Shown piece after piece: positions 1 through 52,737 of a stretch of 52,737 bases of DNA (position 1 is the first letter of the stretch; every line of letters begins with the position of its first letter). The position numbers were made by a program, and so were the translations under genes. The stretch is from a virus (lineage: Duplodnaviria > Caudoviricetes). The stretch lies in IMG/VR virus record IMGVR_UViG_3300025635_000031, positions 1 through 52,737 of that record; one strand, given 5' to 3'. The notes under the pieces were generated by a model. It saw nothing but the letters and a program-made list of their open reading frames with translations, made no database searches and was not told the DNA's origin.

Positions 1-152
1 CGAAGGCCCCGGCGAACCTTGGAAAGGATCACCTTGCGGGTGCCAGTGGAGGAGGGGAGAAAAGCTTCGCGGTTCATATCGATATTCCTTCTATCAGGGT
101 CATCATCAGCACCCGCCTTACGGGTGGACGGGATTGCCCCCGTTTCGACCTT

Positions 153-455
153 TTACGAAACGATCCAGCCAAGGTTTGCAGCGATATCGCGGGCGGCTTG
201 TTCGGACTGGACATTGACGAATTTAAGGACCACTGAACGGGCGCGGTTGTCGTCTTCGACGGCGTTCAGGGTCACCGTTTCCGTGCCTTTGTTTTTGGTG
301 GCAAACGGGACAACCGTGAAATGCGGGACGCCCTTGATGATCTTGGCGGTGATGGCAGGCATATCAGTATCTCCTGTTTCGGTGTTATTTGATAAGGGGA
401 CTTTAACATGCCCAGTGGGCATGTGAACCCCATATCTTGCCCGGATAAACGGCAT
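153..455 (-). CDS. hypothetical protein, divergent from the terminase operon (true start may be the downstream Met, MPAITAK)
   Basis: 100-aa ORF with protein-like composition and an AGGAG upstream of the internal ATG; no motif recognised. Confidence 0.5.
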   Translation of the reverse strand: MPFIRARYGVHMPTGHVKVPLSNNTETGDTDMPAITAKIIKGVPHFTVVPFATKNKGTETVTLNAVEDDNRARSVVLKFVNVQSEQAARDIAANLGWIVS

Positions 456-607
456 GTGGCCCGTTTTGGGTCTAGGGGGGTCTGTTCCCCTTTTGTTCTA
501 CAATGTCCCATGTTGTGGTACATTCAGTATCCGGGGTTCGGTTAACCCGGCAAGGCCCGGTCCCGGCCTCCATCCCCGGTAAGCCGGGCTTATTCTTGGG
601 GGAATGA

Positions 608-1240
608 ATGTCAGACGATAAGAAACCAACACGCAGAAACGCCGCTAAATTCCGCAAAGCGCTGGAAGAAGTGGAAGGCGGAAAAGATGTTGTCGCTGTT
701 GCAGCTGGCGCGTCAAACGTCATTAGCTTTGAAGAAGCTATAAAGAACCACGCAGTAGCCAGAATATTCGCTGCTCCCAAACCTAAGATGGGAAGACCAA
801 CAAAATACGATCCAACATGGATGCTAGAAGCAATCATAGAGGTGGGAAGACTAGGTGGATCAAAAGACAAAATGGCTTCTGCAATCGGTGTGCATTTAGA
901 TACCCTTTACGATTGGTCCGAAAAGCATGCCGACTTTTCCGAAGCCATAAAAGAAGCCACACAATTGTCCAAAGTGTGGTGGGAAAACTTCGGACAAGTG
1001 TCAGCATTGGGGATGATTGATGGCTTTAATTCGACCACATGGATTTTCAATATGAAAAACAGGTTCCCCGAAACGTATCGCGATGTGAAAGTTACAGAGT
1101 TGAATAATACAGGCGCGCCATTGATTGATGCGCGTTCGATCACAATCAACGCAAGAGAACTTGATCCTGAATATCGGCAAAGCCTGAAGCTTGCGCTTTT
1201 GGCTGCGAAGCGCGCTGTTGAAGGAGGCGATGATGACTGA
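608..1240 (+). CDS. terS: terminase small subunit
   Basis: MGRPTKY motif followed by an HTH-like segment (IGVHLDTLYDW...FSEAI); first gene of the packaging operon. Confidence 0.75.
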   Translation: MSDDKKPTRRNAAKFRKALEEVEGGKDVVAVAAGASNVISFEEAIKNHAVARIFAAPKPKMGRPTKYDPTWMLEAIIEVGRLGGSKDKMASAIGVHLDTLYDWSEKHADFSEAIKEATQLSKVWWENFGQVSALGMIDGFNSTTWIFNMKNRFPETYRDVKVTELNNTGAPLIDARSITINARELDPEYRQSLKLALLAAKRAVEGGDDD

Positions 1241-1469
1241 TGATGAAGCCTATCTTAACGCTGTTAAGGAAACGTTGGAGCGCCTGCAGATCGAACCCAA
1301 AGATCTGTTTGGTTATGTGTTCTGGCTTCGTAAGAGATATGAAACATGTGTTGATACACTGTTTGATATCAGGGAGTTTTCGACTGACACGACAGCTGCG
1401 GAACTGGCGACTGAAACTTTGTTTTCTGTTGGCGCGATTGAAGAGGTTGTTTCACATGAAACAAATTAA
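1230..1469 (+). CDS. hypothetical protein
   Basis: ORF overlapping the terS stop, with GGAGG RBS before MMTDDEAY. Confidence 0.6.
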   Translation: MMTDDEAYLNAVKETLERLQIEPKDLFGYVFWLRKRYETCVDTLFDIREFSTDTTAAELATETLFSVGAIEEVVSHETN

Positions 1470-1695
1470 GCATGACTTAATCAACGTCGAAGAGATAGAG
1501 GCGTTTATTAAAGCATCGCGTGAACTAAACGCTAAAAGAGACGAATATATCGAACGCGGTATGACGGAAGCTTTGGACATTGCGCTTACATACGCGCGTG
1601 CAGAGCGATACGAACAGGCGCTGCGTGATCTTACTGGTGAAGAGTACGGCTACAAAGCACAGACACGCGCCAAGACAGCATTGGGGATCAAGTGA
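1456..1695 (+). CDS. hypothetical protein (MKQIKHDL...)
   Basis: C-terminal part of the 1240..1695 ORF, with GAGG upstream and overlaps with both neighbours. Confidence 0.55.
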   Translation: MKQIKHDLINVEEIEAFIKASRELNAKRDEYIERGMTEALDIALTYARAERYEQALRDLTGEEYGYKAQTRAKTALGIK

Positions 1696-1916
1696 TGGCC
1701 TTCGTAAAATGGGGCGTAGAGTTAAGCCCGACTGAACCTGTTAAGGCTACCTTGTCGTTCAATGGCCTACCTATTCGCGAATACAAAGACATGGTCGATG
1801 ATCAGAAAAGGCTTGTCGGATTGGTGGGGCGCATGTTGTCCTGCTTAGACGAAGAGCGTGATGCTGCGGTAATGCAGGAGGCGCATGCGCTCTTGGCGCG
1901 TATTAAGGGGGAATAG
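1692..1916 (+). CDS. hypothetical protein
   Basis: translationally coupled ORF in the small-gene array. Confidence 0.6.
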   Translation: MMAFVKWGVELSPTEPVKATLSFNGLPIREYKDMVDDQKRLVGLVGRMLSCLDEERDAAVMQEAHALLARIKGE

Positions 1917-1918
1917 CA

Positions 1919-2170
1919 ATGGAAATATCGCAAGACATCCCGTTAACGGAAGAGGACCGCGACTTTGTGCGTCGTATGGTTCGCCCTGCGTTTGTGTTTT
2001 GGAATTACGAAGAGACAGCACCAATCAATGTGAATGTGCTTATCAGCGATGGCCACCGAATTACTGTAGGCAAGAAAGAGGATGACGTTTGGTTTAGCCA
2101 TGGCTTACCATTCGCAGAGACTGTTAAGTATTGGATGCCGTTGCCGCGCGCACCTGAAGCGGGGGAATAG
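1919..2170 (+). CDS. DUF551-like small phage protein
   Basis: C-terminal V-K-Y-W-M-P-L-P motif typical of DUF551-type phage proteins. Confidence 0.6.
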   Translation: MEISQDIPLTEEDRDFVRRMVRPAFVFWNYEETAPINVNVLISDGHRITVGKKEDDVWFSHGLPFAETVKYWMPLPRAPEAGE

Positions 2171-2172
2171 AT

Positions 2173-2346
2173 ATGACTGACATTGTTGAACGGCTGCGGT
2201 TCTTAGCATCTGGGCAAGATGATCCACAAAGCGTAGCCCTAGCCAATGCCGCCGACGAAATAGAGCGACTGCGTGAAGCGCTGCAAAAGATTTCTGAATG
2301 GGATTTGACTGGAACAGCCCTTGCCGCGCTTGGGGAGAAAGAGTGA
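2173..2346 (+). CDS. small hypothetical protein (MTDIVERLR...AADEIERLR), 57 aa, below the ORF-track cutoff
   Basis: read from the sequence: GGGGG RBS, ATG at 2173, TGA overlapping the next ATG; DIVERLR/AADEIERLR motif is common in phage small proteins. Confidence 0.65.
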   Translation: MTDIVERLRFLASGQDDPQSVALANAADEIERLREALQKISEWDLTGTALAALGEKE

Positions 2347-2609
2347 TGCTTACAGAAGGCATGACGCTGTTGGAGCAGTTGCAAGATCGTGCAGATATCT
2401 TGCAAGAGAACGGCTATCAATACGAACCGCTTGAAGACGCAATTCAGCTTATCCAAGAGATGCGCGAAGATTTAATCTACCTTAACAAGATGTGCATGAC
2501 GTTGATGTCTCTCCTGCCGCCAGAGACAACACCGGAAGACGTGCGTGCGGCGATGGCAAAGCAGGGATCACATGTGCGTGAAGAGAAGCGGATCATCACA
2601 GATGTCTGA
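2346..2609 (+). CDS. hypothetical protein
   Basis: TGATG coupling with the upstream gene; GGAG RBS. Confidence 0.55.
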   Translation: MLTEGMTLLEQLQDRADILQENGYQYEPLEDAIQLIQEMREDLIYLNKMCMTLMSLLPPETTPEDVRAAMAKQGSHVREEKRIITDV

Positions 2610-2883
2610 CATCATTTGCAAAGACCCGTTTAAGCAGTGCGATGAATGGGAGTGCAAGAAAGCTGGCGCGTGTCAGAGCGATGTACCATCGATAGAGATT
2701 GGCCACCTGACTGCAGACGATTACATCGCAGTCGGTGAAGTGACAGAGCATGAAGACGGCAGCGCTACGTTTGAATTGACGTTGGGAGGTAATGCATTGC
2801 GCACCATCGTAGAGGTCGGCTTTACGTCTTTGTTGCGCGATGGGATTAAGAGCGAAGCTAAAGAGGAGAGCAAGAATGTTTGA
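2602..2883 (+). CDS. hypothetical protein
   Basis: overlapping ORF; Cys-rich N-terminus and EHEDGSATFEL motif. Confidence 0.55.
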   Translation: MSDIICKDPFKQCDEWECKKAGACQSDVPSIEIGHLTADDYIAVGEVTEHEDGSATFELTLGGNALRTIVEVGFTSLLRDGIKSEAKEESKNV

Positions 2884-3094
2884 TTTAGATGGAAGAGACA
2901 AAGCAATAAATATCCGCGCCATTGTCAGCGAATGGGATGGCGAAAAAGCAATCATAGTAGAGAACGTTCCGGGCCGTGCGCTTGAACACACGCGCGTAAA
3001 GATCATCACAGACGTTGGCGAAGAGTTCATAGTCAGCGCTTGGGATATGCTGCGCGCCATCCGTGCGTGTTCTGGCATTGGCAGTGAAGAGTAA
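2876..3094 (+). CDS. hypothetical protein
   Basis: AGGAG RBS, ATG at 2876 overlapping the previous gene. Confidence 0.55.
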   Translation: MFDLDGRDKAINIRAIVSEWDGEKAIIVENVPGRALEHTRVKIITDVGEEFIVSAWDMLRAIRACSGIGSEE

Positions 3095-3163
3095 GGCCAT
3101 GACGTTTGTAGAGATAGCGACAATCCTAGGCATCAGCCTTTTCGCATACTGGGTGATTGCGCA

Positions 3164-3592
3164 TTGATCGCGTGGGACAAGACGTTCCTTAACCTGTGCG
3201 ATGAAATTGCGCAGAGGTCGAAAGATCCAAGCACAAAGGTCGGTGCGTGCATTGTCGCGCCAGATAGGACCATTGTGTCGATGGGCTACAATGGCTTCCC
3301 GCGCGGATGCAATGATGCGCAGGCATTGTATGAAGACCGCCACGTTAAGCTTATGCGAACGATCCACGCAGAGGTAAATGCAATCATCACTGCACGGCGT
3401 GATCTAACGGGATGCACGCTCTACGTGTCGCCACTGCATCCGTGCGCTAATTGCGCTGCAATCATTGTGCAGGCAGGCATCAAACGTGTCGTTTACAAGG
3501 CAAGCGATGAAGTGCCGCGTTGGGCTGACAGCTTTCAGAATGCCGCGATGATGTTTCTAGAGGCTGGTGTGAAGGTCGATTGTGTTGAATAA
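3164..3592 (+). CDS. dCMP deaminase (Zn-dependent cytidine/deoxycytidylate deaminase family)
   Basis: SKDPSTKVGA, GYNG, HAE and PCANC motifs. Confidence 0.92.
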   Translation: MIAWDKTFLNLCDEIAQRSKDPSTKVGACIVAPDRTIVSMGYNGFPRGCNDAQALYEDRHVKLMRTIHAEVNAIITARRDLTGCTLYVSPLHPCANCAAIIVQAGIKRVVYKASDEVPRWADSFQNAAMMFLEAGVKVDCVE

Positions 3593-3630
3593 TATCCGCG
3601 CGAATGCCACATGGCGCGGGAGACGCATCG

Positions 3631-3798
3631 ATGATGGGAACGAAGGGAAAGCTTAATGGGGGAGAGATGGATGCGTTCAGTGCGTGGAAGCGGGTATACG
3701 GCTTCATGCAACGACCCGGCGTTCGTAAATGGATCAAACGTCATTTCTGGAAGAAGCAGCGTGCCAAACAACGATCAGAGAACAGACAAACAGATTAG
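3631..3798 (+). CDS. small basic hypothetical protein
   Basis: GGAG RBS before MMGTKGKL; Arg/Lys-rich. Confidence 0.45.
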   Translation: MMGTKGKLNGGEMDAFSAWKRVYGFMQRPGVRKWIKRHFWKKQRAKQRSENRQTD

Positions 3799-3991
3799 TG
3801 TTGGCTGGCACTGGACGTATGGCTGGTTAAGGCGTCCTGAATGCGATGAACCGTTTGGCTATGCATATGAAGAGCCAGATGGTGATCTTGTCTTCATTGG
3901 TGATGTGAAGGCCAAGAAGCGTGTGATGCTGCAATGCTGCGAAGACCAATTCGGTGAACGCTACATCTGCCTGCATAAGGATTGATGTCAG

Positions 3992-5719
3992 ATGACGTTC
4001 TACGTTGATACTGAAGACGGCAGACTAAACGGGCCTGAAACGTTAAAGAACCTTGAACGCGCAGACTGCGAAGACAGCCTGTACTATTTCCTGCAACAGC
4101 ACTGGCAATATCTATCAGCCGCGCCATTCACACCGGGATGGCCCATCGAAGCCATTGCAGAGCATCTGCAGGCGGTTGTAGACGGCGACATTAAGCGCTT
4201 GATCATCAACATCCCACCGCGTTGCGCTAAGTCGTCGCTTTGTTCTGTGGCCTTCCCTGCGTGGACATGGGCGCAGCCGTATGACAGCCCAACATCAGGC
4301 CCCGGCGTTCAGTTCCTGTTTGCATCGTATGGCCGTGATCTAGCGCTGCGTGATTCGACAGCGTGCCGCCGCGTGATCGAAAGCCCGCTTTATCAAAGCA
4401 TGTGGGGTGATCGATACAAGCTGACGGATGACCAGAACACTAAAACCCGCTTCGACACGACACGCAACGGATCGCGCCTTGCAACGTCAGTGGGTTCGGC
4501 GCTTACGGGTGAAGGTGGCAACATCATTGTGGTTGACGATCCGAACAATGCGCAGGAAGCGAATTCGGAAGCGAAGATCCAAGAAACGATTGAATGGTGG
4601 GACAATGCTTTAAGCACCCGTCTGAACGATCCAAAGCATGGCGCGTTCGTGATCATTCAACAGCGCCTGTCAGAGCAAGACATGACGGGATACATCCTAG
4701 AAAAAGATGTCGGTGATTGGACGCATTTGTGTTTGCCTATGCGCTATGAATGGGCGCGCCATAGCTACACCAGCATTGGCTGGAATGACCCAAGAGGGCT
4801 AGATGCAGAAGGTGATCCGCTTGTTGTCGTTGCAGAGGACGGTGCGCGCCACGCGCGTGATTTTGAAGCGGCACTGGAGTTGGAGAAGCGTGAAGGTGCG
4901 CTTCTTTGGCCCGAACGCTTTGGAGAACGTGAAGTCGCGCTACTTGAACGGCAGATGGGGCCATGGACGGCTGCAGGGCAGCTACAGCAAAGGCCGGAAC
5001 CCAAAGGCGGGGGTATCCTAAAGCGCGAATGGTGGCAGCTGTGGGAACACGACATGCTACCGGGTGCCGATTACGTTGTGGCTGCATTGGATACGGCATA
5101 CACGACAAAGCAGGAGAACGACATGTCGGCCATGACGGTATGGGGCGTGTTCTCTGGCGGCGATGGCACGGCGCAGGTCACGCGCCAGATGGGACGTGAT
5201 GGCAGCACATCGCTTGTAGAGTTAAGCCGCACTTACACTGAAGAGCATCCAAAGATTATTTTGTTGCATGCATGGCAGGACAGGCTTGAATTGCATGACC
5301 TTGTGAAGCGCGTGCAGCAAACAATGAAAGACTGCAAGGTCGATAAGCTTCTGATTGAAAACAAAGCAGCTGGTCACAGCGTTGCGCAGGAGTTGCGGCG
5401 CTTGTTTAATATCGAAGACTTCGCTGTGCAGCTTGTCGATCCAAAGGGGCAGGACAAGGTAGCCCGTCTTTATTCGGTGCAGCATCTGTTTGCTGAAGGT
5501 TTGATCTACGCGCCAGACCGTGGGTGGGCTGAAGAGGTCATCACGCAATGCGCAGCCTTTCCAAAAGCAAAGCACGACGATCTGGTCGATACGGTAAGCA
5601 TGGGTTTACGCTTCTTGCGTGAAACAGGCATGCTGGTGCGTGGCGCGGAATTCACAGCTGACTTGGATCAGCAACGCGAACACATTGGATCAGCACCACA
5701 GCCCCTATACGCGGTGTAA
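3992..5719 (+). CDS. terL: terminase large subunit
   Basis: Walker A-like IINIPPRCAKS, Walker B IIVVDDP, IIQQRL, nuclease ALDTA, IENKAAG and HDDLVD motifs. Confidence 0.95.
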   Translation: MTFYVDTEDGRLNGPETLKNLERADCEDSLYYFLQQHWQYLSAAPFTPGWPIEAIAEHLQAVVDGDIKRLIINIPPRCAKSSLCSVAFPAWTWAQPYDSPTSGPGVQFLFASYGRDLALRDSTACRRVIESPLYQSMWGDRYKLTDDQNTKTRFDTTRNGSRLATSVGSALTGEGGNIIVVDDPNNAQEANSEAKIQETIEWWDNALSTRLNDPKHGAFVIIQQRLSEQDMTGYILEKDVGDWTHLCLPMRYEWARHSYTSIGWNDPRGLDAEGDPLVVVAEDGARHARDFEAALELEKREGALLWPERFGEREVALLERQMGPWTAAGQLQQRPEPKGGGILKREWWQLWEHDMLPGADYVVAALDTAYTTKQENDMSAMTVWGVFSGGDGTAQVTRQMGRDGSTSLVELSRTYTEEHPKIILLHAWQDRLELHDLVKRVQQTMKDCKVDKLLIENKAAGHSVAQELRRLFNIEDFAVQLVDPKGQDKVARLYSVQHLFAEGLIYAPDRGWAEEVITQCAAFPKAKHDDLVDTVSMGLRFLRETGMLVRGAEFTADLDQQREHIGSAPQPLYAV

Positions 5720-5722
5720 TGC

Positions 5723-6118
5723 ATGGAAATGCGTACTTGTAAGAAGTGCGGCGAAGAAAAGTGCTTTGATGAATTTGCCAATGCAGGCACCGTTAAGGGT
5801 GTCTTATACAGGCGTTACATCTGCATTAAATGCTGGGCAGAGAAAAACAATATAAACAGAAATGAAAACAGGCGTCGCGTTGATGAACTGCGCGCCAAGC
5901 TATCGTGTCGTGATTGCGGCCTGAAAGACCACAGGGTCATAGAGTTTCATCATAGGGACCCTGCAGAAAAGGACATGGAAATAAGCCTTATGATGTCCCA
6001 ATCATGGGAACGTATTGAAAAAGAAATCGCAAAGTGCGATGCGTTATGTGCCAATTGCCACCGCATACTTCATTATGAAGAGCGGCAAGCAAAGAAGCGG
6101 CAATTAAGTAACACTTAA
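5723..6118 (+). CDS. HNH endonuclease
   Basis: CxxC Zn motifs, FHHRDP...LCANCHRILH; sits immediately after terL. Confidence 0.85.
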   Translation: MEMRTCKKCGEEKCFDEFANAGTVKGVLYRRYICIKCWAEKNNINRNENRRRVDELRAKLSCRDCGLKDHRVIEFHHRDPAEKDMEISLMMSQSWERIEKEIAKCDALCANCHRILHYEERQAKKRQLSNT

Positions 6119-6128
6119 CGGTGAAGCC

Positions 6129-6341
6129 ATGCAGCGCGTGCTTTGTAATGCCTTTGTTGATCCTGTGATCCTGCCTGAAAAGAACCACCCCGGCACGTTC
6201 CGCGTGGAGGTTTGGGGGCGGTCACCATACGATTACACGCGGTTCTACAAAATAGACGCGAAAGATGATAATATCGCCGCACAAGAGGGCATCCGTCTAT
6301 TTGTTGAAGAGATGGAGAAGCTTTTCGGATCAAAGGATTGA
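6129..6341 (+). CDS. hypothetical protein
   Basis: ORF between the HNH gene and portal, overlapping the portal start. Confidence 0.55.
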   Translation: MQRVLCNAFVDPVILPEKNHPGTFRVEVWGRSPYDYTRFYKIDAKDDNIAAQEGIRLFVEEMEKLFGSKD

Positions 6342-8635
6342 CTATGCCAACACCGGGCCTTGTTCCACAAAACCTTCGCCTTCTTGGCGCGGAAGAGCCG
6401 TCAATTGCTGATACGGGCGATGTGCAAGTAGAGATCGAAGAAGGCAAGCCCGGTTATGAAACTGACGATAGCGGCAATATCTTACGCATTGAACATCCTG
6501 ATGGCTCTGTCAGTATTTCTCTTGATGGTAAGCCTATAACAGAGAAGTCAGAAGCAGAGCGCGCCAGAACATGGTTTGCGAACCTTGTCGAAGATATCGA
6601 TGAAGGCGAACTGCAGCGTGTCGCTGACGAACTGATGAAAGGCATTCAGGACGATATCGACAGCCGCAAGGAATGGATCGAAGACCGTGCGCAGGGCATT
6701 AAGCTGCTTGGTCTTAAGATTGAAATCCCCGGCCTTGCAGGCGCGTCTGACGGCGCTCCTGTCGAAGGCATGTCCAAGGTTCGCCATCCGCTTTTGCTGG
6801 AGGCCTGCCTGCGCTTTCAGGCCAATGCACGTTCAGAGCTGTTGCCCACTGATGGCCCGGTCAAGATCCGCAACGATGCTGTTGGCACCACGGTAGAGCA
6901 TGACTTCACAGCCACAGCGTTGGAGAAGGATCTAAACCATTACCTGACCAGCGTAGCCACAGAGTATTACCCAGACACTGACCGCATGCTGTTGATGCTG
7001 GGTTTTGGCGGCACAGCGTTTAAGAAGGTTTACTTCTGCCCGCTACGTAATCGCCCTGTTAGCGAAAGCGTTGATGCTGATGACTTGATCGTCAATAACG
7101 CAGCTACTGATCTTTCGACTGCAAAGCGAATCACGCATCGCGTTTACATGCGTCCATCGACGGTAAAACGTCTGCAGATCTTGGGCGTGTATCGTGATGT
7201 TGATTTGGGTGTGCCTAAGACGCCTGATTTGGATTCAGTGCAACGCGCACAGAATGATCAGCAAGGCATCGCGCCAGAGACATACAACCCTGAAGACCGC
7301 GACCGTGAAATCTATGAATGCTATTGCGAATTGGATATCGCAGGGTTTGAACACAAATACAAAGGCAAAGAATCGGGACTAGAGATCCCGTACCGCGTCA
7401 CCATCGACGTATCGACAAAAGAAATTCTGTCGATTGTGCGCAATTACGACGAAGATACGGCAGAGTTGCCCGAAGCGCGGCAAAACTTTGTCAAATATTC
7501 GTTTGTTCCCGGCATGGGCTTTTACGACATTGGCTTGTTGCATATACTTGGCAACACAACCAACGCGGTGACAGCTGCATGGCGCGAAATGCTAGACGCA
7601 GGGATGTACGCAAACTTCCCCGGCTTCCTAATGGCAGAAACAGGCGCGCGCCAAAACACAAACATCTTCCGAATTCCACCGGGTGGTGGGCAAGTGGTGA
7701 AGACAGGCGGCATGCCGATCAATCAGGCGGTTATGGCTCTGCCATACAAGGACCCGTCTTCAGCCCTGATGACACTTGTTGAAAACATGGCACAGACGGG
7801 TATGCGGGTAGGCGGCACCAGCGAAATGCAGGTTGGTGAAGGCCGCGCAGACGCGCCAGTGGGGACCACACTGGCCATGATTGATCAGGCCACCAAGGTC
7901 CTGAATAGCGTCCACAAGCGCATGCATTCGGCACAGGCTGATGAATTCAAGCTTCTAGTACGTACCTTCCGGGAAAACCCGGAGAGCTTCTGGAACCGCC
8001 TGAAGCGGCCTACAACCGAATGGAACGAACAGACATTCCTTGGCGCGCTAAACGACTGTGAATTGGTCCCACAGGCCGACCCCAATACTGCTAGCCAGAC
8101 CCAGCGCATGATGAAGATCATGGGCTTGAAGCAGCTTCAGCAAGCTAACCCATCGATGTACGATCCAATCGCCATCGATACGGCTGCTTTGAAGGCTATG
8201 GGCTGGAGCAATCCAGAACAGTTCTTGGCACCGAAGGATGCACAGGCTGCACCGCCGCCAGAACTGCAACAGATCCAAGCCAAGATCCAGACGGATCAAC
8301 AGAAGGCACAGGCCGCTCTTATGTCTGCCCAGATCAAGGGTCAGGAAGTGCAGCAACGCGGCCAGATAGACATGATGAAGGCGCAGGCAGACGCTATGCG
8401 CGCACAGGCCGACATTCACTTTGCGCAGCAAGAGATCCACGAAAAGAAAAAAGATCGCTTGTCGCGTGAACGTGTGCAGATGATTGATCTTGCGCAGAAC
8501 CTTGCTGTGCATCCAGAAAGTGTGGGGGTAGTAGAGCCTCTCTTAGTTCCGGCCATGGAGGACATGGAACGTGAACAGAGAGAACAACAAATGCAGCAGG
8601 GTGGTATTATGCCTCCCGGTATGGGAGGTCAGTAA
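6338..8635 (+). CDS. portal protein (P22-like)
   Basis: 765 aa after terL; HPLLLEA, GTAFKKVYF, GFYDIGL and PVGTTLA motifs; Gln-rich coiled-coil tail. Confidence 0.85.
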   Translation: MTMPTPGLVPQNLRLLGAEEPSIADTGDVQVEIEEGKPGYETDDSGNILRIEHPDGSVSISLDGKPITEKSEAERARTWFANLVEDIDEGELQRVADELMKGIQDDIDSRKEWIEDRAQGIKLLGLKIEIPGLAGASDGAPVEGMSKVRHPLLLEACLRFQANARSELLPTDGPVKIRNDAVGTTVEHDFTATALEKDLNHYLTSVATEYYPDTDRMLLMLGFGGTAFKKVYFCPLRNRPVSESVDADDLIVNNAATDLSTAKRITHRVYMRPSTVKRLQILGVYRDVDLGVPKTPDLDSVQRAQNDQQGIAPETYNPEDRDREIYECYCELDIAGFEHKYKGKESGLEIPYRVTIDVSTKEILSIVRNYDEDTAELPEARQNFVKYSFVPGMGFYDIGLLHILGNTTNAVTAAWREMLDAGMYANFPGFLMAETGARQNTNIFRIPPGGGQVVKTGGMPINQAVMALPYKDPSSALMTLVENMAQTGMRVGGTSEMQVGEGRADAPVGTTLAMIDQATKVLNSVHKRMHSAQADEFKLLVRTFRENPESFWNRLKRPTTEWNEQTFLGALNDCELVPQADPNTASQTQRMMKIMGLKQLQQANPSMYDPIAIDTAALKAMGWSNPEQFLAPKDAQAAPPPELQQIQAKIQTDQQKAQAALMSAQIKGQEVQQRGQIDMMKAQADAMRAQADIHFAQQEIHEKKKDRLSRERVQMIDLAQNLAVHPESVGVVEPLLVPAMEDMEREQREQQMQQGGIMPPGMGGQ

Positions 8636-10014
8636 TGGCTAGCGCAAAAGGATTTGGAGTTAAAGGGGCTGCAGCTGGTGCAGAGCGTGGTGCATCAAAA
8701 AGCATTCTAAATGAAGAGCTTCAAAGCACATTAGATTTGCTTAAGTCTACTCTGGCAAAAGATGCAGAGCGAATTGCAGCTGGTCAAAAGCCGTTTTTCA
8801 AAAGCCCAGAAGAAGCCGCCGCATATTGGGATAAAGCTTATAAAGAAATTTCAACTGGGGTTACTAAAGGTATTTACCCAATTGGCCCCAACGCGCCACG
8901 CATTACATACAAAAAAGATGGCCAACTTTTTACGCTTAATCGTGACGTAAAGCCGCCTGAAGGTGCAGAGCGCGTTAGCCTTACGAATGCTGATATTCTT
9001 AAGATGATGCCGCCCCGTCCGCAAGTTACACCAAAGCCTGCCGGGGAACCGAACGCTTATAACAACCCACCGCCGCCTGAATACACATCCCGTGTAGCAT
9101 CATCGCCATCTACACAGGAAGCTGTGCAAATTGCAAAAGAAACGACAGCTGCTCCTAGCGCTGAAAGATTATCGCCACGATTAACACCAACATCACCTTG
9201 GGAGAAACCCGGCTTTACACCGCGTGTCAGCCCAACCACGCCAGAAGCAATTACACCACGGGTTCGTGATCTGGTAGATCCAGCATTAGTTCTTGGCGCG
9301 GGGGGTGCTGGTGCTTATGCTCTTGACCCAAATGCAGCCAAAACAATGGCGCAAAATATTCTTCAAACGCAATATCAAACACGCGCTGGAGATAGCAGCC
9401 CCAATCACGACATGATGCCTTATATGGGATCTGGCGTATCTGAACAGCCGGATGATTTTCGTGATAGCGGCATTCCGTTTAAGCAGCCAGTTGGCGTATC
9501 GTATGACTACAGCGATTTTGCGCCAAATGGCGGCATGAATGACGGGTCAATGACACCGCCAACGCCGGATCAATCTGGCCGTGAACTTGGGCCTTTTCCA
9601 GAGCGTCAGATGGGTCAGGAGCAACGTTTCCGCCCAGCATCATATGAAGGGCAGGCCCAGCGCTTTCCGCCAATGGGTGCCGTTTCTACAGCGCGCCAAG
9701 TTATTCAGCGCGCACAGAATAGCCCTACAGCACAAGCGCAACAGGCTGCAGCTGTTATGCAGCAAAGCCCAAATGAACTGACAGTGCAAAGAAGCGCTGA
9801 TCAGGGTCCTAATGCTTTGACCCGGTTTATTCGTGGTGATTTCCGCGAAGGTGCCGATCAGCGCGTTATGGAGGCTATGCGCCGCCAGCGTGAAGAAAGC
9901 GGTGTAGATAGTTCTACTATGGCGCGTGGTGGTGCTGCACCGAAAAAGTCAAACAAGGACGATGTGCTGCATAAAGCGCTTGAAATCATTCATCACATGC
10001 TTACACGGCGCTAA
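8635..10014 (+). CDS. low-complexity putative internal virion protein with C-terminal MARGG...VLHKAL tag
   Basis: 459 aa, Pro/Gln-rich, coupled to portal, one hydrophobic segment. Confidence 0.6.
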   Translation: MASAKGFGVKGAAAGAERGASKSILNEELQSTLDLLKSTLAKDAERIAAGQKPFFKSPEEAAAYWDKAYKEISTGVTKGIYPIGPNAPRITYKKDGQLFTLNRDVKPPEGAERVSLTNADILKMMPPRPQVTPKPAGEPNAYNNPPPPEYTSRVASSPSTQEAVQIAKETTAAPSAERLSPRLTPTSPWEKPGFTPRVSPTTPEAITPRVRDLVDPALVLGAGGAGAYALDPNAAKTMAQNILQTQYQTRAGDSSPNHDMMPYMGSGVSEQPDDFRDSGIPFKQPVGVSYDYSDFAPNGGMNDGSMTPPTPDQSGRELGPFPERQMGQEQRFRPASYEGQAQRFPPMGAVSTARQVIQRAQNSPTAQAQQAAAVMQQSPNELTVQRSADQGPNALTRFIRGDFREGADQRVMEAMRRQREESGVDSSTMARGGAAPKKSNKDDVLHKALEIIHHMLTRR

Positions 10015-10017
10015 ACA

Positions 10018-13000
10018 ATGGCTGATGATAAAGACAAATCCGTCTGGCAACATGCCCAAGATGCCTTAAATTGGATTGGCAACACAAAAGACCGGATGCG
10101 TCAGCAATCATTAGACTATCTAGTTGATCAAGGCATGGATGTTAATGATGCCTTGCGTGCGGCCAATAGTGTAGGCCGCAAAGTAGACCGGACTAATCTG
10201 ATTTCACAGGTTGTGGCTGGCGGATTATCACGGCCAGTAGCAGCGGCACAAATGGTTGGCATGGGCCAAGACATTGGCGAAAGCCTTATGGGCGCTGGTG
10301 AAGAGCTTGGTTCAGCTGTTCAAGGGCGCGCCAAGGGCGGACGTTTGCTGCAAGACCAATACCCAACGCATTACATGCCGCATGTAGGAAGACAAGTTAT
10401 GCAAGATGGTGGCGATCCAAAGGATGTAGTAAACAAAGCTCTTGCTTTAACGTCTGGCGCGCAGCCATCAGCGCAAACTGTTGCTAATCTTGTTAAGCGC
10501 GGCCAGCCAATTGCACCACCAACTGCAGATCCTACAGATGAAGAGCTTGCAGCCGCCCGTGCTGATACGCGCGTAGGCAATCAAATTGTTGCGCAGCGAT
10601 TGAATAAGATCGTTCCTGAAAGCAAACGTGTTTACAAAGGGCAGTATACGCCCGGCGCACCGGGTGGCGGTCGCTGGTCAGACCTTGGAGACGAAGTTCT
10701 TAGCCGTCCGGGTGCTGGATTTAACGTTAAAGACAAAGAATTACAGCAACTTTGGGATGAAGCTGTTAATGAAAGTTCTGCCGCAGCGAAGAAAGCGGCT
10801 AAAGATTTTAACGTTCGCCCTACATTTCATGCAAAAGATTGGGATCAGGCTATGCGCCTGCCCTTAAAAGATCATCTCTGGTACGAATTGTCGGGCGAAA
10901 AAATGGCTGAAAACCTTCCAGACCTGTCTGGACAGGAATTCATGCGCATGATGGATTTGGTTGGTGCCACTTCTGCCCGTGCAGCACCCGATGAAAACCT
11001 TGAACGTGCGCTTGCAGCTATGTCGCAGCACCTTCGTGGCGCGCCAATTGACGTTGATTTGACCCAACCTGACACTGTTAACCGCGCTATTTCGCGAATG
11101 GGGCAGGAATCATCTGCTCTTCCGGGTAATAAAACAGGACAATTTTCTGATACGCTTACATTAGCAGGCGGCGTGCCTACACGTTTTCCAATTTCGGTGA
11201 ATGATGTGTGGGTTGGTAAGATGTTTGGCGTTCCTGACAAGGTAATGTCATCTAATCAGTCGCTTCATGAACCAATGGCGATCTATTTCAACAAATTGCG
11301 TGACATGTACAACGAAAGACATGGTCACGAAGTGCCATTTGACTATCAATCATGGAATTTTCAGGCTCCTGCGTGGGTTCATTTGCGAAATAAAGAAGCA
11401 AATGCAGAATCTGGTGATGCATATCATCAGGTTTGGGGCAAAATTATTGGAAAATTGCAAAATGCTGGTGTTGAAGGCATCGATGGCGATAAAATTACGC
11501 GCCAAGCAATGATGGACCCACGTTTTGCTGATGCTTTGCGTCGTACAACGCAAGAATTCCGCGAAGCACCAAAGGCTACGGTCGAACTTGGCACCAAATT
11601 GACGCCAACAGGCCTTCGTGCGCATGAATTGTACAAGCAGGCCATTGCTGCAGGCGATGATAAGACACAAAAAGACTATGAAAAGGCTCTTGTCACGGCC
11701 ATGTACGCCTCTGCACGCGGTAAGGGGCATGGCTGGGAGCTTTTGAAGAAAGCTATCACTGGCGATCTGTCGAATAAATCAGATATCACCCGCATTGTGC
11801 AGCCTACAGCCGATGATCCATTTACCCATGGCGGAACATATGAAAATGAAATGTCGCCAAATATTAGAATTCCGCTTAAAGGAATGACGCCGCAGCAAAT
11901 TCAATATTTCAATGCTATTGCAGGTAAACATCTGAACCAAGGCGCAATGGCTGCGTCACAGGTTTTGCCTGTAGACCCAAATCAGGTTCCAAGGGATGGA
12001 TATGTGCGCGGGCACAGTGTTTTTGTGCCGACAACTGACGGTATGAAAAAGGAAGATATCCGCAAATTTGCAAGCGAAATCAATCGCTTGGGGCATAGCA
12101 TGAGTTACACAAGCTATCCTAACGGGTATGTTTTCGATATTAACCCGCAATTTACCGATGATGGCGTTAAGGGGATCGACCACAATACGCTTGCAGATGC
12201 CTATGACGTTACGCTAGCACCTAAGTATGGCAAGCCTGCATTATTCGCCCATGACTACAAATCGGAATATCAAACACAGCCAGAGTACGGGAAGCTTCGT
12301 ACAAAGCTTATGAAGGAGATGAACGATGACTTCATCAAAGAAGCCGTCCAAGCAGGCACACCAAAAGATTACGCACGGCGTATCGGTCAAGGGTCATCGT
12401 TACCCTCTGACGTCTCTAAAGGAACTGCAAAAGCTTGGGATCGGTACAGAGGGCGACTTTATCATCTCCTCTTTGCCGAAAAAGAATTCCAAGACCTAGC
12501 AAAGCGCGTTGAAGATGCGCATGGCGCGTTCATTCCTAAAGCAGAAGCACGTCTTGCAAAGCTTGCTAAATCACAAGCGCCCCAGACGCCTCCTGCCGCG
12601 CCAGAAGAGCCTACGCCAACAATGGCAGAAGGTGGCACTGTTCATGAACCGCACCAGCGCGCGGAAGAGCAGGGATATTCTATTAAGGGCTATCATGTGA
12701 CGCGCGGCCCACGCGCCAAAGGTATTAGCAGCTCTGGGCGGTTTTCTTTAGAACATGCAGAAAACCCCGGTGAAGAAGCGATATTTTTTTGGGATAACCC
12801 AGAAGCAGCAAATGACTGGGCGCATGCTTTAACGCAAACAACAACATTTAACCCCGACAAAATGACAGAACGGGATAAGGACAGGTTTGAACGTCACCAA
12901 ACTTCAATTCTTCCAGTTAGAATTAATCCCGGTAATCATGCAGAAGTTGATTGGCCATCCTTTGCTGGAACACATAGTTACAACACCGATGCAATGTCTA

Positions 13001-13200
13001 AATTAATTAGCCACGCCCAAGATCAAAACATAGACACGCTGCGAATTAAAAATATGCAGGAAGATGAATATAAAGAAAACCCACCTGACCAAATTGCGGT
13101 TTTAAATCCACGGTTGATCCGTTCGGAATACGCGAAGTTTGATCCTGCCCGCCAGCATGAAAATGACATTGGCGCGGCCACTGGTGGAGAGGTCAACTAA
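10018..13200 (+). CDS. polyvalent protein: central HhH-glycosylase-like domain plus C-terminal ADP-ribosyltransferase (ART-PolyVal-like) domain
   Basis: WYE..ATS..N..K.GQF..VNDVW..QAPAW pattern; C-terminal GYHVT..IFFWDNP..A..QIAVLNPRLIRSEYAKFDP pattern. Confidence 0.6.
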   Translation: MADDKDKSVWQHAQDALNWIGNTKDRMRQQSLDYLVDQGMDVNDALRAANSVGRKVDRTNLISQVVAGGLSRPVAAAQMVGMGQDIGESLMGAGEELGSAVQGRAKGGRLLQDQYPTHYMPHVGRQVMQDGGDPKDVVNKALALTSGAQPSAQTVANLVKRGQPIAPPTADPTDEELAAARADTRVGNQIVAQRLNKIVPESKRVYKGQYTPGAPGGGRWSDLGDEVLSRPGAGFNVKDKELQQLWDEAVNESSAAAKKAAKDFNVRPTFHAKDWDQAMRLPLKDHLWYELSGEKMAENLPDLSGQEFMRMMDLVGATSARAAPDENLERALAAMSQHLRGAPIDVDLTQPDTVNRAISRMGQESSALPGNKTGQFSDTLTLAGGVPTRFPISVNDVWVGKMFGVPDKVMSSNQSLHEPMAIYFNKLRDMYNERHGHEVPFDYQSWNFQAPAWVHLRNKEANAESGDAYHQVWGKIIGKLQNAGVEGIDGDKITRQAMMDPRFADALRRTTQEFREAPKATVELGTKLTPTGLRAHELYKQAIAAGDDKTQKDYEKALVTAMYASARGKGHGWELLKKAITGDLSNKSDITRIVQPTADDPFTHGGTYENEMSPNIRIPLKGMTPQQIQYFNAIAGKHLNQGAMAASQVLPVDPNQVPRDGYVRGHSVFVPTTDGMKKEDIRKFASEINRLGHSMSYTSYPNGYVFDINPQFTDDGVKGIDHNTLADAYDVTLAPKYGKPALFAHDYKSEYQTQPEYGKLRTKLMKEMNDDFIKEAVQAGTPKDYARRIGQGSSLPSDVSKGTAKAWDRYRGRLYHLLFAEKEFQDLAKRVEDAHGAFIPKAEARLAKLAKSQAPQTPPAAPEEPTPTMAEGGTVHEPHQRAEEQGYSIKGYHVTRGPRAKGISSSGRFSLEHAENPGEEAIFFWDNPEAANDWAHALTQTTTFNPDKMTERDKDRFERHQTSILPVRINPGNHAEVDWPSFAGTHSYNTDAMSKLISHAQDQNIDTLRIKNMQEDEYKENPPDQIAVLNPRLIRSEYAKFDPARQHENDIGAATGGEVN

Positions 13201-13238
13201 ACCTTAACAAGGTTCTTTTTGACGAACAGTTGCACCTA

Positions 13239-13267
13239 TATTGCATAGCTGTGAAACGTGGTATTTT
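13239..13267 (+). promoter_or_regulatory. candidate late promoter (TATTGCATAGCT box, TGGTATTTT extended -10-like)
   Basis: intergenic; the 12-mer is repeated exactly at 17473..17484. Confidence 0.4.
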
Positions 13268-13317
13268 CCACTGATGCAATTGCACCGGGGGACGCCCCGC
13301 ACTAGCTAGGAGCTATT

Positions 13318-15222
13318 ATGTACGGTGAAGCTAAAAAGGCCCGCACGGCCATGAAGAACAAGGCCAAGCGCCTTGCTTCAGAGAAATCAGAGCGCGTTGA
13401 TTCGTCCACTTGGACGCAGGCAGAACCGCTTGATGCTGATGTAAAGACTGGCATGCGCCCTGTGTCGCGTCGTGCTTATCGCAGTGGCGGCAAGGTTCAG
13501 GGTGAAGTCACAAAGAAGCATGCTGGCAAGAAGGCCCGCGCTTCTGGTGGCGCGGCTAATGCCAAGCAGATCGCTCTGGCCAAGGTCAACCGTAACGTTA
13601 AAGATGCCAACGAAGAGCGCGAAGGCAAGAAGCACATTGGTGGCCTGAAGACAGGTGGCCGCGCCAAAAAGAAGATTGGCGGCGCTGCAGCCGATATCCT
13701 TGGTGTTCTTAGCCCTGTCGTTATGGCCGCAAACATGATGCGCGGCGACAAGGACGAAAAGAAACACGGTGGGCGCACCAAGCGTGAATATGGCGGTCGT
13801 GGTGTTGGGGAACGCACCCAACACGAATTGAAGCGCCGTGACGCTGTTCAGGCTGCGACGGACTACGGTGAAGATCCGCGCGTGACCGAAAGCGTTTTGC
13901 GCGACAAGACCCGTGCCTTTGAAAAGTCAGCCGAACAGACAGCTTATAAGAAGGGTGGCCGTACCAAAAAGATGGACGGTGGCCCTATGGGTGATCCGCG
14001 TCTTAATATTGCTAAGTCGCAGGCTTTTGATCTTACAAACACACGCGGCGCACCGGGTACGGTTGTTGCCAAGCGCGGTGGCAAGATCTCCCACATGGAA
14101 TGGGAGCATTCCAAGAAAGATCTTTCTGAAGATAAGAAGCTTGCCAAAAAGCACGGCATGTCTTTGGAAAAGTGGGAAAAGTCGAAGCTTGATGAAAAGC
14201 ACGACAAACAACAGTCAACCAAGGGCCTTAAGCGCGGCGGTCGTGCTAAAGGCGGCGCTACTAAATACCTTGGTGCTGGTTATGGTTCAAAAGACGAAAA
14301 AGAAGCTGAAAAAGAATACGGCAAAAGAGAACCTGCTCTTGATCGCGCTTTGAACCAGATGGAAGGCACTTTTAGCCCGTGGGCTATGCGCAAGTCGCGT
14401 GCAGAAATTGCAGAGCGCCGCGCCGGGGCGAAGGATGGCCCTGAAAAGCGTGCAGCTGCAAAAAAATACAGCGATGATGCAAGCCTGAAGGATGCTGGTT
14501 ATAAGCATGGTGGACGCCCTAAGCGCGCCACTGGCGGCATGATCAATGAAACCAAGAAGCTTGCCGCTCTTAAGGCTGATCCGCACAACCAAACTAAGAT
14601 CAAGCCTGCTATGCCAGCACCAAAAGAGCCTGCCGCTGAAAAATGCGGCGGTGGCCGTATGGCACGCAAGGCTGGTGGTCGCGCCAAGGGCAAGACCAAC
14701 ATCAACATTGTGATTGCAACTGGCAAAGGCCAGCCGGGTCAGGATGGTATGCCTCCGGGCATGCCTCCAATGCCTCCGGGCGGCCCTATGGGTGGCCCGC
14801 CGCGTCCTCCGGGTGGTGTGCCTGTTCCAATGCCAGCTGGCGGTCCTCCTGCGGCCCCGCAGGCGATGCCTATCCCAATGCCGATGCCTGCTCCCCAACA
14901 GCCCCCTATGGCGCGTAAGTCTGGCGGACGCATTACAAAGGTAGCCAAGTCCTATAAGGACATGGAAGCTGGTGCAGGATCTGGTGAAGGCCGTTTGCAG
15001 AAAACGGACATCGCCAAGCGTGATCGCAAAGACGAATACCAGAAGGGTGAAAAAGCTTTCACTGGCCTTGGTTATCCTAACAAGGTTCCGGGTGCCACAG
15101 GTGGGCGCACGGCACGCAAGGCTGGCGGCAAGGCATACCATTCTTACAAGGACATGGATGCGGGCGCTGGTTCGGGCGAAGGTCGTTTGGAAAAGACAGA
15201 AATCGCCAAGCGCAAAAAATAA
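13318..15222 (+). CDS. highly basic xxxGG-repeat protein (putative internal head protein or peptide polyprotein)
   Basis: 634 aa, Lys/Arg/Gly-rich, 19 xxxGG motifs, Pro-rich tract, duplicated C-terminal 24-aa unit; AGGAG RBS. Confidence 0.75.
14950..15213 (+). repeat. 72-nt imperfect direct repeat (14950..15021 and 15142..15213) encoding SYKDM(E/D)[10 protein letters not shown](Q/E)KT(D/E)IAKR
   Basis: visible in both protein and DNA. Confidence 0.9.
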
Positions 15223-15313
15223 TCCGGCTTTTAATGCCGGACGGGACCGTGGCACAGCCCCCCTCTTGCCACGGTCCCACCTTACATAAGGGGGACACCA
15301 TAGGGGGTCTAAG

Positions 15314-15523
15314 GTGTTATCTTCACAAGCGTTCTTCCGCAATGAACTGATTAAGCTTCTTGCCGAAGACATAGAGCGAATTAAAGAAAATTTAACAAAT
15401 TGGGGTGCGACCCCTGACTTTCCTACTTACACACACCAAGTAGGGAAGATTGATGGCTTGCGCATGGCTTTAGAGCTGATTGAACAAGCTGAAAGTGCAA
15501 TGAATGGAGTGGAGAGGGGATAA
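15314..15523 (+). CDS. hypothetical head-module protein
   Basis: 69 aa with Y...VG.IDGL motif, upstream of the GroES-like gene. Confidence 0.65.
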   Translation: MLSSQAFFRNELIKLLAEDIERIKENLTNWGATPDFPTYTHQVGKIDGLRMALELIEQAESAMNGVERG

Positions 15524-15915
15524 TGCCATTTATGAAGATGGATCACGAAAATGATCCGCGCGCCAAGATCGTCAACGAAGTTGGTGATTTGTCGCAATTA
15601 GAATTGTTTAACAATCAGATTTTGGTTGGTGTCTACATCAGGCCGCAAAAAACCAAATCTGGTATTTATTTGGCTGATCGTACTGTCGATGAAGATCGTC
15701 ATCAGTCGAAGGTTGGTCTTCTCCTTAAAACAGGTCCAAAGGCGTTTGAACCAAACAATGATGGATGGTTTGAAGGCGAAACCTTCAATGAAGGTGATTG
15801 GCTTGTTTATCGCCCTGCAGACGGGTGGAGCATCACCGTTAATAATGTCCTTTGCCGCATCCTAATGGATACGCAGGTTAAGGGACGCATCCAAGATCCA
15901 GATCAGGTTTGGTAA
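15523..15915 (+). CDS. groES: phage co-chaperonin, GroES/Cpn10-like
   Basis: mobile-loop KTKSGIYL, then VGLLLKTGP, GDWLVY and RILMD. Confidence 0.8.
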   Translation: MPFMKMDHENDPRAKIVNEVGDLSQLELFNNQILVGVYIRPQKTKSGIYLADRTVDEDRHQSKVGLLLKTGPKAFEPNNDGWFEGETFNEGDWLVYRPADGWSITVNNVLCRILMDTQVKGRIQDPDQVW

Positions 15916-15925
15916 GGAGAGGCTT

Positions 15926-16816
15926 ATGGCCGATGAAGACGAAAAGATCGAAGTCACTGTGGACGAAACGCAGGAAAACACTGGAGAAGCTGTTTCTAAT
16001 TCAGAGGAAACGACTTCAAACAGCCCAGAGAATCATGCGATTGCTCCAGAAGATGCAATTAATACGCTTAAGGCGCAGCTAGAAGCTGAACGTCAGGCCC
16101 GCGCCGAAGCCGAAACACTGGCGCGTCGTGCTGCACAGCAAGCAAATGCTGCTTACGGCGAAGTAGAAGACACCAACATCCAGTTGGTCAACACGGCTAT
16201 CGACACAGTTAAGCGTGACAATGATGTGCTTACATCAAACTACGCCGAAGCCATGTCTATGGGCGACTACGAACGCGCTGCAAAGATCCAAGCAACGATG
16301 GCATCTAATTCTGCAAAGCTTTTGCAGTTGGAAAACGGCCTTCGTGAAATGCAAAGCGCGCCAAAGCGCCCGCCAATTGAAAATGTTCCGCCTCCTGCCT
16401 CTGTGCAGCTGGATCAAATTATTGGCGCGGTTACCCCCCGTTCAGCAAGCTGGCTGCGCAGCAATAAAGCGCAATTGTCTGATGAACGTATGATCAAAAA
16501 GATGTTCCGTGCGCATGAAGACGCTATTGATGACGGCATTGAAGCCGATTCTGATGCGTACTTTAGGTACATTGAACAGCGCTTGGGCCTTGGTTCTAAG
16601 GAACAGGATGACAATCCAATGTCTTCAGCCTCTAAGCCTGTACAGCGGCAAGCTGCGCCGCCGTCAGCACCCGTTAATCGCGAATCAAGTTCACGTTCAA
16701 ACACTGTTCGTTTGACCCGCGCAGAGGCCGATACGGCCAAAATGCTTGGGATGACCGAAACAGAATATGCGAAACACAAAATTGCCCTTCAGAAAGAGGG
16801 CAAGTTGCCACATTAA
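15926..16816 (+). CDS. capsid scaffolding protein (putative)
   Basis: acidic N-terminus, coiled coil, C-terminal VRLT...AKMLGM..EYAK motif; located before the capsid genes. Confidence 0.7.
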   Translation: MADEDEKIEVTVDETQENTGEAVSNSEETTSNSPENHAIAPEDAINTLKAQLEAERQARAEAETLARRAAQQANAAYGEVEDTNIQLVNTAIDTVKRDNDVLTSNYAEAMSMGDYERAAKIQATMASNSAKLLQLENGLREMQSAPKRPPIENVPPPASVQLDQIIGAVTPRSASWLRSNKAQLSDERMIKKMFRAHEDAIDDGIEADSDAYFRYIEQRLGLGSKEQDDNPMSSASKPVQRQAAPPSAPVNRESSSRSNTVRLTRAEADTAKMLGMTETEYAKHKIALQKEGKLPH

Positions 16817-16827
16817 GGAGGCAAATC

Positions 16828-17424
16828 ATGGAAAATAAGCCAATCCGCAAGCGTGGCCGTCCGCCGAAGCTGTTTGAAGCGCCTAAAATGGTAGAAGTGG
16901 AAGAAATCGTGGTCGAAACACCAATTGAACGTCCAGCTATGCGTGCTGAAATGCGTGAAGAAAGCCCTGCAGAGCGCGCCAAGCGACGTGCTGCCGAAAT
17001 TCGTGGCCATTTGAACGGCATTGATGAAGGAACAGATGAATTTTACATCGATCCTTCGATGATCCCGGATGGTTGGTCATATGAATGGAAGCGCCGCCTG
17101 CTTCTTGGCGCGGAAGATCCGTCCCACAACGTTGCTCTGTATCGTATGGGTTGGGAACCAGTGCCGCTTACACGCCATCCTGAAATGATGCCCCGTGATT
17201 GGCGCGGTGAAACAATCGAACGCAAAGGCATGATCCTTATGGAGCGTCCTTTGGAGTTGGTTGAAGAAGCACGCGCAATTGAACGTCGCAAGGCAGTCAA
17301 TCAGGTTCGTGATAAAGAAGCGCAGATTGCTGGCACGCCAGACGGAACGCTTACGCGCGATCACGCACAGGCGCGTCCTTCGATCAAAAAGGGATACGAA
17401 CCAATCCCGATCCCGAAAGACTGA
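16828..17424 (+). CDS. conserved head-module hypothetical protein
   Basis: PDGWSYEWKR..GWEPV..GMILMERP motifs; AGGAGG RBS. Confidence 0.7.
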   Translation: MENKPIRKRGRPPKLFEAPKMVEVEEIVVETPIERPAMRAEMREESPAERAKRRAAEIRGHLNGIDEGTDEFYIDPSMIPDGWSYEWKRRLLLGAEDPSHNVALYRMGWEPVPLTRHPEMMPRDWRGETIERKGMILMERPLELVEEARAIERRKAVNQVRDKEAQIAGTPDGTLTRDHAQARPSIKKGYEPIPIPKD

Positions 17425-17443
17425 ATTTAAGTCACGCTTAATT

Positions 17444-17473
17444 AAAGGGGGTGTTAAACGCACCCCCTTTTTT
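17444..17473 (+). terminator. intrinsic terminator
   Basis: AAAGGGGGTG-loop-CACCCCCTTT followed by further T residues. Confidence 0.75.
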
Positions 17474-17608
17474 ATTGCATAGCTATGTGATAAATATTGC
17501 ATTAGCCAAATAGGCAACCGCCTCCCCCGGTGTGGAGGTATAAACTTTTCCCGGTTCTTAATCGCCCCGGCGTGCGATGATGGACCTCCTGAAAAAGGAG
17601 AACCCGTC

Positions 17609-18190
17609 ATGGCGAATGCTAATACGCCTTTCGGTTTCCAGCAGTATCAGGGTAACGGCTCTGCTCCGACTTACGAACAGATCCCCGTTGCCATTGCTTA
17701 CAATGCTTCGGCAATCTACTACGGTGACCCCGTAGAACCAGACGCAAATGGTCAAGTTGTTCAGGGTGACGGCACAACCGGAAACCCCGGCGTTGCTGGC
17801 ATCTTTGTCGGCTGCAAGTACCTTTCGGTTTCGCAGAAGCGCACCGTTTGGTCGAACTACTGGCCGGGTTCGGACGTTGCTTCTGGCAACACCGTCGAAG
17901 GTTACATCATCAACGATCCGAATGCCAAGTTTGTTGTCCAGTCGGACAGCACTGGCATCGTTGCTGCCGATGTGAACCTGAACATCGGCTACGCAATCGG
18001 CACAGGCAATACCAACACTGGTATTTCTGGCGCTTATGCAACTGGCGCTGCCGCCACTGCAACCCTTCCTTTCCGCATTGTCGGACTTCTGACGGCTCCT
18101 CCGGGGTCGCCGGGCACCGAAGCTGGCGCGTACAATCGTATCATTGTCGCGTTCAACAACGTTGCCACGAAGTCTCTGACTGGTATCTAA
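17609..18190 (+). CDS. capsid decoration/auxiliary protein
   Basis: MAN.NTPFGF start, IYYGDPV, GIFVGCKY, DPNAKF; directly upstream of the major capsid gene. Confidence 0.7.
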   Translation: MANANTPFGFQQYQGNGSAPTYEQIPVAIAYNASAIYYGDPVEPDANGQVVQGDGTTGNPGVAGIFVGCKYLSVSQKRTVWSNYWPGSDVASGNTVEGYIINDPNAKFVVQSDSTGIVAADVNLNIGYAIGTGNTNTGISGAYATGAAATATLPFRIVGLLTAPPGSPGTEAGAYNRIIVAFNNVATKSLTGI

Positions 18191-18203
18191 GGAGTAGTGA
18201 CCA

Positions 18204-19115
18204 ATGGCCGTTAATCTTTCCGCCATTAAAGACCTTCTCCTTCCCGGTCTACGTGGAATTGAAGGCAAATACGAACAGATCCCGTCACAGTACGACAAGA
18301 TCTTCACGAAGCACGAATCGAAAATGGCCCTTGAACGCACGGCTGACATGCGTTTCCTTGGCCTTGCGCAGCTGAAGACCGAAGGTGGTCAGACTGCATT
18401 CGATAACGCAGCTGGTGAACGTTTTGTGTACAATCAGGAGCATACTGAAATTGCTCTTGGTTACGCGATCACCCGTAAGGCTATCGACGATAACCTCTAC
18501 AAGACCCAGTTCATGCCGTCGAACCTTGGTCTGATTGAATCATTTCAACAGACAAAGGAAATCTATGGCGCGAACGTGCTGAACTCTGCCACGACCTACA
18601 ATGCGTCGATTGGTGGTGACGGCAAGGCTCTCTGCGCTGTGGACCACCCGATTGATGGTGGCACGATTGCGAACCGTCCTCTGGTTGATGTTGAACTTAA
18701 CGAAGCTACGTTGCTGAACGCGATGATCGCGATCCGTACTAACTTCAAAGACAACGCTGGCCTGAAGATCTTCGCCCGTGGCCGTAAGTTGGTTATCCCG
18801 CCGCAGCTTGAACCAGTTGCTATCCGTCTTACTAAGACGGAACTTCGTCCGGGTACTGCAGACAACGATGTCAACGCGATCATGATGACCGCTGGTGGTC
18901 TTCCTGAAGGCTACATCGTCAACGACTACCTGACAGCAGCTGCTACATGGTTCCTGCTTACAAACATTGACGGCCTCTCCTACATGGAGCGCGTCAAGTT
19001 TGAATCGGATATGCAGGTCGACTTCGTAACAGACAACCTGTTGGTGAAGGGCTACGAACGTTATTCGTTCGGCTACTACAACTGGCGTTCGATCTACGGA
19101 TCGTTCCCGACCTAA
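18204..19115 (+). CDS. major capsid protein (Mu gpT-like, HK97 fold)
   Basis: LLPGL, ALGYAIT..AI.DNLY, GDGKAL...HP, KLVIPP.L, WFL.T, ERYSFG motifs; strongly biased codon usage. Confidence 0.88.
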   Translation: MAVNLSAIKDLLLPGLRGIEGKYEQIPSQYDKIFTKHESKMALERTADMRFLGLAQLKTEGGQTAFDNAAGERFVYNQEHTEIALGYAITRKAIDDNLYKTQFMPSNLGLIESFQQTKEIYGANVLNSATTYNASIGGDGKALCAVDHPIDGGTIANRPLVDVELNEATLLNAMIAIRTNFKDNAGLKIFARGRKLVIPPQLEPVAIRLTKTELRPGTADNDVNAIMMTAGGLPEGYIVNDYLTAAATWFLLTNIDGLSYMERVKFESDMQVDFVTDNLLVKGYERYSFGYYNWRSIYGSFPT

Positions 19116-19121
19116 TTAAAG

Positions 19122-19156
19122 TAAGGGCGGTTTCCTTTAATTAGGAGCCGCCCTTA
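19122..19156 (+). terminator. stem-loop after the capsid gene (terminator or processing site)
   Basis: TAAGGGCGG...CCGCCCTTA stem with a short T run. Confidence 0.55.
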
Positions 19157-19165
19157 TTTAACGTT

Positions 19166-19236
19166 CCGGGTGTTCCGATCATACTGACAGCCCCGGCTGA
19201 CTCTGCACAGACAGTATGATCAAATCGTGCAGGAGG
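19166..19236 (+). ncRNA. candidate pseudoknotted cis-regulatory RNA
   Basis: three interlocked helices (see findings), the last overlapping the RBS. Confidence 0.5.
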
Positions 19237-19241
19237 ACCCA

Positions 19242-19700
19242 ATGGGTACTACTACTTTTACTGGTCCCGTTAAGGCGGGTAACGTTCTTAACACGACTGG
19301 CACAACAGCTGGTTCCGTGAAGAACGTTGGTTCTGTCGTTATGGCGCAATCAGCTGCAGTCACGCAGGCTGGCACATCTACGGCTGCTACTACAGGCATT
19401 TGTATTCCGGCTAACAGCCATATCGTCGGCATTGACGTTCTGGCCACTGTTGCTTGGGATGGTGCTGCAGACACAATCAGCATCGGAACAACTGCGGCTG
19501 CAAACCAGCTTGTTTCGGCTGGCGCGTTGACAAACATTGGTCTTACAAAACTTACGCCGGGAACGGATGCTACCCGTACCGCTAAGTGGATTGATGTTGG
19601 CACAAGCGATGTGCTGATCTATGCTCTTTCCGCTAATACGGGCGCTGGTGACGGTGTTGTAACCGTATACTACGTTCAGGCTGAAAATCTAACTGCGTAA
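19242..19700 (+). CDS. virion structural protein (head decoration/fibre-like)
   Basis: MGTTTFTGPVKAG start, beta-rich, AGGAGG RBS. Confidence 0.7.
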   Translation: MGTTTFTGPVKAGNVLNTTGTTAGSVKNVGSVVMAQSAAVTQAGTSTAATTGICIPANSHIVGIDVLATVAWDGAADTISIGTTAAANQLVSAGALTNIGLTKLTPGTDATRTAKWIDVGTSDVLIYALSANTGAGDGVVTVYYVQAENLTA

Positions 19701-19717
19701 GCCATTAGGAGGCTCCT

Positions 19718-19963
19718 ATGAAGGGTAAGACTGTAAAAGACACCAAGGTGACCAAGGCTTACGCTGGCGGCGATAGTAACGTTGCACACGAAGCCCATTC
19801 GGACACGGATGGTTTTAAAAAGGGCGGTCGCGCCAAGAAGAGCATGGGCAAGGCTGCTGGCCTTATGTCCAAGGCCCACGCTGGCCGTAAGCCCCGCAAG
19901 TCGGGCGGCGGCGTGTTCTCTTCGGCAGCTGCCGGAACTCCCCGTCCCGGCTTCAAGGGCTAA
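19718..19963 (+). CDS. small basic xxxGG-motif protein
   Basis: 81 aa with FKKGG and RKSGG; AGGAGG RBS. Confidence 0.7.
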   Translation: MKGKTVKDTKVTKAYAGGDSNVAHEAHSDTDGFKKGGRAKKSMGKAAGLMSKAHAGRKPRKSGGGVFSSAAAGTPRPGFKG

Positions 19964-19985
19964 TTGCTCTTAACGGGTCGAACGG

Positions 19986-20011
19986 CGGGGGGCTTAGGCC
20001 CCCCGTTTTTT
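19986..20011 (+). terminator. intrinsic terminator
   Basis: perfect CGGGGGGC-TTAG-GCCCCCCG stem followed by TTTTTT. Confidence 0.9.
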
Positions 20012-20025
20012 CTAGAGGGTTAAAC

Positions 20026-20301
20026 ATGGCTAAATCTCCTGCGTGGCAACGTTCTGAAGGCAAAAACCCAGAGGGTGGGCTTAATGCAAAGGGTCGCGCT
20101 TCTGCTAAAGCGGAAGGGCATAATCTTAAGCCACCTGTAAGCCGTGAACAGGCTAAGAAAAGTGATGCTTCGGCACAGCGTCGGGAGAATTTCCGTAGCC
20201 GTATGTGCGGTATGAAAGAAAAGTTAACATCCGCAAAGACAAAGCATGATCCAAATAGTCGCATTAATCTGGCCTTAAAAAAGTGGGATGTAAAATGTTA
20301 A
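20026..20301 (+). CDS. small basic conserved phage protein (DUF6321-like)
   Basis: AWQR.EGKNP.GGLNAKGR...F..RM...SRIN.AL..W motif. Confidence 0.7.
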   Translation: MAKSPAWQRSEGKNPEGGLNAKGRASAKAEGHNLKPPVSREQAKKSDASAQRRENFRSRMCGMKEKLTSAKTKHDPNSRINLALKKWDVKC

Positions 20302-20729
20302 AATGCACCCGCTGCAGGCAGGAAAAGCCAGAAACTTCAGAGTTTTTCCCGTTACACAATAAAAAAACTAATGGCCTTGATAGTTGGTGCAGGGCATGCC
20401 GTAGTGCTTATAAATCTGAAACTAGGCGCGGGAAATACCGCGAAATGATCCCAGATTATGTGCTTAAAGATATGCTTAACAGCACTTTTGAATGCACTAT
20501 TTGCGGCGAAGAAGCTGACCTTGTTGTAGACCATGACCACAAAACAAACGTGGTTCGGGGACTTCTCTGCAATAAATGCAATAAGGGTCTTGGACTTTTC
20601 AGGGATAATCCTGAATATTTGGAATTTGCCCGTATCTATCTTTTGGCATCACAGGGCGCGCCGGAGGCGGCTGAATACGTTCAAAAGCATAGTGGGCTTA
20701 GCCTATATGGAGAACAGAGCAATGGCTGA
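20295..20729 (+). CDS. endonuclease VII-type His-Me (HNH) homing endonuclease
   Basis: CTIC...VVDHDH...VRGLLCNKCNKGLG; N-terminal Zn ribbon. Confidence 0.85.
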   Translation: MLKCTRCRQEKPETSEFFPLHNKKTNGLDSWCRACRSAYKSETRRGKYREMIPDYVLKDMLNSTFECTICGEEADLVVDHDHKTNVVRGLLCNKCNKGLGLFRDNPEYLEFARIYLLASQGAPEAAEYVQKHSGLSLYGEQSNG

Positions 20730-20889
20730 TAAACCGTTCTGGGAAAAAGACGCTCCCAAAGACGCCAAAGAAAAGCATTTGAACAAAAAACAGGTTACAA
20801 TGGCGAAAGCACGGGCAAGAGCCGCAGGACGGCCTTATCCTAACTTGGTCGATAATGTTGCTGCCGCACGCGCGGGGAAGGGCAAATAA
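20722..20889 (+). CDS. small basic hypothetical protein
   Basis: AKARA..AGRPYPNLVDN motif; GGAG RBS. Confidence 0.7.
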   Translation: MADKPFWEKDAPKDAKEKHLNKKQVTMAKARARAAGRPYPNLVDNVAAARAGKGK

Positions 20890-21213
20890 ATGCAGTCAAT
20901 TACGCTTACAAAATCCGGTGTTGGTTCAAGCACCGTTCGCGCTTTGGATTATTTCCAAAATCCGTTCAATGTTGGTCTTGGCGCGGTTGTCACTGGAGCT
21001 GTGACATACACTGTTGAATATTGCTTTGAAGATCCGTCAAACGCTGATTTCAATGCATCAACCGCAACATGGTATGCCGTAACGGGTCTTTCTGCAGAAT
21101 CGACCACTAAGTCGGCTGCTCTTACGGTTCCGTGCCGTGGCATTCGCGTAACGAACGCTGTTGGTAGCACTGGCTCTATCGTGGTGTACGTCCAGCAGGC
21201 TGGCACGCGGTAA
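20890..21213 (+). CDS. virion structural protein (beta-sandwich-like)
   Basis: adjacent ORF, Thr/Val-rich. Confidence 0.65.
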   Translation: MQSITLTKSGVGSSTVRALDYFQNPFNVGLGAVVTGAVTYTVEYCFEDPSNADFNASTATWYAVTGLSAESTTKSAALTVPCRGIRVTNAVGSTGSIVVYVQQAGTR

Positions 21214-21225
21214 CGGGAGCTACCG

Positions 21226-21930
21226 ATGGCCACAAGCGGCACATATGATTATTCACCATCTCTTGGTGAACTTACGTTGTATGCGTACAATCTGTGCGGT
21301 ATCCGCAACACAGCGCTGTTGCAGGAACACATGGAGGCTGCACGCACGGCAACCAATTTGCTATGCGCGCGCTGGTCAAACCAAGGTGTAAATCTTTGGA
21401 CTGTTGATCTTGTGACTGTGCCTCTTGTTCAAGGGCAAGCTACATATACTGTTGATGATACGACCGTTATGGTGCTGGACGCATACATTACAATTGCGCA
21501 AGGGATGTCTAATACTGACCGTATTATCCTTCCTGTATCGCGTACTGAATATGCGTCATATCCAAACAAAGAACAGCAAGGTTTCCCTACGACATATTGG
21601 TTTGATCGCCTTATGTCTCCTGCTTCTGGCAACCAGACCCTTACGCTCTGGCCTGTCCCAGATGGTGGCGAAGCAACTACTCTTAAGTATTATCGTGTTA
21701 AGCGAATTCAGGACGCTAATTTTACATCAGGCCAACAAATAGATATTCCATATCTTTGGCTTGAAGCATTTGCTTATGGTTTGGCTACACGTTTGGCGCA
21801 AATATTTGCTCCAGCTATGGTGCCAACTTTAAAAGCGCAAGCTGATGAAGCTTATCAAATTGCTGCCGACCAAAATACGGAATATGTGTCACAGTACATT
21901 AGTCCGCAAATACAGGGGTATTTTAGATAA
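21226..21930 (+). CDS. head completion/adaptor protein
   Basis: MATSGT, WSNQGVNLW, SR.EY..YPNK..QG.P, LWPVPD motifs. Confidence 0.7.
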   Translation: MATSGTYDYSPSLGELTLYAYNLCGIRNTALLQEHMEAARTATNLLCARWSNQGVNLWTVDLVTVPLVQGQATYTVDDTTVMVLDAYITIAQGMSNTDRIILPVSRTEYASYPNKEQQGFPTTYWFDRLMSPASGNQTLTLWPVPDGGEATTLKYYRVKRIQDANFTSGQQIDIPYLWLEAFAYGLATRLAQIFAPAMVPTLKAQADEAYQIAADQNTEYVSQYISPQIQGYFR

Positions 21931-22650
21931 TGCGCCCCCATGGTCGCGCCTCTGTCAGTACAACAAACCCACGCGCCTTTGGCATATGCGACAGGTGCGG
22001 GTTTTTGTATAACCACCACGAACTTCAGTGGCAGTATGACTATCGTGGCGCGGCTCTTGTTAACGTTCGCATTCTTGTTTGCGAATCGTGTTTGGACGTT
22101 CCGCAAAACCAACTTCGCAATATTGTTATTCCGGCTGATCCTACGCCGATTATGAATGCGCGTATTCAAGATTACATTCTTGCTGAAAATGATCAACGCC
22201 TTACGTCGCAAACAGTATATAGGCCAATCTCTGCAACAGGCGATGGCACCACAGCAACATTGACGCTGCAGGTCCCACTTGTGTTTGAAGCGGTCCCTGT
22301 AGGCAGCACTATTGTTGTCGCAGGGATGCAGCCGCAGGGATACAATGGGACATTTGTGGTCACGGCGTCATCCAATACTGGCGCGTACACAGTGTCCTAT
22401 GCATGCCATGAAAGATCACCAATGGCCGTTAGCGGTTATGTAGCTACAAACGTTGATCCGGTTACAGGTTTGACGATACTTGGTGGCGATGTCCGCATTA
22501 CACAAAACGACGATACGCGCGTAACCCAGATGACGGGCGAACCGCCATTTGGTACAAACCAACAACCGGGTACAGATCCGAATGCGCCGGGCAACGACGA
22601 TCCGGGTCTGCCTTATGGATTTAATGAAGTGCCAAAAACGGGTCCTTTAG

Positions 22651-22658
<8 letters not shown>
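21930..22658 (+). CDS. virion-associated protein with N-terminal CxxC...CxxC and an inserted beta module
   Basis: ICDRCGF...VCESCLD.PQ; GDGTTAT...GYNGTF.V module. Confidence 0.65.
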
Positions 22659-24804
<2,146 letters not shown>

Positions 24805-24813
24805 GGTGTAAGG

Positions 24814-26754
24814 ATGCCACTTCTTTCAACCCTTGGCGCGGCATCAGCACAGGCTTTCGGAGCAGGTGCGCTGCAAACTGCTGCCAATTACATTGAAGAT
24901 GTGTTTAGCACTTATCTTTATACTGGTAACGGAAGTACGTTAACAGTTACTAATAATATTGATACTTCTACAAAAGGCGGACTTGTTTGGTTAAAAAGAC
25001 GCGACACAACTGGGAGTAATGGATTATTTGATACAGCGCGTGGCGCTAATTATGTATTGGTTTCAAATAGCACAGGAGCATCCTCTTTTAATGCAAACAC
25101 TCTTACTGCATTTAATACAAATGGATTTTCTCTTGGAAGTGCTTCGGTTGATTTAAATGCAAATGGCGGGACCTATGCATCATGGACATTTAGAAAACAG
25201 CCTAAGTTTTTTGATGTAGTTACATATACCGGAGACGGAACAACGGGGCGCGTTATAAATCACAATCTTGGCTCATCGCCGGGAATGATTGTTTTTAAAA
25301 ATTATAGTGGTGTATCGCAATGGCCTACTTGGCACAGAAGCCTTGCAGCAAATAATATTTTGTTTTTAAACACAACAGACGCTTCAACTTTTTCTAGCGG
25401 TTATGTTTCTGCCGTATCAAGCACGACATTTACTATCAATGCTAACGTAAACACTAACGGGGCAACTTTTGTTGCCTACCTTTTTGCCCACGACGCTGGT
25501 GGATTTGGTTTAGATGGGACTCAAAGTGTTATAAAATGTGGTCAATTTACAACAAGTAGTGGTGCTGTAAATTTGGGCTGGGAACCACAATGGTTAATGT
25601 ATAAAAATATTAATGATTCAGCAACAGATTGGATTATTGTCGATAATATGCGTGGCGATTTTATTTATAATGGGTCAAGCACAAACGGGCAGGGATTAAA
25701 CGCAAATACTACTGGTGGCGAATATGCTTGGTATGTTCCATATCCAAACGCAACAGGATTCACACCTATTGTAGCTGGTACCTACATCTACATGGCCATC
25801 CGCCGTGGCCCTATGAAGGTGCCTACGGATGCAACGACTGTGTTTAGCCCCGTTGTTCAAACTCCCAGTGGGCTGACAACCGTAACCTCCGGGTTTGTAA
25901 CGGACACCGTTATTCAAGCTCAAAGAAATAGATCTGCGACAAATTCTACTTGGGTAACAGATAGGTTACGTGGCAATACGCCTCTTTTAAGAACTAACGC
26001 AACTGCATCTGAGAACACCACTCTTGGAACAGATCCTGTTTATTACAATGCAAGTAATGCAAACACGGGGTTTCAAGATAATTTTTTTACGTCTCAGCTT
26101 GGTGTAAGTACCTCATCTATTTATTGGATGTTTAGAAGAGCGCCGCAAGTATATGATAGTGTCTGTTATTCAGGTACAGGAAGCAATACTACAATTAGCC
26201 ATAACCTTGGTATTGCTCCAGAAATGATGATTGTAAAGTCCAGAAACTCAAGCTTAGATTGGTGGGTTTATCATTCTGCGCTTGGAAATACAAAATACAT
26301 GGTTTTTAACGCGGCAGATGCTCCGCAAACAAGCTCTACAGCTTGGAACAATACTACGCCAACAGCGTCCGTTTTTTCGGTTGGAACAGGAAGCCAAGTA
26401 AATGCTTCTGGAAACACTTATGTTGCATATTTATTTGCAACATGCGCTGGCGTATCGAAGGTCGGTTCCTATACAGGAGATGGCGGGACGCAAACAATTA
26501 GTTGCGGCTTTTCTGGGGGAGCAAGATTTGTAATGATTAAAAATGCCACCGCATCAAACACAAATAATTGGTGGATTTGGGACACGGCGCGCGGAATGGT
26601 ATCAGGAAATGATCTTCGCATACCGCCTAATGATATAACTGCCGAACAAAACTATAATGATGTTTTTACTACAACTGGCGGGTTTCAAGTTACTGCTGGA
26701 ACCAGTTCAATAAATAACAACGGCGGCACTTACATCTACCTAGCAATCGCATAG
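24814..26754 (+). CDS. receptor-binding tail fibre/tip protein (repeated YTGNG...H.LG..P...I.K.R modules, DUF7483-like)
   Basis: repeated beta modules; ends YIYLAIA. Confidence 0.75.
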   Translation: MPLLSTLGAASAQAFGAGALQTAANYIEDVFSTYLYTGNGSTLTVTNNIDTSTKGGLVWLKRRDTTGSNGLFDTARGANYVLVSNSTGASSFNANTLTAFNTNGFSLGSASVDLNANGGTYASWTFRKQPKFFDVVTYTGDGTTGRVINHNLGSSPGMIVFKNYSGVSQWPTWHRSLAANNILFLNTTDASTFSSGYVSAVSSTTFTINANVNTNGATFVAYLFAHDAGGFGLDGTQSVIKCGQFTTSSGAVNLGWEPQWLMYKNINDSATDWIIVDNMRGDFIYNGSSTNGQGLNANTTGGEYAWYVPYPNATGFTPIVAGTYIYMAIRRGPMKVPTDATTVFSPVVQTPSGLTTVTSGFVTDTVIQAQRNRSATNSTWVTDRLRGNTPLLRTNATASENTTLGTDPVYYNASNANTGFQDNFFTSQLGVSTSSIYWMFRRAPQVYDSVCYSGTGSNTTISHNLGIAPEMMIVKSRNSSLDWWVYHSALGNTKYMVFNAADAPQTSSTAWNNTTPTASVFSVGTGSQVNASGNTYVAYLFATCAGVSKVGSYTGDGGTQTISCGFSGGARFVMIKNATASNTNNWWIWDTARGMVSGNDLRIPPNDITAEQNYNDVFTTTGGFQVTAGTSSINNNGGTYIYLAIA

Positions 26755-26764
26755 GAACGGGAAC

Positions 26765-27298
26765 ATGACAAACTACGTTGAAGTTAACGCAGACAACCAG
26801 ATCATCACTTATCCATACACGTTTTCGTCTTTGCAGGCGGAAAACCCATACACCAATTTTGGTGACAACCAAGATGTTATGTACTGGTTTCCGCAGACAA
26901 ATGCTGCGACGGAACTGGGGTATCAGCTATTTCCGGTGCTAGAAGCGCCGCAGCCTCCATATGATCCTGTAACGCAGTATGTAGTTCCGGGCGCTCCAGA
27001 GGAAACGCGCGGACAGTGGTACGCAACATGGGTTGTCAGTAATAACGACCCAGAGCAGCAGGCATATGTTGACGCACAACTGAAACAACAGAATAAGCAA
27101 CAGGCCAGCAGCCTACTATCGGCAACGGATTGGACAGCTATTCCGTCCGTTGCTGATCCAGCGCAGTCAAACCCTTATCTAGCTAATCAGGCAGCGTTTC
27201 TTTCATACCGCAGTCAAATTCGCGCCATTGCGGTAAACCCACCTGTTGTTGTCAATCCATGGCCTGTTTGTCCTGACGAAGTTTGGGAAACGGTGTAA
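26765..27298 (+). CDS. tail fibre assembly chaperone-like protein
   Basis: YDP.TQ, LLSATDW, YR..IR.I, WP..P motifs. Confidence 0.7.
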   Translation: MTNYVEVNADNQIITYPYTFSSLQAENPYTNFGDNQDVMYWFPQTNAATELGYQLFPVLEAPQPPYDPVTQYVVPGAPEETRGQWYATWVVSNNDPEQQAYVDAQLKQQNKQQASSLLSATDWTAIPSVADPAQSNPYLANQAAFLSYRSQIRAIAVNPPVVVNPWPVCPDEVWETV

Positions 27299-27328
27299 TA
27301 TAAGCGTTGGCGCGAAAGGTAACGGTCC

Positions 27329-27952
27329 ATGGCAATCCCACGCAATCTATCTAATCTGGCTCCGGGGGCCGATAGCTCTGGTGTATTAAGTGTCACCAAA
27401 GGCGGCACTGGGGTAGCAACTATTACGGGTGTTGTTAAAGGTAACGGTACATCTGCTTTCACTGCTGCCACGGCTGGCACTGATTATGTTGCGCCATCGG
27501 TGGCAACAACATTTACGGCCACCCAAACATTTTCCGGTTCTTCTAGCACTATAGCAGCGGTATTTACGGATGCTGGTGAAGTGGTGACGGTATCTGCTAC
27601 CGCTGCCACTGGTACAATTAACTATGACGTAACAACCCAAACCGTGCTTTATTATACAACAAATGCTTCTGGGAACTTTACGATAAACTTTCGCGGATCG
27701 TCCGGCACTAGCTTGGACACGCTTCTGTCTACAGGACAGAGTATTACAGTTGCGTTCCTTAACACTAATGGCGGCACGGCTTATTACAATTCAGCCGTCC
27801 AAGTTGATGGCGCGTCTGTCACACCTAAATGGCAAGGCGGCACAACACCAACTTCTGGTAATGCTTCCAGCATAGACATTTATGTCTACACAATCATTAA
27901 GACAGGATCGGCCACATTTACCGTGGCTGCTTCACAAACTAAATTCGCGTAA
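27329..27952 (+). CDS. short tail fibre/adapter protein
   Basis: GGTG fibre repeat; C-terminal domain nearly identical to that of 22651..24804. Confidence 0.75.
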   Translation: MAIPRNLSNLAPGADSSGVLSVTKGGTGVATITGVVKGNGTSAFTAATAGTDYVAPSVATTFTATQTFSGSSSTIAAVFTDAGEVVTVSATAATGTINYDVTTQTVLYYTTNASGNFTINFRGSSGTSLDTLLSTGQSITVAFLNTNGGTAYYNSAVQVDGASVTPKWQGGTTPTSGNASSIDIYVYTIIKTGSATFTVAASQTKFA

Positions 27953-27964
27953 TAGGGGGTTACA

Positions 27965-30900
27965 ATGCCAAAGATTTCCGCAACTGGTAGCCTTTCGTCA
28001 CGCGGCTTTGGTGAATTTGCTAAATCGCAAACAACTGGAAAATACATTGAAAATTATTTTTCAACATATTTGTACACAGGTAACGGTGCAGAGAACACGT
28101 TCAACACCGGTGTTGCTTTATCAGACACGTTATCTTGGACGACTATAAAATTTAGGCAAACAGCCACTTCTTTAGCAAGAAGTGTTGCTGTGGATTCCTC
28201 TGGGAATTTTTATGTTGGCGGAACTGCTTATGACGGGCAGAACTATATTCTAGTTGCAAAATTTAATTCAACTGGAACTTTGCAATGGCAGCGTAAAATT
28301 AGACAGAATGCTTCTAGTGCGGGTTTTGTTTCTTTTGATTCCTCTGGAAATGTTTATGTTGTTGGAACAGCAAATAATGGAACAGCTAATTATGCATCAA
28401 TAGTAAAGTACGATTCATCAGGAACTATTCAATGGCAGCGTAAATTATCCCATGCTAGCACGCTTGCTTTTACGCCGGGCGGGATGTTTGTTGATTCGTC
28501 GTCTAACGTTTATGTGGGTGGAACGTATGGTAGTTCAACATACCAAGTTGTTGCAAAATATAATTCCTCTGGAGTTATTCAGTGGCAACGGCGTTTTTCT
28601 GTTGGGGCTGCTACAACAAACGGGTATGGGGTTGCTACAGACTCTTCAGGAAATGTTTATTTTGTTGGCGATAGTGCAGGGTTCACTATAAACAAGTACA
28701 ATTCCTCTGGAGTTATTCAATGGCAAAGAGTTTTAGGCGCAACCGCATCCGGAAGAGCCGTTACAGTAGATTCTTCAAATAATATTTATGTTACTGGGCA
28801 AAACGCAGATAAGATACTTTTAGCAAAGTATAATGATTCTGGTGTCATTCAATGGCAAAGAACTTTGGTAGACGCAGTATCAGCATCTAATATTGGCACA
28901 GGCATAACAACAGATGCATCTGGAAATGTGTATTTGGTTGGGAGACTTGGTGACACATTAAGCGGTTACGCTTGTGTTGCAAAATATAATTCTTCTGGAG
29001 CTTTGCAGTGGCAAAGAAAAATTCGCCAAAGTGGTTCTTTTGGATACGGAATATCGGTTAATTCGTCCGGAACGCTTTTAATAGCATTGTTAGCAAACGA
29101 TGGCGCTAACTACGGCGGCGTAATCAAAATGACAACTGACGGAGATCTTACGTCCGGAACAGCCTTTGTTACGATGGTGCCGGGAGCCGCTACTAGCGCG
29201 ATAGGTACAGAGACAGAGGCAGCAAACACTGGAACCGATGCCGCAGGACCTGCTGTAGATGCTGCAGGAACAGCAACTGATTCTGCAGGAACGGCAACTT
29301 TTTCTTCTGCAACACAAAGTGCTGTTACTGGAACAGGTGGCCTTGTTTGGATTAAAGGCCGTAGCGGGGCAACGGACAACGCATTGTATGATACTGTACG
29401 GGGCGCAACAAACGATCTTGTTTCTAATTCAACAGCAGCGCAAACAACACAAGCAACAGGTTTAACTAGTTTTTTTGCTGATGGCTTTAGTATTGGCGCT
29501 TTAGCTAAGATAAATTCAAGTGCAGCTACATATGCATCATGGACATTTAGAAAGCAAAATAAGTTTTTTGATATAGTTACGTATACTGGCAACGGCGCTG
29601 GGTCGCGAACTATTAATCATAATTTGGGGTCTACACCCGGAATGATTATTATTAAAAGAACAGATGGAGTTACAGACTGGAATGTGTATCATCGTTCAAT
29701 AGGAAATACAGGAGCAATTTTTTTAAATTCTACGGCAGTGACAAGCACATCATCTGTATATTGGTCTAATACATCTCCAACATCAACAAATTTTACCGTA
29801 GGGTCATTTAGTGGTGTTAATGCAAGCGGTGGGTCTTATGTAGCCTATTTATTTGCCCATGACGCAGGCGGTTTTGGCACTGATGAAACCGAAAATGTTA
29901 TTAGTTGCGGAAGCTATACAGGGAACGGTAGTGCGACAGGACCCGTTATTACATTAGGATATGAACCGCAATTTGTGATGGTAAAAGCTACCAATGGTGT
30001 TTATAATTGGCTTATTGAAGATGTAATACGAAATATGAATTTATCATTGGGATCATATTTGAGTCCTAGTGCCACATCTGCAGAGGCAGCAATAAACCCA
30101 AGTGTTGTACCAAACGCTACTGGTTTCAGTATTAATACGACTAATTCCCAAGTTAATGCTAGCGGGACTACATATATTTATATGGCTATTAGACGCGGAA
30201 AAATGCAAACTCCTACAACAGGCACAAGCGTATTTTCTCCAATTGCATTCACTGGTGGCACAGCCAATAGATCATTGTCATATGGATTTCCAGTTGATGT
30301 GTGGATTGATCTTGAAAGAACAAATACCGCCCTAACTTCTTATGCGTGGCCGGTTTTTGATCGGCTATTAAGTATATCAAATTCATATTTTACAAGTAAA
30401 TCAACCGCTTGGTCAGGTGGTTGGGGAACGTCTTATCTTACTATAGACAACAATACTGGCGTTGTTTTGGTAGACGGAACTGCATTCTTAAATGCTCCAT
30501 CTAGTACTTATGTTGGATATGGATTTGCCCGCGCTAAAGGCTTTTTTGATGTTGTAAATTATGCTGGTTCTTCTGCGGCGGCAAATATATCGCACAATTT
30601 GGGTGTTGTTCCAGAACTGATAATCATAAAAAAATATAGCCCTGCTGCTGATTGGTGGGTTTATGCACAACCAGTTGGCAACACTAAGTATCTTGTAAGC
30701 AATACAACGGCTATACCTGTTACTACATCCACTGCTTGGAATAATACAAGCCCAACAAGTAGTGTTTTTTCTGTTGGCACAGCAACTCAAGTCAATGTAT
30801 CCGGCGCTAGATATAGTGCATATTTATTTGCTACCTGCCCCGGCGTAAGCAAGGTTGGAAGTTATACTGGTACAGGAACAAACCAAACTATAAACTGTGG

Positions 30901-31141
30901 TTTTAGCGGCGGTGCTAGATTTGTAATGATTAAACGCACCGACACCACTGGTGATTGGTATTTGTTTGATACAGCACGCGGTATGGTGTTTTTGACAGAC
31001 CCGTATTCATTTTGGAATGCGGCAAGTGTAGAAACGAACGCAAATAATGTTTACACTACGTCAACGGGCTTTGAATTAGTTAGTAATTTAGCAGGAACTA
31101 ACGCAACCGGCGGTACTTACATTTTCTTAGCAATCGCCTAG
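27965..31141 (+). CDS. receptor-binding protein with inserted beta-propeller
   Basis: paralogue of 24814..26754 plus DSSGNVYV...KYNSSG..QWQR repeats. Confidence 0.78.
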   Translation: MPKISATGSLSSRGFGEFAKSQTTGKYIENYFSTYLYTGNGAENTFNTGVALSDTLSWTTIKFRQTATSLARSVAVDSSGNFYVGGTAYDGQNYILVAKFNSTGTLQWQRKIRQNASSAGFVSFDSSGNVYVVGTANNGTANYASIVKYDSSGTIQWQRKLSHASTLAFTPGGMFVDSSSNVYVGGTYGSSTYQVVAKYNSSGVIQWQRRFSVGAATTNGYGVATDSSGNVYFVGDSAGFTINKYNSSGVIQWQRVLGATASGRAVTVDSSNNIYVTGQNADKILLAKYNDSGVIQWQRTLVDAVSASNIGTGITTDASGNVYLVGRLGDTLSGYACVAKYNSSGALQWQRKIRQSGSFGYGISVNSSGTLLIALLANDGANYGGVIKMTTDGDLTSGTAFVTMVPGAATSAIGTETEAANTGTDAAGPAVDAAGTATDSAGTATFSSATQSAVTGTGGLVWIKGRSGATDNALYDTVRGATNDLVSNSTAAQTTQATGLTSFFADGFSIGALAKINSSAATYASWTFRKQNKFFDIVTYTGNGAGSRTINHNLGSTPGMIIIKRTDGVTDWNVYHRSIGNTGAIFLNSTAVTSTSSVYWSNTSPTSTNFTVGSFSGVNASGGSYVAYLFAHDAGGFGTDETENVISCGSYTGNGSATGPVITLGYEPQFVMVKATNGVYNWLIEDVIRNMNLSLGSYLSPSATSAEAAINPSVVPNATGFSINTTNSQVNASGTTYIYMAIRRGKMQTPTTGTSVFSPIAFTGGTANRSLSYGFPVDVWIDLERTNTALTSYAWPVFDRLLSISNSYFTSKSTAWSGGWGTSYLTIDNNTGVVLVDGTAFLNAPSSTYVGYGFARAKGFFDVVNYAGSSAAANISHNLGVVPELIIIKKYSPAADWWVYAQPVGNTKYLVSNTTAIPVTTSTAWNNTSPTSSVFSVGTATQVNVSGARYSAYLFATCPGVSKVGSYTGTGTNQTINCGFSGGARFVMIKRTDTTGDWYLFDTARGMVFLTDPYSFWNAASVETNANNVYTTSTGFELVSNLAGTNATGGTYIFLAIA

Positions 31142-31159
31142 CACTTGTTGGAGGGGGAA

Positions 31160-32776
31160 ATGCCTTTTAGTTCTGAAAGCGGTAAGGCCGCTATCAAATG
31201 GGTAGTATCTAAACTACCAAAGACAGACCGTATGTTGGACATCGGCGCAGGGTGTGGAACCTATGCCAAAATGTTCAAAGCACAGCATTGGACTGGTGTA
31301 GAGGTTTGGGAGCCATATGTTGAAAAGTATGGCCTGAAAGACCTATACAATACACTTCTTGTCCAAGATGCCACAGAGATAAATTTTACTGAACATTATG
31401 ATGTAGCATTTGCTGGTGATGTACTAGAACACATGTCATCAGAAGAGGCGGTCAAGCTTGTTAAAAAGCTAAAGAAATGCGCTGATACTGTCATCATTAG
31501 CATCCCTATTGGTCATTACCCGCAAGGACCGTATGAAGACAATCCATACGAAATCCACATAGTTGATAATTGGACACACGATGCTTTTGTTGAAGCCTTT
31601 GGCGCGCCAACATTCTGGCGGATTGACAATGAAATTGGCATCTACGTTTATAGCAAGTTTGCTATAAAGCTAAACATCGCTGTGTATGCTATAAGCAAGA
31701 ATGAAGAGCAGTTCGTAGAACGGTTCGCAAAGGCTTGCAAAGATGCCGACCTTATCATGGTGGCCGACACGGGAAGTACAGACGGAACTGTGGAAGCCTG
31801 TCAGCGCCATGGCATTACCGTTCACAATATATGCATCACACCTTGGAGATTTGACCACGCCCGTAACGCGGCTGTGGCTCTCCTCCCTAGAAATATTGAT
31901 GTATGCATCAGCCTTGACTTGGATGAACTATTGGAACCCGGATGGCGCAAAGAGATAGAGCGTGTCTGGAAGCCCGGTGAAACAACCCGCCTGCAATATC
32001 TATTCGATTGGGGCCACGGGATTAGGTTCGCCTATCAAAAAATCCATGCGCGCCATGGGTATTTCTGGCACCACCCGTGTCATGAGTACCCTGTATATGA
32101 CAAGCGAATCACAGAAGTCTGGGCATATACCGATATGCTCTTGGTTAGCCATCATCCTGACCCGACCAAAAGCCGCGGGCAATACCTAGATCTTCTGGAA
32201 CTATCGATTAAGGAAGACCCGCGCTGCCCGCGTAATGCTTTCTATTATGCCCGCGAATTGACGTTCTACAGTAAGTGGAATGAAGCCATTAAGGCCCTGC
32301 ATCGTTATTTAGAGATGCCAGAGGCTGTATGGCCCAATGAACGCTGCTATGCCATGCGCTTATTGGGTAAGGCCTATGACCATGTTGGGAACGGATATGA
32401 AGCCGTTGCATGGTATCGCAGGGCCTGCGCAGAGGCTCCCAATACGCGCGAACCATGGTGTGATTTAGCTATGTGGCTTTATCGCAGACAGGAATGGGCG
32501 GAATGCTTTGGCGCGTCTATGAAGGCTTTATCAATCAAAGATAAGCAGCTGGTCTATACGTGCGATCCTACTGTCTGGGGGTACTGGGCGCATGATTTGG
32601 CCAGCATTTCTGCATGGCAGCTAGGCCTTCATGATGTTGCCCTAGAACAGGCGCAATTAGCGCTTCAGCATGAACCAGAAGACCTTCGATTGAAGGCTAA
32701 TTTAGAGTATATTCAGCGCCACATTTCAGGAGAGGGGGAAGGTGGTATGGGCGATGGATTACCAGACGCTGTTTAA
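31160..32776 (+). CDS. class I SAM methyltransferase - GT2 glycosyltransferase - TPR fusion
   Basis: LDIGAGCG and GDVLEH; YAISKNEE, DTGSTDGT, FDHARN, SLDLDE; TPR-like helices. Confidence 0.85.
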   Translation: MPFSSESGKAAIKWVVSKLPKTDRMLDIGAGCGTYAKMFKAQHWTGVEVWEPYVEKYGLKDLYNTLLVQDATEINFTEHYDVAFAGDVLEHMSSEEAVKLVKKLKKCADTVIISIPIGHYPQGPYEDNPYEIHIVDNWTHDAFVEAFGAPTFWRIDNEIGIYVYSKFAIKLNIAVYAISKNEEQFVERFAKACKDADLIMVADTGSTDGTVEACQRHGITVHNICITPWRFDHARNAAVALLPRNIDVCISLDLDELLEPGWRKEIERVWKPGETTRLQYLFDWGHGIRFAYQKIHARHGYFWHHPCHEYPVYDKRITEVWAYTDMLLVSHHPDPTKSRGQYLDLLELSIKEDPRCPRNAFYYARELTFYSKWNEAIKALHRYLEMPEAVWPNERCYAMRLLGKAYDHVGNGYEAVAWYRRACAEAPNTREPWCDLAMWLYRRQEWAECFGASMKALSIKDKQLVYTCDPTVWGYWAHDLASISAWQLGLHDVALEQAQLALQHEPEDLRLKANLEYIQRHISGEGEGGMGDGLPDAV

Positions 32777-32999
32777 TATAGCCATGGGCGGCATTGTTGC
32801 CGCTATGGGTTGGTTTGCGCGGGCGCTTTGGGACGCCGTTGCATCACTTAGGGATGACCTGCATACTTTGGAGCGGGACCTTCCGAAAACGTATTTGGCT
32901 AAAGATGAATTCAAAGAAGGAATTCGCGAAATAAAAGAAATTTTGGGGGAACTGTTTCGTAAGATTGATGCATTAAATGATAAAAAGGCAGACAAATGA
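32754..32999 (+). CDS. holin-like single-TM protein
   Basis: N-terminal TM plus coiled coil, immediately before the endolysin. Confidence 0.5.
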   Translation: MDYQTLFNIAMGGIVAAMGWFARALWDAVASLRDDLHTLERDLPKTYLAKDEFKEGIREIKEILGELFRKIDALNDKKADK

Positions 33000-33727
33000 A
33001 AATATCTAAAGATGGTTTAAACCTTATTAAGGAATTTGAAGGCGTCCGTTTGACGGCATATAAATGCCCTGCGGATGTCTGGACGATTGGAATTGGACAT
33101 ACTTCGGCTGCAGGCGCGCCAGAAGTAAAGCCGGGGATGAAAATCACCCTGCAAGAGGCCTACGACATATTAAACAGCGATCTTGGCCAGTATGAAGACG
33201 CGATCAATAAGCTTGTTAAGGTGCCACTAACGCAGAACCAGTTCGATGCTCTAGTCAGCTTTGTTTACAATGTCGGTGTTGGTGCGTTTCAAAAGTCTAC
33301 GCTTCTTAAGAAGCTAAACGATGGCCAGTACAATGCTGTGCCGGGTGAATTGATGAAGTGGACTAAGGCTGGCGGCAAAGAGCTTCCGGGCTTGGTTCGC
33401 AGACGGCGTGCAGAAGCCGCCCTTTGGCGCGGTGTAGATGAAACAAGTTCTATTGGGGATGACGCCCGTGTTGAACCGGACCTCCCAAAGCCTGCTAAAA
33501 CAATGGCGCAGTCTAAAGAGGGCAATGCAGCCCTTATCACGGCTGGCTTGGGTGGTGTTACGGCTGCTAAGGACGCTGTCGATACGATTAAGCAAGCTGG
33601 TGATAGCGTCGGCAGTCTTGTTAATATGCTTATGTCGCCGGGCTTTTTGCTGCCGCTCTTTATCGTTATCGCAGGTTTGGCGATCTGGTATTGGCGTCGC
33701 AAGCGCCTGCAAGAGGACGGTGTATGA
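32996..33727 (+). CDS. endolysin, GH24 lysozyme with C-terminal membrane segment
   Basis: E-x8-C-x5-T triad (FEGVRLTAYKCPADVWTIG), QFDALVSF.YNVG, GLVRRR.AE. Confidence 0.92.
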   Translation: MKISKDGLNLIKEFEGVRLTAYKCPADVWTIGIGHTSAAGAPEVKPGMKITLQEAYDILNSDLGQYEDAINKLVKVPLTQNQFDALVSFVYNVGVGAFQKSTLLKKLNDGQYNAVPGELMKWTKAGGKELPGLVRRRRAEAALWRGVDETSSIGDDARVEPDLPKPAKTMAQSKEGNAALITAGLGGVTAAKDAVDTIKQAGDSVGSLVNMLMSPGFLLPLFIVIAGLAIWYWRRKRLQEDGV

Positions 33728-33957
33728 TACCTCCATTCCTGTTCACGCCACTTGGAAAGTACATCGCTATAGCCCTTGCTGTACTTGTCATTGGCGGCGG
33801 GATGTACTGGAAAATTCGATCAGATGGCGCGTCTGATGTCATTATCAAAGGCACAGCTGACGTTCTAAAGAGGACACAAGATGCGATTCGCGCTGGTAAT
33901 TCCGTTGATACTACTGATGGCGGGCTGCGCAAGCCCGATGGCTACAACCGCGACTAA
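33724..33957 (+). CDS. i-spanin (Rz-like)
   Basis: N-terminal TM, after the endolysin, overlaps a lipoprotein gene. Confidence 0.6.
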   Translation: MIPPFLFTPLGKYIAIALAVLVIGGGMYWKIRSDGASDVIIKGTADVLKRTQDAIRAGNSVDTTDGGLRKPDGYNRD

Positions 33958-34078
33958 TACAGCTGTCTGCGAAGTATGGATGCCTATTTCATGGTCCTTA
34001 AAGGATACGGACCAAACAATCAGGGAAGTGAAGGTTAATAACGCCCGTAGGGACGGGTGGTGCGGCAAACGCAAATAG
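33881..34078 (+). CDS. o-spanin (Rz1-like lipoprotein)
   Basis: signal peptide with lipobox LMAG-C; overlaps the upstream TM gene. Confidence 0.7.
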   Translation: MRFALVIPLILLMAGCASPMATTATNTAVCEVWMPISWSLKDTDQTIREVKVNNARRDGWCGKRK

Positions 34079-34111
34079 ATGCTAAAATAAGCCTATCGAA
34101 AGGGATAAATC

Positions 34112-34858
34112 GTGACAACAGGGTTATCATATAATGGGTCGGTCGCAGGGACAAACAGCTACGTAGAGCAGCTGGCCAATTTGGCTGTTGTTAAGCTTAA
34201 CTTATCAGACCCTACTGATCCGTTCACGATCCTAATCCCGCAAGCTATTACGTATGCTGAAAACCGCATATATCGGGACTTGGATTTTCTATCTACAGTA
34301 TCTGTAAATTCAACATATTCTGTTTCTGTAGCTAATAGAAACATTAACGTACCGGCAAGTGCTTTTGTAACTATTCAAGATGTTAATTTAATTTTGCCAG
34401 CAAATACGCCGACTCCAGATTCGGGTACACGCCAACCGCTGCTGCCAACAACAAAAGAATACCTTAACAACGTATACCCAAGCGCTGCTGGTTTAGCCCC
34501 TCCTGCTTACTTTGCCATGATTGATCAAAACAAAATGATTGTTGGTCCTTGGCCTGACAACACATATACAGTGGAAATAGTTGGCACAATTCGCCCAGAT
34601 AGCCTTTCAGCAACAAATACAACAACTTTTATTAGCTTGTATTTGCCGGATCTGTTTTTGATGGCATCTATGATATTTGTGTCTGGTTACCAGCGCAACT
34701 TTGGCCGTCAGTCTGATGACCCAGCAATGGCGCAATCATACGAAAGCCAATATAAAACGCTTATGACTGGCGCGACGATGGAAGAAATGCGGAAGAAATT
34801 TCAATCTTCTGCTTGGTCTTCTATGTCTCTTCCTGTTGTTGCAACGCCAACACGGTGA
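34112..34858 (+). CDS. head-tail adaptor / tail tubular protein A-like
   Basis: AENRIYR.L, P.YFA, GP.PD..Y.VE, PDLFL.A motifs. Confidence 0.65.
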   Translation: MTTGLSYNGSVAGTNSYVEQLANLAVVKLNLSDPTDPFTILIPQAITYAENRIYRDLDFLSTVSVNSTYSVSVANRNINVPASAFVTIQDVNLILPANTPTPDSGTRQPLLPTTKEYLNNVYPSAAGLAPPAYFAMIDQNKMIVGPWPDNTYTVEIVGTIRPDSLSATNTTTFISLYLPDLFLMASMIFVSGYQRNFGRQSDDPAMAQSYESQYKTLMTGATMEEMRKKFQSSAWSSMSLPVVATPTR

Positions 34859-34863
34859 AGTAA

Positions 34864-37398
34864 ATGCCACACGCATCACTTAAGCTAGTTCCGGGTGTAG
34901 ACCAAAACAAAACGCCCGCTTTGAATGAAGCTGCAATTTCTTCCACAAACCTTGTCCGTTTTGTTCCTGATCGAAATGGTTTAGGCCTTGTTCAAAAGCT
35001 TGGCGGATGGACACGGTTCTACAGTAGCCCCATGACATCTAAAGTAAGGTGCTTGTGGGCGTGGCAAACGCTTAATGACATCAGCTACCTTGGTGTTGGG
35101 GCGGAAGAGAGCCTTAACACAATTAGTGAAGGTTCTCTTAGGACAATTACGCCACAATATTATGTTGTAAATCCACCAGTTGATTTTTCGACAACTGCTG
35201 GAAGTGCCGTTGTAACTATTACAGATACCAATAGTAATATTGATAACTACGATGCTGTATGGATTAGCACACAAGTTACTATTGGCGGCTTACGCTTACA
35301 GGGCCTTTATCAATGCTCTTCGCTAAGTTCCGGCACGTATTCAATTGTTGCCAGAGATGTTCTTGGATACGAACAACAGGCTACATCAACCGTTTCTAAC
35401 AGCGGCAACATACCGTCTTTTACAACGGCATCAGGATCGGCACAGGTCACTGTAGATTTTACGGATCATTTATATTCAGAAGGTGATACGTTTACACTTT
35501 TAGTCCCAATTGACATTGGTGGCATTTCCCTTTTTGGAAATTACGTTATTGCGGATGTAACGACAGCTAATCAGTTTATTATTAATGCAAGTAATACGGC
35601 CTCTTCAACCCAAACACTTGCGCTAAATAACGGTCTTGCCCGTTTTACATATTATAATGGTGTTGGCCCTTTACCTGCCGGTTCTGGATATGGGATTGGT
35701 GGATATGGAGAAAACGGATACGGAACGGGTATCCCGCCAACGGCATTTAGACAAATGGTTACAATTGGTGCTAAAGGCGATGGCACAACGGCAACAATTA
35801 GCCATAGCACAAATACAAAACTATCCGCAGGCACAACATTAACAGTTTCCGGTGTTACGCCAGCGGGGTATAACACGGGCGCGCCAGTCGCAATTACAGG
35901 ATCTACTTCAAACTTATTTTACGTAACTAACGTTGTTGGAAGTGGGTCAACTGTAACAGTTACACATAGCGGAAGTTCTGCAATTGAAGTTGGAACTGTC
36001 TTTACATTGTCGGGGGTAAACCCTGCTGCATATAACGGCACTTGGACAGTTACTAATTCAACAACAACAACAGTTGAGTTTTCATCCGCTACAACAACAG
36101 CTTATGTGTCTGGTGGTCTGGTTGCGTCAAATACTATTTCATACCTTAATGCGACAACGGGCGCACAAACTGTTGCTGGCCTTATTACCCTTAATCAAAT
36201 TCCGACCCTAACATGCACTGATTGGACGTTGGATAATTGGGGCGAATTCCTGATTTCTTGCCCCAATAACGTTAGCACTGATCCCGGCCAGCCAGATGAT
36301 TATCTTACAGGCGGTGGGATATATTATTATCAGCCAGATGCTGGGACGCCTGTTGCTACAATCATCCCAACAGCGCCACCAGTTAATCGTGGTATGTTTG
36401 TCTCTATGCCGCAACGCCAAATTGTTGCTTGGGGATCAACGTTTAATGGAATTATTGACCCACTTTTAATTCGCTGGACAGATGTTGGCGATTTTAATGT
36501 TTGGGCTGGAACTGTAACTAATCAAGCAGGTTCATATAGAATTCCAAAAGGTTCAAAGGTTGTCGGATGCATTCAAGGCCCGCAACAAGGCCTTGTTTGG
36601 ACGGATCTTGCTATATGGGCCATGCAGTACATTGGGCCTCCCTACGTTTATTCGTTTAACGAAATTGGAACTGGTTGCGGACTAATAGCGCCAAAAGCTT
36701 CAACTTCCATGAACGGCGTGGTTTATTGGATGTCGCAATCGCAATTCTTCCGCCTTGCTGGTGGCGGCGTAGAGCCAATACCTTGCCCAATTTGGGATGT
36801 TATCTTCCAAGATCTTGACACAAATAATCTTGATAAGATCCGTATCGCTCCAAATTCCCGCTTTGGAGAAGTAACTTGGTACTATCCAACTGTTGGTAAT
36901 GGCGGTGAAGTTAGTCATTACGCAAAATACAACGTTTACATGAACCAGTGGGACTTCGGCGCGATTGGTAGAACAGCGTGGATTAACCAATCCGTGTTTG
37001 GCCCTCCAATTGGCGCGACACCTGATAACATTATTGTGCAGCATGAAACATCAACCGATGCTGACGGTCAGGCTATGAACTCTTTCTTCCAGACCGGCTA
37101 TTTCCAGTTAAATGATGGTGATGTGCTAACCTTTGTTGACCAATTCTGGCCAGATGCAAAGTGGGGTTATTATGGCGGGGTACAGAACGCAAACCTACTT
37201 TTGACATTTTATGTGACACAATATGCCGGTGACACACCTATTGCGTATGGGCCGTTCACTTTGACTGAAGCAACAGAATATGTGACACCACGGCTTCGTG
37301 GTCGTTTAGTAAGTATAAAGATTGAAAGCAATGATGTTGGAACTTTTTGGCGTCTTGGAAACATGCGTTATCGCTGGCAGCCGGATGGGAAATTCTAA
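34864..37398 (+). CDS. tail nozzle / tail tubular protein B-like (DNA stabilisation protein)
   Basis: 844 aa; QKLGGW, W.LDNWGE, DPLLIRW.D, TNQAG, RLRGR motifs. Confidence 0.7.
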   Translation: MPHASLKLVPGVDQNKTPALNEAAISSTNLVRFVPDRNGLGLVQKLGGWTRFYSSPMTSKVRCLWAWQTLNDISYLGVGAEESLNTISEGSLRTITPQYYVVNPPVDFSTTAGSAVVTITDTNSNIDNYDAVWISTQVTIGGLRLQGLYQCSSLSSGTYSIVARDVLGYEQQATSTVSNSGNIPSFTTASGSAQVTVDFTDHLYSEGDTFTLLVPIDIGGISLFGNYVIADVTTANQFIINASNTASSTQTLALNNGLARFTYYNGVGPLPAGSGYGIGGYGENGYGTGIPPTAFRQMVTIGAKGDGTTATISHSTNTKLSAGTTLTVSGVTPAGYNTGAPVAITGSTSNLFYVTNVVGSGSTVTVTHSGSSAIEVGTVFTLSGVNPAAYNGTWTVTNSTTTTVEFSSATTTAYVSGGLVASNTISYLNATTGAQTVAGLITLNQIPTLTCTDWTLDNWGEFLISCPNNVSTDPGQPDDYLTGGGIYYYQPDAGTPVATIIPTAPPVNRGMFVSMPQRQIVAWGSTFNGIIDPLLIRWTDVGDFNVWAGTVTNQAGSYRIPKGSKVVGCIQGPQQGLVWTDLAIWAMQYIGPPYVYSFNEIGTGCGLIAPKASTSMNGVVYWMSQSQFFRLAGGGVEPIPCPIWDVIFQDLDTNNLDKIRIAPNSRFGEVTWYYPTVGNGGEVSHYAKYNVYMNQWDFGAIGRTAWINQSVFGPPIGATPDNIIVQHETSTDADGQAMNSFFQTGYFQLNDGDVLTFVDQFWPDAKWGYYGGVQNANLLLTFYVTQYAGDTPIAYGPFTLTEATEYVTPRLRGRLVSIKIESNDVGTFWRLGNMRYRWQPDGKF

Positions 37399-37754
37399 TG
37401 GCTAGTTTAGATGACATCTTAACAACACAGAAAAACGGCGTTGTTGCTATTAATGCGCTGAACAACATTACGCTTGGTTCGGCAGGTACTGTCACTTCCG
37501 CTACAGTTACATCAACAACTCTTGTATTTGTTGGGGCTGGTCGCCTTGTAAATGTTTCCGTTGTGGTCAATGGATCAGCAGACGGATTTATTCATAATGC
37601 GTCTACGACAGGCGGCATTACGGCATCAAATGCTTTGTGCGCTACGCCATCTGCAGCTGTTGGTGTCTATCCTTGCGGACAAGTGTTTACCAATGGTCTT
37701 GTGATCGATCCGGGTGCCGGACAGTCAATCAATGTAACGTATTCAAGCGGGTGA
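37398..37754 (+). CDS. virion structural protein
   Basis: coupled ORF, beta-rich C-terminus. Confidence 0.6.
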   Translation: MASLDDILTTQKNGVVAINALNNITLGSAGTVTSATVTSTTLVFVGAGRLVNVSVVVNGSADGFIHNASTTGGITASNALCATPSAAVGVYPCGQVFTNGLVIDPGAGQSINVTYSSG

Positions 37755-37757
37755 TCT

Positions 37758-38723
37758 ATGCCTCTTAAAAAGGGTTCTTCACAGAAGACCGTATCGACAA
37801 ACATCCGCGAACTTGTTCATTCGGGTAAGCCGCAAAAACAAGCGGTTGCTATTGCTCTTGATGTGGCGCGTCGGTCCAATAAAGCCGTAGGTGGGGAACT
37901 AACGCCTGTTGTCAATCCAACCGTTTACAATGCACAGTTGCTTTCAACCCTTTCTGGCAAGCCTGTAGCGGCAGGCGATGGGAAGTCAGAAAAAGCACCT
38001 GATGGTGAAGCACAGGCAGGCACAACCGCATCACCAATCATGCAAAAAATGGCTGAAAATTTGGGCGGCGGTGGTGGTGGTGGGGACGGGGGCGGCGGCG
38101 GTTCCAATTTTGGAGGGTCCGATGCCAGTGGCACAGCCGGTGGCGTCAATGGCTCTGATTATGGCGGCGGTTCTGGTAATAACCCCGGCAGCGAAGGCGG
38201 CTCTCCTGCAACCCTTGCAGAAGGCGGCGCAGCGCCCTTCTTTGGCGGTGGAACGGGCACTACTACCAAGGTCCACGTAGGGCCCATCCACAGCCCCGTA
38301 GCAGGCCGTACAGACCATCTGCCTATGCATGTTCCTTCAGGGTCCTATGTGATCCCTGCCGATATCATTTCGGCCATGGGGGAAGGCAATACGATGGCTG
38401 GGTTTAAGGTGGCCAATACAATCTTTAGCCGTATCCCCGGAATGACTGGCGCGCCCGGTATGCAGGCTATCCCGACGAAGGGTAGCACACCCGGTATGGA
38501 TGCCGAATTAGGCATCCCCGGCAAAGCAAGGGGTGGCACTATTGAAGATGCTGTACCCATCGTTGCGGCTGGTGGGGAGTATGTAATTTCGCCGGGCGAT
38601 GTTCGTCGTATTGGCGAAGGAGACTTAGACAGGGGGCATCAGGAGCTTGATCTATTTGTTAAGGCGATGCGCGCCAAGACAATCAAGACCCTGCAAAAGC
38701 TCCCCGGTCCAAAGCGTGATTAA
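37758..38723 (+). CDS. protein with three xxxGG motifs and two 'P...G(S/E)YVI' domains
   Basis: MPLKKG.S..T.S.NI.E N-terminus; GRTDHLP..VPSGSYVIPAD and VPIVAAGGEYVISP. Confidence 0.7.
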   Translation: MPLKKGSSQKTVSTNIRELVHSGKPQKQAVAIALDVARRSNKAVGGELTPVVNPTVYNAQLLSTLSGKPVAAGDGKSEKAPDGEAQAGTTASPIMQKMAENLGGGGGGGDGGGGGSNFGGSDASGTAGGVNGSDYGGGSGNNPGSEGGSPATLAEGGAAPFFGGGTGTTTKVHVGPIHSPVAGRTDHLPMHVPSGSYVIPADIISAMGEGNTMAGFKVANTIFSRIPGMTGAPGMQAIPTKGSTPGMDAELGIPGKARGGTIEDAVPIVAAGGEYVISPGDVRRIGEGDLDRGHQELDLFVKAMRAKTIKTLQKLPGPKRD

Positions 38724-38737
38724 CGAAGGGGGACTAC

Positions 38738-39220
38738 ATGACAGAAGATCTGCAAATCCGGATTGGAACGCCGGATGATCTGGATGAAGTGATGGACGCA
38801 GCGCAGTCAGCGATTGCCGAAATTGGCCTTGTACATCCAGACCCACGAAAAGTTCTTGAAGACGTTTGGCCAGCCTTAAATCAACAGGCTGGTATTGTTG
38901 GTATTATTCAAAAGCCCGGCGGTCCTGTAGAGGGCGGTGTCCTTTTAAGAATGGGTAAAATGTGGTATTCAAATCAAGATGTACTTGAAGAACGCTGCGT
39001 TTTTATCAAGCCAGAGTTCAGGAACGCTAAAGGCGGTCGTGCGCGCAAGCTTGTTGAATTCTCCAAAAGCGTTGCTGAATCGCTGGGTGTGCCTTTGCTG
39101 ATTGGTGTCATGTCAAGCATTAGAACCGAAGCTAAGGTTCGCCTTTACGAAAGGCAGTTTGGCAAGCCGCAGGGGGCGGTATTTCTCTACAATCTGCATC
39201 CACAAGTGCAGGAAGGATAA
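38738..39220 (+). CDS. GNAT-fold protein preceding the ejection proteins
   Basis: IR..T.DD, FIKPEFR...GRARKL motif A-like, LYERQ. Confidence 0.55.
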   Translation: MTEDLQIRIGTPDDLDEVMDAAQSAIAEIGLVHPDPRKVLEDVWPALNQQAGIVGIIQKPGGPVEGGVLLRMGKMWYSNQDVLEERCVFIKPEFRNAKGGRARKLVEFSKSVAESLGVPLLIGVMSSIRTEAKVRLYERQFGKPQGAVFLYNLHPQVQEG

Positions 39221-39226
39221 AAATTA

Positions 39227-42200
39227 ATGTGCGGCGGATCATCTACAACCACCCAATCGACCACGATCCCACCAGAGGTTCTGGCGCGATATAATGCGGT
39301 CAACGCGCGGGCAGAAGATGTCGCCAAACAGCCATTCCAGCGATACACGGGCCAATTTGTAGCCCCCATCAACCAACAACAGATGGCAGGCATTAGCGGC
39401 ATTAATCAAGCTGCCAATATGGCTCAACCATATTTCAATCAGGCATCTGGCGCTCTAACAAATGCTTATGGGCAGGCAAATCCATACTATGGGCAGTCTA
39501 TTAACACAGTTGCGGGTGGTGCAAGCCAAGCAAACCAACTTTATGGAACTGCTCTTGGCGGCATTTCTAATGCTGTTAACATTGGTTCGCAGTATGGGAC
39601 GGACGCAACACGATTTATCAATCAAGCCGGGACCTCTGCCCAGCCATATATGAACCAAGCAGGGGCATATGTTGGTAGCGGCCTTGCGGCTGCAGATCCT
39701 TTACTTGCGCAATCGCAAAAGTTTCTTGAAGGTTCTACGCAAGCAATTAACCCGCAAGAGTTTAGTCAGGCCCAGATTAACAAGTACATGTCTCCCTACA
39801 TGAAGAATGTAGTGGAGGCGCAGCAGGCCCTTCAGCAGCAAGAATCGGCAGCGCAGCGTTCGGCTCTTAATTCGCAGGCTATTGGCGCTGGCGCGTTTGG
39901 TGGTGATCGTGCCGGAATTTCACAGGCAAACCTTGCGCGCCAACAGACGCTGGCCAACCAAGCAACTTTAGGCAATTTGTTGCAGCAGGGATATGGTCAG
40001 GCCGCTGGCATGTTCCAGCAGCAGCAGGGCGTTAACCTTGCTGCAGAGCAGGCTAATCGTCAGGCCCAGCAATTTGGCCAACAGGCCGCAGCCAATCTTG
40101 CGCAACAACGTTTTGGGCAAAACCTTGCCGCATCACAGCAATACGGAAATTTAGGTCAAGCTTTATTCGGCCAAAATTTGTCGCAAGGTCAGGCTCTATC
40201 TGCTCTTGGCCAACAACTTTATAGTCAGGGTCTGGGGGCTGCACAAGCACAAGCTGGAATTGCCCAAAATCAATTTGGCATGTCTGCGCAACAGGCCAAT
40301 TTAATGCAGCAGGCCGCGCAGGGTCTTTTTGGCATGGGGTCGCAATATGCTTCCGGCCTTGCTGGCCTTGGAACAGGAGCGCAGGCCGCAGCATTGCAGG
40401 GCGCGCAGGCACAGATTGGTGCTGGAACACTGCAGCAACAAACGCAGCAAGCGCAAGACACCGCTAAATACAACGAATTTTTGCAAGAGCGTGGTTATCC
40501 GTTCCAGATCGCGCAGTTCTTGGCAAACATTGCTATGGGTACTGGCGCGTTGTCTGGTTCAACTACAACGACAACGTCACCGAATAACTGGATGTCTGAC
40601 CGCCGCCTTAAGAAAGATATTAAAGAAATTGGTGAAACCCACGATGGTCTTCCGATCTATAGCTTTAAGTACAAGGGCGGTGATGACCAGCAGCGTATTG
40701 GTGTTATGGCCGATGAAGCGCGGGAAAAGCATCCTGATGCTGTCCATCGTGTTGGCGGAATTGATTCGGTTGATTACGACAAGATTGTAAACCGCGCCAG
40801 TGAAGGTGGGGGTGTTCTCCCGCACCGTGCCCGTGAAGGTTTTGCTTTAGGAAGTTCAGTACCTTCTGGTAGCGCAAGCGTCAGCGATGATATTTTTAAA
40901 CAATACCTTAATTTTATTGGTTTAGCTGACACACCGCATGGGAACGTAGCTTCATATGCAAAATCTGCAAAAAATTTGCCGGGGCAAGCAGGTATTGTTC
41001 CGCAGCAAACTCCACCAATTATGCAGTTAAGAGCGCCAAGCTCTCCCCCACGCCAACAAGAAAGTGGACTATCGCAAGCAGCTTCTGCATACAAAACTGT
41101 AGAAGGTGGGCTTGATAAGCTGTTTGGTGAAAAGGGTCTTGCAACATCTAAGGGTATGCCAGCGCGCATATACAAAGGTCTTACAGGAAGTAACGACGAC
41201 AAGCAGGGTTCTAAATCGGGCCAAAATACTTCAACTTCGTCAGAGCCACCACAACAACAAAAACTAGAACAAACAAAAGCATCTTCTGTTTCTCCAGATG
41301 AAAAGTCTTTTTACGATAAATTTATTGATTGGTATCAAAACCGCGCTTATGGCGGCGGCGTTGCACCACAATTTATGGCAAGAGGCGGCGTATCTGCCTT
41401 GAATGAAGGTATTCTTCCTTATCAAACAGAAGATAAATATGGTCCAGAAGCTGTTAATGAAGCAGAAAGCGGACACAAGTTTGATACTCTTGATGAAGCT
41501 GGTGGAGGGAAAAGCGGTTCTGGATCTGGGTCAGGTTTGGCAAACGCCATAGGAATGGCAGGTACCGCAATAAAAGGTCTTACTGCTCTTGCATCTCTTC
41601 TTCCATCCGATGAACGTTTTAAAACGGGCATGAAACGGGTTGGTGAATTAGACAACGGCCAACCAGTCTATAAATATCGTATTGGTAATGGGCCAACCCA
41701 AATTGGACTATCTGCACAGAACGTATCTAAATATGGTGATCCATCGTCTGTTTATCGTGATGATGATGGTTTCCTTCATTTAGATTATGAACGCGCCACA
41801 CGGGAATATGGCGGTGGTATCCGCCCAGCATATCAAACGCGCGGTCGCGTTGATCCCGATATGCAAGACATCGATTACGCAATCAGAACAGCTGCAGCTG
41901 AAACAACTGGTGATCCAGATGAAACGCGCGGGATTGCGCATGTGATCCATAACCGTTTGCAATCTGGAAAGTATGGTGACAGTTATAAAAATGTTGTTTT
42001 AGCGCCAAATCAATTTGAACCTTGGCAAACAGAAAACAACAACCCGATGCGGATTAAACCTGATGATCCGCGTTATCAGCAAGCAAAAGCTGCGTTTGAA
42101 GATATTCAATCCGGCAATATGGACCCACGTTTTGAAAATGTTCAGAATTTTTGGGGTCCAATATCACAGTACGCTCTTAAGCGTCAGGCACCTGAATGGG

Positions 42201-43768
42201 GTCGTGTAGGCGGTCTAGATCTAGGTGGAACACGGTTCCATTCTCTTGACGAAGTTAAGGCATCGCATAGAGGAATTGAAGCACGCCCATTTGAAGGAGC
42301 GCCAGCAAATGTTCGCCGCTCTGTAGCTCCAGCTGAATCATATATTGATGAAAGCGGAAAGCGCGTAAATACAGTCAATGGAGAAGAAGAAAAAGGAACG
42401 CTTGCTGGCCTTCTTCCGACTAATTACCGCACTGGCGCGCCATTTAAGGGATGGTCAGACTATCTTACTGATCGCCAATTTGTTCGCCCATTGTTTGCTG
42501 GCCTTGCTGGCATGGCACAGTCCAAGAGCCGTTTTGCTGTTCCAGCAATTCTTGAAGGATTGGGGGCAGCTGCCGCAGCCGACATGATGGCTGAAAAAGG
42601 ACAACAAGAAATTGCTGAATCGCAATCGCGTGAACAATTGGGTCTAGCCCAATCGCGCAATATGTCTATTCAAGAAATTACACCCGGATATTTTATTGTT
42701 TATCTTGCTAAGGGTGGCACTAAAGATTTGGCCGATTGGATGGAGACGCAAGAGCCTCTTGTTGGGGGTGAATCTGGGGCTGAATTGGCGCGTAAAATTT
42801 ATGCCCGTAAAACGGGGCAGGCATCTGCAAAACCAGCTGCATATACTGGAACAGCTGATACAGGCGCAGGTGCAGCTACCGCTGGGCAGGCGGGTACTGA
42901 AGCTGGTTCTGCAGGGGCTGGAACAACAACAGTTGTTGGTGGTCAATCAGCACAAGGCCAGCCGGGACAAATAAAGCCTGCAAAAAGTGCAAATATACCG
43001 ATATCACCGTTTGTCACATACGATGATAGTTCTGTGCAACGCGCCAGAGAAGACTTTAAACAAACGCAGTCTCCCGGCGGCCAATCGTTTGCAGAGCAAG
43101 GAAGAGAAAACCGGAAAAAAATTAATAATGGTGCGCAACAATCCTACGGAATTGCACCAGTAATTAATGAAATGGCGCAAAACATCATGGATTCGCTTTC
43201 CCAGACTGGGATATCTTCAACCGGTCCGGGTTTTGGAAAAATTGCATCCGCATCTGCCGTACTTGGAACATGGCCAGCGCGCTTTGGCCTTCCAATTGAT
43301 TTTACAAAGCCAGCTGACATTAAGCAAAAAGCGCAAAAATATGCGGAATTTTTGGCAGCTGCAGCGGCGCAGGGTTATGGTCAAGATACCCTTGGTGCAA
43401 TGCAAAGAATGGCTTCTGTTATGCCAGAACCAGAACTTACAAAAGATACCCAAGCACAACTGACATCTGAACTTCTTGTGTTTAACAAAAAGGATCAGCA
43501 TAGGCAGCAGTTTGCACAAAAATATGATCGCGATTCAAACAGCAATCCTGCTAACGTCTATGCAGAGTTTGAACGCTTAAATAAACAGAAATATTTAGAT
43601 TCTGTTTCGTTGGTTAAAAAATTAATGCTTGAAGATCCAGTTTTGGCAAAAGGATTTTTGTCAAATCAGGTACCTCCAGAAGAGATGGAAAAGTTCTTCA
43701 AACAGTATGCGCAAAGCCGTAAACTAAAATACCATACGGGTATGTCTGACTTTTTTGTGGGGCAGTGA
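39227..43768 (+). CDS. DNA ejection/pilot protein with two peptidase S74-like domains and a SleB-like cell wall hydrolase
   Basis: Gln/Ala/Gly-rich N-terminal third; SDRRLK and SDERFK domains; RT..AE...AHVI.NR...V.APNQFEPW. Confidence 0.78.
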   Translation: MCGGSSTTTQSTTIPPEVLARYNAVNARAEDVAKQPFQRYTGQFVAPINQQQMAGISGINQAANMAQPYFNQASGALTNAYGQANPYYGQSINTVAGGASQANQLYGTALGGISNAVNIGSQYGTDATRFINQAGTSAQPYMNQAGAYVGSGLAAADPLLAQSQKFLEGSTQAINPQEFSQAQINKYMSPYMKNVVEAQQALQQQESAAQRSALNSQAIGAGAFGGDRAGISQANLARQQTLANQATLGNLLQQGYGQAAGMFQQQQGVNLAAEQANRQAQQFGQQAAANLAQQRFGQNLAASQQYGNLGQALFGQNLSQGQALSALGQQLYSQGLGAAQAQAGIAQNQFGMSAQQANLMQQAAQGLFGMGSQYASGLAGLGTGAQAAALQGAQAQIGAGTLQQQTQQAQDTAKYNEFLQERGYPFQIAQFLANIAMGTGALSGSTTTTTSPNNWMSDRRLKKDIKEIGETHDGLPIYSFKYKGGDDQQRIGVMADEAREKHPDAVHRVGGIDSVDYDKIVNRASEGGGVLPHRAREGFALGSSVPSGSASVSDDIFKQYLNFIGLADTPHGNVASYAKSAKNLPGQAGIVPQQTPPIMQLRAPSSPPRQQESGLSQAASAYKTVEGGLDKLFGEKGLATSKGMPARIYKGLTGSNDDKQGSKSGQNTSTSSEPPQQQKLEQTKASSVSPDEKSFYDKFIDWYQNRAYGGGVAPQFMARGGVSALNEGILPYQTEDKYGPEAVNEAESGHKFDTLDEAGGGKSGSGSGSGLANAIGMAGTAIKGLTALASLLPSDERFKTGMKRVGELDNGQPVYKYRIGNGPTQIGLSAQNVSKYGDPSSVYRDDDGFLHLDYERATREYGGGIRPAYQTRGRVDPDMQDIDYAIRTAAAETTGDPDETRGIAHVIHNRLQSGKYGDSYKNVVLAPNQFEPWQTENNNPMRIKPDDPRYQQAKAAFEDIQSGNMDPRFENVQNFWGPISQYALKRQAPEWGRVGGLDLGGTRFHSLDEVKASHRGIEARPFEGAPANVRRSVAPAESYIDESGKRVNTVNGEEEKGTLAGLLPTNYRTGAPFKGWSDYLTDRQFVRPLFAGLAGMAQSKSRFAVPAILEGLGAAAAADMMAEKGQQEIAESQSREQLGLAQSRNMSIQEITPGYFIVYLAKGGTKDLADWMETQEPLVGGESGAELARKIYARKTGQASAKPAAYTGTADTGAGAATAGQAGTEAGSAGAGTTTVVGGQSAQGQPGQIKPAKSANIPISPFVTYDDSSVQRAREDFKQTQSPGGQSFAEQGRENRKKINNGAQQSYGIAPVINEMAQNIMDSLSQTGISSTGPGFGKIASASAVLGTWPARFGLPIDFTKPADIKQKAQKYAEFLAAAAAQGYGQDTLGAMQRMASVMPEPELTKDTQAQLTSELLVFNKKDQHRQQFAQKYDRDSNSNPANVYAEFERLNKQKYLDSVSLVKKLMLEDPVLAKGFLSNQVPPEEMEKFFKQYAQSRKLKYHTGMSDFFVGQ

Positions 43769-45627
43769 TGGATTATTCACAACGAATGCAAACATTGGTT
43801 GGTGGTAATTCTTCGGAAACCACAAATCAAGAACAAAAGTTTTCTGAAAATCCATTTGCATCCCGAATGGATGCTTTGTTACGTGGTGAACAGCCAAAAC
43901 TTGGCGCACCACCGCCACAACCTTCTGGCGCGCCACAGCAAGCTGAAACAGAAACAGATCAACAACAGGCCCTTCCTACACTGACTGTTGGCCGTCAAGA
44001 ACCAAAGGAAATGCCGCTTAGCGAATGGGGTTCAGAGATTGTAAAAGATCTGCCCAAGAAAGCTTATGAAGCCGGAAAAACTTTTGTTGAACCGTTTATG
44101 AACCCTGCGGAAACGTGGGAGGGCATTAAAGGTCTTGGTAAAGGGGTTGTTTCAAAAGTAGCTGGTGCTGTTGGAATGCAACAATCACCAGAACAAAAAG
44201 CAGAGGATGAAGCAGTTGCAGATGCATTTTGGGAACTTCAAAAAGAACGTTATGGTTCATGGCCACGCATTCAAAGAACTGTTGCGGAAAATCCTTTTCT
44301 TGCTGCGGCTGATGTGTCTAGCGTTGCTTCACTGGGCGGCGCAGGTTTGGCAAGATTGCCGGGAATTCTTGGGAAGACTGGTGAAGCGGTACAAGCAGTA
44401 GGCCGCGCCACTGACCCAATTGGTCTTGCTTTAAAAGCGCCAACCTTAACCGCCCAAATAGTATCAAAGCCTGTTAATTTTGGTTTATGGCTTCAAAGTG
44501 GGAGGCCTATGAGTTCATTTGATACGGCAACGCAAGCTGGGTTGACAGGAAATAAAGCATTTGTCCGGCATATGTCTAATGGGCCATCTGTTGGGGGGGA
44601 ACTTGTTGAAGCCGTCGATACTGCGACAAATTCAGCTGCTAAAACAGCAAGTCAAAAATACATTGAAAATTATGAAAAATTAAACAAGGGTCAACCTCTT
44701 AAATATGATAAAATTGATACAGCGCTTAAGGAATCCCAAAACATTGCCTTTCCCAAAGGGGAAGCATTTGATCCATCTTCAAGCAAAATTCAAACATTTG
44801 CGCGCATCAATGCTCTTTTAGATAATTGGAAAAATAAGCCAAATGTATCCCATGATTTAGAGCGTTTTGACACGTTAAAAAAATCTTTACAGGATTTTAC
44901 GCAAGAAAATAATCTTTTGCCGGGAAGTAAAGAATTTAGAATTGTTGATAATTTGCGAAAAGCGGCTCTTGATACGCTAAAAGAGGCAGATCCTAATTAC
45001 GCTAAAATGACCGAAGAATGGCGGCAAGCACAAGATTTGGTTAAAAGTTTTAGGGCTGATTTAGCTAGCGGGAGAACATCAACTGCAAAATTAAGAAAGT
45101 TGCTATCTTCGCCTGAAAGCCCGTACAAAAAAACATTAATTGCTGAATTGGCTAAATATGATCCTGACATTCCGTACATGCTTGCTGGGCAAGAGTTAAA
45201 TGCTATTTATCCCCAAGGTTGGCGTGGGTGGTTAGGCAGTGTTTTGACTAGCGGTGGTTTAGCAGGTGTTGCAATGCATCCTGAATTAGCTGCTGGCGTT
45301 GTTTTAGGTTCGCCACGGATTGGTGGAAATATCGCTTATAGAACTGGCCAAGTAGGCTCTTTAGGGGAGCGCGTATATGGCGGTGTGCCGCAATTTACTA
45401 AAGGGCTTGGATATCAAGCAGGTGTATTGACGGGGATGGATGAAATACCACCAGAAGAGCGTGAACAGCGCGCCACTGGTGGTAAGGTGACTGGGTCTAT
45501 CGCGCAGCGCCTTGTGGCAGCTGCAGAGAAGGCCCATAAGTATCACCAGAAGACGACTGAAGAGATATTAGACGCGCCAGACGAAACGGTCGTTAAGGCG
45601 CTGGCTGTGGCTAAAAAGAACATCTAA
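43768..45627 (+). CDS. internal virion/ejection protein with C-terminal RATGG...VVKAL tag
   Basis: follows the pilot protein; Gly/Ala-rich hydrophobic segments, SPR motif. Confidence 0.65.
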   Translation: MDYSQRMQTLVGGNSSETTNQEQKFSENPFASRMDALLRGEQPKLGAPPPQPSGAPQQAETETDQQQALPTLTVGRQEPKEMPLSEWGSEIVKDLPKKAYEAGKTFVEPFMNPAETWEGIKGLGKGVVSKVAGAVGMQQSPEQKAEDEAVADAFWELQKERYGSWPRIQRTVAENPFLAAADVSSVASLGGAGLARLPGILGKTGEAVQAVGRATDPIGLALKAPTLTAQIVSKPVNFGLWLQSGRPMSSFDTATQAGLTGNKAFVRHMSNGPSVGGELVEAVDTATNSAAKTASQKYIENYEKLNKGQPLKYDKIDTALKESQNIAFPKGEAFDPSSSKIQTFARINALLDNWKNKPNVSHDLERFDTLKKSLQDFTQENNLLPGSKEFRIVDNLRKAALDTLKEADPNYAKMTEEWRQAQDLVKSFRADLASGRTSTAKLRKLLSSPESPYKKTLIAELAKYDPDIPYMLAGQELNAIYPQGWRGWLGSVLTSGGLAGVAMHPELAAGVVLGSPRIGGNIAYRTGQVGSLGERVYGGVPQFTKGLGYQAGVLTGMDEIPPEEREQRATGGKVTGSIAQRLVAAAEKAHKYHQKTTEEILDAPDETVVKALAVAKKNI

Positions 45628-45637
45628 GGAGTAACCC

Positions 45638-47143
45638 GTGGTTACATATACCGACAACAAGAAGCTTAATAAGCCAGCTAACGGCGAATACCCAAATACA
45701 TGGGATGTTCCTGTCAATCAGGACTGGGACATTATTGATAAGGCTCTTGGCAGCGCAGCGTCTTTTACTGTTGGCGCGACAGACATCACATTAACAATTG
45801 ATGAAGCGCAGAACCAGCGTATTGTTTTAACTGGCTACCCAAGTGCTTCACGATATATAATTATTCCTTTTAAATATTTAAGCGCAACCACAGCTGTTGG
45901 TGGTATGTGGATTGTTGATAATCAATCAAACGCAACCCAAAATATTGTTACGGAAGCAGCTGGTAGTGTTGGTGTTGCAATTCCAACAGGCAAAAAAGCG
46001 CTTGTCTATTCAGACGGGACTGACATTAAGTTTGCTGATGATTCCAGAATTACAGCAGGCACCGGCCTTACGCTGACAGGCAATTCATTAGCCGTGACAT
46101 CGCCTGTTACAGCGGCGATTGGTGGAACAGGATATGCAGGCGGGTATTCTAGTGGCCAACTTTTAATTGGAAAAGCAGATGGCACGCTAGCAAAAACCAC
46201 GCTTACTGCTGGTACGAATATTACAATTACCAATGGTGATGGAACAATTACCATTGATTCAACAGCATCTGGAGGCGGTGGCGGTCTTTCAAGTATAAGT
46301 TTTTCCGGCACTACTGGATTAACTTTTACTCCATCAACACTTAATTCAACAAATACGTCAACAGTTCTTGGTGGCACGCTTGGTGTTGCGAATGGTGGAA
46401 CTGGTGTTGGTGGAGCAGGATTTGCTACAGCAGGATTTTTAAAAACACCGGGGACGACAGCTGCCTTCACTAGTGTTGCAACGATAAATCTTGCATCAGC
46501 AACGGATGTTGGGACCAGTGTTCTTGGAACTACGAATGGCGGAACAGGTACAACATCCACGACCGGAACTGGAGCAGTAGTTTTTGCAACAAATCCGACA
46601 TTATCTGCGCCAACTATTTCTTCTAGCCAAATATTTTTTGGGAGTAGTTCAAACTATATTATTTATAACAGCAGCGCTACTCCGCCGTCTATTGGAGCAG
46701 CTGTTGGAAACATTGGTGTGTTTTCGGGGGATAACACAAACTTTAGTGTTTATAAAAATCTTCTTGTCATTGGTTCTGGCGCGGTTCCCTATGCGCTGCA
46801 AGCTAACTTCACTATTTATTCTGATGCGCGCACAAAGAAAGATGTGACGCCATATACAAAGTCTACTGATGCAATCAACACGTTGTCGCCAGTAGATTTT
46901 AAATATAATGGCGCATATGGAACGCCAAATGATAACGTAACGCGCACAGGTCTTATTGCGCAGGACGTTTTAAATAGCGCTGTTCCAGAAATTATTACGA
47001 CGCGCCCATACAAAGACCCAAATACTGGACAGACCACAGAAGTCTACCAGCTTGATTCTTCGGCTCTTGTTTTCACTCTTATTAACGCGGTGAAAGAACT
47101 TGATGCGCGCGTCAAGGCTTTGGAGGCGAAAGTCGGCCCATAG
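45638..47143 (+). CDS. tail fibre with C-terminal intramolecular chaperone (peptidase S74)
   Basis: GGTG repeats; SDARTKK...GLIAQDV...LINAVKEL. Confidence 0.85.
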   Translation: MVTYTDNKKLNKPANGEYPNTWDVPVNQDWDIIDKALGSAASFTVGATDITLTIDEAQNQRIVLTGYPSASRYIIIPFKYLSATTAVGGMWIVDNQSNATQNIVTEAAGSVGVAIPTGKKALVYSDGTDIKFADDSRITAGTGLTLTGNSLAVTSPVTAAIGGTGYAGGYSSGQLLIGKADGTLAKTTLTAGTNITITNGDGTITIDSTASGGGGGLSSISFSGTTGLTFTPSTLNSTNTSTVLGGTLGVANGGTGVGGAGFATAGFLKTPGTTAAFTSVATINLASATDVGTSVLGTTNGGTGTTSTTGTGAVVFATNPTLSAPTISSSQIFFGSSSNYIIYNSSATPPSIGAAVGNIGVFSGDNTNFSVYKNLLVIGSGAVPYALQANFTIYSDARTKKDVTPYTKSTDAINTLSPVDFKYNGAYGTPNDNVTRTGLIAQDVLNSAVPEIITTRPYKDPNTGQTTEVYQLDSSALVFTLINAVKELDARVKALEAKVGP

Positions 47144-47318
47144 TGATATTAGTCTGGGCACGGATTTCTTTATTATTCCATGTCCAGCATTCGCCATTGT
47201 CCTGAAAGCAGACCCACAAAAGATCATGCTCTGGCCCATAGTCAATTAAGACATGGGCCAAAGCTTTTCCTTTAGGCGTTTCGATAGGCAGGGCGGGGTT
47301 TAGCTGTAAGAGGTACAT
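47112..47318 (-). CDS. conserved phage hypothetical protein
   Basis: QLNP..P..TPKG...IDYG.EH.L.WV...GECWTW motif. Confidence 0.7.
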   Translation of the reverse strand: MYLLQLNPALPIETPKGKALAHVLIDYGPEHDLLWVCFQDNGECWTWNNKEIRAQTNITMGRLSPPKP

Positions 47319-47769
47319 TGGTGCCTTGCTGGTAGCAAAGTTGGAAGTGTGTTTCGCAGTAAGAGTGTTTATGCACCATTTGATTGCAGTAAAGCGTAGG
47401 CTTTTCTTTCACGATGTAACGGCATGAAAAGAAACGCAGGCCTAAGATATCGCATGGTTCGCCGTATTCTATTTCTGGCGCGGGGATGAACGGTGAAACT
47501 GGTTGTGGCATTGGTCGCGCCACTGCAGCAAGTTCCAAGACCTTTGGCTTGGGCTTTGGTTTAGGATTAGGCACATAGACACGTTGCTTCCGTAGAGGCC
47601 GTGGGCGTGCCTTAAGATCAACACCCGCCTCTCTTAGACGGCTAATGCGACCCATGATTGCACCACGGGATTTGCCCATCGCGGGGGCTATGTAGGTGCT
47701 GGGTTTTCCTTCGGCCCATAGCTGAATTAAAAGCTTGTCTTCGTCATCCGTCCACATCATAATCTCCAT
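47272..47769 (-). CDS. gcrA: GcrA cell-cycle regulator homologue
   Basis: WT...L..LWAEG......MG.SR.AI.G...RL N-domain; CRY...YC..H C-domain. Confidence 0.88.
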   Translation of the reverse strand: MEIMMWTDDEDKLLIQLWAEGKPSTYIAPAMGKSRGAIMGRISRLREAGVDLKARPRPLRKQRVYVPNPKPKPKPKVLELAAVARPMPQPVSPFIPAPEIEYGEPCDILGLRFFSCRYIVKEKPTLYCNQMVHKHSYCETHFQLCYQQGTNVPLTAKPRPAYRNA

Positions 47770-47793
47770 TGCTTGACTGACTAAACAACCCGG

Positions 47794-48342
47794 TCAGTTG
47801 GCCTTGTTCGATACTCCCTTACTAACCCGGTCCTTTGTGGCCGGGTTCTTTTTTTGAACCCAACCTGTTTGATGGCATCGAATCATCTGTTTTTCGGTGG
47901 TCGCGCCAGCTGATGCGCACCGTCGCATGTGTTCCAAACCTGCGTCAATTCCATATGTGCAATCGTGCAGGTGGCGGGGGTTGAAGCCCATCCCACGGGC
48001 TGTGCCGGGCATGACCTGCATCACGCCCATGGCGCGGGAGCCTTTAGCCAGAGGGCCTGTGGCCTTGCAGTTAAACCGGCTCTCTTTGAAAGCAATCTTT
48101 ACGGCAGTCTCCTGCCACTCTTTGCCTAGGGTCGCCTTGGCTCTCTGGGCGACAAGAACCGCCACCCTTTGCTGCTCTGGGGGCTGGTTAGGATATAGCT
48201 TAGAAACGGTCTCCAGCGGCCCCTGACGGGCTTCTGGCGCGGTGAATAACTCTGATAGTAGGGAGGGCCCATTGGCCTCCTGTGAAGCCGCTACGGGAAT
48301 AATGAAGAGGGCTAAGGCAAGCCCGATTAGAGAGGCCTTCAT
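47794..48342 (-). CDS. secreted lytic transglycosylase (SLT domain)
   Basis: signal peptide MKASLIGLALALFII; ES.FN..A, GVMQVMP.TA. Confidence 0.85.
   Translation of the reverse strand: MKASLIGLALALFIIPVAASQEANGPSLLSELFTAPEARQGPLETVSKLYPNQPPEQQRVAVLVAQRAKATLGKEWQETAVKIAFKESRFNCKATGPLAKGSRAMGVMQVMPGTARGMGFNPRHLHDCTYGIDAGLEHMRRCASAGATTEKQMIRCHQTGWVQKKNPATKDRVSKGVSNKAN
47824..47854 (+). terminator. + strand intrinsic terminator inside the 3' end of the SLT gene
   Basis: AACCCGGTC-CTTTGT-GGCCGGGTT-C-TTTTTT. Confidence 0.6.
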
Positions 48343-48466
48343 CAAGCACCCTTGAACCGTTAACGATGGCTGTACCCTACACCCAGAATGGGGCCATAGA
48401 GAGGCGTAGACGAACCCTGTGGCCTCCCGTAGGATCGTATGGTTCGCACTAAGAAGGGGTCTGCCT

Positions 48467-48715
48467 ATGTCTATAGATTTGCGTAAAATGGTCACTACTT
48501 CCGTCCTCCGTGATAACAATTACGACCTGACAGCTGCCTACGCCGATTTGGCCGGGCGATATGTTCAAATGTGTGGTCTTTTAGAGCGTGCTGAACGCCT
48601 TTATTCCCGTGCTTATGCCCGCGAAAAACCGCCGACTGAAGGCACGTTCGACATGCCGCCGAATCCCATCACCGACGATTGGATCGAAACAGGGAAGGAA
48701 TTGGAAAATGCGTGA
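48467..48715 (+). CDS. hypothetical protein
   Basis: AAGGGG RBS; divergent from SLT. Confidence 0.5.
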   Translation: MSIDLRKMVTTSVLRDNNYDLTAAYADLAGRYVQMCGLLERAERLYSRAYAREKPPTEGTFDMPPNPITDDWIETGKELENA

Positions 48716-48968
48716 TGATTCGTTCGATGATGATGACGATCCGTCTGATGATGTCGCCTACGACGATGTGGACATAGGCCCTGATGATTTCCCAATGGTT
48801 ACAGACTTTGTAGCAGAGCGGGTCATCGCCTTTGCCTACCTTGCAGAAAAGTTCGCCTTGATGGACGACGAAGTTAAACCTGTGGCTATCGATATGCTGC
48901 GGGTAGTGATGCGTTCCATAAAGACGCCAGAGCAGGCTTCTCTTAGCGTAGTCCGTAATCACGACTGA
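48708..48968 (+). CDS. acidic hypothetical protein
   Basis: Asp-rich N-terminus, AAGGA RBS, coupled to the upstream gene. Confidence 0.55.
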   Translation: MRDDSFDDDDDPSDDVAYDDVDIGPDDFPMVTDFVAERVIAFAYLAEKFALMDDEVKPVAIDMLRVVMRSIKTPEQASLSVVRNHD

Positions 48969-49081
48969 TCGTCCCTAATCGCCTTGCGGTGATCATCAAT
49001 GATCTGCCAAGCTATCATCGCAAGGATGATTGTAAGCGTACCAATCGCGCCACAAACGATACCCCATATAAATTCAGCCAT
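48959..49081 (-). CDS. 40-aa single-TM protein (MAEFIWGIVCGAIG...)
   Basis: read from the sequence; follows the 49085 gene with an AGGTG RBS. Confidence 0.5.
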   Translation of the reverse strand: MAEFIWGIVCGAIGTLTIILAMIAWQIIDDHRKAIRDDQS

Positions 49082-49084
49082 GTG

Positions 49085-49330
49085 TCACCTAATTTTGGTT
49101 GCGATATATTCAAATTGCATTGGCGCGACTTTCTTCTGAACCAGCGAAACGCGCCCCTCTTCCGCTAGCTTAAACAGGTAATTGGCCACAGCGCCAATCT
49201 CTTCATAGTAGGCCTTTTCTGTAGCGTCACGCGGCCTTGTTTCACGGTCACGCGCCAGATAGCCGATATGATACGTCAGGCTCTTACCGCGAAGAGCGTT
49301 TGTGTACCAAGCTTTTACATTAGCGATCAT
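49085..49330 (-). CDS. conserved phage hypothetical protein
   Basis: YH.GYLA.DR...G.V.LVQKK...FEYIA motif. Confidence 0.65.
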   Translation of the reverse strand: MIANVKAWYTNALRGKSLTYHIGYLARDRETRPRDATEKAYYEEIGAVANYLFKLAEEGRVSLVQKKVAPMQFEYIATKIR

Positions 49331-49574
49331 TTGCTGGTTCCGTGATGCGTCGCGCTGTGTCCAATAGAGACAGGGCTGTAGTTTCTTGTACTGTTTGGCC
49401 GCTAAGGGCATCGCGGGCCTGATACAAAGCCCATCGAAGCACCTTAACGTCCTGCTCTAGTTTTTCGATCTTGCTTTGTGCGCGTTCTAATAGCTGCGGT
49501 AGGAGGGTTCCTTCTGTCACGCGGAAGGCTTTGATGTATGTCTCTAGCTCTTCATTGATGCCCATATCGATCAT
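49320..49574 (-). CDS. hypothetical protein
   Basis: overlapping ORF in the - strand operon. Confidence 0.55.
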   Translation of the reverse strand: MIDMGINEELETYIKAFRVTEGTLLPQLLERAQSKIEKLEQDVKVLRWALYQARDALSGQTVQETTALSLLDTARRITEPANDR

Positions 49575-49821
49575 CCTTGAATTCGATCAGTTCCTGAACC
49601 TTACCAACATGCGCCGTGTTAATGATCAAAGAGCCGCGATCTTCCCAATATTCGGAAAGGTCATCGTTGCGGATCTTGTACATCAGATTGGCCATGATGA
49701 ATTCATTGTCCTGCAGATAGTTCCAGAACTCTTTGATATTTTTGGATTCGTGTTCGACCGTAATCTGATGGACTGAATAGCCTTTAGCGCTTGGCATATT
49801 CATTGTGATAAGAAAGCGCAC
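49552..49821 (-). CDS. conserved phage hypothetical protein
   Basis: MRFLITMNMPS...HQI...GKV; AGGAG RBS. Confidence 0.65.
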   Translation of the reverse strand: MRFLITMNMPSAKGYSVHQITVEHESKNIKEFWNYLQDNEFIMANLMYKIRNDDLSEYWEDRGSLIINTAHVGKVQELIEFKDDRYGHQ

Positions 49822-49822
49822 T

Positions 49823-50308
49823 TTATTCTCCTTTTATGCGTACAAATTCGACATGTTCTAAGGGGCAAACATAGATCGCCTGCTCCTTATTTGTGTTCTT
49901 CATAAACCGCACCACTCTCTGCCAGTGCTGGTTTGTCTCCTGACGCACAAAAGCTGCATGCGTAAGATCGTTACTGACCCAGAAGTATGCAGCGACTTCA
50001 CCCTTGGCGCGGTCTACTGCATCGGCATCAGCAATGAAAAAATCAGGAAACGGATAGTTCAGATAGTCCGTGAAGTTTGCGCGCTGTGAATATTTCACTT
50101 CAAAGCGGCAAGCCTTATTATCTTTAGTTGCAAATAGATCACCACGATCTTGATAATCCTGATATGGCGCATTTTTTGGACGAAGCACAAGCGCAGGCAA
50201 AGAGACAGCCCAGCCGTTGCGATATAGCCACTCCGTAATAGCCATAACGCCGGGTATCGATGCCTTTAGCCTTGCAGCAAATTCTTCGTATGTATTACCC
50301 ATCTTCAT
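49823..50308 (-). CDS. PD-(D/E)XK nuclease-like protein
   Basis: D.GDL...FEVK motif. Confidence 0.55.
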   Translation of the reverse strand: MKMGNTYEEFAARLKASIPGVMAITEWLYRNGWAVSLPALVLRPKNAPYQDYQDRGDLFATKDNKACRFEVKYSQRANFTDYLNYPFPDFFIADADAVDRAKGEVAAYFWVSNDLTHAAFVRQETNQHWQRVVRFMKNTNKEQAIYVCPLEHVEFVRIKGE

Positions 50309-50648
50309 CCCTGCGAACTACGGTGCCGTCCATTTTCTTTTTCCATTTACTCTTTCGTCCTCCCGGCAAGGGAGACCGAACTGTTTTAATACCCAGATGC
50401 TTGGCCCGCATTCGTTTTGTTTTTGCGATACGGGGGGCATCAACAGTGGCCGTATGGATGCGATGGCAATGACGATGTGCAACAAGCCAATTAGACTCAT
50501 CGTCAGCACCACCAGCCTCAAGAGGGATTTCATGGCTGACATCCCACTCCTCCCCCGGACGTACCTTGAAGTTGCATATGTGGCAGTAACCTTCATGGCG
50601 CGTGAAAATTTCAATACGCATTTTGGGGGTGATACGGACGCGCTTCAT
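50295..50648 (-). CDS. HNH endonuclease
   Basis: CHIC...H.IPL..GG.D...N....H..CH..HT. Confidence 0.85.
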   Translation of the reverse strand: MKRVRITPKMRIEIFTRHEGYCHICNFKVRPGEEWDVSHEIPLEAGGADDESNWLVAHRHCHRIHTATVDAPRIAKTKRMRAKHLGIKTVRSPLPGGRKSKWKKKMDGTVVRRDEDG

Positions 50649-50953
50649 TGCATTCTAAACGGCACTTCGTGGGTTGCAGCTTCTTCTCCTTCAAGGCGCT
50701 CTTCGTCGGCCAGTAATTCAAAAGCATGTTCAATGGCGCGCACTGTAGTGATGGACAGCCCCATGACAGCCCGTGTTGCTGCTTCTTTGTCTGGCGCGGA
50801 ATCGATCACGATGTTGGCCAGCGCGCCCATAAGAGCCTGCATGCCAAATAAAGCATCGTGGCCATCAACGCACATCAGGATCTTTGTGACCATTTCGATC
50901 ATGGCCTGTTGATATTCTTCATGTGTAGCTTTTTCAATTTCATCCGTTTTCAT
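50645..50953 (-). CDS. hypothetical protein
   Basis: coupled ORF. Confidence 0.55.
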   Translation of the reverse strand: MKTDEIEKATHEEYQQAMIEMVTKILMCVDGHDALFGMQALMGALANIVIDSAPDKEAATRAVMGLSITTVRAIEHAFELLADEERLEGEEAATHEVPFRMQ

Positions 50954-51270
50954 AATTTCATTTCCGCTCTACGGGTTGCTTCGTGTGACTGCCATTCATT
51001 GAACTTCATGCGGATGTATTCCATTTGCACGCGAAGGATGGAAGCCCGCTTACGGGCCTCCACAATCTTGGTAACGTGATCGCGCCAATCATCAGACGCT
51101 TTCACGATCATTTCAGCGCGGTTGACCGCCTTCTCTTTCGTGTCCAGCATCATGCGGTTAAGCACAGCTGACTTCGTTTCTTCCAGAAGGCTGGCAGCGC
51201 TATCTGCATCGACCCAAGCTTCAGCCGTGGTGCGATACTGCTCTGAAAGGGGAATGTTTTCGTTAATCAA
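50950..51270 (-). CDS. helical hypothetical protein in the recombination operon
   Basis: coupled ORF downstream of the SSB-like gene. Confidence 0.65.
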   Translation of the reverse strand: MINENIPLSEQYRTTAEAWVDADSAASLLEETKSAVLNRMMLDTKEKAVNRAEMIVKASDDWRDHVTKIVEARKRASILRVQMEYIRMKFNEWQSHEATRRAEMKL

Positions 51271-51515
51271 AACGGCACTTCGTCATCAGCAAGAGCAGGA
51301 GCCGCAGCCGCAGGCTTTTCACCAGTGACAGCTTCCTTTTCCTTCCATGACAGGGAGAGGAACGTCTTCCCTGCTTTAGTTTGCTTTTTCCAGCCGCTGA
51401 TCCAAACGTCTTTGCCTTCAAAGTTGCCGGAACCCGTATAGTCAGGGTGGGTATCTTTTGTTTTGCGGTCGTTCACAAACAGTGAACCGGAATTCGGATA
51501 TTTAATGTCAGACAT
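51267..51515 (-). CDS. small SSB-like protein (DUF736-like)
   Basis: G.LF.N..K....PDY.G...W.SGW...G..FLSL and acidic DDEVPF tail. Confidence 0.7.
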   Translation of the reverse strand: MSDIKYPNSGSLFVNDRKTKDTHPDYTGSGNFEGKDVWISGWKKQTKAGKTFLSLSWKEKEAVTGEKPAAAAPALADDEVPF

Positions 51516-52134
51516 TGTCAGTCACCCCATACTTGGATTTGATTACCATGACTTTGTGATTAAGCTCTTCAATGAACTTGATCACCTCTTCTTCTAGTTC
51601 TGCGATGATTTTGTCATCGCGCGGAACCTCTTCATTGTACAGCTGCATTGGTTCTGGCAGGCGCGGATCGAAACAAACGAACATGCACCAGTCACGGCCT
51701 GTGCAGGCCATCTGCCAATACATTTGGAACATGTAACGGGCAGGGATCTTCCCGCCCGCCATGATTTCCAAATGCGTTGTCGTTTGCGGACATTTGATTT
51801 CGATTAGGCCATCGTGCTGGATCAATCCATCAGGGGACGCGCCAGCATTAGCGATGGTAGCATGGGGGACGAACCCCACCTCTTCCACTGGCATGCCAAA
51901 CGTCTCTACAAAACGCTGGCGCGCCACTGGTTCATTTGCCGTCCCCCATGCCATCGCTGGCGTTTGAAAGGACGGCGCAGGCTGTCCCGTCAAACGTTCG
52001 CACAATAGCTCTGCCATGTAATTTGCACGCGAAGCGGCATAGCCACTTTTAGTGCGGGCAACGATATCTGACACACGCGAAGCAGTAACCTTGCCAGCAC
52101 GCGCGGCAAACCATTCAGGAGAGCCTTGTTCCAT
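51508..52134 (-). CDS. YqaJ/lambda-type exonuclease
   Basis: QGS.EW...R.G..TAS, WG...E, ASPDG, EIKCP, Q..WQM motifs. Confidence 0.93.
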   Translation of the reverse strand: MEQGSPEWFAARAGKVTASRVSDIVARTKSGYAASRANYMAELLCERLTGQPAPSFQTPAMAWGTANEPVARQRFVETFGMPVEEVGFVPHATIANAGASPDGLIQHDGLIEIKCPQTTTHLEIMAGGKIPARYMFQMYWQMACTGRDWCMFVCFDPRLPEPMQLYNEEVPRDDKIIAELEEEVIKFIEELNHKVMVIKSKYGVTDNV

Positions 52135-52571
52135 TACGCAAAATCCTTTTCTGATTTCATGGTGCGGGTAAAGGCCGCAGGAGCCTGCACAGCTGCATTG
52201 CCATCATCATCATCAGCTGCGATGCATAGGATCGACATTAAGCCGTAGCGCCGTGCGTAGGTAATGGCAGAACCAATGCCGTGGGCATCCGGCTTCGCCA
52301 CAGGCATGCGCAACGTTTCGCTGATGTACTCCCCCGTCTTGTGCAGGAGCATGGTATCCACTTCGACCACGCCGTTTTGGGCGCGGGGAAGCTGAACAAC
52401 AGATAGGCCATTGGCCGACAGTGGACCGCGAATCACGGCGCGCACAGAGGCCAGATCGGCATACTTGGATTTAAAGTGCGGGTTGATGCCGGCTTTGGTG
52501 GCGTCATCGATAGCCCCCTGTGCCTTAGAAAGCGCTTCTGCCAGAGCGGCAATGGTATCGGACATCTGCAT
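52134..52571 (-). CDS. erf: ERF-family single-strand annealing protein
   Basis: NPHFKSKYADL, GSAITYARRY.L, DDDGN motifs. Confidence 0.92.
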   Translation of the reverse strand: MQMSDTIAALAEALSKAQGAIDDATKAGINPHFKSKYADLASVRAVIRGPLSANGLSVVQLPRAQNGVVEVDTMLLHKTGEYISETLRMPVAKPDAHGIGSAITYARRYGLMSILCIAADDDDGNAAVQAPAAFTRTMKSEKDFA

Positions 52572-52640
52572 ATTTATCCCCTTCAGGTTCAGATACTAAT
52601 TTTCATAGGGAGGGGCGTTAGGCCCCCTCTAACGAAAAGC

Positions 52641-52670
52641 ATGCTATAAAGGAACCCTAATCGGTGTCAA
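52641..52670 (-). promoter_or_regulatory. sigma70-type promoter for the recombination/gcrA operon
   Basis: TTGACA-N18-TAGCAT on the - strand upstream of erf. Confidence 0.6.
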
Positions 52671-52737
52671 GCCGACCTTTCTAACGGGGGAATTCATGAA
52701 AACGCCTAAACCGAAAACTCCTGAATTGTTGCTTGTT

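Follow-up and report, generated by a model that had tools for sequence, protein, structure and literature searches.

A mosaic phage protein of apparently exchangeable small units joined by a conserved paired-glycine junction

What kind of phage protein punctuates its sequence with double glycines that come in pairs at a fixed distance, and what are the dissimilar segments that lie between them? The question is raised by a gene in a 52,737 nucleotide stretch of viral DNA (Duplodnaviria, Caudoviricetes; positions 1–52,737 of IMG/VR record IMGVR_UViG_3300025635_000031), the whole of which we call "the window". A single open reading frame with an ATG start encodes a protein of 634 aa and 67.8 kDa, here called the modular protein, which is a 100% match to protein P0001 of our collection and has no match in Pfam or PHROG scans. 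It contains six GG-x6-GG doublets (junctions 1–3 and 5–7 in table 1, each start being taken three residues upstream of the GG) and a compressed one (junction 4). An earlier note, made from the letters of this DNA, had listed these seven doublets, and all seven of its coordinates are exact; composition-preserving shuffles of the protein have a mean of 0.21 doublets and a maximum of 5, and none of 20,000 reaches six. Similarly, the protein has 10 copies of GGR, a number that no shuffle of 20,000 attains. The hydrophobic helix, the WEHSK unit and the Pro-rich tract that the note described are all present, and its estimate of 25–90 aa for the segments between doublets (in order 28, 52, 84, 84, 37, 140 and 30 aa) is right for all except the 140-aa Pro-rich C-terminal stretch.

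The delimiters differ in their codons (GGT GGC, GGT GGG or GGC GGT; CGC or CGT; AAA or AAG), so what is preserved is a repeat of the protein and not of the DNA. Among 120 homologues the distance from one GG pair to the next has a sharp peak at 8 (502 cases), followed in frequency by spacings of 1 (GGG runs, 227 cases), 5 (139 cases) and 20 (120 cases). The junction consensus is [K/A]-x-G-G-R-[T/A]-[K/A]-[K/R]-x-x-G-G, and its GG, R and K columns are invariant in a 41-sequence alignment. In 559 sites the first GG is followed by Arg in 89% of cases, the K/R within the motif is fixed, and the second GG is followed by Pro in 11%, among them the most conserved junction, KKMDGG-P. Such conservation exceeds what a plain hinge needs, so the junction probably has a specific partner or enzyme.

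Table 1. Positions in the window of the parts of the modular protein and of the surrounding genes.
Feature	Position	Strand	Remarks
Portal gene	6338..8635	+	phrog_1216, E 4e-31; left border of variable locus
459-aa low-complexity protein, after portal gene	8635..10014	+	ends MARGG + short helix
Upstream 1060-aa multi-domain protein	10018..13200	+	no Pfam or PHROG match
GG-bounded conserved element of 1060-aa protein	10336..10413	+	
C-terminal domain of 1060-aa protein, directly after MAEGG	12616..13179	+	resembles ART-PolyVal-bearing protein
Modular protein	13318..15222	+	single ORF, ATG start, 634 aa, 67.8 kDa
Constant N-terminal part, aa 1–112	13318..13653	+	helix 2–21 (predicted), then KTGxRPxSRR and NRNVKxAN motifs
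Junction 1	13645..13683	+	doublet; predicted coil, pLDDT <50
Unit S1	13684..13767	+	hydrophobic helix + acidic/basic tail; optional cassette
Junction 2	13759..13797	+	doublet
Unit S2, aa 161–212	13798..13953	+	predicted helical hairpin, helices 168–185 and 191–208
Junction 3	13945..13983	+	most conserved junction of the family
WEHS unit, aa 254–306	14077..14235	+	WEHSKKD...WEKS...KHDKQQS; borders KRGG/K and LKRGG
Junction 4	14227..14256	+	compressed doublet
Unit S4, aa 314–397	14257..14508	+	four predicted helices; swapped in P0012 and P0013
Junction 5	14500..14538	+	doublet
Unit S5, aa 408–444	14539..14649	+	cluster E; ends in sole Cys of protein
Junction 6	14641..14679	+	doublet
Constant GKTNINIVI segment, then Pro-rich tract	14680..14913	+	
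Constant C-terminal part	14923..15219	+	two copies of one 21-residue motif; junction 7 precedes second copy
Junction 7	15091..15129	+	doublet
69-aa ORF	15314..15523	+	conserved after modular gene in relatives
GroES-like gene	15523..15915	+	Cpn10, E 1.9e-4; phrog_3188, E 9.5e-8; right border of variable locus

AlphaFold2, given the 41 sequences as input, predicts helical mini-domains on a disordered string: the mean pLDDT is 47, helices are confined to the units (the S4 helices span residues 325–392 with pLDDT 65–77, and the N-terminal helix has a pLDDT of 82), and all seven junctions are coil with pLDDT below 50. The two ends of the protein and its KTNINIVI region are the constant parts. In the same 41 sequences the invariant columns are T44, G45, R47, P48, S50 and R52, then N91, R92, K95, A97 and N98 in the N-terminal part, K211, G214, R215, K218, G221 and G222 in junction 3, K457, G458, K459, T460 and I464 in the constant segment, and columns 548–563 in the C-terminal part. 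In the wider family the KTGxRP motif is found in 229 of 252 members, a KTNINIVI-like motif in 159, GxGRL[QE]K in 244, and the Pro-rich stretch in all 252. We considered an N-terminal motif as a version of the GG...YPTxYxPxVGRQVM...GG element of the neighbouring proteins and dropped this; profile comparison with the family alignment gave a probability of 0.3%.

The protein family is large and unannotated; neither the protein nor most of its units is covered by a Pfam or PHROG model. One search returned 2,747 hits, and the family forms 1,085 clusters at 50% identity (E ≤ 1e-3). The protein atlas returned only viral "hypothetical" clusters, our literature search turned up no paper on phage proteins delimited by GG, and a tblastn search of 50,697 phage records found the gene in no cultured phage and in one uncultured record, MW202675.1. 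DUF6496 (PF20106) is the sole Pfam family in 81 members scanned, where it is present in one; all six homologues flagged for it match (E 9e-8 to 2e-12) and the window protein does not, which makes DUF6496 an optional unit within the family, and one that our literature search found nowhere mentioned. The assignment of the KWIQ/FIKDAIKKPG unit as "DUF3008" was confirmed by no scan and was dropped. Both anchor motifs are found in 110 of the 252 members, and these full-length proteins display 81 different architectures, with constant ends and a mosaic middle; their units fall into 101 clusters, of which 78 are singletons. (Single-linkage clustering of the segments was abandoned in favor of this anchored analysis, since low-complexity matches merged most of them.) A search for longer fused forms found none, a result that carries little weight.

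The nature of the mosaicism is clearest among the 14 close relatives that were aligned with the window protein. P0012 is 97% identical to it in the N-terminal part, 98% in S2 and 96% in the C-terminal part, but S1 is missing from it, junctions 1 and 2 being fused in register, and another unit stands in place of S4 (20% identity). The ends of P0013 are 98% and 96% identical to those of the window protein, while its S2 and S4 are only 21% and 28% identical, and P0002 is 95–98% identical throughout except for S4 (63%) and has one unit inserted. Six of the 14 relatives do not have S1: in P0009, as in P0012, its absence takes the form of a clean fusion of the two junctions, and P0013–P0016 carry a different unit from junction 1 onward. 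S2 is exchanged for unrelated units in P0005, P0010, P0013–P0015, P0018 and P0019 (13–27% identity) and in P0016 (3%), although the N-terminal parts of these proteins are 75–98% identical to that of the window protein; P0018 and P0019 also have a HSDEAMDKALIKKMVKP unit in place of the WEHS unit. Of the 28 ends of the 14 divergent blocks that are at least 30 aa long, 23 lie no more than 4 aa from a GG (expected, 29.5%); when all 36 divergent blocks are taken, 48 of the 72 ends lie no more than 8 aa away (expected, 44.6%), and in both counts the events are partly non-independent. Less favorable to exchange at the junctions are the internal BLAST alignment ends, whose enrichment at doublets is only 1.8-fold (53 of 167 lie within 3 aa of one, where 17.8% would be expected), and some variable stretches that lie inside units, for example aa 234–250 and 368–390. 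Judging from these alignments, whole units appear to have been deleted, inserted or replaced between otherwise nearly identical relatives, with the break points in the GG motifs. The earlier note had suggested a cassette array with gain or loss at the delimiters and had set an alignment of homologues as the check. The suggestion is supported: the homologues are not colinear, and relatives whose ends are 95–98% identical lack, gain or replace whole units.

By sequence similarity, at least three unit types also appear as free-standing phage genes of 55–140 aa, and in the phage loci that we fetched 19 complete small ORFs match family units at E < 1e-6. The WEHS unit is found in free-standing phage proteins of 55–99 aa. 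The P0012 unit at residues 264–326 is 54% identical (E 9e-10) to gp44 of Pelagibacter phage HTVC027P, the product of an 88-aa gene that lies immediately after the portal gene, the same locus as that of the modular gene; 11 small annotated genes in a row, this one included, fill the space up to the GroES gene. This gp44–gp54 array, and arrays on IMG/VR contigs such as L113, occupy the same portal-to-GroES locus, and gp44 and gp47 carry K-K-G-G and GGRxxKxGG motifs as in the modular family; there the units are separate genes, whereas in the window they are fused in one reading frame. (The literature search found no experimental study of the HTVC027P and L113 array units, and the paper on CRP-901 contains no proteomics.) The small free-standing proteins keep a K-x-G-G after an N-terminal stretch of about 30 aa, and 27 of 44 end 2–3 residues past their last GG. 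The units are conserved at 60–80% identity, and they are probably autonomous, because several of them exist as free-standing small phage genes.

The modular gene is within the head-morphogenesis block, between the portal and scaffold-like genes. The order portal, variable locus, small ORF, GroES-like, scaffold-like and capsid genes is found in six of eight related loci (the other two stop at a contig edge) and also in MW202675.1, HTVC027P, CRP-901, Caulobacter phage RW and DSL-LC04. The phages that have these units are related to the HTVC023P-type groups, a type that the available text of PMC10149686 describes as abundant marine and freshwater phages. A separate set of large genes, at 34864–45627, matches PHROGs that bear the annotations virion structural or DNA-ejection protein. 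Two mini-modules are also found at the start of proteins annotated as virion or prohead components: two PHROGs labelled "virion structural protein" are matched over their first 42 positions by the N-terminal module of P0324, and AP22 gp28, whose annotation is "head maturation protease", is matched at its N-terminus by the N-terminal module of a 321-aa protein of the window. In the 1060-aa protein encoded just upstream of the modular gene, every apparent border between domains is marked by x-A-x-G-G, the chain ends in GG+EVN, and the C-terminal domain matches residues 473–657 of an L069 protein (E 2e-12). The protein atlas gives a DUF7178 lead for the 1060-aa protein (score 0.91, the family being on 52% of members).

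The junction is not restricted to the modular family. A version of it, GGR[IV]G[YF]xxGG, is present in 24 ORFs that have none of the family signature motifs, 20 of which are at least 500 aa long, and in the 16 ORFs examined it sits between regions of large proteins. Polyvalent-protein domains (InPase, ART-PolyVal, LPD23, GP88 or PBECR5) were found in seven of 12 such large proteins scanned, and Hydrolase_2 and SLT are also among the domains of the scanned set. In the L069 protein the junction is at residue 313, directly before an ART-PolyVal domain at 320–461.

The reading that we favor, with middling confidence, is that the modular protein is a mini-domain, "beads-on-a-string" relative of the phage polyvalent virion-cargo proteins. 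Its polyvalent genomic company favors delivered cargo. T4 internal proteins and peptides and the ejection proteins of P22 and T7 travel inside the head and enter the cell with the DNA; their small size or ability to unfold lets them through the channel, and some are cut by a head protease, that of T4 cutting at L/I-x-E. They have no sequence relation to the modular protein, and these systems are not known to be cassette arrays with a common junction. According to the available text of Iyer et al. 2017 (PMC5512222), polyvalent proteins have 2–15 distinct domains per polypeptide in highly variable architectures, the characteristic ones being MuF, MPTase, ART-PolyVal, LPDs, nucleases and others, and they are packaged and enter the host together with the DNA. 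The modular protein is like them in having many independent modules in one polypeptide (seven junction-bounded units), in its extreme mosaicism, in being encoded by a phage gene among the late/head genes near the portal gene (by synteny in relatives), and in that adjacent proteins of relatives carry ART-PolyVal, InPase, LPD23 and PBECR5 together with the common junction motif. It is unlike them in that its modules are mini-proteins of 30–90 aa that have no Pfam family (DUF6496 being present in some homologues only), and that the window protein has no enzymatic domain, MuF or MPTase; indeed, the absence from its Pfam and PHROG scans of any domain that defines polyvalent proteins is a point against this reading, as is the conservation of the junction beyond the needs of a hinge, since the probable partner or enzyme has no place in it. 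A fixed Gly-bracketed junction is not mentioned in the available text of PMC5512222, in which "glycine" and "linker" occur 0 times.

In this reading the constant N- and C-terminal parts of the modular protein frame a variable middle of autonomous, predicted helical mini-proteins of 30–90 aa, the C-terminal part consisting of the GKTNINIVI strand, a putative Pro-rich rod and the two copies of the conserved motif. One conserved junction, predicted to be disordered, links each unit to the next, and because each unit ends in the same junction, recombination in the junctions would swap whole units in frame; in-frame deletion, insertion and replacement of units would therefore give related phages their differing sets. 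The protein would presumably be loaded into the procapsid through its constant parts and exit via the portal and tail channel alongside the DNA, as a thin flexible string, and the units would then act inside the infected cell. The junctions might be conserved hinges or docking sites only, or they might also be cut; cutting at the GG is plausible, although we lean against it.

The strongest rival takes that cutting as its core. It holds that this is a true polyprotein: a protease of the phage or host would cut after GG (or GGR), either within the procapsid or once inside the infected cell, and so free the mini-proteins together with 8-residue basic peptides from the doublets. We regard it as possible but doubtful. 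The borders of the fused units are within a few residues of the natural ends of their free-standing versions: the WEHS-unit border of the window corresponds to the M-SAMEWEHS of P0308, and GG/KAEKWIQGAIKKPG of P0012 to MKKNFIKDAIKKPG in L113:8220-8402. The K-x-G-G and the ends of the small free-standing proteins, as well as the x-A-x-G-G borders and the GG+EVN terminus of the upstream 1060-aa protein, point the same way, and the invariant GG pairs fit an enzyme site. Against it, MPTase-PolyVal, Peptidase_C39, C48, S78, ClpP and S49 gave no match in this genome or in four near-complete relatives (five for MPTase-PolyVal), in searches whose control genomes matched in all six; DUF2213 also had no match in the genome or the near-complete relatives searched, but there the control was silent as well. 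The prevalence of Arg after the first GG and the fixed K/R argue against it too, and a spacing of exactly 8 residues is suggestive of a single structural or binding element and not of two independent sites. Where Pro follows the second GG, as it does in part of the sites, many proteases would not cut. Finally, the capsid system, with a 303-aa capsid protein and a separate scaffold-like protein, looks to be of a protease-free type. In favor of processing, Iyer et al. 2017 argue, in the available text of PMC5512222, that polyvalent proteins need to be processed into functional units.

Precedents for a cut at GG come from eukaryotic viruses. The pp220 and pp62 polyproteins of ASFV undergo polyprotein processing that involves the pS273R protease (PMC10308890, available text). 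Like the adenovirus and ASFV precursors, in which several virion-interior products are in one GG-separated chain, the window protein has GG at each unit border, and these borders match the ends of free-standing units, cleavage being putative. In contrast to them, no clan CE protease turned up in the search for Peptidase_C48 (none of five genomes, with the control working), and the glycines of the junction belong to a paired motif of 10 residues in which an Arg is fixed behind the first GG. The consensus of adenain is (M/I/L)XGG-X. A more specific form of the polyprotein idea, rather unlikely in our view, is that the junction is a dedicated processing signal in aquatic podophages related in their head genes to HTVC027P, that an unrecognised phage or host protease cuts both the modular and the adjacent polyvalent proteins, and that the capsid delivers a recombining "library" of mini-proteins. 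If true, this would be a phage counterpart of adenovirus/ASFV GG-X core-protein processing, with plug-and-play evolution of injected effectors.

Two further explanations seem to us improbable, and equally so. The first is an internal head protein that binds or condenses DNA in the manner of a histone H1 tail, its basic junctions and Lys/Ala/Pro-rich stretches neutralising the packaged DNA. The modular protein has a pI of 10.2 and a net charge of about +66 (139 K+R against 73 D+E), the junctions each contribute +2 to +4, and none of the segments is negative; disorder is predicted for the chain, and the gene is in the head block. But the version of the junction in the neighbouring proteins (GGRIGYADGG and others) is not basic, so charge is not the conserved property of the motif, and bulk charge neutralisation needs no highly conserved, specific helical units that turn over rapidly. 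(DNA condensation and anti-defence, the roles proposed in the earlier note, are guesses.) The second is an assembly factor, such as a disordered scaffold or chaperone outside the mature head, or an ejection protein that spans the envelope by means of the hydrophobic helix and the Pro-rich rod. The adjoining GroES-like and scaffold-like genes, the universal Pro-rich tract and the possibility that the hydrophobic unit S1 inserts into a membrane are in its favor, but S1 is optional (its cluster, B, has 25 of the 487 segments, from 110 proteins, besides its absence from six of the close relatives), a rapidly turning-over payload is unusual for an assembly factor, and the phage has its separate set of large genes with virion structural/DNA-ejection matches. 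The RiPP-like or prohormone-like precursor that the earlier note had in mind, here taken as a source of secreted or modified peptides, can be dismissed as very improbable, since only its layout of repeated delimiters with dibasic centers and GG pairs speaks for it, whereas the protein is 634 aa long, not a short precursor accompanied by modification, processing and export genes, has constant ends and lies among head genes between portal and scaffold, its units are predicted folded helical mini-proteins of conserved sequence, and scans of 31 window ORFs and searches of four relatives revealed neither a modification enzyme nor a C39 peptidase or transporter (Peptidase_C39 in none of five genomes).

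If the relationship to polyvalent cargo proteins holds, these phages would illustrate how proteins destined for delivery can evolve through the swapping of entire mini-proteins at one standard junction. The junction motif would then be a handle on polyvalent-protein biology, as it can be mutated, could help to predict domain borders and may serve as bait for the partner or protease that recognises it. The catalogue of units (WEHS, FIKDAIKKPG, DUF6496 and dozens of singletons) would be one of candidate injected effectors or head-interior modules.

The modular gene, whose product has constant N- and C-terminal parts and a variable middle of units, is a single ATG-initiated ORF, 634 codons long. 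It encodes a 67.8 kDa protein (pI 10.2, 139 K+R against 73 D+E, 88 Gly), for which neither Pfam nor PHROG has a match. A scripted scan finds the junctions between units, GG-x6-GG doublets, at residues 113, 151, 213, 398, 445 and 595, and bears out all six doublets and the compressed one (junction 4) which the earlier note had read as delimiters of a cassette array. Composition-preserving shuffling, repeated 20,000 times, gave 0.21 doublets on average and at most five, so six were never reached; the tripeptide GGR, present ten times, was matched in none of 20,000 such shuffles. The Gly, Arg and Lys codons vary among the doublets, which are therefore a motif of the protein and not a DNA repeat. 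Among 8,000 candidates scored from a collection of 5.8 billion proteins, 2,747 are relatives at E<=1e-3, and 1,085 representative clusters of a 50%-identity library match the protein (289 at E<=1e-30), most of them in three to six separate stretches. The GG-to-GG spacing in the first 120 relatives peaks at 8 (502 cases), with further cases at 1 (GGG runs, 227), 5 (139) and 20 (120). Summed in a logo, 559 doublets read [K61%/A22%]-x-G-G-R(89%)-[T/A]-[K/A]-[K/R 85%]-x-x-G-G, in which the 100% G columns are due to the construction of the search pattern. In a set of 252 family members, which includes many fragments from short contigs, all have a Pro-rich stretch, 244 keep GxGRL[QE]K, 229 KTGxRP and 159 a KTNINIVI-like motif.

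The middles of the 110 of these 252 proteins that have both anchors (N-terminal NRNVKxAN and C-terminal KTNINIVI) were cut at the junctions and the 487 resulting segments clustered. There are 101 clusters (78 singletons) and 81 distinct architectures; one unit, directly after a particular junction, is near-universal and the rest are optional. The relative order of the units is mostly retained, so they are inserted, deleted and replaced rather than freely shuffled. For example, P0012 is 97%, 98% and 96% identical to the window's protein in the N-terminal part, the S2 unit (aa 161–212) and the C-terminal part, respectively; it lacks the hydrophobic-helix unit S1, with junctions 1 and 2 fused in register, and has an unrelated unit (20% identity) at the position of S4 (aa 314–397). 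The ends of P0013 are 98% and 96% identical to the window's, and its S2 and S4 21% and 28%. S2 alone is replaced in P0005 and P0010, P0018 and P0019 have a HSDEAMDKALIKKMVKP unit instead of the WEHS unit (aa 254–306), and P0002, P0015 and P0019 each have one additional junction-flanked unit. Such differences among the closest relatives point to recent exchange and show that slow divergence is not their source. A scan by window identity across 14 close relatives gave 36 divergent or indel blocks, and 48 of their 72 ends lie no more than 8 aa from a GG (44.6% expected); among blocks of at least 30 aa, of which there are 14, 23 of 28 ends lie no more than 4 aa from one (29.5% expected), counts which are not independent since some events are common to several relatives. 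The cruder test of BLAST alignment ends places 53 of 167 no more than 3 aa from a doublet (17.8% expected), with an extra peak at a single KRGG|K site (residues 254–255). Short hypervariable stretches (aa 234–250 and 368–390) fall within units. The cassette turnover by recombination proposed in the earlier note is supported: whole units have been lost, gained and replaced in close relatives with break points at the GG motif, and the aligned relatives are clearly not a colinear set.

The units also occur alone. A search for shorter proteins gave 127 matches to residues 123–443; many of these are small proteins, complete in themselves, encoded on long phage contigs, and the fetched loci contain 19 complete small ORFs with a match to a family unit at E<1e-6. 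The WEHS unit is present in proteins of 55–99 aa, typically as a conserved N-terminal stretch of about 30 aa ending KKGG, then the unit, then LKRGG and 2–3 residues. Among 44 small proteins (<=150 aa), 27 end 2–3 residues past the last GG and 24 have a C-terminal Cys, usually in LKRGG-K-A-C (P0266–P0353; L103, L104, L110–L113). Other small unit proteins have a GDGxAx(R/K)GKT(K/R)GxxC tail that resembles a 24-residue segment of the window's modular protein. In P0289, P0365 and P0324, KKGG links two to four units into a short chain. The FIKDAIKKPG...RARFAxxL unit forms ORFs of 60–61 aa without any GG in contig L113 (8220–8402) and five other loci, and gp44 of the cultured Pelagibacter phage HTVC027P is a unit of this type (54% identity, E 9e-10, to P0012 residues 264–326). 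In HTVC027P the portal-to-GroES interval is filled by 11 small annotated genes, of which gp44 is the first; this array, comparable to a small-gene array in L113, looks like an unfused counterpart of the modular protein. One of its genes matches DUF6321, one weakly DUF5872, and gp47 bears the YKVGGRVSKMGGG junction. Comparison with these small ORFs shows the units to be autonomous mini-proteins. An AlphaFold2 model of the modular protein (41-sequence alignment; mean pLDDT 47, pTM 0.18) has helices at residues 2–21 and within units (124–141, 168–208, 266–296, 325–392 and 408–427), and all seven junctions are predicted coil with pLDDT <50; the picture it suggests is one of helical beads on a disordered string.

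The virus record is 92% complete. Its genes begin with the small and large terminase, portal, a 459-aa protein, a 1060-aa protein and the modular gene, followed by a 69-aa ORF, GroES-like, scaffold-like and capsid genes; the tail block has tail fibres, endolysin and large proteins with PHROG matches annotated virion structural or DNA-ejection. The portal shares 68% identity with the one in uncultured MW202675.1 and 27–35% with those of HTVC027P, HTVC023P (Pelagibacter), CRP-901, CRP-902 (Roseobacter), Caulobacter phage RW and relatives, and DSL-LC04, and the order portal, variable locus, GroES, scaffold, capsid is kept in all portal-related records examined. Six of eight IMG/VR loci have a 64–69 aa ORF after the modular gene and then GroES-like and scaffold-like genes; the remaining two stop at a contig edge. 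The GcrA-like regulator presumably indicates a host from the Alphaproteobacteria. No DNA polymerase was seen within the window. The 198-aa protein begins with an AT-hook-like RKRGRPPK and has a DEFY..IPDGW.YEWK...ERKGMxLMERP core in all relatives compared. The 459-aa protein, rich in Pro, Ser, Thr and Gln, ends in MARGG and then KKSNKDDVLHKALEIIHHML, a short helix that resembles both the HSDEAMDKALIKKMV unit of family members and the DVVNKALAL which, in the 1060-aa protein, comes after the GG element.

Coordinates of features in the window and in HTVC027P (L003)
Feature	Positions	Strand	Remark
Portal gene	6338-8635		
459-aa protein	8635-10014	+	after portal
26-residue GG element (aa 107-132 of 1060-aa protein)	10336-10413		
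Modular gene	13318-15222	+	
Six doublets, three leading residues counted	starts 13645, 13759, 13945, 14500, 14641, 15091	+	scripted scan
Compressed doublet	14227	+	scripted scan
198-aa conserved protein	16828-17424	+	after scaffold-like gene
Capsid gene	18204-19115		
Collagen-like tail-fibre protein	22651-24804	+	tail gene block; many PHROG tail-fibre matches
Match to PHROG annotated beta-1,4-glycosyltransferase	31145-32776	+	tail gene block; E 8e-104
321-aa protein	37758-38723	+	among virion structural/DNA-ejection-annotated genes; phrog_2423, E 2e-19
GcrA-like regulator	47272-47769	-	E 4e-11
YqaJ exonuclease	51508-52134	-	
ERF recombinase	52134-52571	-	
HTVC027P gp44-gp54, small genes (36-128 aa)	L003 14364-17135		

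One strict junction (GG[RK]x5GG) is present in 24 ORFs of the fetched loci that have no family signature motifs; 20 of these are at least 500 aa long, and the majority immediately precede the modular gene. In these large ORFs it reads GGR[IV]G[YF]xxGG and stands between conserved regions. Pfam finds InPase, ART-PolyVal, LPD23, GP88, SLT, PBECR5 or Hydrolase_2 domains in seven of the 12 such large proteins scanned, and Iyer et al. 2017 (PMC5512222) count InPase, ART-PolyVal, LPD23 and PBECR5 in their polyvalent-protein set. In locus L069 the junction is at residue 313 and ART-PolyVal follows directly (320–461). The window's 1060-aa protein has no Pfam match; PTMAEGG immediately precedes its C-terminal domain, which aligns with residues 473–657 of L069 (E 2e-12), a stretch that begins right after PAKADGG. 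It also contains a 26-residue GG-bracketed element, GG-R-LL(E/Q)D(Q/E)YPTxY(M/L)PxVGRQVMxxGG, with 14 invariant positions in large proteins of 10 related loci (L011, L014, L021, L023, L030, L033, L036, L037, L041 and L047), where it lies anywhere from residue 43 to 1331 of otherwise variable polyvalent proteins of 610–2472 aa. This element, covered by no Pfam family, may be a packaging or processing signal. Given the shared junction and the polyvalent domains that its neighbours carry in relatives, the modular gene is the last member of a polyvalent-protein locus with the same junction grammar. Polyvalent proteins as described by Iyer et al. are closest to the modular protein in behaviour, but its domain content sets it outside them, and we file it as a mini-domain, junction-delimited form beside them. 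No description of the family or the junction was found in the literature searched, a negative result for which the domain catalogue of Iyer et al. may be relevant; the words glycine and linker are absent from the main text of that paper.

Two pointers weakly suggest a tie between the mini-modules and head- or virion-annotated proteins. In P0324 the N-terminal module aligns with positions 1–42 of two PHROGs that carry the annotation 'virion structural protein', and the window's 321-aa protein has an N-terminal 42-aa module ending NKAVGG, then a poly-Gly tract and a C-terminal domain of unassigned kind. The latter module also begins gp28 of Acinetobacter phage AP22 (40% identity, 82 aa, E 6e-5), a protein annotated 'head maturation protease', and heads about 90 related records. 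By eye the phrog_2423 module resembles DUF6496, a name found in no paper of the literature searched.

Judged by the position of its gene and by the polyvalent-protein precedent, the modular protein would be loaded into the procapsid and leave the capsid with the DNA, and its units would act in the infected cell. We give an even chance to its being an uncut string. Putative cutting at the GG junctions is a tentative alternative: a GG pair stands at every unit border and is invariant in the 41-sequence alignment, the borders match the natural ends of free-standing units, many small relatives and the 1060-aa protein terminate in GG and 2–3 residues, and Iyer et al. (PMC5512222) argue in their text that polyvalent proteins require processing. 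Against this, searches in which the controls worked found no MPTase, C39, C48, S78, ClpP or S49 peptidase either in this genome or in its near-complete relatives, four or five per family; Arg comes after the first GG in 89% of cases and the spacing is constant at 8; and 11% of sites, the most conserved junction included, have Pro behind the second GG. The junction of the large proteins is, moreover, not basic, which counts against cutting and also against simple DNA binding as a shared junction role; a DNA-condensing function of the modular protein is unlikely. A role other than cargo is equally unlikely. The RiPP or prohormone analogy of the earlier note found no support and is very improbable.

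Follow-up and report, generated by a model that had tools for sequence, protein, structure and literature searches.

The window, that is, the whole stretch of DNA analyzed here, is an entire virus record of 52,737 bases that is estimated to be 92% complete. On its + strand we identified a gene for a major capsid protein of the Mu-like gpT type, whose product matches Pfam PF10124 (Mu-like_gpT; 21.4 bits, cut-off 20.1) and PHROG 371 (major head protein), and which has 597 relatives in viral contigs. It is followed by a strong hairpin, by a compact element of ~67 nt that begins 51 nt past the capsid stop codon, and by the gene of a probable capsid cement protein, with an SU10-type adaptor gene downstream of the latter (21226-21930). 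The terminator scan found terminator-like sites in the window at 17444-70 and 19984-20007. The features of the locus are listed below, with the evidence for each.

18204-19115, + strand: major capsid protein gene, Mu-like gpT type, 303 aa (PF10124, PHROG 371)
19119-19159, + strand: strong hairpin directly after the capsid stop codon (folding; terminator-like in relatives, poor in its T-run here)
19166-19170, + strand: P1 5' strand CCGGG, pairs with 19192-96 (covariation)
19177-19186, + strand: P2 5' strand GATCATACTG, 10 nt, pairs with 19212-21 (covariation)
19187, + strand: conserved unpaired A at the P2/B junction, middle of the first GAC box (alignment A1)
19188-19190, + strand: helix B 5' strand CAG, pairs with 19197-99 (covariation)
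19192-19196, + strand: P1 3' strand CCCGG, inside the loop of helix B (covariation)
19197-19199, + strand: helix B 3' strand CTG (covariation)
19200-19201, + strand: conserved unpaired AC at the B/P3 junction, end of the second GAC box (alignment A1)
19203-19208, + strand: P3 5' strand CTGCAC, pairs with 19227-32 (covariation)
19209-19211, + strand: conserved unpaired AGA at the P3/P2 junction, start of the third box (alignment A1)
19212-19221, + strand: P2 3' strand CAGTATGATC (covariation)
19227-19232, + strand: P3 3' strand GTGCAG, its last two bases being the first two of AGGAGG (covariation)
19231-19236, + strand: Shine-Dalgarno sequence AGGAGG, 5 nt before the ATG (sequence reading)
19237-19247, + strand: weak hairpin "P4", tentative (folding energy with swapped partners)
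19242-19700, + strand: probable capsid cement or decoration protein gene, 152 aa, MGTTTFTGP... (tblastn, AlphaFold, Foldseek)

The strands of the element follow one another in the non-nested order P1-5', P2-5', B-5', P1-3', B-3', P3-5', P2-3' and P3-3', and P2 is a perfect 10-bp helix in the window. From the alignments described below, the ~67 nt are predicted to form a three-way junction, with P2 as the closing stem, B as a 3-bp mini-hairpin and P3 as the third arm. Two interlocks are predicted to lock this junction, one between the loop of B, in which 5 of the 6 bases pair, and the upstream P1 strand, and the other between the junction strand CUGCAC and the P3 strand downstream of P2, which sits 5-10 nt past it. 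Both B and P1 covary, and the sequence does not tell whether the two form simultaneously. GAC triplets are present at 19186-88, 19199-201 and 19210-12, their G and C ends belonging to P2 and B, and the six conserved unpaired, purine-rich bases (A, AC and AGA) that line the junction correspond to these "GAC boxes". The conserved unpaired core is small (6 nt).

Taken by itself, the window sequence does not raise the element above chance. For 19160-19250, nested folding gives z = -1.26 at best, with 23 of 200 shuffles equally stable, and single-sequence folding was rejected as evidence for the element on this value; inverted repeats of at least 10 nt within 60 nt number 19 in the 52.7-kb window, and six of them, including P2, are perfect. 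The 166-nt stretch 19105-19270, which includes the hairpin, folds at -60.3 kcal/mol with z = -4.13, a value that is due to the upstream hairpin at 19119-19159; the 60 nt 5' of P1 folded alone give -26.0 kcal/mol. The terminator scan did not accept this hairpin, as its T-run falls short of the rule. Among 144 distinct relatives, 97 have a hairpin of at least -15 kcal/mol in strength whose end is no more than 8 nt from P1.

A contig from a freshwater metatranscriptome library, ~95% alike to the window, runs unbroken from 18972 to 20168, covering the 3' end of the capsid gene, the hairpin, the element and the cement gene, and then skips the endonuclease VII gene of the window. It is a weak hint, from contigs only and from a library that may contain DNA, of read-through of the hairpin into the cement gene. 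An opposite-strand joint at the P2 arms in one contig of depth 2.5 was set aside, as assembled contigs show no ends, strand or level, and coverage gaps in sequencing-run contigs were discounted as expression evidence for the same reason.

To sample homologues, the best 80 of the 597 related viral loci were taken from the capsid-protein search (88-92% protein identity); of these 80 loci, 5 are too short to assess, and the element is present in 43 of the other 75 and absent from 32. Its absence from 32 of 75 loci with so similar a capsid protein shows the element to be dispensable or replaceable. Further elements were gathered by pattern scans of viral contigs, in which each pattern fixes one strand and leaves the partner free, and the total came to ~150 distinct homologous elements from viral contigs. 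The search for a host through prophages yielded 2 real elements among the at least 120 pattern matches listed in genome contigs, both of them in MAG contigs, and pointed to no usable host.

Alignment A1, a plain MAFFT alignment fitted to no structure, comprised 115 elements (113 distinct). Over the three helices and B, 94.7% of its 2698 cells were paired, compared with 79.6% in shuffles, none of 500 reaching the observed value, and slid partners paired at only 24-40%. Changes on both sides were identified in 18 of the 24 pairs, and P1 was paired in 87% of cells of this unfitted alignment. A covariance model built from P1 and P3 alone found exactly 1 copy in the window and 1 per locus in 99 loci, together with 1 junk hit. 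Of the cells of A2, which was aligned with the model and has 101 rows (one of them junk), 97.1% were paired (P1 98.8%, P2 93.8%, B 100%, P3 99.5%), with double changes in 4 of the 5 P1 pairs. Covariation was seen in 9 of the 10 pairs of P2 in A1 and A2 and in 2 of the 3 pairs of B, the middle pair of which occurs as C-G, A-U and U-A.

As the first pattern had fixed one side of P3, a second sample was gathered through the P1/B strand with P3 unconstrained (alignment A4, 65 distinct rows). Of the 24 pairs, 22 show double changes here, including every one of the 6 in P3, and the eight versions of P3 in this sample are all Watson-Crick-compatible (CUGCAC/GUGCAG, UUGCAC/GUGCAA, AUGCAC/GUGCAU, CUGUGC/GCACAG, AUAUGC/GCAUAU, AUGCGC/GCGCAU, UAGUAG/CUACUA and UUGUAG/CUACAA). 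In phage DSL-LC04, the innermost P2 pair, elsewhere an invariant G-C, is U-A. The unpaired A at 19187 and the unpaired AC at 19200-19201 are invariant in A1 and present both in DSL-LC04 and in the canonical Mu-gpT-DE motif described below; of AGA (19209-19211), the last two bases never vary in A1 and the first hardly does, and AGA is kept in DSL-LC04. Cells with G.U outnumber those with A.C by 64 to 11, which assigns the pairing to RNA of the + (gene) strand.

Compensatory changes thus support all four helices, P1, P2, B and P3, as real, and the alignments indicate a compact knotted RNA that is conserved in well over 100 related phages. A preliminary description, made from the window alone, had proposed a compact structured RNA in which P1, P2 and P3 interlock in non-nested order, with GAC triplets at three junctions, and had named a comparison of homologues as the check. 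The three helices can be read directly in the sequence at the positions listed above, all of them covary across A1, A2 and A4, and the triplets form a junction that is conserved in the homologues, so the proposal stands as far as it went; the chain of three helices had overlooked a fourth, B, whose 3 bp flank the P1 3' strand.

The same description had called the RNA undescribed and proposed an Rfam search, in which RF03012 (Mu-gpT-DE) was the sole suggestive match to the element, at 15.2 bits over 19182-19218 (E 0.14 on 81 nt; gathering cut-off 49). The RF03012 model thus does not detect the element, and to that extent the RNA is indeed undescribed, but it is better regarded as a divergent relative of Mu-gpT-DE. 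Rfam ribozyme families (hammerhead, twister, pistol, hatchet, HDV-like etc.) gave no match with E up to 10 on 19100-19300 and 19165-19245, and neither did riboswitch families, with E up to 10, on the element.

Like the element of the window, Mu-gpT-DE is located downstream of a Mu-like gpT capsid gene, after its hairpin or terminator, and directly precedes a gene starting M-x-x-T-T-F-x-G-P. The order in canonical loci is terminator, element, Shine-Dalgarno sequence and ATG, the next gene starting M-A-N/T-T-T-F-x-G-P, and Roseobacter phage CRP-901 carries the canonical element. In both types, a closing stem and an inner hairpin are flanked by similar boxes (CUGAC-A-G, CUGAC and GAC-AG). The RF03012 alignment matches CUGACAG, CUGAC and GACAG of the window with 8 model positions deleted, and CUGACAG, CUGAC and AGACAG of the window have the same order and roles as CUGACAG ... 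CUGACA ... GACAGGAG of RF03012. All 10 canonical loci tested pass the RF03012 cut-off, at 68-75 bits, whereas none of 28 variant or hybrid loci does (0/10 and 0/18); in the other direction, 28 of 30 canonical loci matched the variant model weakly, with scores no higher than 23 bits. A pattern derived from the Rfam consensus identified the canonical element in at least 120 viral contigs.

The two types differ in how this common frame is filled in. The closing stem has 4 bp (CCUG/CAGG) in canonical Mu-gpT-DE and 7-10 bp in window-type P2, and its canonical 3' strand CAGG is part of the Shine-Dalgarno GGAG, whereas window-type P2 does not contain the Shine-Dalgarno sequence. The inner hairpin, long and variable in the canonical form, is reduced to 3 bp in the window type, where its loop is used for the pseudoknot P1; no P1 was seen in the canonical Mu-gpT-DE loci examined. 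The internal-loop strand has, in the window type, a covariation-proven partner, P3, just 5' of the Shine-Dalgarno sequence. The UAGCCA strand of RF03012 and its GACAGGAG, fused with the Shine-Dalgarno sequence, are both replaced in the window variant. Further, the RF03012 model has no pseudoknot and places the Shine-Dalgarno sequence and start codon directly after the closing stem (model positions 36-53), whereas the window element has interlocked helices and its Shine-Dalgarno sequence follows the P3 3' strand, at 10 nt from the 3' strand of P2.

A "hybrid" group, recognized by eye, combines P1, B and P2 of the variant type with a UUGCCA strand and a start AUGGCUAAU of the canonical type; in these loci, again by eye, a local hairpin pairs the Shine-Dalgarno sequence, its arms differing between members with complementarity kept. 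In the canonical form, the UAGCCA strand could pair with UGGCUA in the start region, to which it is complementary. At the single position able to vary under the search patterns, only 128 of 212 cells pair against ~117 expected: TTGCCA occurs with GCA in 17 of 79 cases and retains GCT in 61 of 79, and TAGCCA occurs with GCA in 0 of 111. Coding constraints leave this region hardly able to covary. The shared context and downstream gene family, the similar boxes, the weak reciprocal matches and the hybrids argue for kinship, and on this comparison of sequences we place the window element as a divergent, more elaborate branch of a wider Mu-gpT-DE family, outside the present Rfam definition.

The Mu-gpT-DE motif is said to originate in Weinberg et al. 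2017. The main text of that paper does not mention Mu-gpT-DE, and within the searched literature, so far as the texts were accessible, the name occurs in Rivas 2020 alone, where the passage available states, with no detail, that the Rfam and ZWD structures of the motif differ. The accessible part of PMC10690425 (2023) describes a catalogue of 10,006 viral candidate RNAs, the supplements of which might list this variant. A full-text literature search turned up no publication that deals with an RNA located between the genes for capsid and cement proteins, and a term search of the available part of a 2026 ribozyme preprint returned no mention of phage or capsid. On what was seen in the main texts of the searched literature, the four-helix, doubly interlocked variant, the assignment to a cement-gene leader and the link to Mu-gpT-DE appear unpublished; a pseudoknot for the canonical form may already be recorded in the supplements of the paper that discovered the motif.

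The gene downstream of the element had been taken for that of a decoration protein, and it looks like one. Its 152-aa product belongs to no Pfam family, and a PDB sequence search returned nothing relevant, but in tblastn it matched a protein of phage DSL-LC04 that is annotated as "cement protein", as well as proteins labeled hypothetical in Roseobacter phages CRP-901/902 (43% identity to the CRP-901 protein). In the AlphaFold model (pLDDT 81.5), a beta sandwich is accompanied by a disordered arm at the N-terminus. Foldseek matches in the PDB were the Pam1 capsid chain 7eel_H (E 8e-5, TM 0.54/0.58), KHP30 capsid/cement (7dn2), the KHP40 trimeric cement protein (7dou) and the GP4 capsid chain 8h89_J. 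The predicted fold is thus a jelly roll like that of solved cement proteins, and the gene lies between those for capsid and adaptor. Look-alikes in BFVD are mostly uncharacterized, and the named ones are labeled tail fiber, tail protein, structural protein, ribonuclease III or collagen-like, none of them cement protein; given these labels, we consider the assignment as a capsid cement or decoration protein probable, not certain.

The element, present once in the 52.7-kb genome, is always oriented like the gene downstream of it. In seven capsid-matched loci, an Endonuclease_7/HNH gene of 220-250 aa is inserted after the capsid gene, and the element lies 766-866 nt from the capsid stop codon, still directly before the MGTTTFTGP gene. 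Because it keeps to the cement gene despite the insertion, the element is to be seen as a leader of that gene and not as a tail of the capsid gene. The proposed overlap of the P3 3' strand with the ribosome-binding site extends to the family, in which the two adjoin or overlap: the Shine-Dalgarno-like tetramer starts within 3 nt of this strand in 135 of 144 distinct elements and at its 6th base in 105 of them. In the window variant, the Shine-Dalgarno core GGAGG is unpaired in the conserved fold.

Around the AUG, we tentatively propose a weak hairpin, P4, between the spacer and codons 2-3, from the swapped-partner energy test alone (mean of -4.67 kcal/mol for the native spacer and coding start vs -3.40 +/- 0.18 with shuffled partners, 0 of 300 reaching the native value). 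In a fixed register, P4 was 60-65% paired against 54-59% in shuffles, and slid controls were equally good. In the window, the spacer ACCC pairs with GGGT of codons 1-2, and the AU of the start codon (19242-44) is left in the loop.

These findings are best explained if 19166-19247, in its + strand RNA, is a structured leader 5' of the capsid-cement gene. Beyond this, we lean toward a cis-acting control of translation initiation at the cement gene, its effect and direction being what we infer from the arrangement. The knot's final strand reaches into the Shine-Dalgarno sequence, and the weak hairpin would hold the AUG; a 30S subunit would have to dock against the knot or partly open it, and the element would set or gate cement-gene initiation in late mRNAs whose transcription continues past the hairpin that follows the capsid gene. 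An effector would most likely stabilize the fold. A first guess would be unassembled capsid or cement protein, in a feedback like that of ribosomal proteins and T4 gene 32, and a small ligand would be the alternative; in any particular effector we have much less confidence than in cis control as such.

The Shine-Dalgarno sequence follows P3 in the window variant, lies in the closing stem in the canonical form and is held by a hairpin of its own in the hybrids, so that a conserved core is combined with varying structures at the ribosome-binding site, which is the pattern of riboswitches and protein-binding operators. The direction of the control is less easily read. With its core GGAGG unpaired in the window variant, the fold may be neutral or even helpful for initiation and not repressive. 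Cement proteins are usually needed in roughly the numbers of the capsid protein, and such a high copy number fits poorly with simple repression.

A bolder reading, which we regard as unlikely, would make Mu-gpT-DE and its pseudoknotted variants a new class of phage riboregulator, in which the ribosome would be trapped or excluded once cement (or capsid) protein that is free binds to the three GAC boxes; or else the junction would be a new riboswitch pocket or the active site of a new small ribozyme. If true, the riboregulator class would couple synthesis of the cement protein to the state of capsid assembly, and any such reading, if true, would be the first such device described for a structural gene of a tailed phage.

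Among the explanations that dispense with translational switching, the one that survives best, though still improbable in our view, is a constitutive module acting with no effector, that is, an mRNA 5' stabilizer, an insulator or a standby platform for ribosomes, which would tune expression and not switch it. Such a module would keep nucleases off the cement cistron, prevent it from misfolding with the upstream hairpin, and present the Shine-Dalgarno sequence single-stranded between two helices. The unpaired core GGAGG of this variant is what it would predict, insulation would be useful where a strong hairpin ends within 8 nt of P1 (97 of 144 relatives), the 6 conserved unpaired nt offer no large ligand-like pocket, and 32 of 75 related loci tolerate loss of the element. 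A simple stabilizer, however, needs no four covarying helices, and the sequence itself is strongly conserved in the junction and, within subgroups, in much of P3; further, the canonical and hybrid relatives pair their Shine-Dalgarno sequence, which looks regulatory and not protective.

Considerably less probable is a self-cleaving ribozyme or an RNase processing site, which would separate the capsid and cement cistrons by a cut in the late polycistronic RNA and thereby let the two mRNAs differ in decay rate. Compact folds with several pseudoknots and a few invariant junction purines are typical of small ribozymes, and the element has this architecture and lies between cistrons that possibly need different mRNA levels; against this, neither the 81-nt nor the 201-nt stretch matched an Rfam ribozyme with E up to 10, strict adjacency to the Shine-Dalgarno sequence is not required for processing, and the RNA-library contig bridges the element uncut, a weak point since contigs cannot show ends.

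We give still less credit to a trans-acting small RNA, or to a put- or EAR-like antiterminator that would help the polymerase through the terminator-like site at 19984-20007. The Rfam filing of RF03012 as "Gene; sRNA", that site after the cement unit and a possible -10-like box seen by eye before the element in canonical loci would suit these roles, but in the window variant a promoter would not fit between the tail of the hairpin and P1, no terminator lies between element and gene, and neither role explains the fixed spacing to the Shine-Dalgarno sequence. Chance complementarity or a DNA-level palindrome, for example, a protein-binding site, would agree with the statistically ordinary single sequence (z = -1.26; six perfect repeats) but is effectively refuted by the compensatory changes in 22 of 24 pairs in a family of ~150 sequences, by the slid controls, which pair at 24-40% only, and by a strand-specific bias for G.U over A.C that fits RNA and not duplex DNA.

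The structured RNA is accordingly real on well-supported comparative grounds, and a function at the cement gene is what we infer from its position. Until now, Mu-gpT-DE was an orphan, modeled as a simple hairpin and labeled "sRNA"; it and a large sister group that had gone undetected can now be placed in the 5' leader of the cement gene, atop the ribosome-binding site, and the sister group gains a four-helix, doubly interlocked fold backed by covariation. The current Rfam model overlooks at least ~150 distinct relatives, as judged from 28 loci tested. An entry in a catalogue thereby becomes a testable hypothesis on the post-transcriptional balance of capsid and decoration proteins in phages, and the element offers a small natural pseudoknot of ~67 nt for structural study.

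Two groups of known RNAs resemble the element. Among the pseudoknotted translational riboswitches are preQ1-II, SAM-II/V and guanidine-III. Like the window element, these are small, have a pseudoknot that extends by its 3' strand to the Shine-Dalgarno sequence, and combine a conserved core with variable parts at the ribosome-binding site. Unlike in those riboswitches, the Shine-Dalgarno core of the window is unpaired, and the structural-gene context hints at no ligand.

Autoregulatory pseudoknot operators at ribosome-binding sites are found in the leaders of E. coli rpsO (S15), of the alpha operon (S4) and of phage T4 gene 32. The likeness of the window element to them is one of architecture, and a protein that binds the window element would be hypothetical. 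The T4 gene 32 leader is also cited in the accessible part of PMC10690425. In topology, the H-type knot of rpsO is simpler than the window element, where two interlocks are built on a three-way junction. As in these leaders, a 5'-leader pseudoknot adjoins or includes the ribosome-binding site of a gene whose product is consumed by a large assembly.

Among the 80 best of 597 capsid-protein relatives in viral contigs, capsid proteins share 88-92% identity, yet wholly different modules lie downstream: some loci have the element and a cement gene, some lack the element, and others carry genes whose products have a ...F-S-G-P start. Such similar capsid proteins joined to unlike modules point to mosaic exchange directly 3' of the capsid gene, as judged from sequence comparison. 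In some relatives (L003 and L016, and also L004, L028, L038, L063, and L067), a homing-type gene combining Endonuclease_7 and HNH_3 has been inserted after the capsid gene and ahead of the element, with its 3' end overlapping the element. The window carries its own endonuclease VII gene, and a contig about 95% alike skips this gene (window positions 20169-20721). Together, the inserts and the skipped gene suggest that the endonuclease genes around the capsid-cement module are mobile. The features concerned, in window positions unless a locus is named, are as follows.

17444-17470, terminator-like hairpin with T-run
17609-19963, four-gene unit (193-aa gene, capsid, cement, 81-aa ORF)
19984-20007, terminator-like hairpin with T-run
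20283-20729, endonuclease VII gene
L003:3563-4315, Endonuclease_7 and HNH_3 insert
L016:3427-4170, Endonuclease_7 and HNH_3 insert
L441:2917-3015, third variant of the element, in the named phage DSL-LC04

The 2 terminator-like hairpins flank the four-gene unit. One RNA-library contig of low depth (2.5) joins opposite strands exactly at both P2 arms (window 19177/19222); this joint is probably an artefact of assembly or cDNA synthesis induced by the hairpin. Across the downstream gene family (loci L201-L440 and window 19242-19700), the N-terminal arm M-x-x-T-T-F-x-G-P is kept, and in canonical loci, those with the Rfam Mu-gpT-DE form (RF03012), the length of the C-terminal part varies from about 67 to 295 aa. 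On these protein sequences, the family appears to join exchangeable outer domains to a conserved arm that would bind the capsid.

True elements in prokaryote genome contigs numbered only 2 among the 120 pattern matches listed (L506 and L566). The MAG contigs that carry them have the labels Spirochaetaceae and Aestuariivirga and are possibly binned phage contigs. At L099:10291-10381, a related locus, the element is followed by a degenerate Shine-Dalgarno sequence (GTAGGAA) with no cement-type start codon nearby, and this copy of the element may have decayed or been relocated.

The DSL-LC04 element retains helices P1 and B as well as the unpaired A, AC, and AGA, with UAGUAG/CUACUA as P3 and a U-A rather than G-C innermost P2 pair. 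A hybrid subgroup (L444, L449, L469, L472, L474, L483, L486, L488, L495, and L497) combines variant-type P1/B/P2 with a canonical-type UUGCCA or UCGCCA strand and the canonical-type start AUGGCUAAU. By eye, its Shine-Dalgarno sequence is predicted to be paired by a local hairpin, the arms of which vary from member to member while complementarity is kept. In the canonical Mu-gpT-DE loci L201-L320, a TGTATAGT/TGTATAAT-like box was seen by eye to recur downstream of the terminator T-run, about 10-15 nt upstream of each element. This box may act as an extended -10 promoter, in which case the canonical element would form a transcript's 5' end.

What the first reader, a model, noticed from the sequence alone, without database searches (positions are those of the whole stretch)
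37758..38723. Candidate reader or protease of the GG tag: stand-alone protein with two copies of the tape-measure C-terminal 'AxGG...GE(F/Y)V' domain
Seen: LAEGG...GPIHSPVAGRTDHLPMHVPSGSYVIPADIISAMG and KARGGTIEDAVPIVAAGGEYVISPGDVRRIG. From memory and to be verified: siphophage tape-measure proteins carry FAxGG...(SDSIPA/PAGIVH)..GEFV....(S/R)RIG near their C-terminus, as in lambda gpH, which is C-terminally processed during assembly. This phage has no tape measure, yet it encodes the domain separately, two genes upstream of the ejection proteins. Inference: the AxGG peptide completes this fold as a beta-strand, so the free domain could bind or cleave in trans the many AxGG tags in other proteins.
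Basis: partly seen in the sequence, partly recalled or inferred. Interest (0 to 1): 0.75.

Follow-up and report, generated by a model that had tools for sequence, protein, structure and literature searches.

The report
Tape-measure-like module in podophage ejection protein
This short-tailed phage gene encodes a core particle-module protein whose end domain is built from two copies of a short module otherwise found once near the end of tail tape-measure proteins, and it looks like a carrier or anchor that itself bears the Gly-Gly marks, not an enzyme that reads them.

Summary
ORF 37758..38723 (+, 321 aa) carries two copies of a ~40-residue unit (A-x-G-G, beta-hairpin with G-[SE]-Y-V, short helix, I/M-G-E-G). 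Lambda gpH has the same unit at 733-772, and so do many other tape measures.

The statistical link to tape measures is modest: hhalign E 3.8e-4, probability 36%, 40 columns. Bridging proteins strengthen it.

The protein has three parts: a 42-residue N-terminal helical hairpin, a Gly-rich linker, and a 150-residue C-terminal domain. The domain folds confidently (pLDDT above 90 in the ordered parts) and matches no solved fold.

The family is very large: 2044 representatives at 50% identity. The domain sits at the extreme C-terminus. In 18 of 91 long relatives it is fused to effector domains such as ART-PolyVal, InPase, NUDIX and GNAT.

Gene order adaptor, nozzle, orf135, this gene, acetyltransferase, large ejection protein is kept in 75-77 of 80 loci. 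All 43 testable nozzle-anchored loci carry the domain.

My reading is a packaged carrier or anchor protein of the ejection module. Its A-x-G-G joints are probably hinge or cutting sites, since T5 pb2 is cut at R|AEGG. I found no support for a trans-acting reader or protease. The scan has noted this module before on other DNA.

The parts
37758..38723 (+). Whole gene, 321 aa plus stop
   Evidence: ORF list. 2541 relatives at E <= 0.001 among the 8000 candidates scored. 2044 representatives at 50% identity.
37758..37883 (+). N-terminal 42-residue helical hairpin (MPLKKGSSQKTVSTNIRELVHSGKPQKQAVAIALDVARRSNK)
   Evidence: phrog_2423 at E 2.2e-19 over residues 1-42. Predicted helices 9-21 and 26-40 with pLDDT 82-93. 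The same module is found in 582 phage records at E <= 1, among them the N-termini of annotated prohead proteases of Acinetobacter AP22-like phages.
37884..38270 (+). Gly/Ser/Asn-rich linker, residues 43-171, with A-x-G-G joints at residues 43-46 (37884-37895) and 154-157 (38217-38228)
   Evidence: pLDDT below 50 for most of it. Its length ranges from about 0 to more than 350 residues in relatives. This is the place where cargo domains sit in relatives.
38271..38429 (+). Repeat 1, residues 172-224: KVHVGPIHSPVAGRTDHLPMHVPSGSYVIPADIISAMGEGNTMAGFKVANTIFS
   Evidence: Predicted strands 187-193 and 197-199, helices 201-207 and 212-224, pLDDT 85-96. G183, R184, T185, D186, V198 and N211 are invariant in 109 sequences.
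38430..38525 (+). Variable linker between the two repeats, residues 225-256
   Evidence: pLDDT below 50. The GRTD-to-GGE distance is more than 110 residues in 23 of 144 representatives and more than 200 in 14 of them, so inserts are tolerated here.
38526..38537 (+). Third A-x-G-G joint (ARGG, residues 257-260)
   Evidence: K256, A257, G259 and G260 are at least 90% conserved. 128 of 144 representatives have [AS]xGG within 40 residues upstream of the repeat-2 hairpin, and the residue before it is K or R in 62 of those 128.
38538..38720 (+). Repeat 2 and C-terminal helix, residues 261-321: TIEDAVPIVAAGGEYVISPGDVRRIGEGDLDRGHQELDLFVKAMRAKTIKTLQKLPGPKRD
   Evidence: Predicted strands 265-271 and 275-277, helices 279-285 and 290-314, pLDDT 90-97. 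GGE[YFH][VI] lies exactly 49 residues from the protein end in 126 of 150 representatives and 48-53 residues in 143 of the 144 that match the pattern. This repeat aligns to lambda gpH 728-772.
34112..34858 (+). Adaptor protein (context)
   Evidence: Pfam SU10_adaptor, E 3.2e-16.
34864..37398 (+). Nozzle-type large tail protein (context)
   Evidence: phrog_3287, E 9.5e-52. Its counterpart in MW202675 is annotated 'phage stabilization protein'.
37347..37754 (+). orf135, a small conserved ORF directly upstream (the true start is probably later than the listed TTG, which overlaps the nozzle gene)
   Evidence: Found upstream of the target in 76 of 80 related loci. No Pfam or PHROG family.
38738..39220 (+). 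Acetyltransferase-like gene directly downstream
   Evidence: phrog_1249, E 4.5e-7. Present downstream in 77 of 80 loci.
39227..43768 (+). 1513-aa ejection protein with Peptidase_S74 and Hydrolase_2 domains
   Evidence: Pfam. phrog_6121 and phrog_4287 'DNA ejection protein'.

Best explanation
The gene encodes a core protein of the tail and ejection gene module of a large clade of uncultured short-tailed phages with SU10-type portal and adaptor. The protein has three parts. The first is a small N-terminal helical hairpin that also heads other proteins annotated as head or virion components. The second is a disordered Gly-rich linker. The third is a 150-residue C-terminal domain in which two copies of one ~40-residue unit (A-x-G-G joint, beta-hairpin G-[SE/E]-[YF]-V, short helix, I-G-x-G, longer helix) pack into one compact fold.

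The same unit occurs once near the C-terminus of many tape measure proteins. In lambda it lies inside the cleaved C-terminal piece gpHC, which stays in the tail tip.

Inferred mechanism: the C-terminal domain is an assembly or anchoring module. It holds the protein in the particle, either in the exit channel or in the internal core, so that the protein leaves with or ahead of the DNA. In relatives it would hold effector cargo inserted at the joints in the same way. The A-x-G-G joints are flexible hinges and probably cutting sites. The copy in this window is a cargo-less member.

Shown here: the architecture, the repeat, conservation, synteny, the fusions, and the predicted fold with no solved counterpart.

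Inferred only: presence in the virion, anchoring, ejection and cutting.
For: The domain is nearly always at the extreme C-terminus, 48-53 residues from the hairpin to the end in 143 of 144 matching representatives. That placement fits a targeting or anchoring end.

Cargo fusions: of all 91 representatives of 300 aa or more, 18 carry a Pfam domain upstream or between the repeats. These are ART-PolyVal 8, InPase 3, GNAT 3, NUDIX 2, PG_binding_1 1 and DUF7178 1. ART-PolyVal and InPase are Pfam's 'polyvalent protein' families. Iyer et al. 2017 argue that such proteins are packed in capsids and delivered (PMC5512222, passages).

The gene behaves as a core gene. Adaptor, nozzle, orf135 and acetyltransferase flank it in 75, 77, 76 and 77 of 80 loci. 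Starting from the nozzle protein instead, 43 of 43 loci with at least 2500 nt downstream carry the domain.

Link to tape measures: hhalign of the family against 11 tape-measure C-termini gives E 3.8e-4 over 40 collinear columns. The tape-measure motif HMM ranks this ORF first among all six-frame ORFs of the window (E 0.037). The family HMMs hit F116 gp58, Dartukuta gp56, a Planktothrix phage protein and Caulobacter GB2A 'tape measure' at p 1e-8 to 1e-13. The GB2A unit finds 248 phage records, mostly annotated tape measures. All 6 fetched tape measures are hit at the same spot by the family HMMs and by the lambda-type HMM.

In lambda the unit lies in gpHC. The C-terminal helix of gpHC sits as a trimer on gpI in the tail-tip lumen (PMC12617516 and PMC10721106, passages).

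The N-terminal hairpin recurs at the start of annotated prohead proteases and 'virion proteins'.
Against: There is no direct evidence that the protein is in the particle: no proteomics or structure exists for this clade.

The domain has many invariant polar residues for a mere anchor: R184, T185, D186, N211, E274 and D298, with H187 and H294 at 90% or more. That pattern would also fit an active or ligand site.

The tape-measure link rests on about 40 columns. The hhalign probability is only 36%, and 13% against lambda alone. TIGR01541 and Pfam did not hit the protein. The HMM p-values are per sequence, on sequences pre-selected by tblastn.

The function of the unit in tape measures is itself unknown. 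gpH residues ~690-817 are unresolved in the lambda structures.

73 of the 91 long relatives have no recognisable cargo. The GNAT domains fused in relatives show no sequence similarity to the neighbouring acetyltransferase.
Confidence: 0.5

Rival explanations
1. Processing cassette. The main job of the A-x-G-G plus hairpin unit is to specify a cut just before the Ala. The cut is made by the unit itself in cis, or by a phage or host protease. The protein, and in relatives its cargo, is released as separate pieces during assembly or after ejection.
For: T5 pb2 is cut after R1127 (PMC10038345, passage), and the T5 sequence there reads FVPR|AEGGMM. Lambda gpH is cut in its Gly-rich C-terminal region at an unmapped site and by an unknown catalyst (PMC12617516, passages). 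A cut at F733|A734 would give 79.8 + 12.5 kDa against the reported ~78 + ~14 kDa. An A-x-G-G precedes every folded unit and flanks the inserted cargo. The residue before it is K or R in 62 of 128 cases. Invariant D, E and H residues lie next to the joints.
Against: Only one mapped site (T5) supports it. T5 pb2 is not hit by the hairpin HMMs, so cutting there does not need the hairpin unit. The lambda masses fit only roughly. No protease fold or family was found. No processing data exist for any family member. I did not see figure S5G of the T5 paper.
Confidence: 0.2
2. One reading: a free reader or protease that binds or cleaves, in trans, the A-x-G-G tags of other late proteins.
For: A-x-G-G is enriched in the post-portal proteins (459, 1060 and 634 aa) and in the ejection proteins: 20 observed against about 6.7 expected in six proteins, this one included. 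The domain has invariant polar residues. Stand-alone forms of 127-173 aa exist.
Against: The protein carries the tags itself. In relatives it is the constant end of tag-bounded cargo proteins. The predicted fold is complete without a trans strand. No peptidase family or fold was found. Its fixed position at the extreme C-terminus is unusual for a free enzyme.
Confidence: 0.07
3. An assembly factor that is not kept in the mature particle, for example a chaperone or scaffold for the nozzle or the ejection proteins, comparable in role to tail assembly chaperones.
For: It is a core gene wedged between the nozzle and the ejection genes. No virion data exist.
Against: Effector fusions (ART, NUDIX, InPase) make little sense on a protein that stays behind in the producing cell. 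The tape-measure counterpart, gpHC, is kept in the particle.
Confidence: 0.08

Closest known systems
C-terminal region of tape measure proteins: lambda gpH residues ~728-853 (fragment gpHC) and the GPGTxTSDSIPAxLSNGE[FY]V form in actinophage, 9NA and Burkholderia tape measures
   Same: The same collinear unit: A-x-G-G, a hydrophobic strand, G-E-[FY]-V, then R-I-G-x-G, followed further on by a C-terminal helix. It is flanked by Gly-rich sequence.
   Different: Tape measures have one unit at the end of a long helical ruler. Here two units form one domain in a 321-aa protein of a phage with no long tail. TIGR01541 does not hit the protein. The function and structure of the unit in tape measures are unknown.
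Polyvalent proteins of phages and conjugative elements, and MuF-type head carriers (Iyer et al. 2017, PMC5512222)
   Same: Relatives carry ART-PolyVal, InPase, NUDIX or GNAT domains on a constant virion-module scaffold.
   Different: The window's protein carries no effector domain. The constant part is not MuF. 'Tape measure' does not occur in that paper's text.
Small internal or ejection proteins of short-tailed phages (T7 gp13/gp14 by position; SU10 gp20-24)
   Same: Its place in the gene order is after adaptor and nozzle and before the large lytic ejection protein. Short forms are about 196-208 aa. The SU10 virion holds five ejection proteins (PMC9509320, passages).
   Different: The profile search of solved-structure sequences listed only one chain, an unrelated one, at E <= 10. 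SU10 was not among the 3 tblastn matches in the phage collection.
Pseudomonas phage F116 gp58 and Bacillus phage Dartukuta gp56
   Same: Both units lie back to back (GPGTGTSDDIKAEVPAGSYIMPAD... then ...SDGEFQLPPEQVHAVG), in cultured podophages and upstream of giant multidomain proteins.
   Different: There the domain is at the N-terminus of a ~670-aa protein, not at the C-terminus. Similarity is at profile level only.
T5 pb2 maturation site
   Same: The cut after R1127 falls directly before AEGG, the same joint motif.
   Different: No hairpin unit is detectable after it in T5.

Membership tests
Tape-measure C-terminal A-x-G-G / GE[FY]V unit (uncatalogued; in lambda covered by the end of TIGR01541) | Collinear motif: A-x-G-G, spacer, hydrophobic strand, G-E-[FY]-V, 4-6 residues, [RK]-x-G-x-G | tested here: met
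   Repeat 2 (ARGG..VPIVAAGGEYVISPGDVRRIGEGD) matches fully. Repeat 1 has Ser in place of Glu (SGSYV), and its GRTDHLPMHV matches the G-x-[ST]-D-x-I-P-A form.
Tape-measure C-terminal A-x-G-G / GE[FY]V unit | Statistically significant profile similarity to tape-measure C-termini | tested here: inconclusive
   hhalign gives E 3.8e-4 but probability 36% over 40 columns, and E 0.0021 with probability 13% against lambda alone. TIGR01541 and Pfam gave no hit. Bridging hits are stronger, but they are on pre-selected sequences.
Tape measure protein proper | Long ruler protein with TMP family domains, encoded between tail chaperones and tail-tip genes of a long-tailed phage | tested here: not met
   The protein is 321 aa with no TMP Pfam. 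There were 0 matches to PF10145 in the record. The context is adaptor and nozzle of a short tail.
Polyvalent proteins (Iyer et al. 2017) | Two or more effector or enzymatic domains in one polypeptide of a packaged or transferred protein | tested here: not met
   No Pfam domain in the window's protein at E <= 10. The feature is met by some relatives only: 18 of 91 have at least one such domain.
Peptidase (any clan) | Recognisable peptidase family or catalytic fold | tested here: inconclusive
   No Pfam family. The best solved-fold match is Z 3.6 among 48,161 chains. Foldseek found none at E <= 0.001. Invariant D, E and H residues exist.
Podophage ejection or internal virion proteins | Present in the particle and released on infection | not testable with these tools
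   Only gene position and the cargo fusions in relatives speak for it.

The most novel reading that the evidence does not exclude
The A-x-G-G plus hairpin unit is a shared docking-and-processing cassette of the 'first-out' proteins of tailed phages. It marks where tape measures (lambda gpH, T5 pb2) are cut and how their C-terminal piece is held in the tail exit. Short-tailed phages keep a duplicated, ruler-less remnant of it as the constant end of a carrier that loads interchangeable effectors. This would tie tape measures and podophage ejection proteins to one ancestry, and it would predict the unmapped lambda gpH cut at F733|A734.
Probability: 0.2. Interest if true: 0.8.

Novelty: new variant of a known kind. 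Interest (0 to 1): 0.55.

Why it matters
The unit sits in the part of lambda gpH (about residues 690-817) that the recent structures could not resolve. It lies next to a maturation cut whose site and catalyst have been unknown since the 1980s (PMC12617516, passages).

This family offers a small, abundant version of that unit that is confidently foldable and duplicated in one chain, so it is a tractable object for structure and biochemistry. The same domain is also the constant end of a widespread family that carries ADP-ribosyltransferase, NUDIX, pyrophosphatase and acetyltransferase domains. That points to a general way in which short-tailed phages load injected effectors.

No Pfam, NCBIfam or annotated PHROG covers the domain. 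My literature searches found no description of it. Those searches cover only the open-access library held here.

Tried and rejected
- The first AF2 model, of the whole protein, was poor (mean pLDDT 57), and its Foldseek search gave nothing.
- A profile search of PDB sequences with the family gave one chance hit, HGPRT at E 0.73.
- The tape-measure profile against PDB found only lambda gpH itself and the C-terminal helix of one other tape measure. No solved chain therefore shows the unit.
- The protein search with gpH 715-853 returned only near-identical E. coli prophage tape measures and was useless for building a profile. I built the profile from the phage collection instead.
- Complex prediction with three copies of the C-terminal domain gave no support (score 0.00, controls not run). 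This says nothing either way.
- The ESM Atlas gave only unnamed viral clusters. The nearest named cluster, a crAss cargo protein at 0.85, is at chance level.
- BFVD gave 3 matches at E <= 0.001, all uncharacterised uncultured-phage proteins. A tape measure appeared only at E 1.4.
- A metal-site idea from the four His in VHVGPIHSPVAGRTDHLPMHV was dropped, because H173 and H191 are not conserved in the divergent set.
- A Rosetta-stone link between the neighbouring acetyltransferase and the GNAT domains fused in relatives failed at sequence level (phmmer E above 1).
- The hairpin HMMs found no further copy in any other ORF of the window.

Full report
**What is there.** The window is a whole virus record of 52,737 bases, rated 92% complete. 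It has a terminase, an SU10-type portal, a Mu gpT-like capsid protein, fibres, a lysozyme, an SU10-type adaptor, an 844-aa nozzle-type protein and large ejection proteins, all on the + strand. The finding's ORF is real: 37758..38723, 321 aa, with its ATG 3 nt after the stop of the upstream ORF.

**The repeat.** Residues 186-215 and 264-293 align as DHLPMHVPSGSYVIPADIISAMGEGNTMAG with DAVPIVAAGGEYVISPGDVRRIGEGDLDRG. The score is 45 against 24.7 +/- 4.3 for shuffles, and 1 of 500 shuffles reached it. An HMM of repeat 2 finds repeat 1 only weakly (i-E 0.23), and the reverse hit is weaker still (i-E 7.3). The duplication is therefore old.

**Architecture and family.** Pfam gives nothing at E <= 10 and NCBIfam gives nothing meaningful. 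PHROGs recognises only residues 1-42 (phrog_2423, unknown function, E 2.2e-19).
- The 90%-clustered protein database holds 2541 relatives at E <= 0.001 among the 8000 candidates scored.
- The 50%-clustered library holds 2044 representatives for the C-terminal 157 residues alone, 1579 of them at E <= 1e-10.
- Alignments show three parts: a conserved N-terminal hairpin, a linker of very variable length, and a strongly conserved C-terminal domain.
- Over 109 divergent sequences the invariant residues are G175, G183, R184, T185, D186, V198, N211, G215, G272, G273, E274, P279, G293, D298 and P316.
- Among the 150 representatives I looked at (lengths 127-1500 aa), the repeat-2 hairpin lies exactly 49 residues from the end in 126. 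It lies 48-53 residues from the end in 143 of the 144 that match the pattern. My strict pattern finds the N-terminal hairpin in 61.
- Inserts occur upstream of repeat 1 (more than 200 residues in 66 of 144). Less often they occur between the repeats (more than 110 residues in 23 of 144).

**Fold.** With a 109-row alignment, AlphaFold2 gives the C-terminal domain a mean pLDDT of 77.4 and a pTM of 0.69, with 83 residues at 90 or more. Each repeat is a beta-hairpin, a short helix and a longer helix. The 35-residue inter-repeat linker is below 50, and so is the protein's own ARGG joint.
- No solved structure resembles it. The best VIA-align Z is 3.6 among 48,161 chains, with none at Z >= 5. Foldseek has no match at E <= 0.001.
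- In the viral predicted-structure library only 3 uncharacterised uncultured-phage proteins match at E <= 0.001.
- A missing match does not prove a new fold.

**The tape-measure link.** Lambda gpH, fetched from J02459, reads [39 protein letters not shown] at 733-772. This lies outside Pfam's Tape_meas_lam_C, which covers 627-701.
- tblastn with gpH 715-853 finds 1047 phage records. In distant ones only the stretch around 745-785 survives, at 75-90% identity.
- I aligned 11 tape-measure C-termini from lambda-like, T1-like, P2-like, Vibrio, Acinetobacter, Stenotrophomonas and Arthrobacter phages.
- Profile against profile, the family aligns to them over 40 collinear columns at repeat 2: E 3.8e-4, probability 36%. 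Against lambda alone it is E 0.0021, probability 13%. Taken alone this is suggestive, not proof.
- Bridging evidence is stronger. The family's repeat-1 HMM hits the N-terminus of F116 gp58 (p 5e-9), a Planktothrix phage protein (9e-14), Caulobacter phage GB2A's annotated tape measure (1.4e-8) and Dartukuta gp56 (2e-8).
- The GB2A unit in turn finds 248 phage records at E <= 0.01. Most are annotated tape measures: Mycobacterium 71, Gordonia 55, Arthrobacter 24, and also 9NA and Burkholderia phiBtTUL1a.
- All 6 tape measures I fetched carry GPGT[GS]TSDSIxAxLSNGE[YF]V. All 6 are hit at that spot by the family HMMs and by the lambda-type HMM.
- These p-values are per sequence, on sequences chosen by tblastn, so they overstate significance.
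- F116 and Dartukuta show that the two-unit domain also exists in cultured podophages, there at the N-terminus of ~670-aa proteins upstream of giant multidomain proteins.

**Context.** In the best 80 of at least 582 IMG/VR contigs that encode the domain, the neighbours are the same as here. The adaptor is present in 75, the nozzle in 77, orf135 in 76, the acetyltransferase in 77 and the large ejection protein in 68 of 80. The misses are mostly at contig ends.
- I then anchored on the nozzle protein instead: 290 relatives, of which 77 loci were kept. All 43 loci with at least 2500 nt downstream carry the domain, and the other 34 were too short to tell. The gene is therefore a core gene of this clade.
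- MW202675 from the phage collection shows the same order.

**Cargo.** All 91 representatives of 300 aa or more were scanned with Pfam (25, 66).
- Eighteen carry a recognised domain: ART-PolyVal 8 (one of them below Pfam's cut-off), InPase 3, GNAT 3 (one below cut-off), NUDIX 2, PG_binding_1 1 and DUF7178 1. Seventy-three show nothing.
- Where cargo is present it is bounded by A-x-G-G joints (sequences).
- The window's own protein has only a low-complexity linker.
- Iyer et al. 2017 describe such multi-effector 'polyvalent' proteins as packed in capsids and delivered into the host (PMC5512222; I read the passages returned by a term search). 'Tape measure' does not occur in that text.

**What the joints may be.** A-x-G-G stands in front of each folded unit, at residues 43-46, 154-157 and 257-260. 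It is conserved: 128 of 144 representatives have it upstream of repeat 2, preceded by K or R in 62.
- In the window it is also enriched in the three post-portal proteins and the ejection proteins. Six proteins, this one included, have 20 against about 6.7 expected. All 37 ORFs together have 30 against 17.1.
The paper places the pb2 cut after R1127 (PMC10038345, passage; figure S5G not seen). The T5 sequence there is FVPR|AEGGMM. The hairpin HMMs do not hit pb2.
- For lambda, the cut site and its catalyst are unknown. gpH ~690-817 is unresolved, and three copies of the last helix (818-849) sit on gpI in the tip lumen (PMC12617516 and PMC10721106, passages). A cut at F733|A734 would give 79.8 + 12.5 kDa against the reported ~78 + ~14 kDa. 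That is compatible but not decisive.

**Reading.** The constant, strictly C-terminal, core-gene domain with variable cargo upstream fits a structural carrier or anchor of the ejection module, with the joints as hinges and probable cutting sites.
I cannot exclude a cis-catalytic role, given the invariant polar residues.
- No data show that the protein is in the particle.
- SU10, the structural reference for the portal and adaptor, has a needle gene after the nozzle gene and five ejection proteins (PMC9509320, passages). SU10 was not among the 3 tblastn matches of this protein in the phage collection.

**Earlier notes of this scan.** Four notes on other genomes describe the same module: a 'carrier protein with GG-bounded effector cassettes', a 'tape-measure junction cassette', 'tape-measure-type glycine joints' and a 'Gly-Gly junction tag'. 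One of them is marked 'part of it fell' on a later check, and I do not know which part. I found the fusions and the gpH match before reading these notes. The T5 lead came from them, and I checked it myself.

Noticed in passing
window 37758-37883; phage records: The 42-residue N-terminal hairpin (MPLKKGSS..KQAVAIAL..AR) is a mobile module. tblastn finds it in 582 phage records at E <= 1. These include the N-termini of annotated prohead proteases of Acinetobacter AP22-like phages, 'virion protein' of PB1-like Pseudomonas phages, small ORFs beside the endosialidase of K1E/K1-5-like phages, and Caulobacter phages. It may be a capsid-targeting element.
   Followed up: partly
window 8635-15222 (ORFs of 459, 1060 and 634 aa after the portal gene): Three large post-portal proteins have no Pfam or PHROG family, yet they carry 9 A-x-G-G joints against about 2.6 expected, mostly preceded by K, R or M. 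They may be further packaged proteins built from joint-bounded pieces.
   Followed up: no
window 39227-43768: In the 1513-aa ejection protein Pfam reports one Peptidase_S74 stretch (residues 457-506) and a Hydrolase_2 domain (902-978). By eye, a second S74-like stretch (SDERFKTGMKRVGELDNGQPVY) follows a Gly/Ser run near residue 795. I did not test this.
   Followed up: no
window 37347-37754: orf135 is a small Ser/Thr/Val/Gly-rich ORF (by eye; its fold was not predicted). It is conserved in 76 of 80 related loci and has no known family. Its listed TTG start overlaps the end of the nozzle gene, so the real start is probably the in-frame ATG near 37398. By position it could be the channel plug or needle equivalent.
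   Followed up: partly
L093 (Pseudomonas phage F116, NC_006552) about 8920-9000 of the locus: The annotated GTG start of F116 gp58 falls inside the first hairpin unit. An in-frame ATG upstream adds MFGFKKGAKSKVQQLAEGGR, which includes the A-x-G-G joint, so the deposited start is probably too late.
   Followed up: partly
window 31145-32776: A 543-aa ORF among the fibre and lysis genes combines methyltransferase, family-2 glycosyltransferase and TPR matches (phrog_13126, E 7.6e-104). It could be a host-surface or virion-modifying enzyme.
   Followed up: no
window 15523-15915: A GroES-like co-chaperonin ORF (phrog_3188, E 9.5e-8) sits in the head module between the post-portal proteins and the capsid gene.
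   Followed up: no
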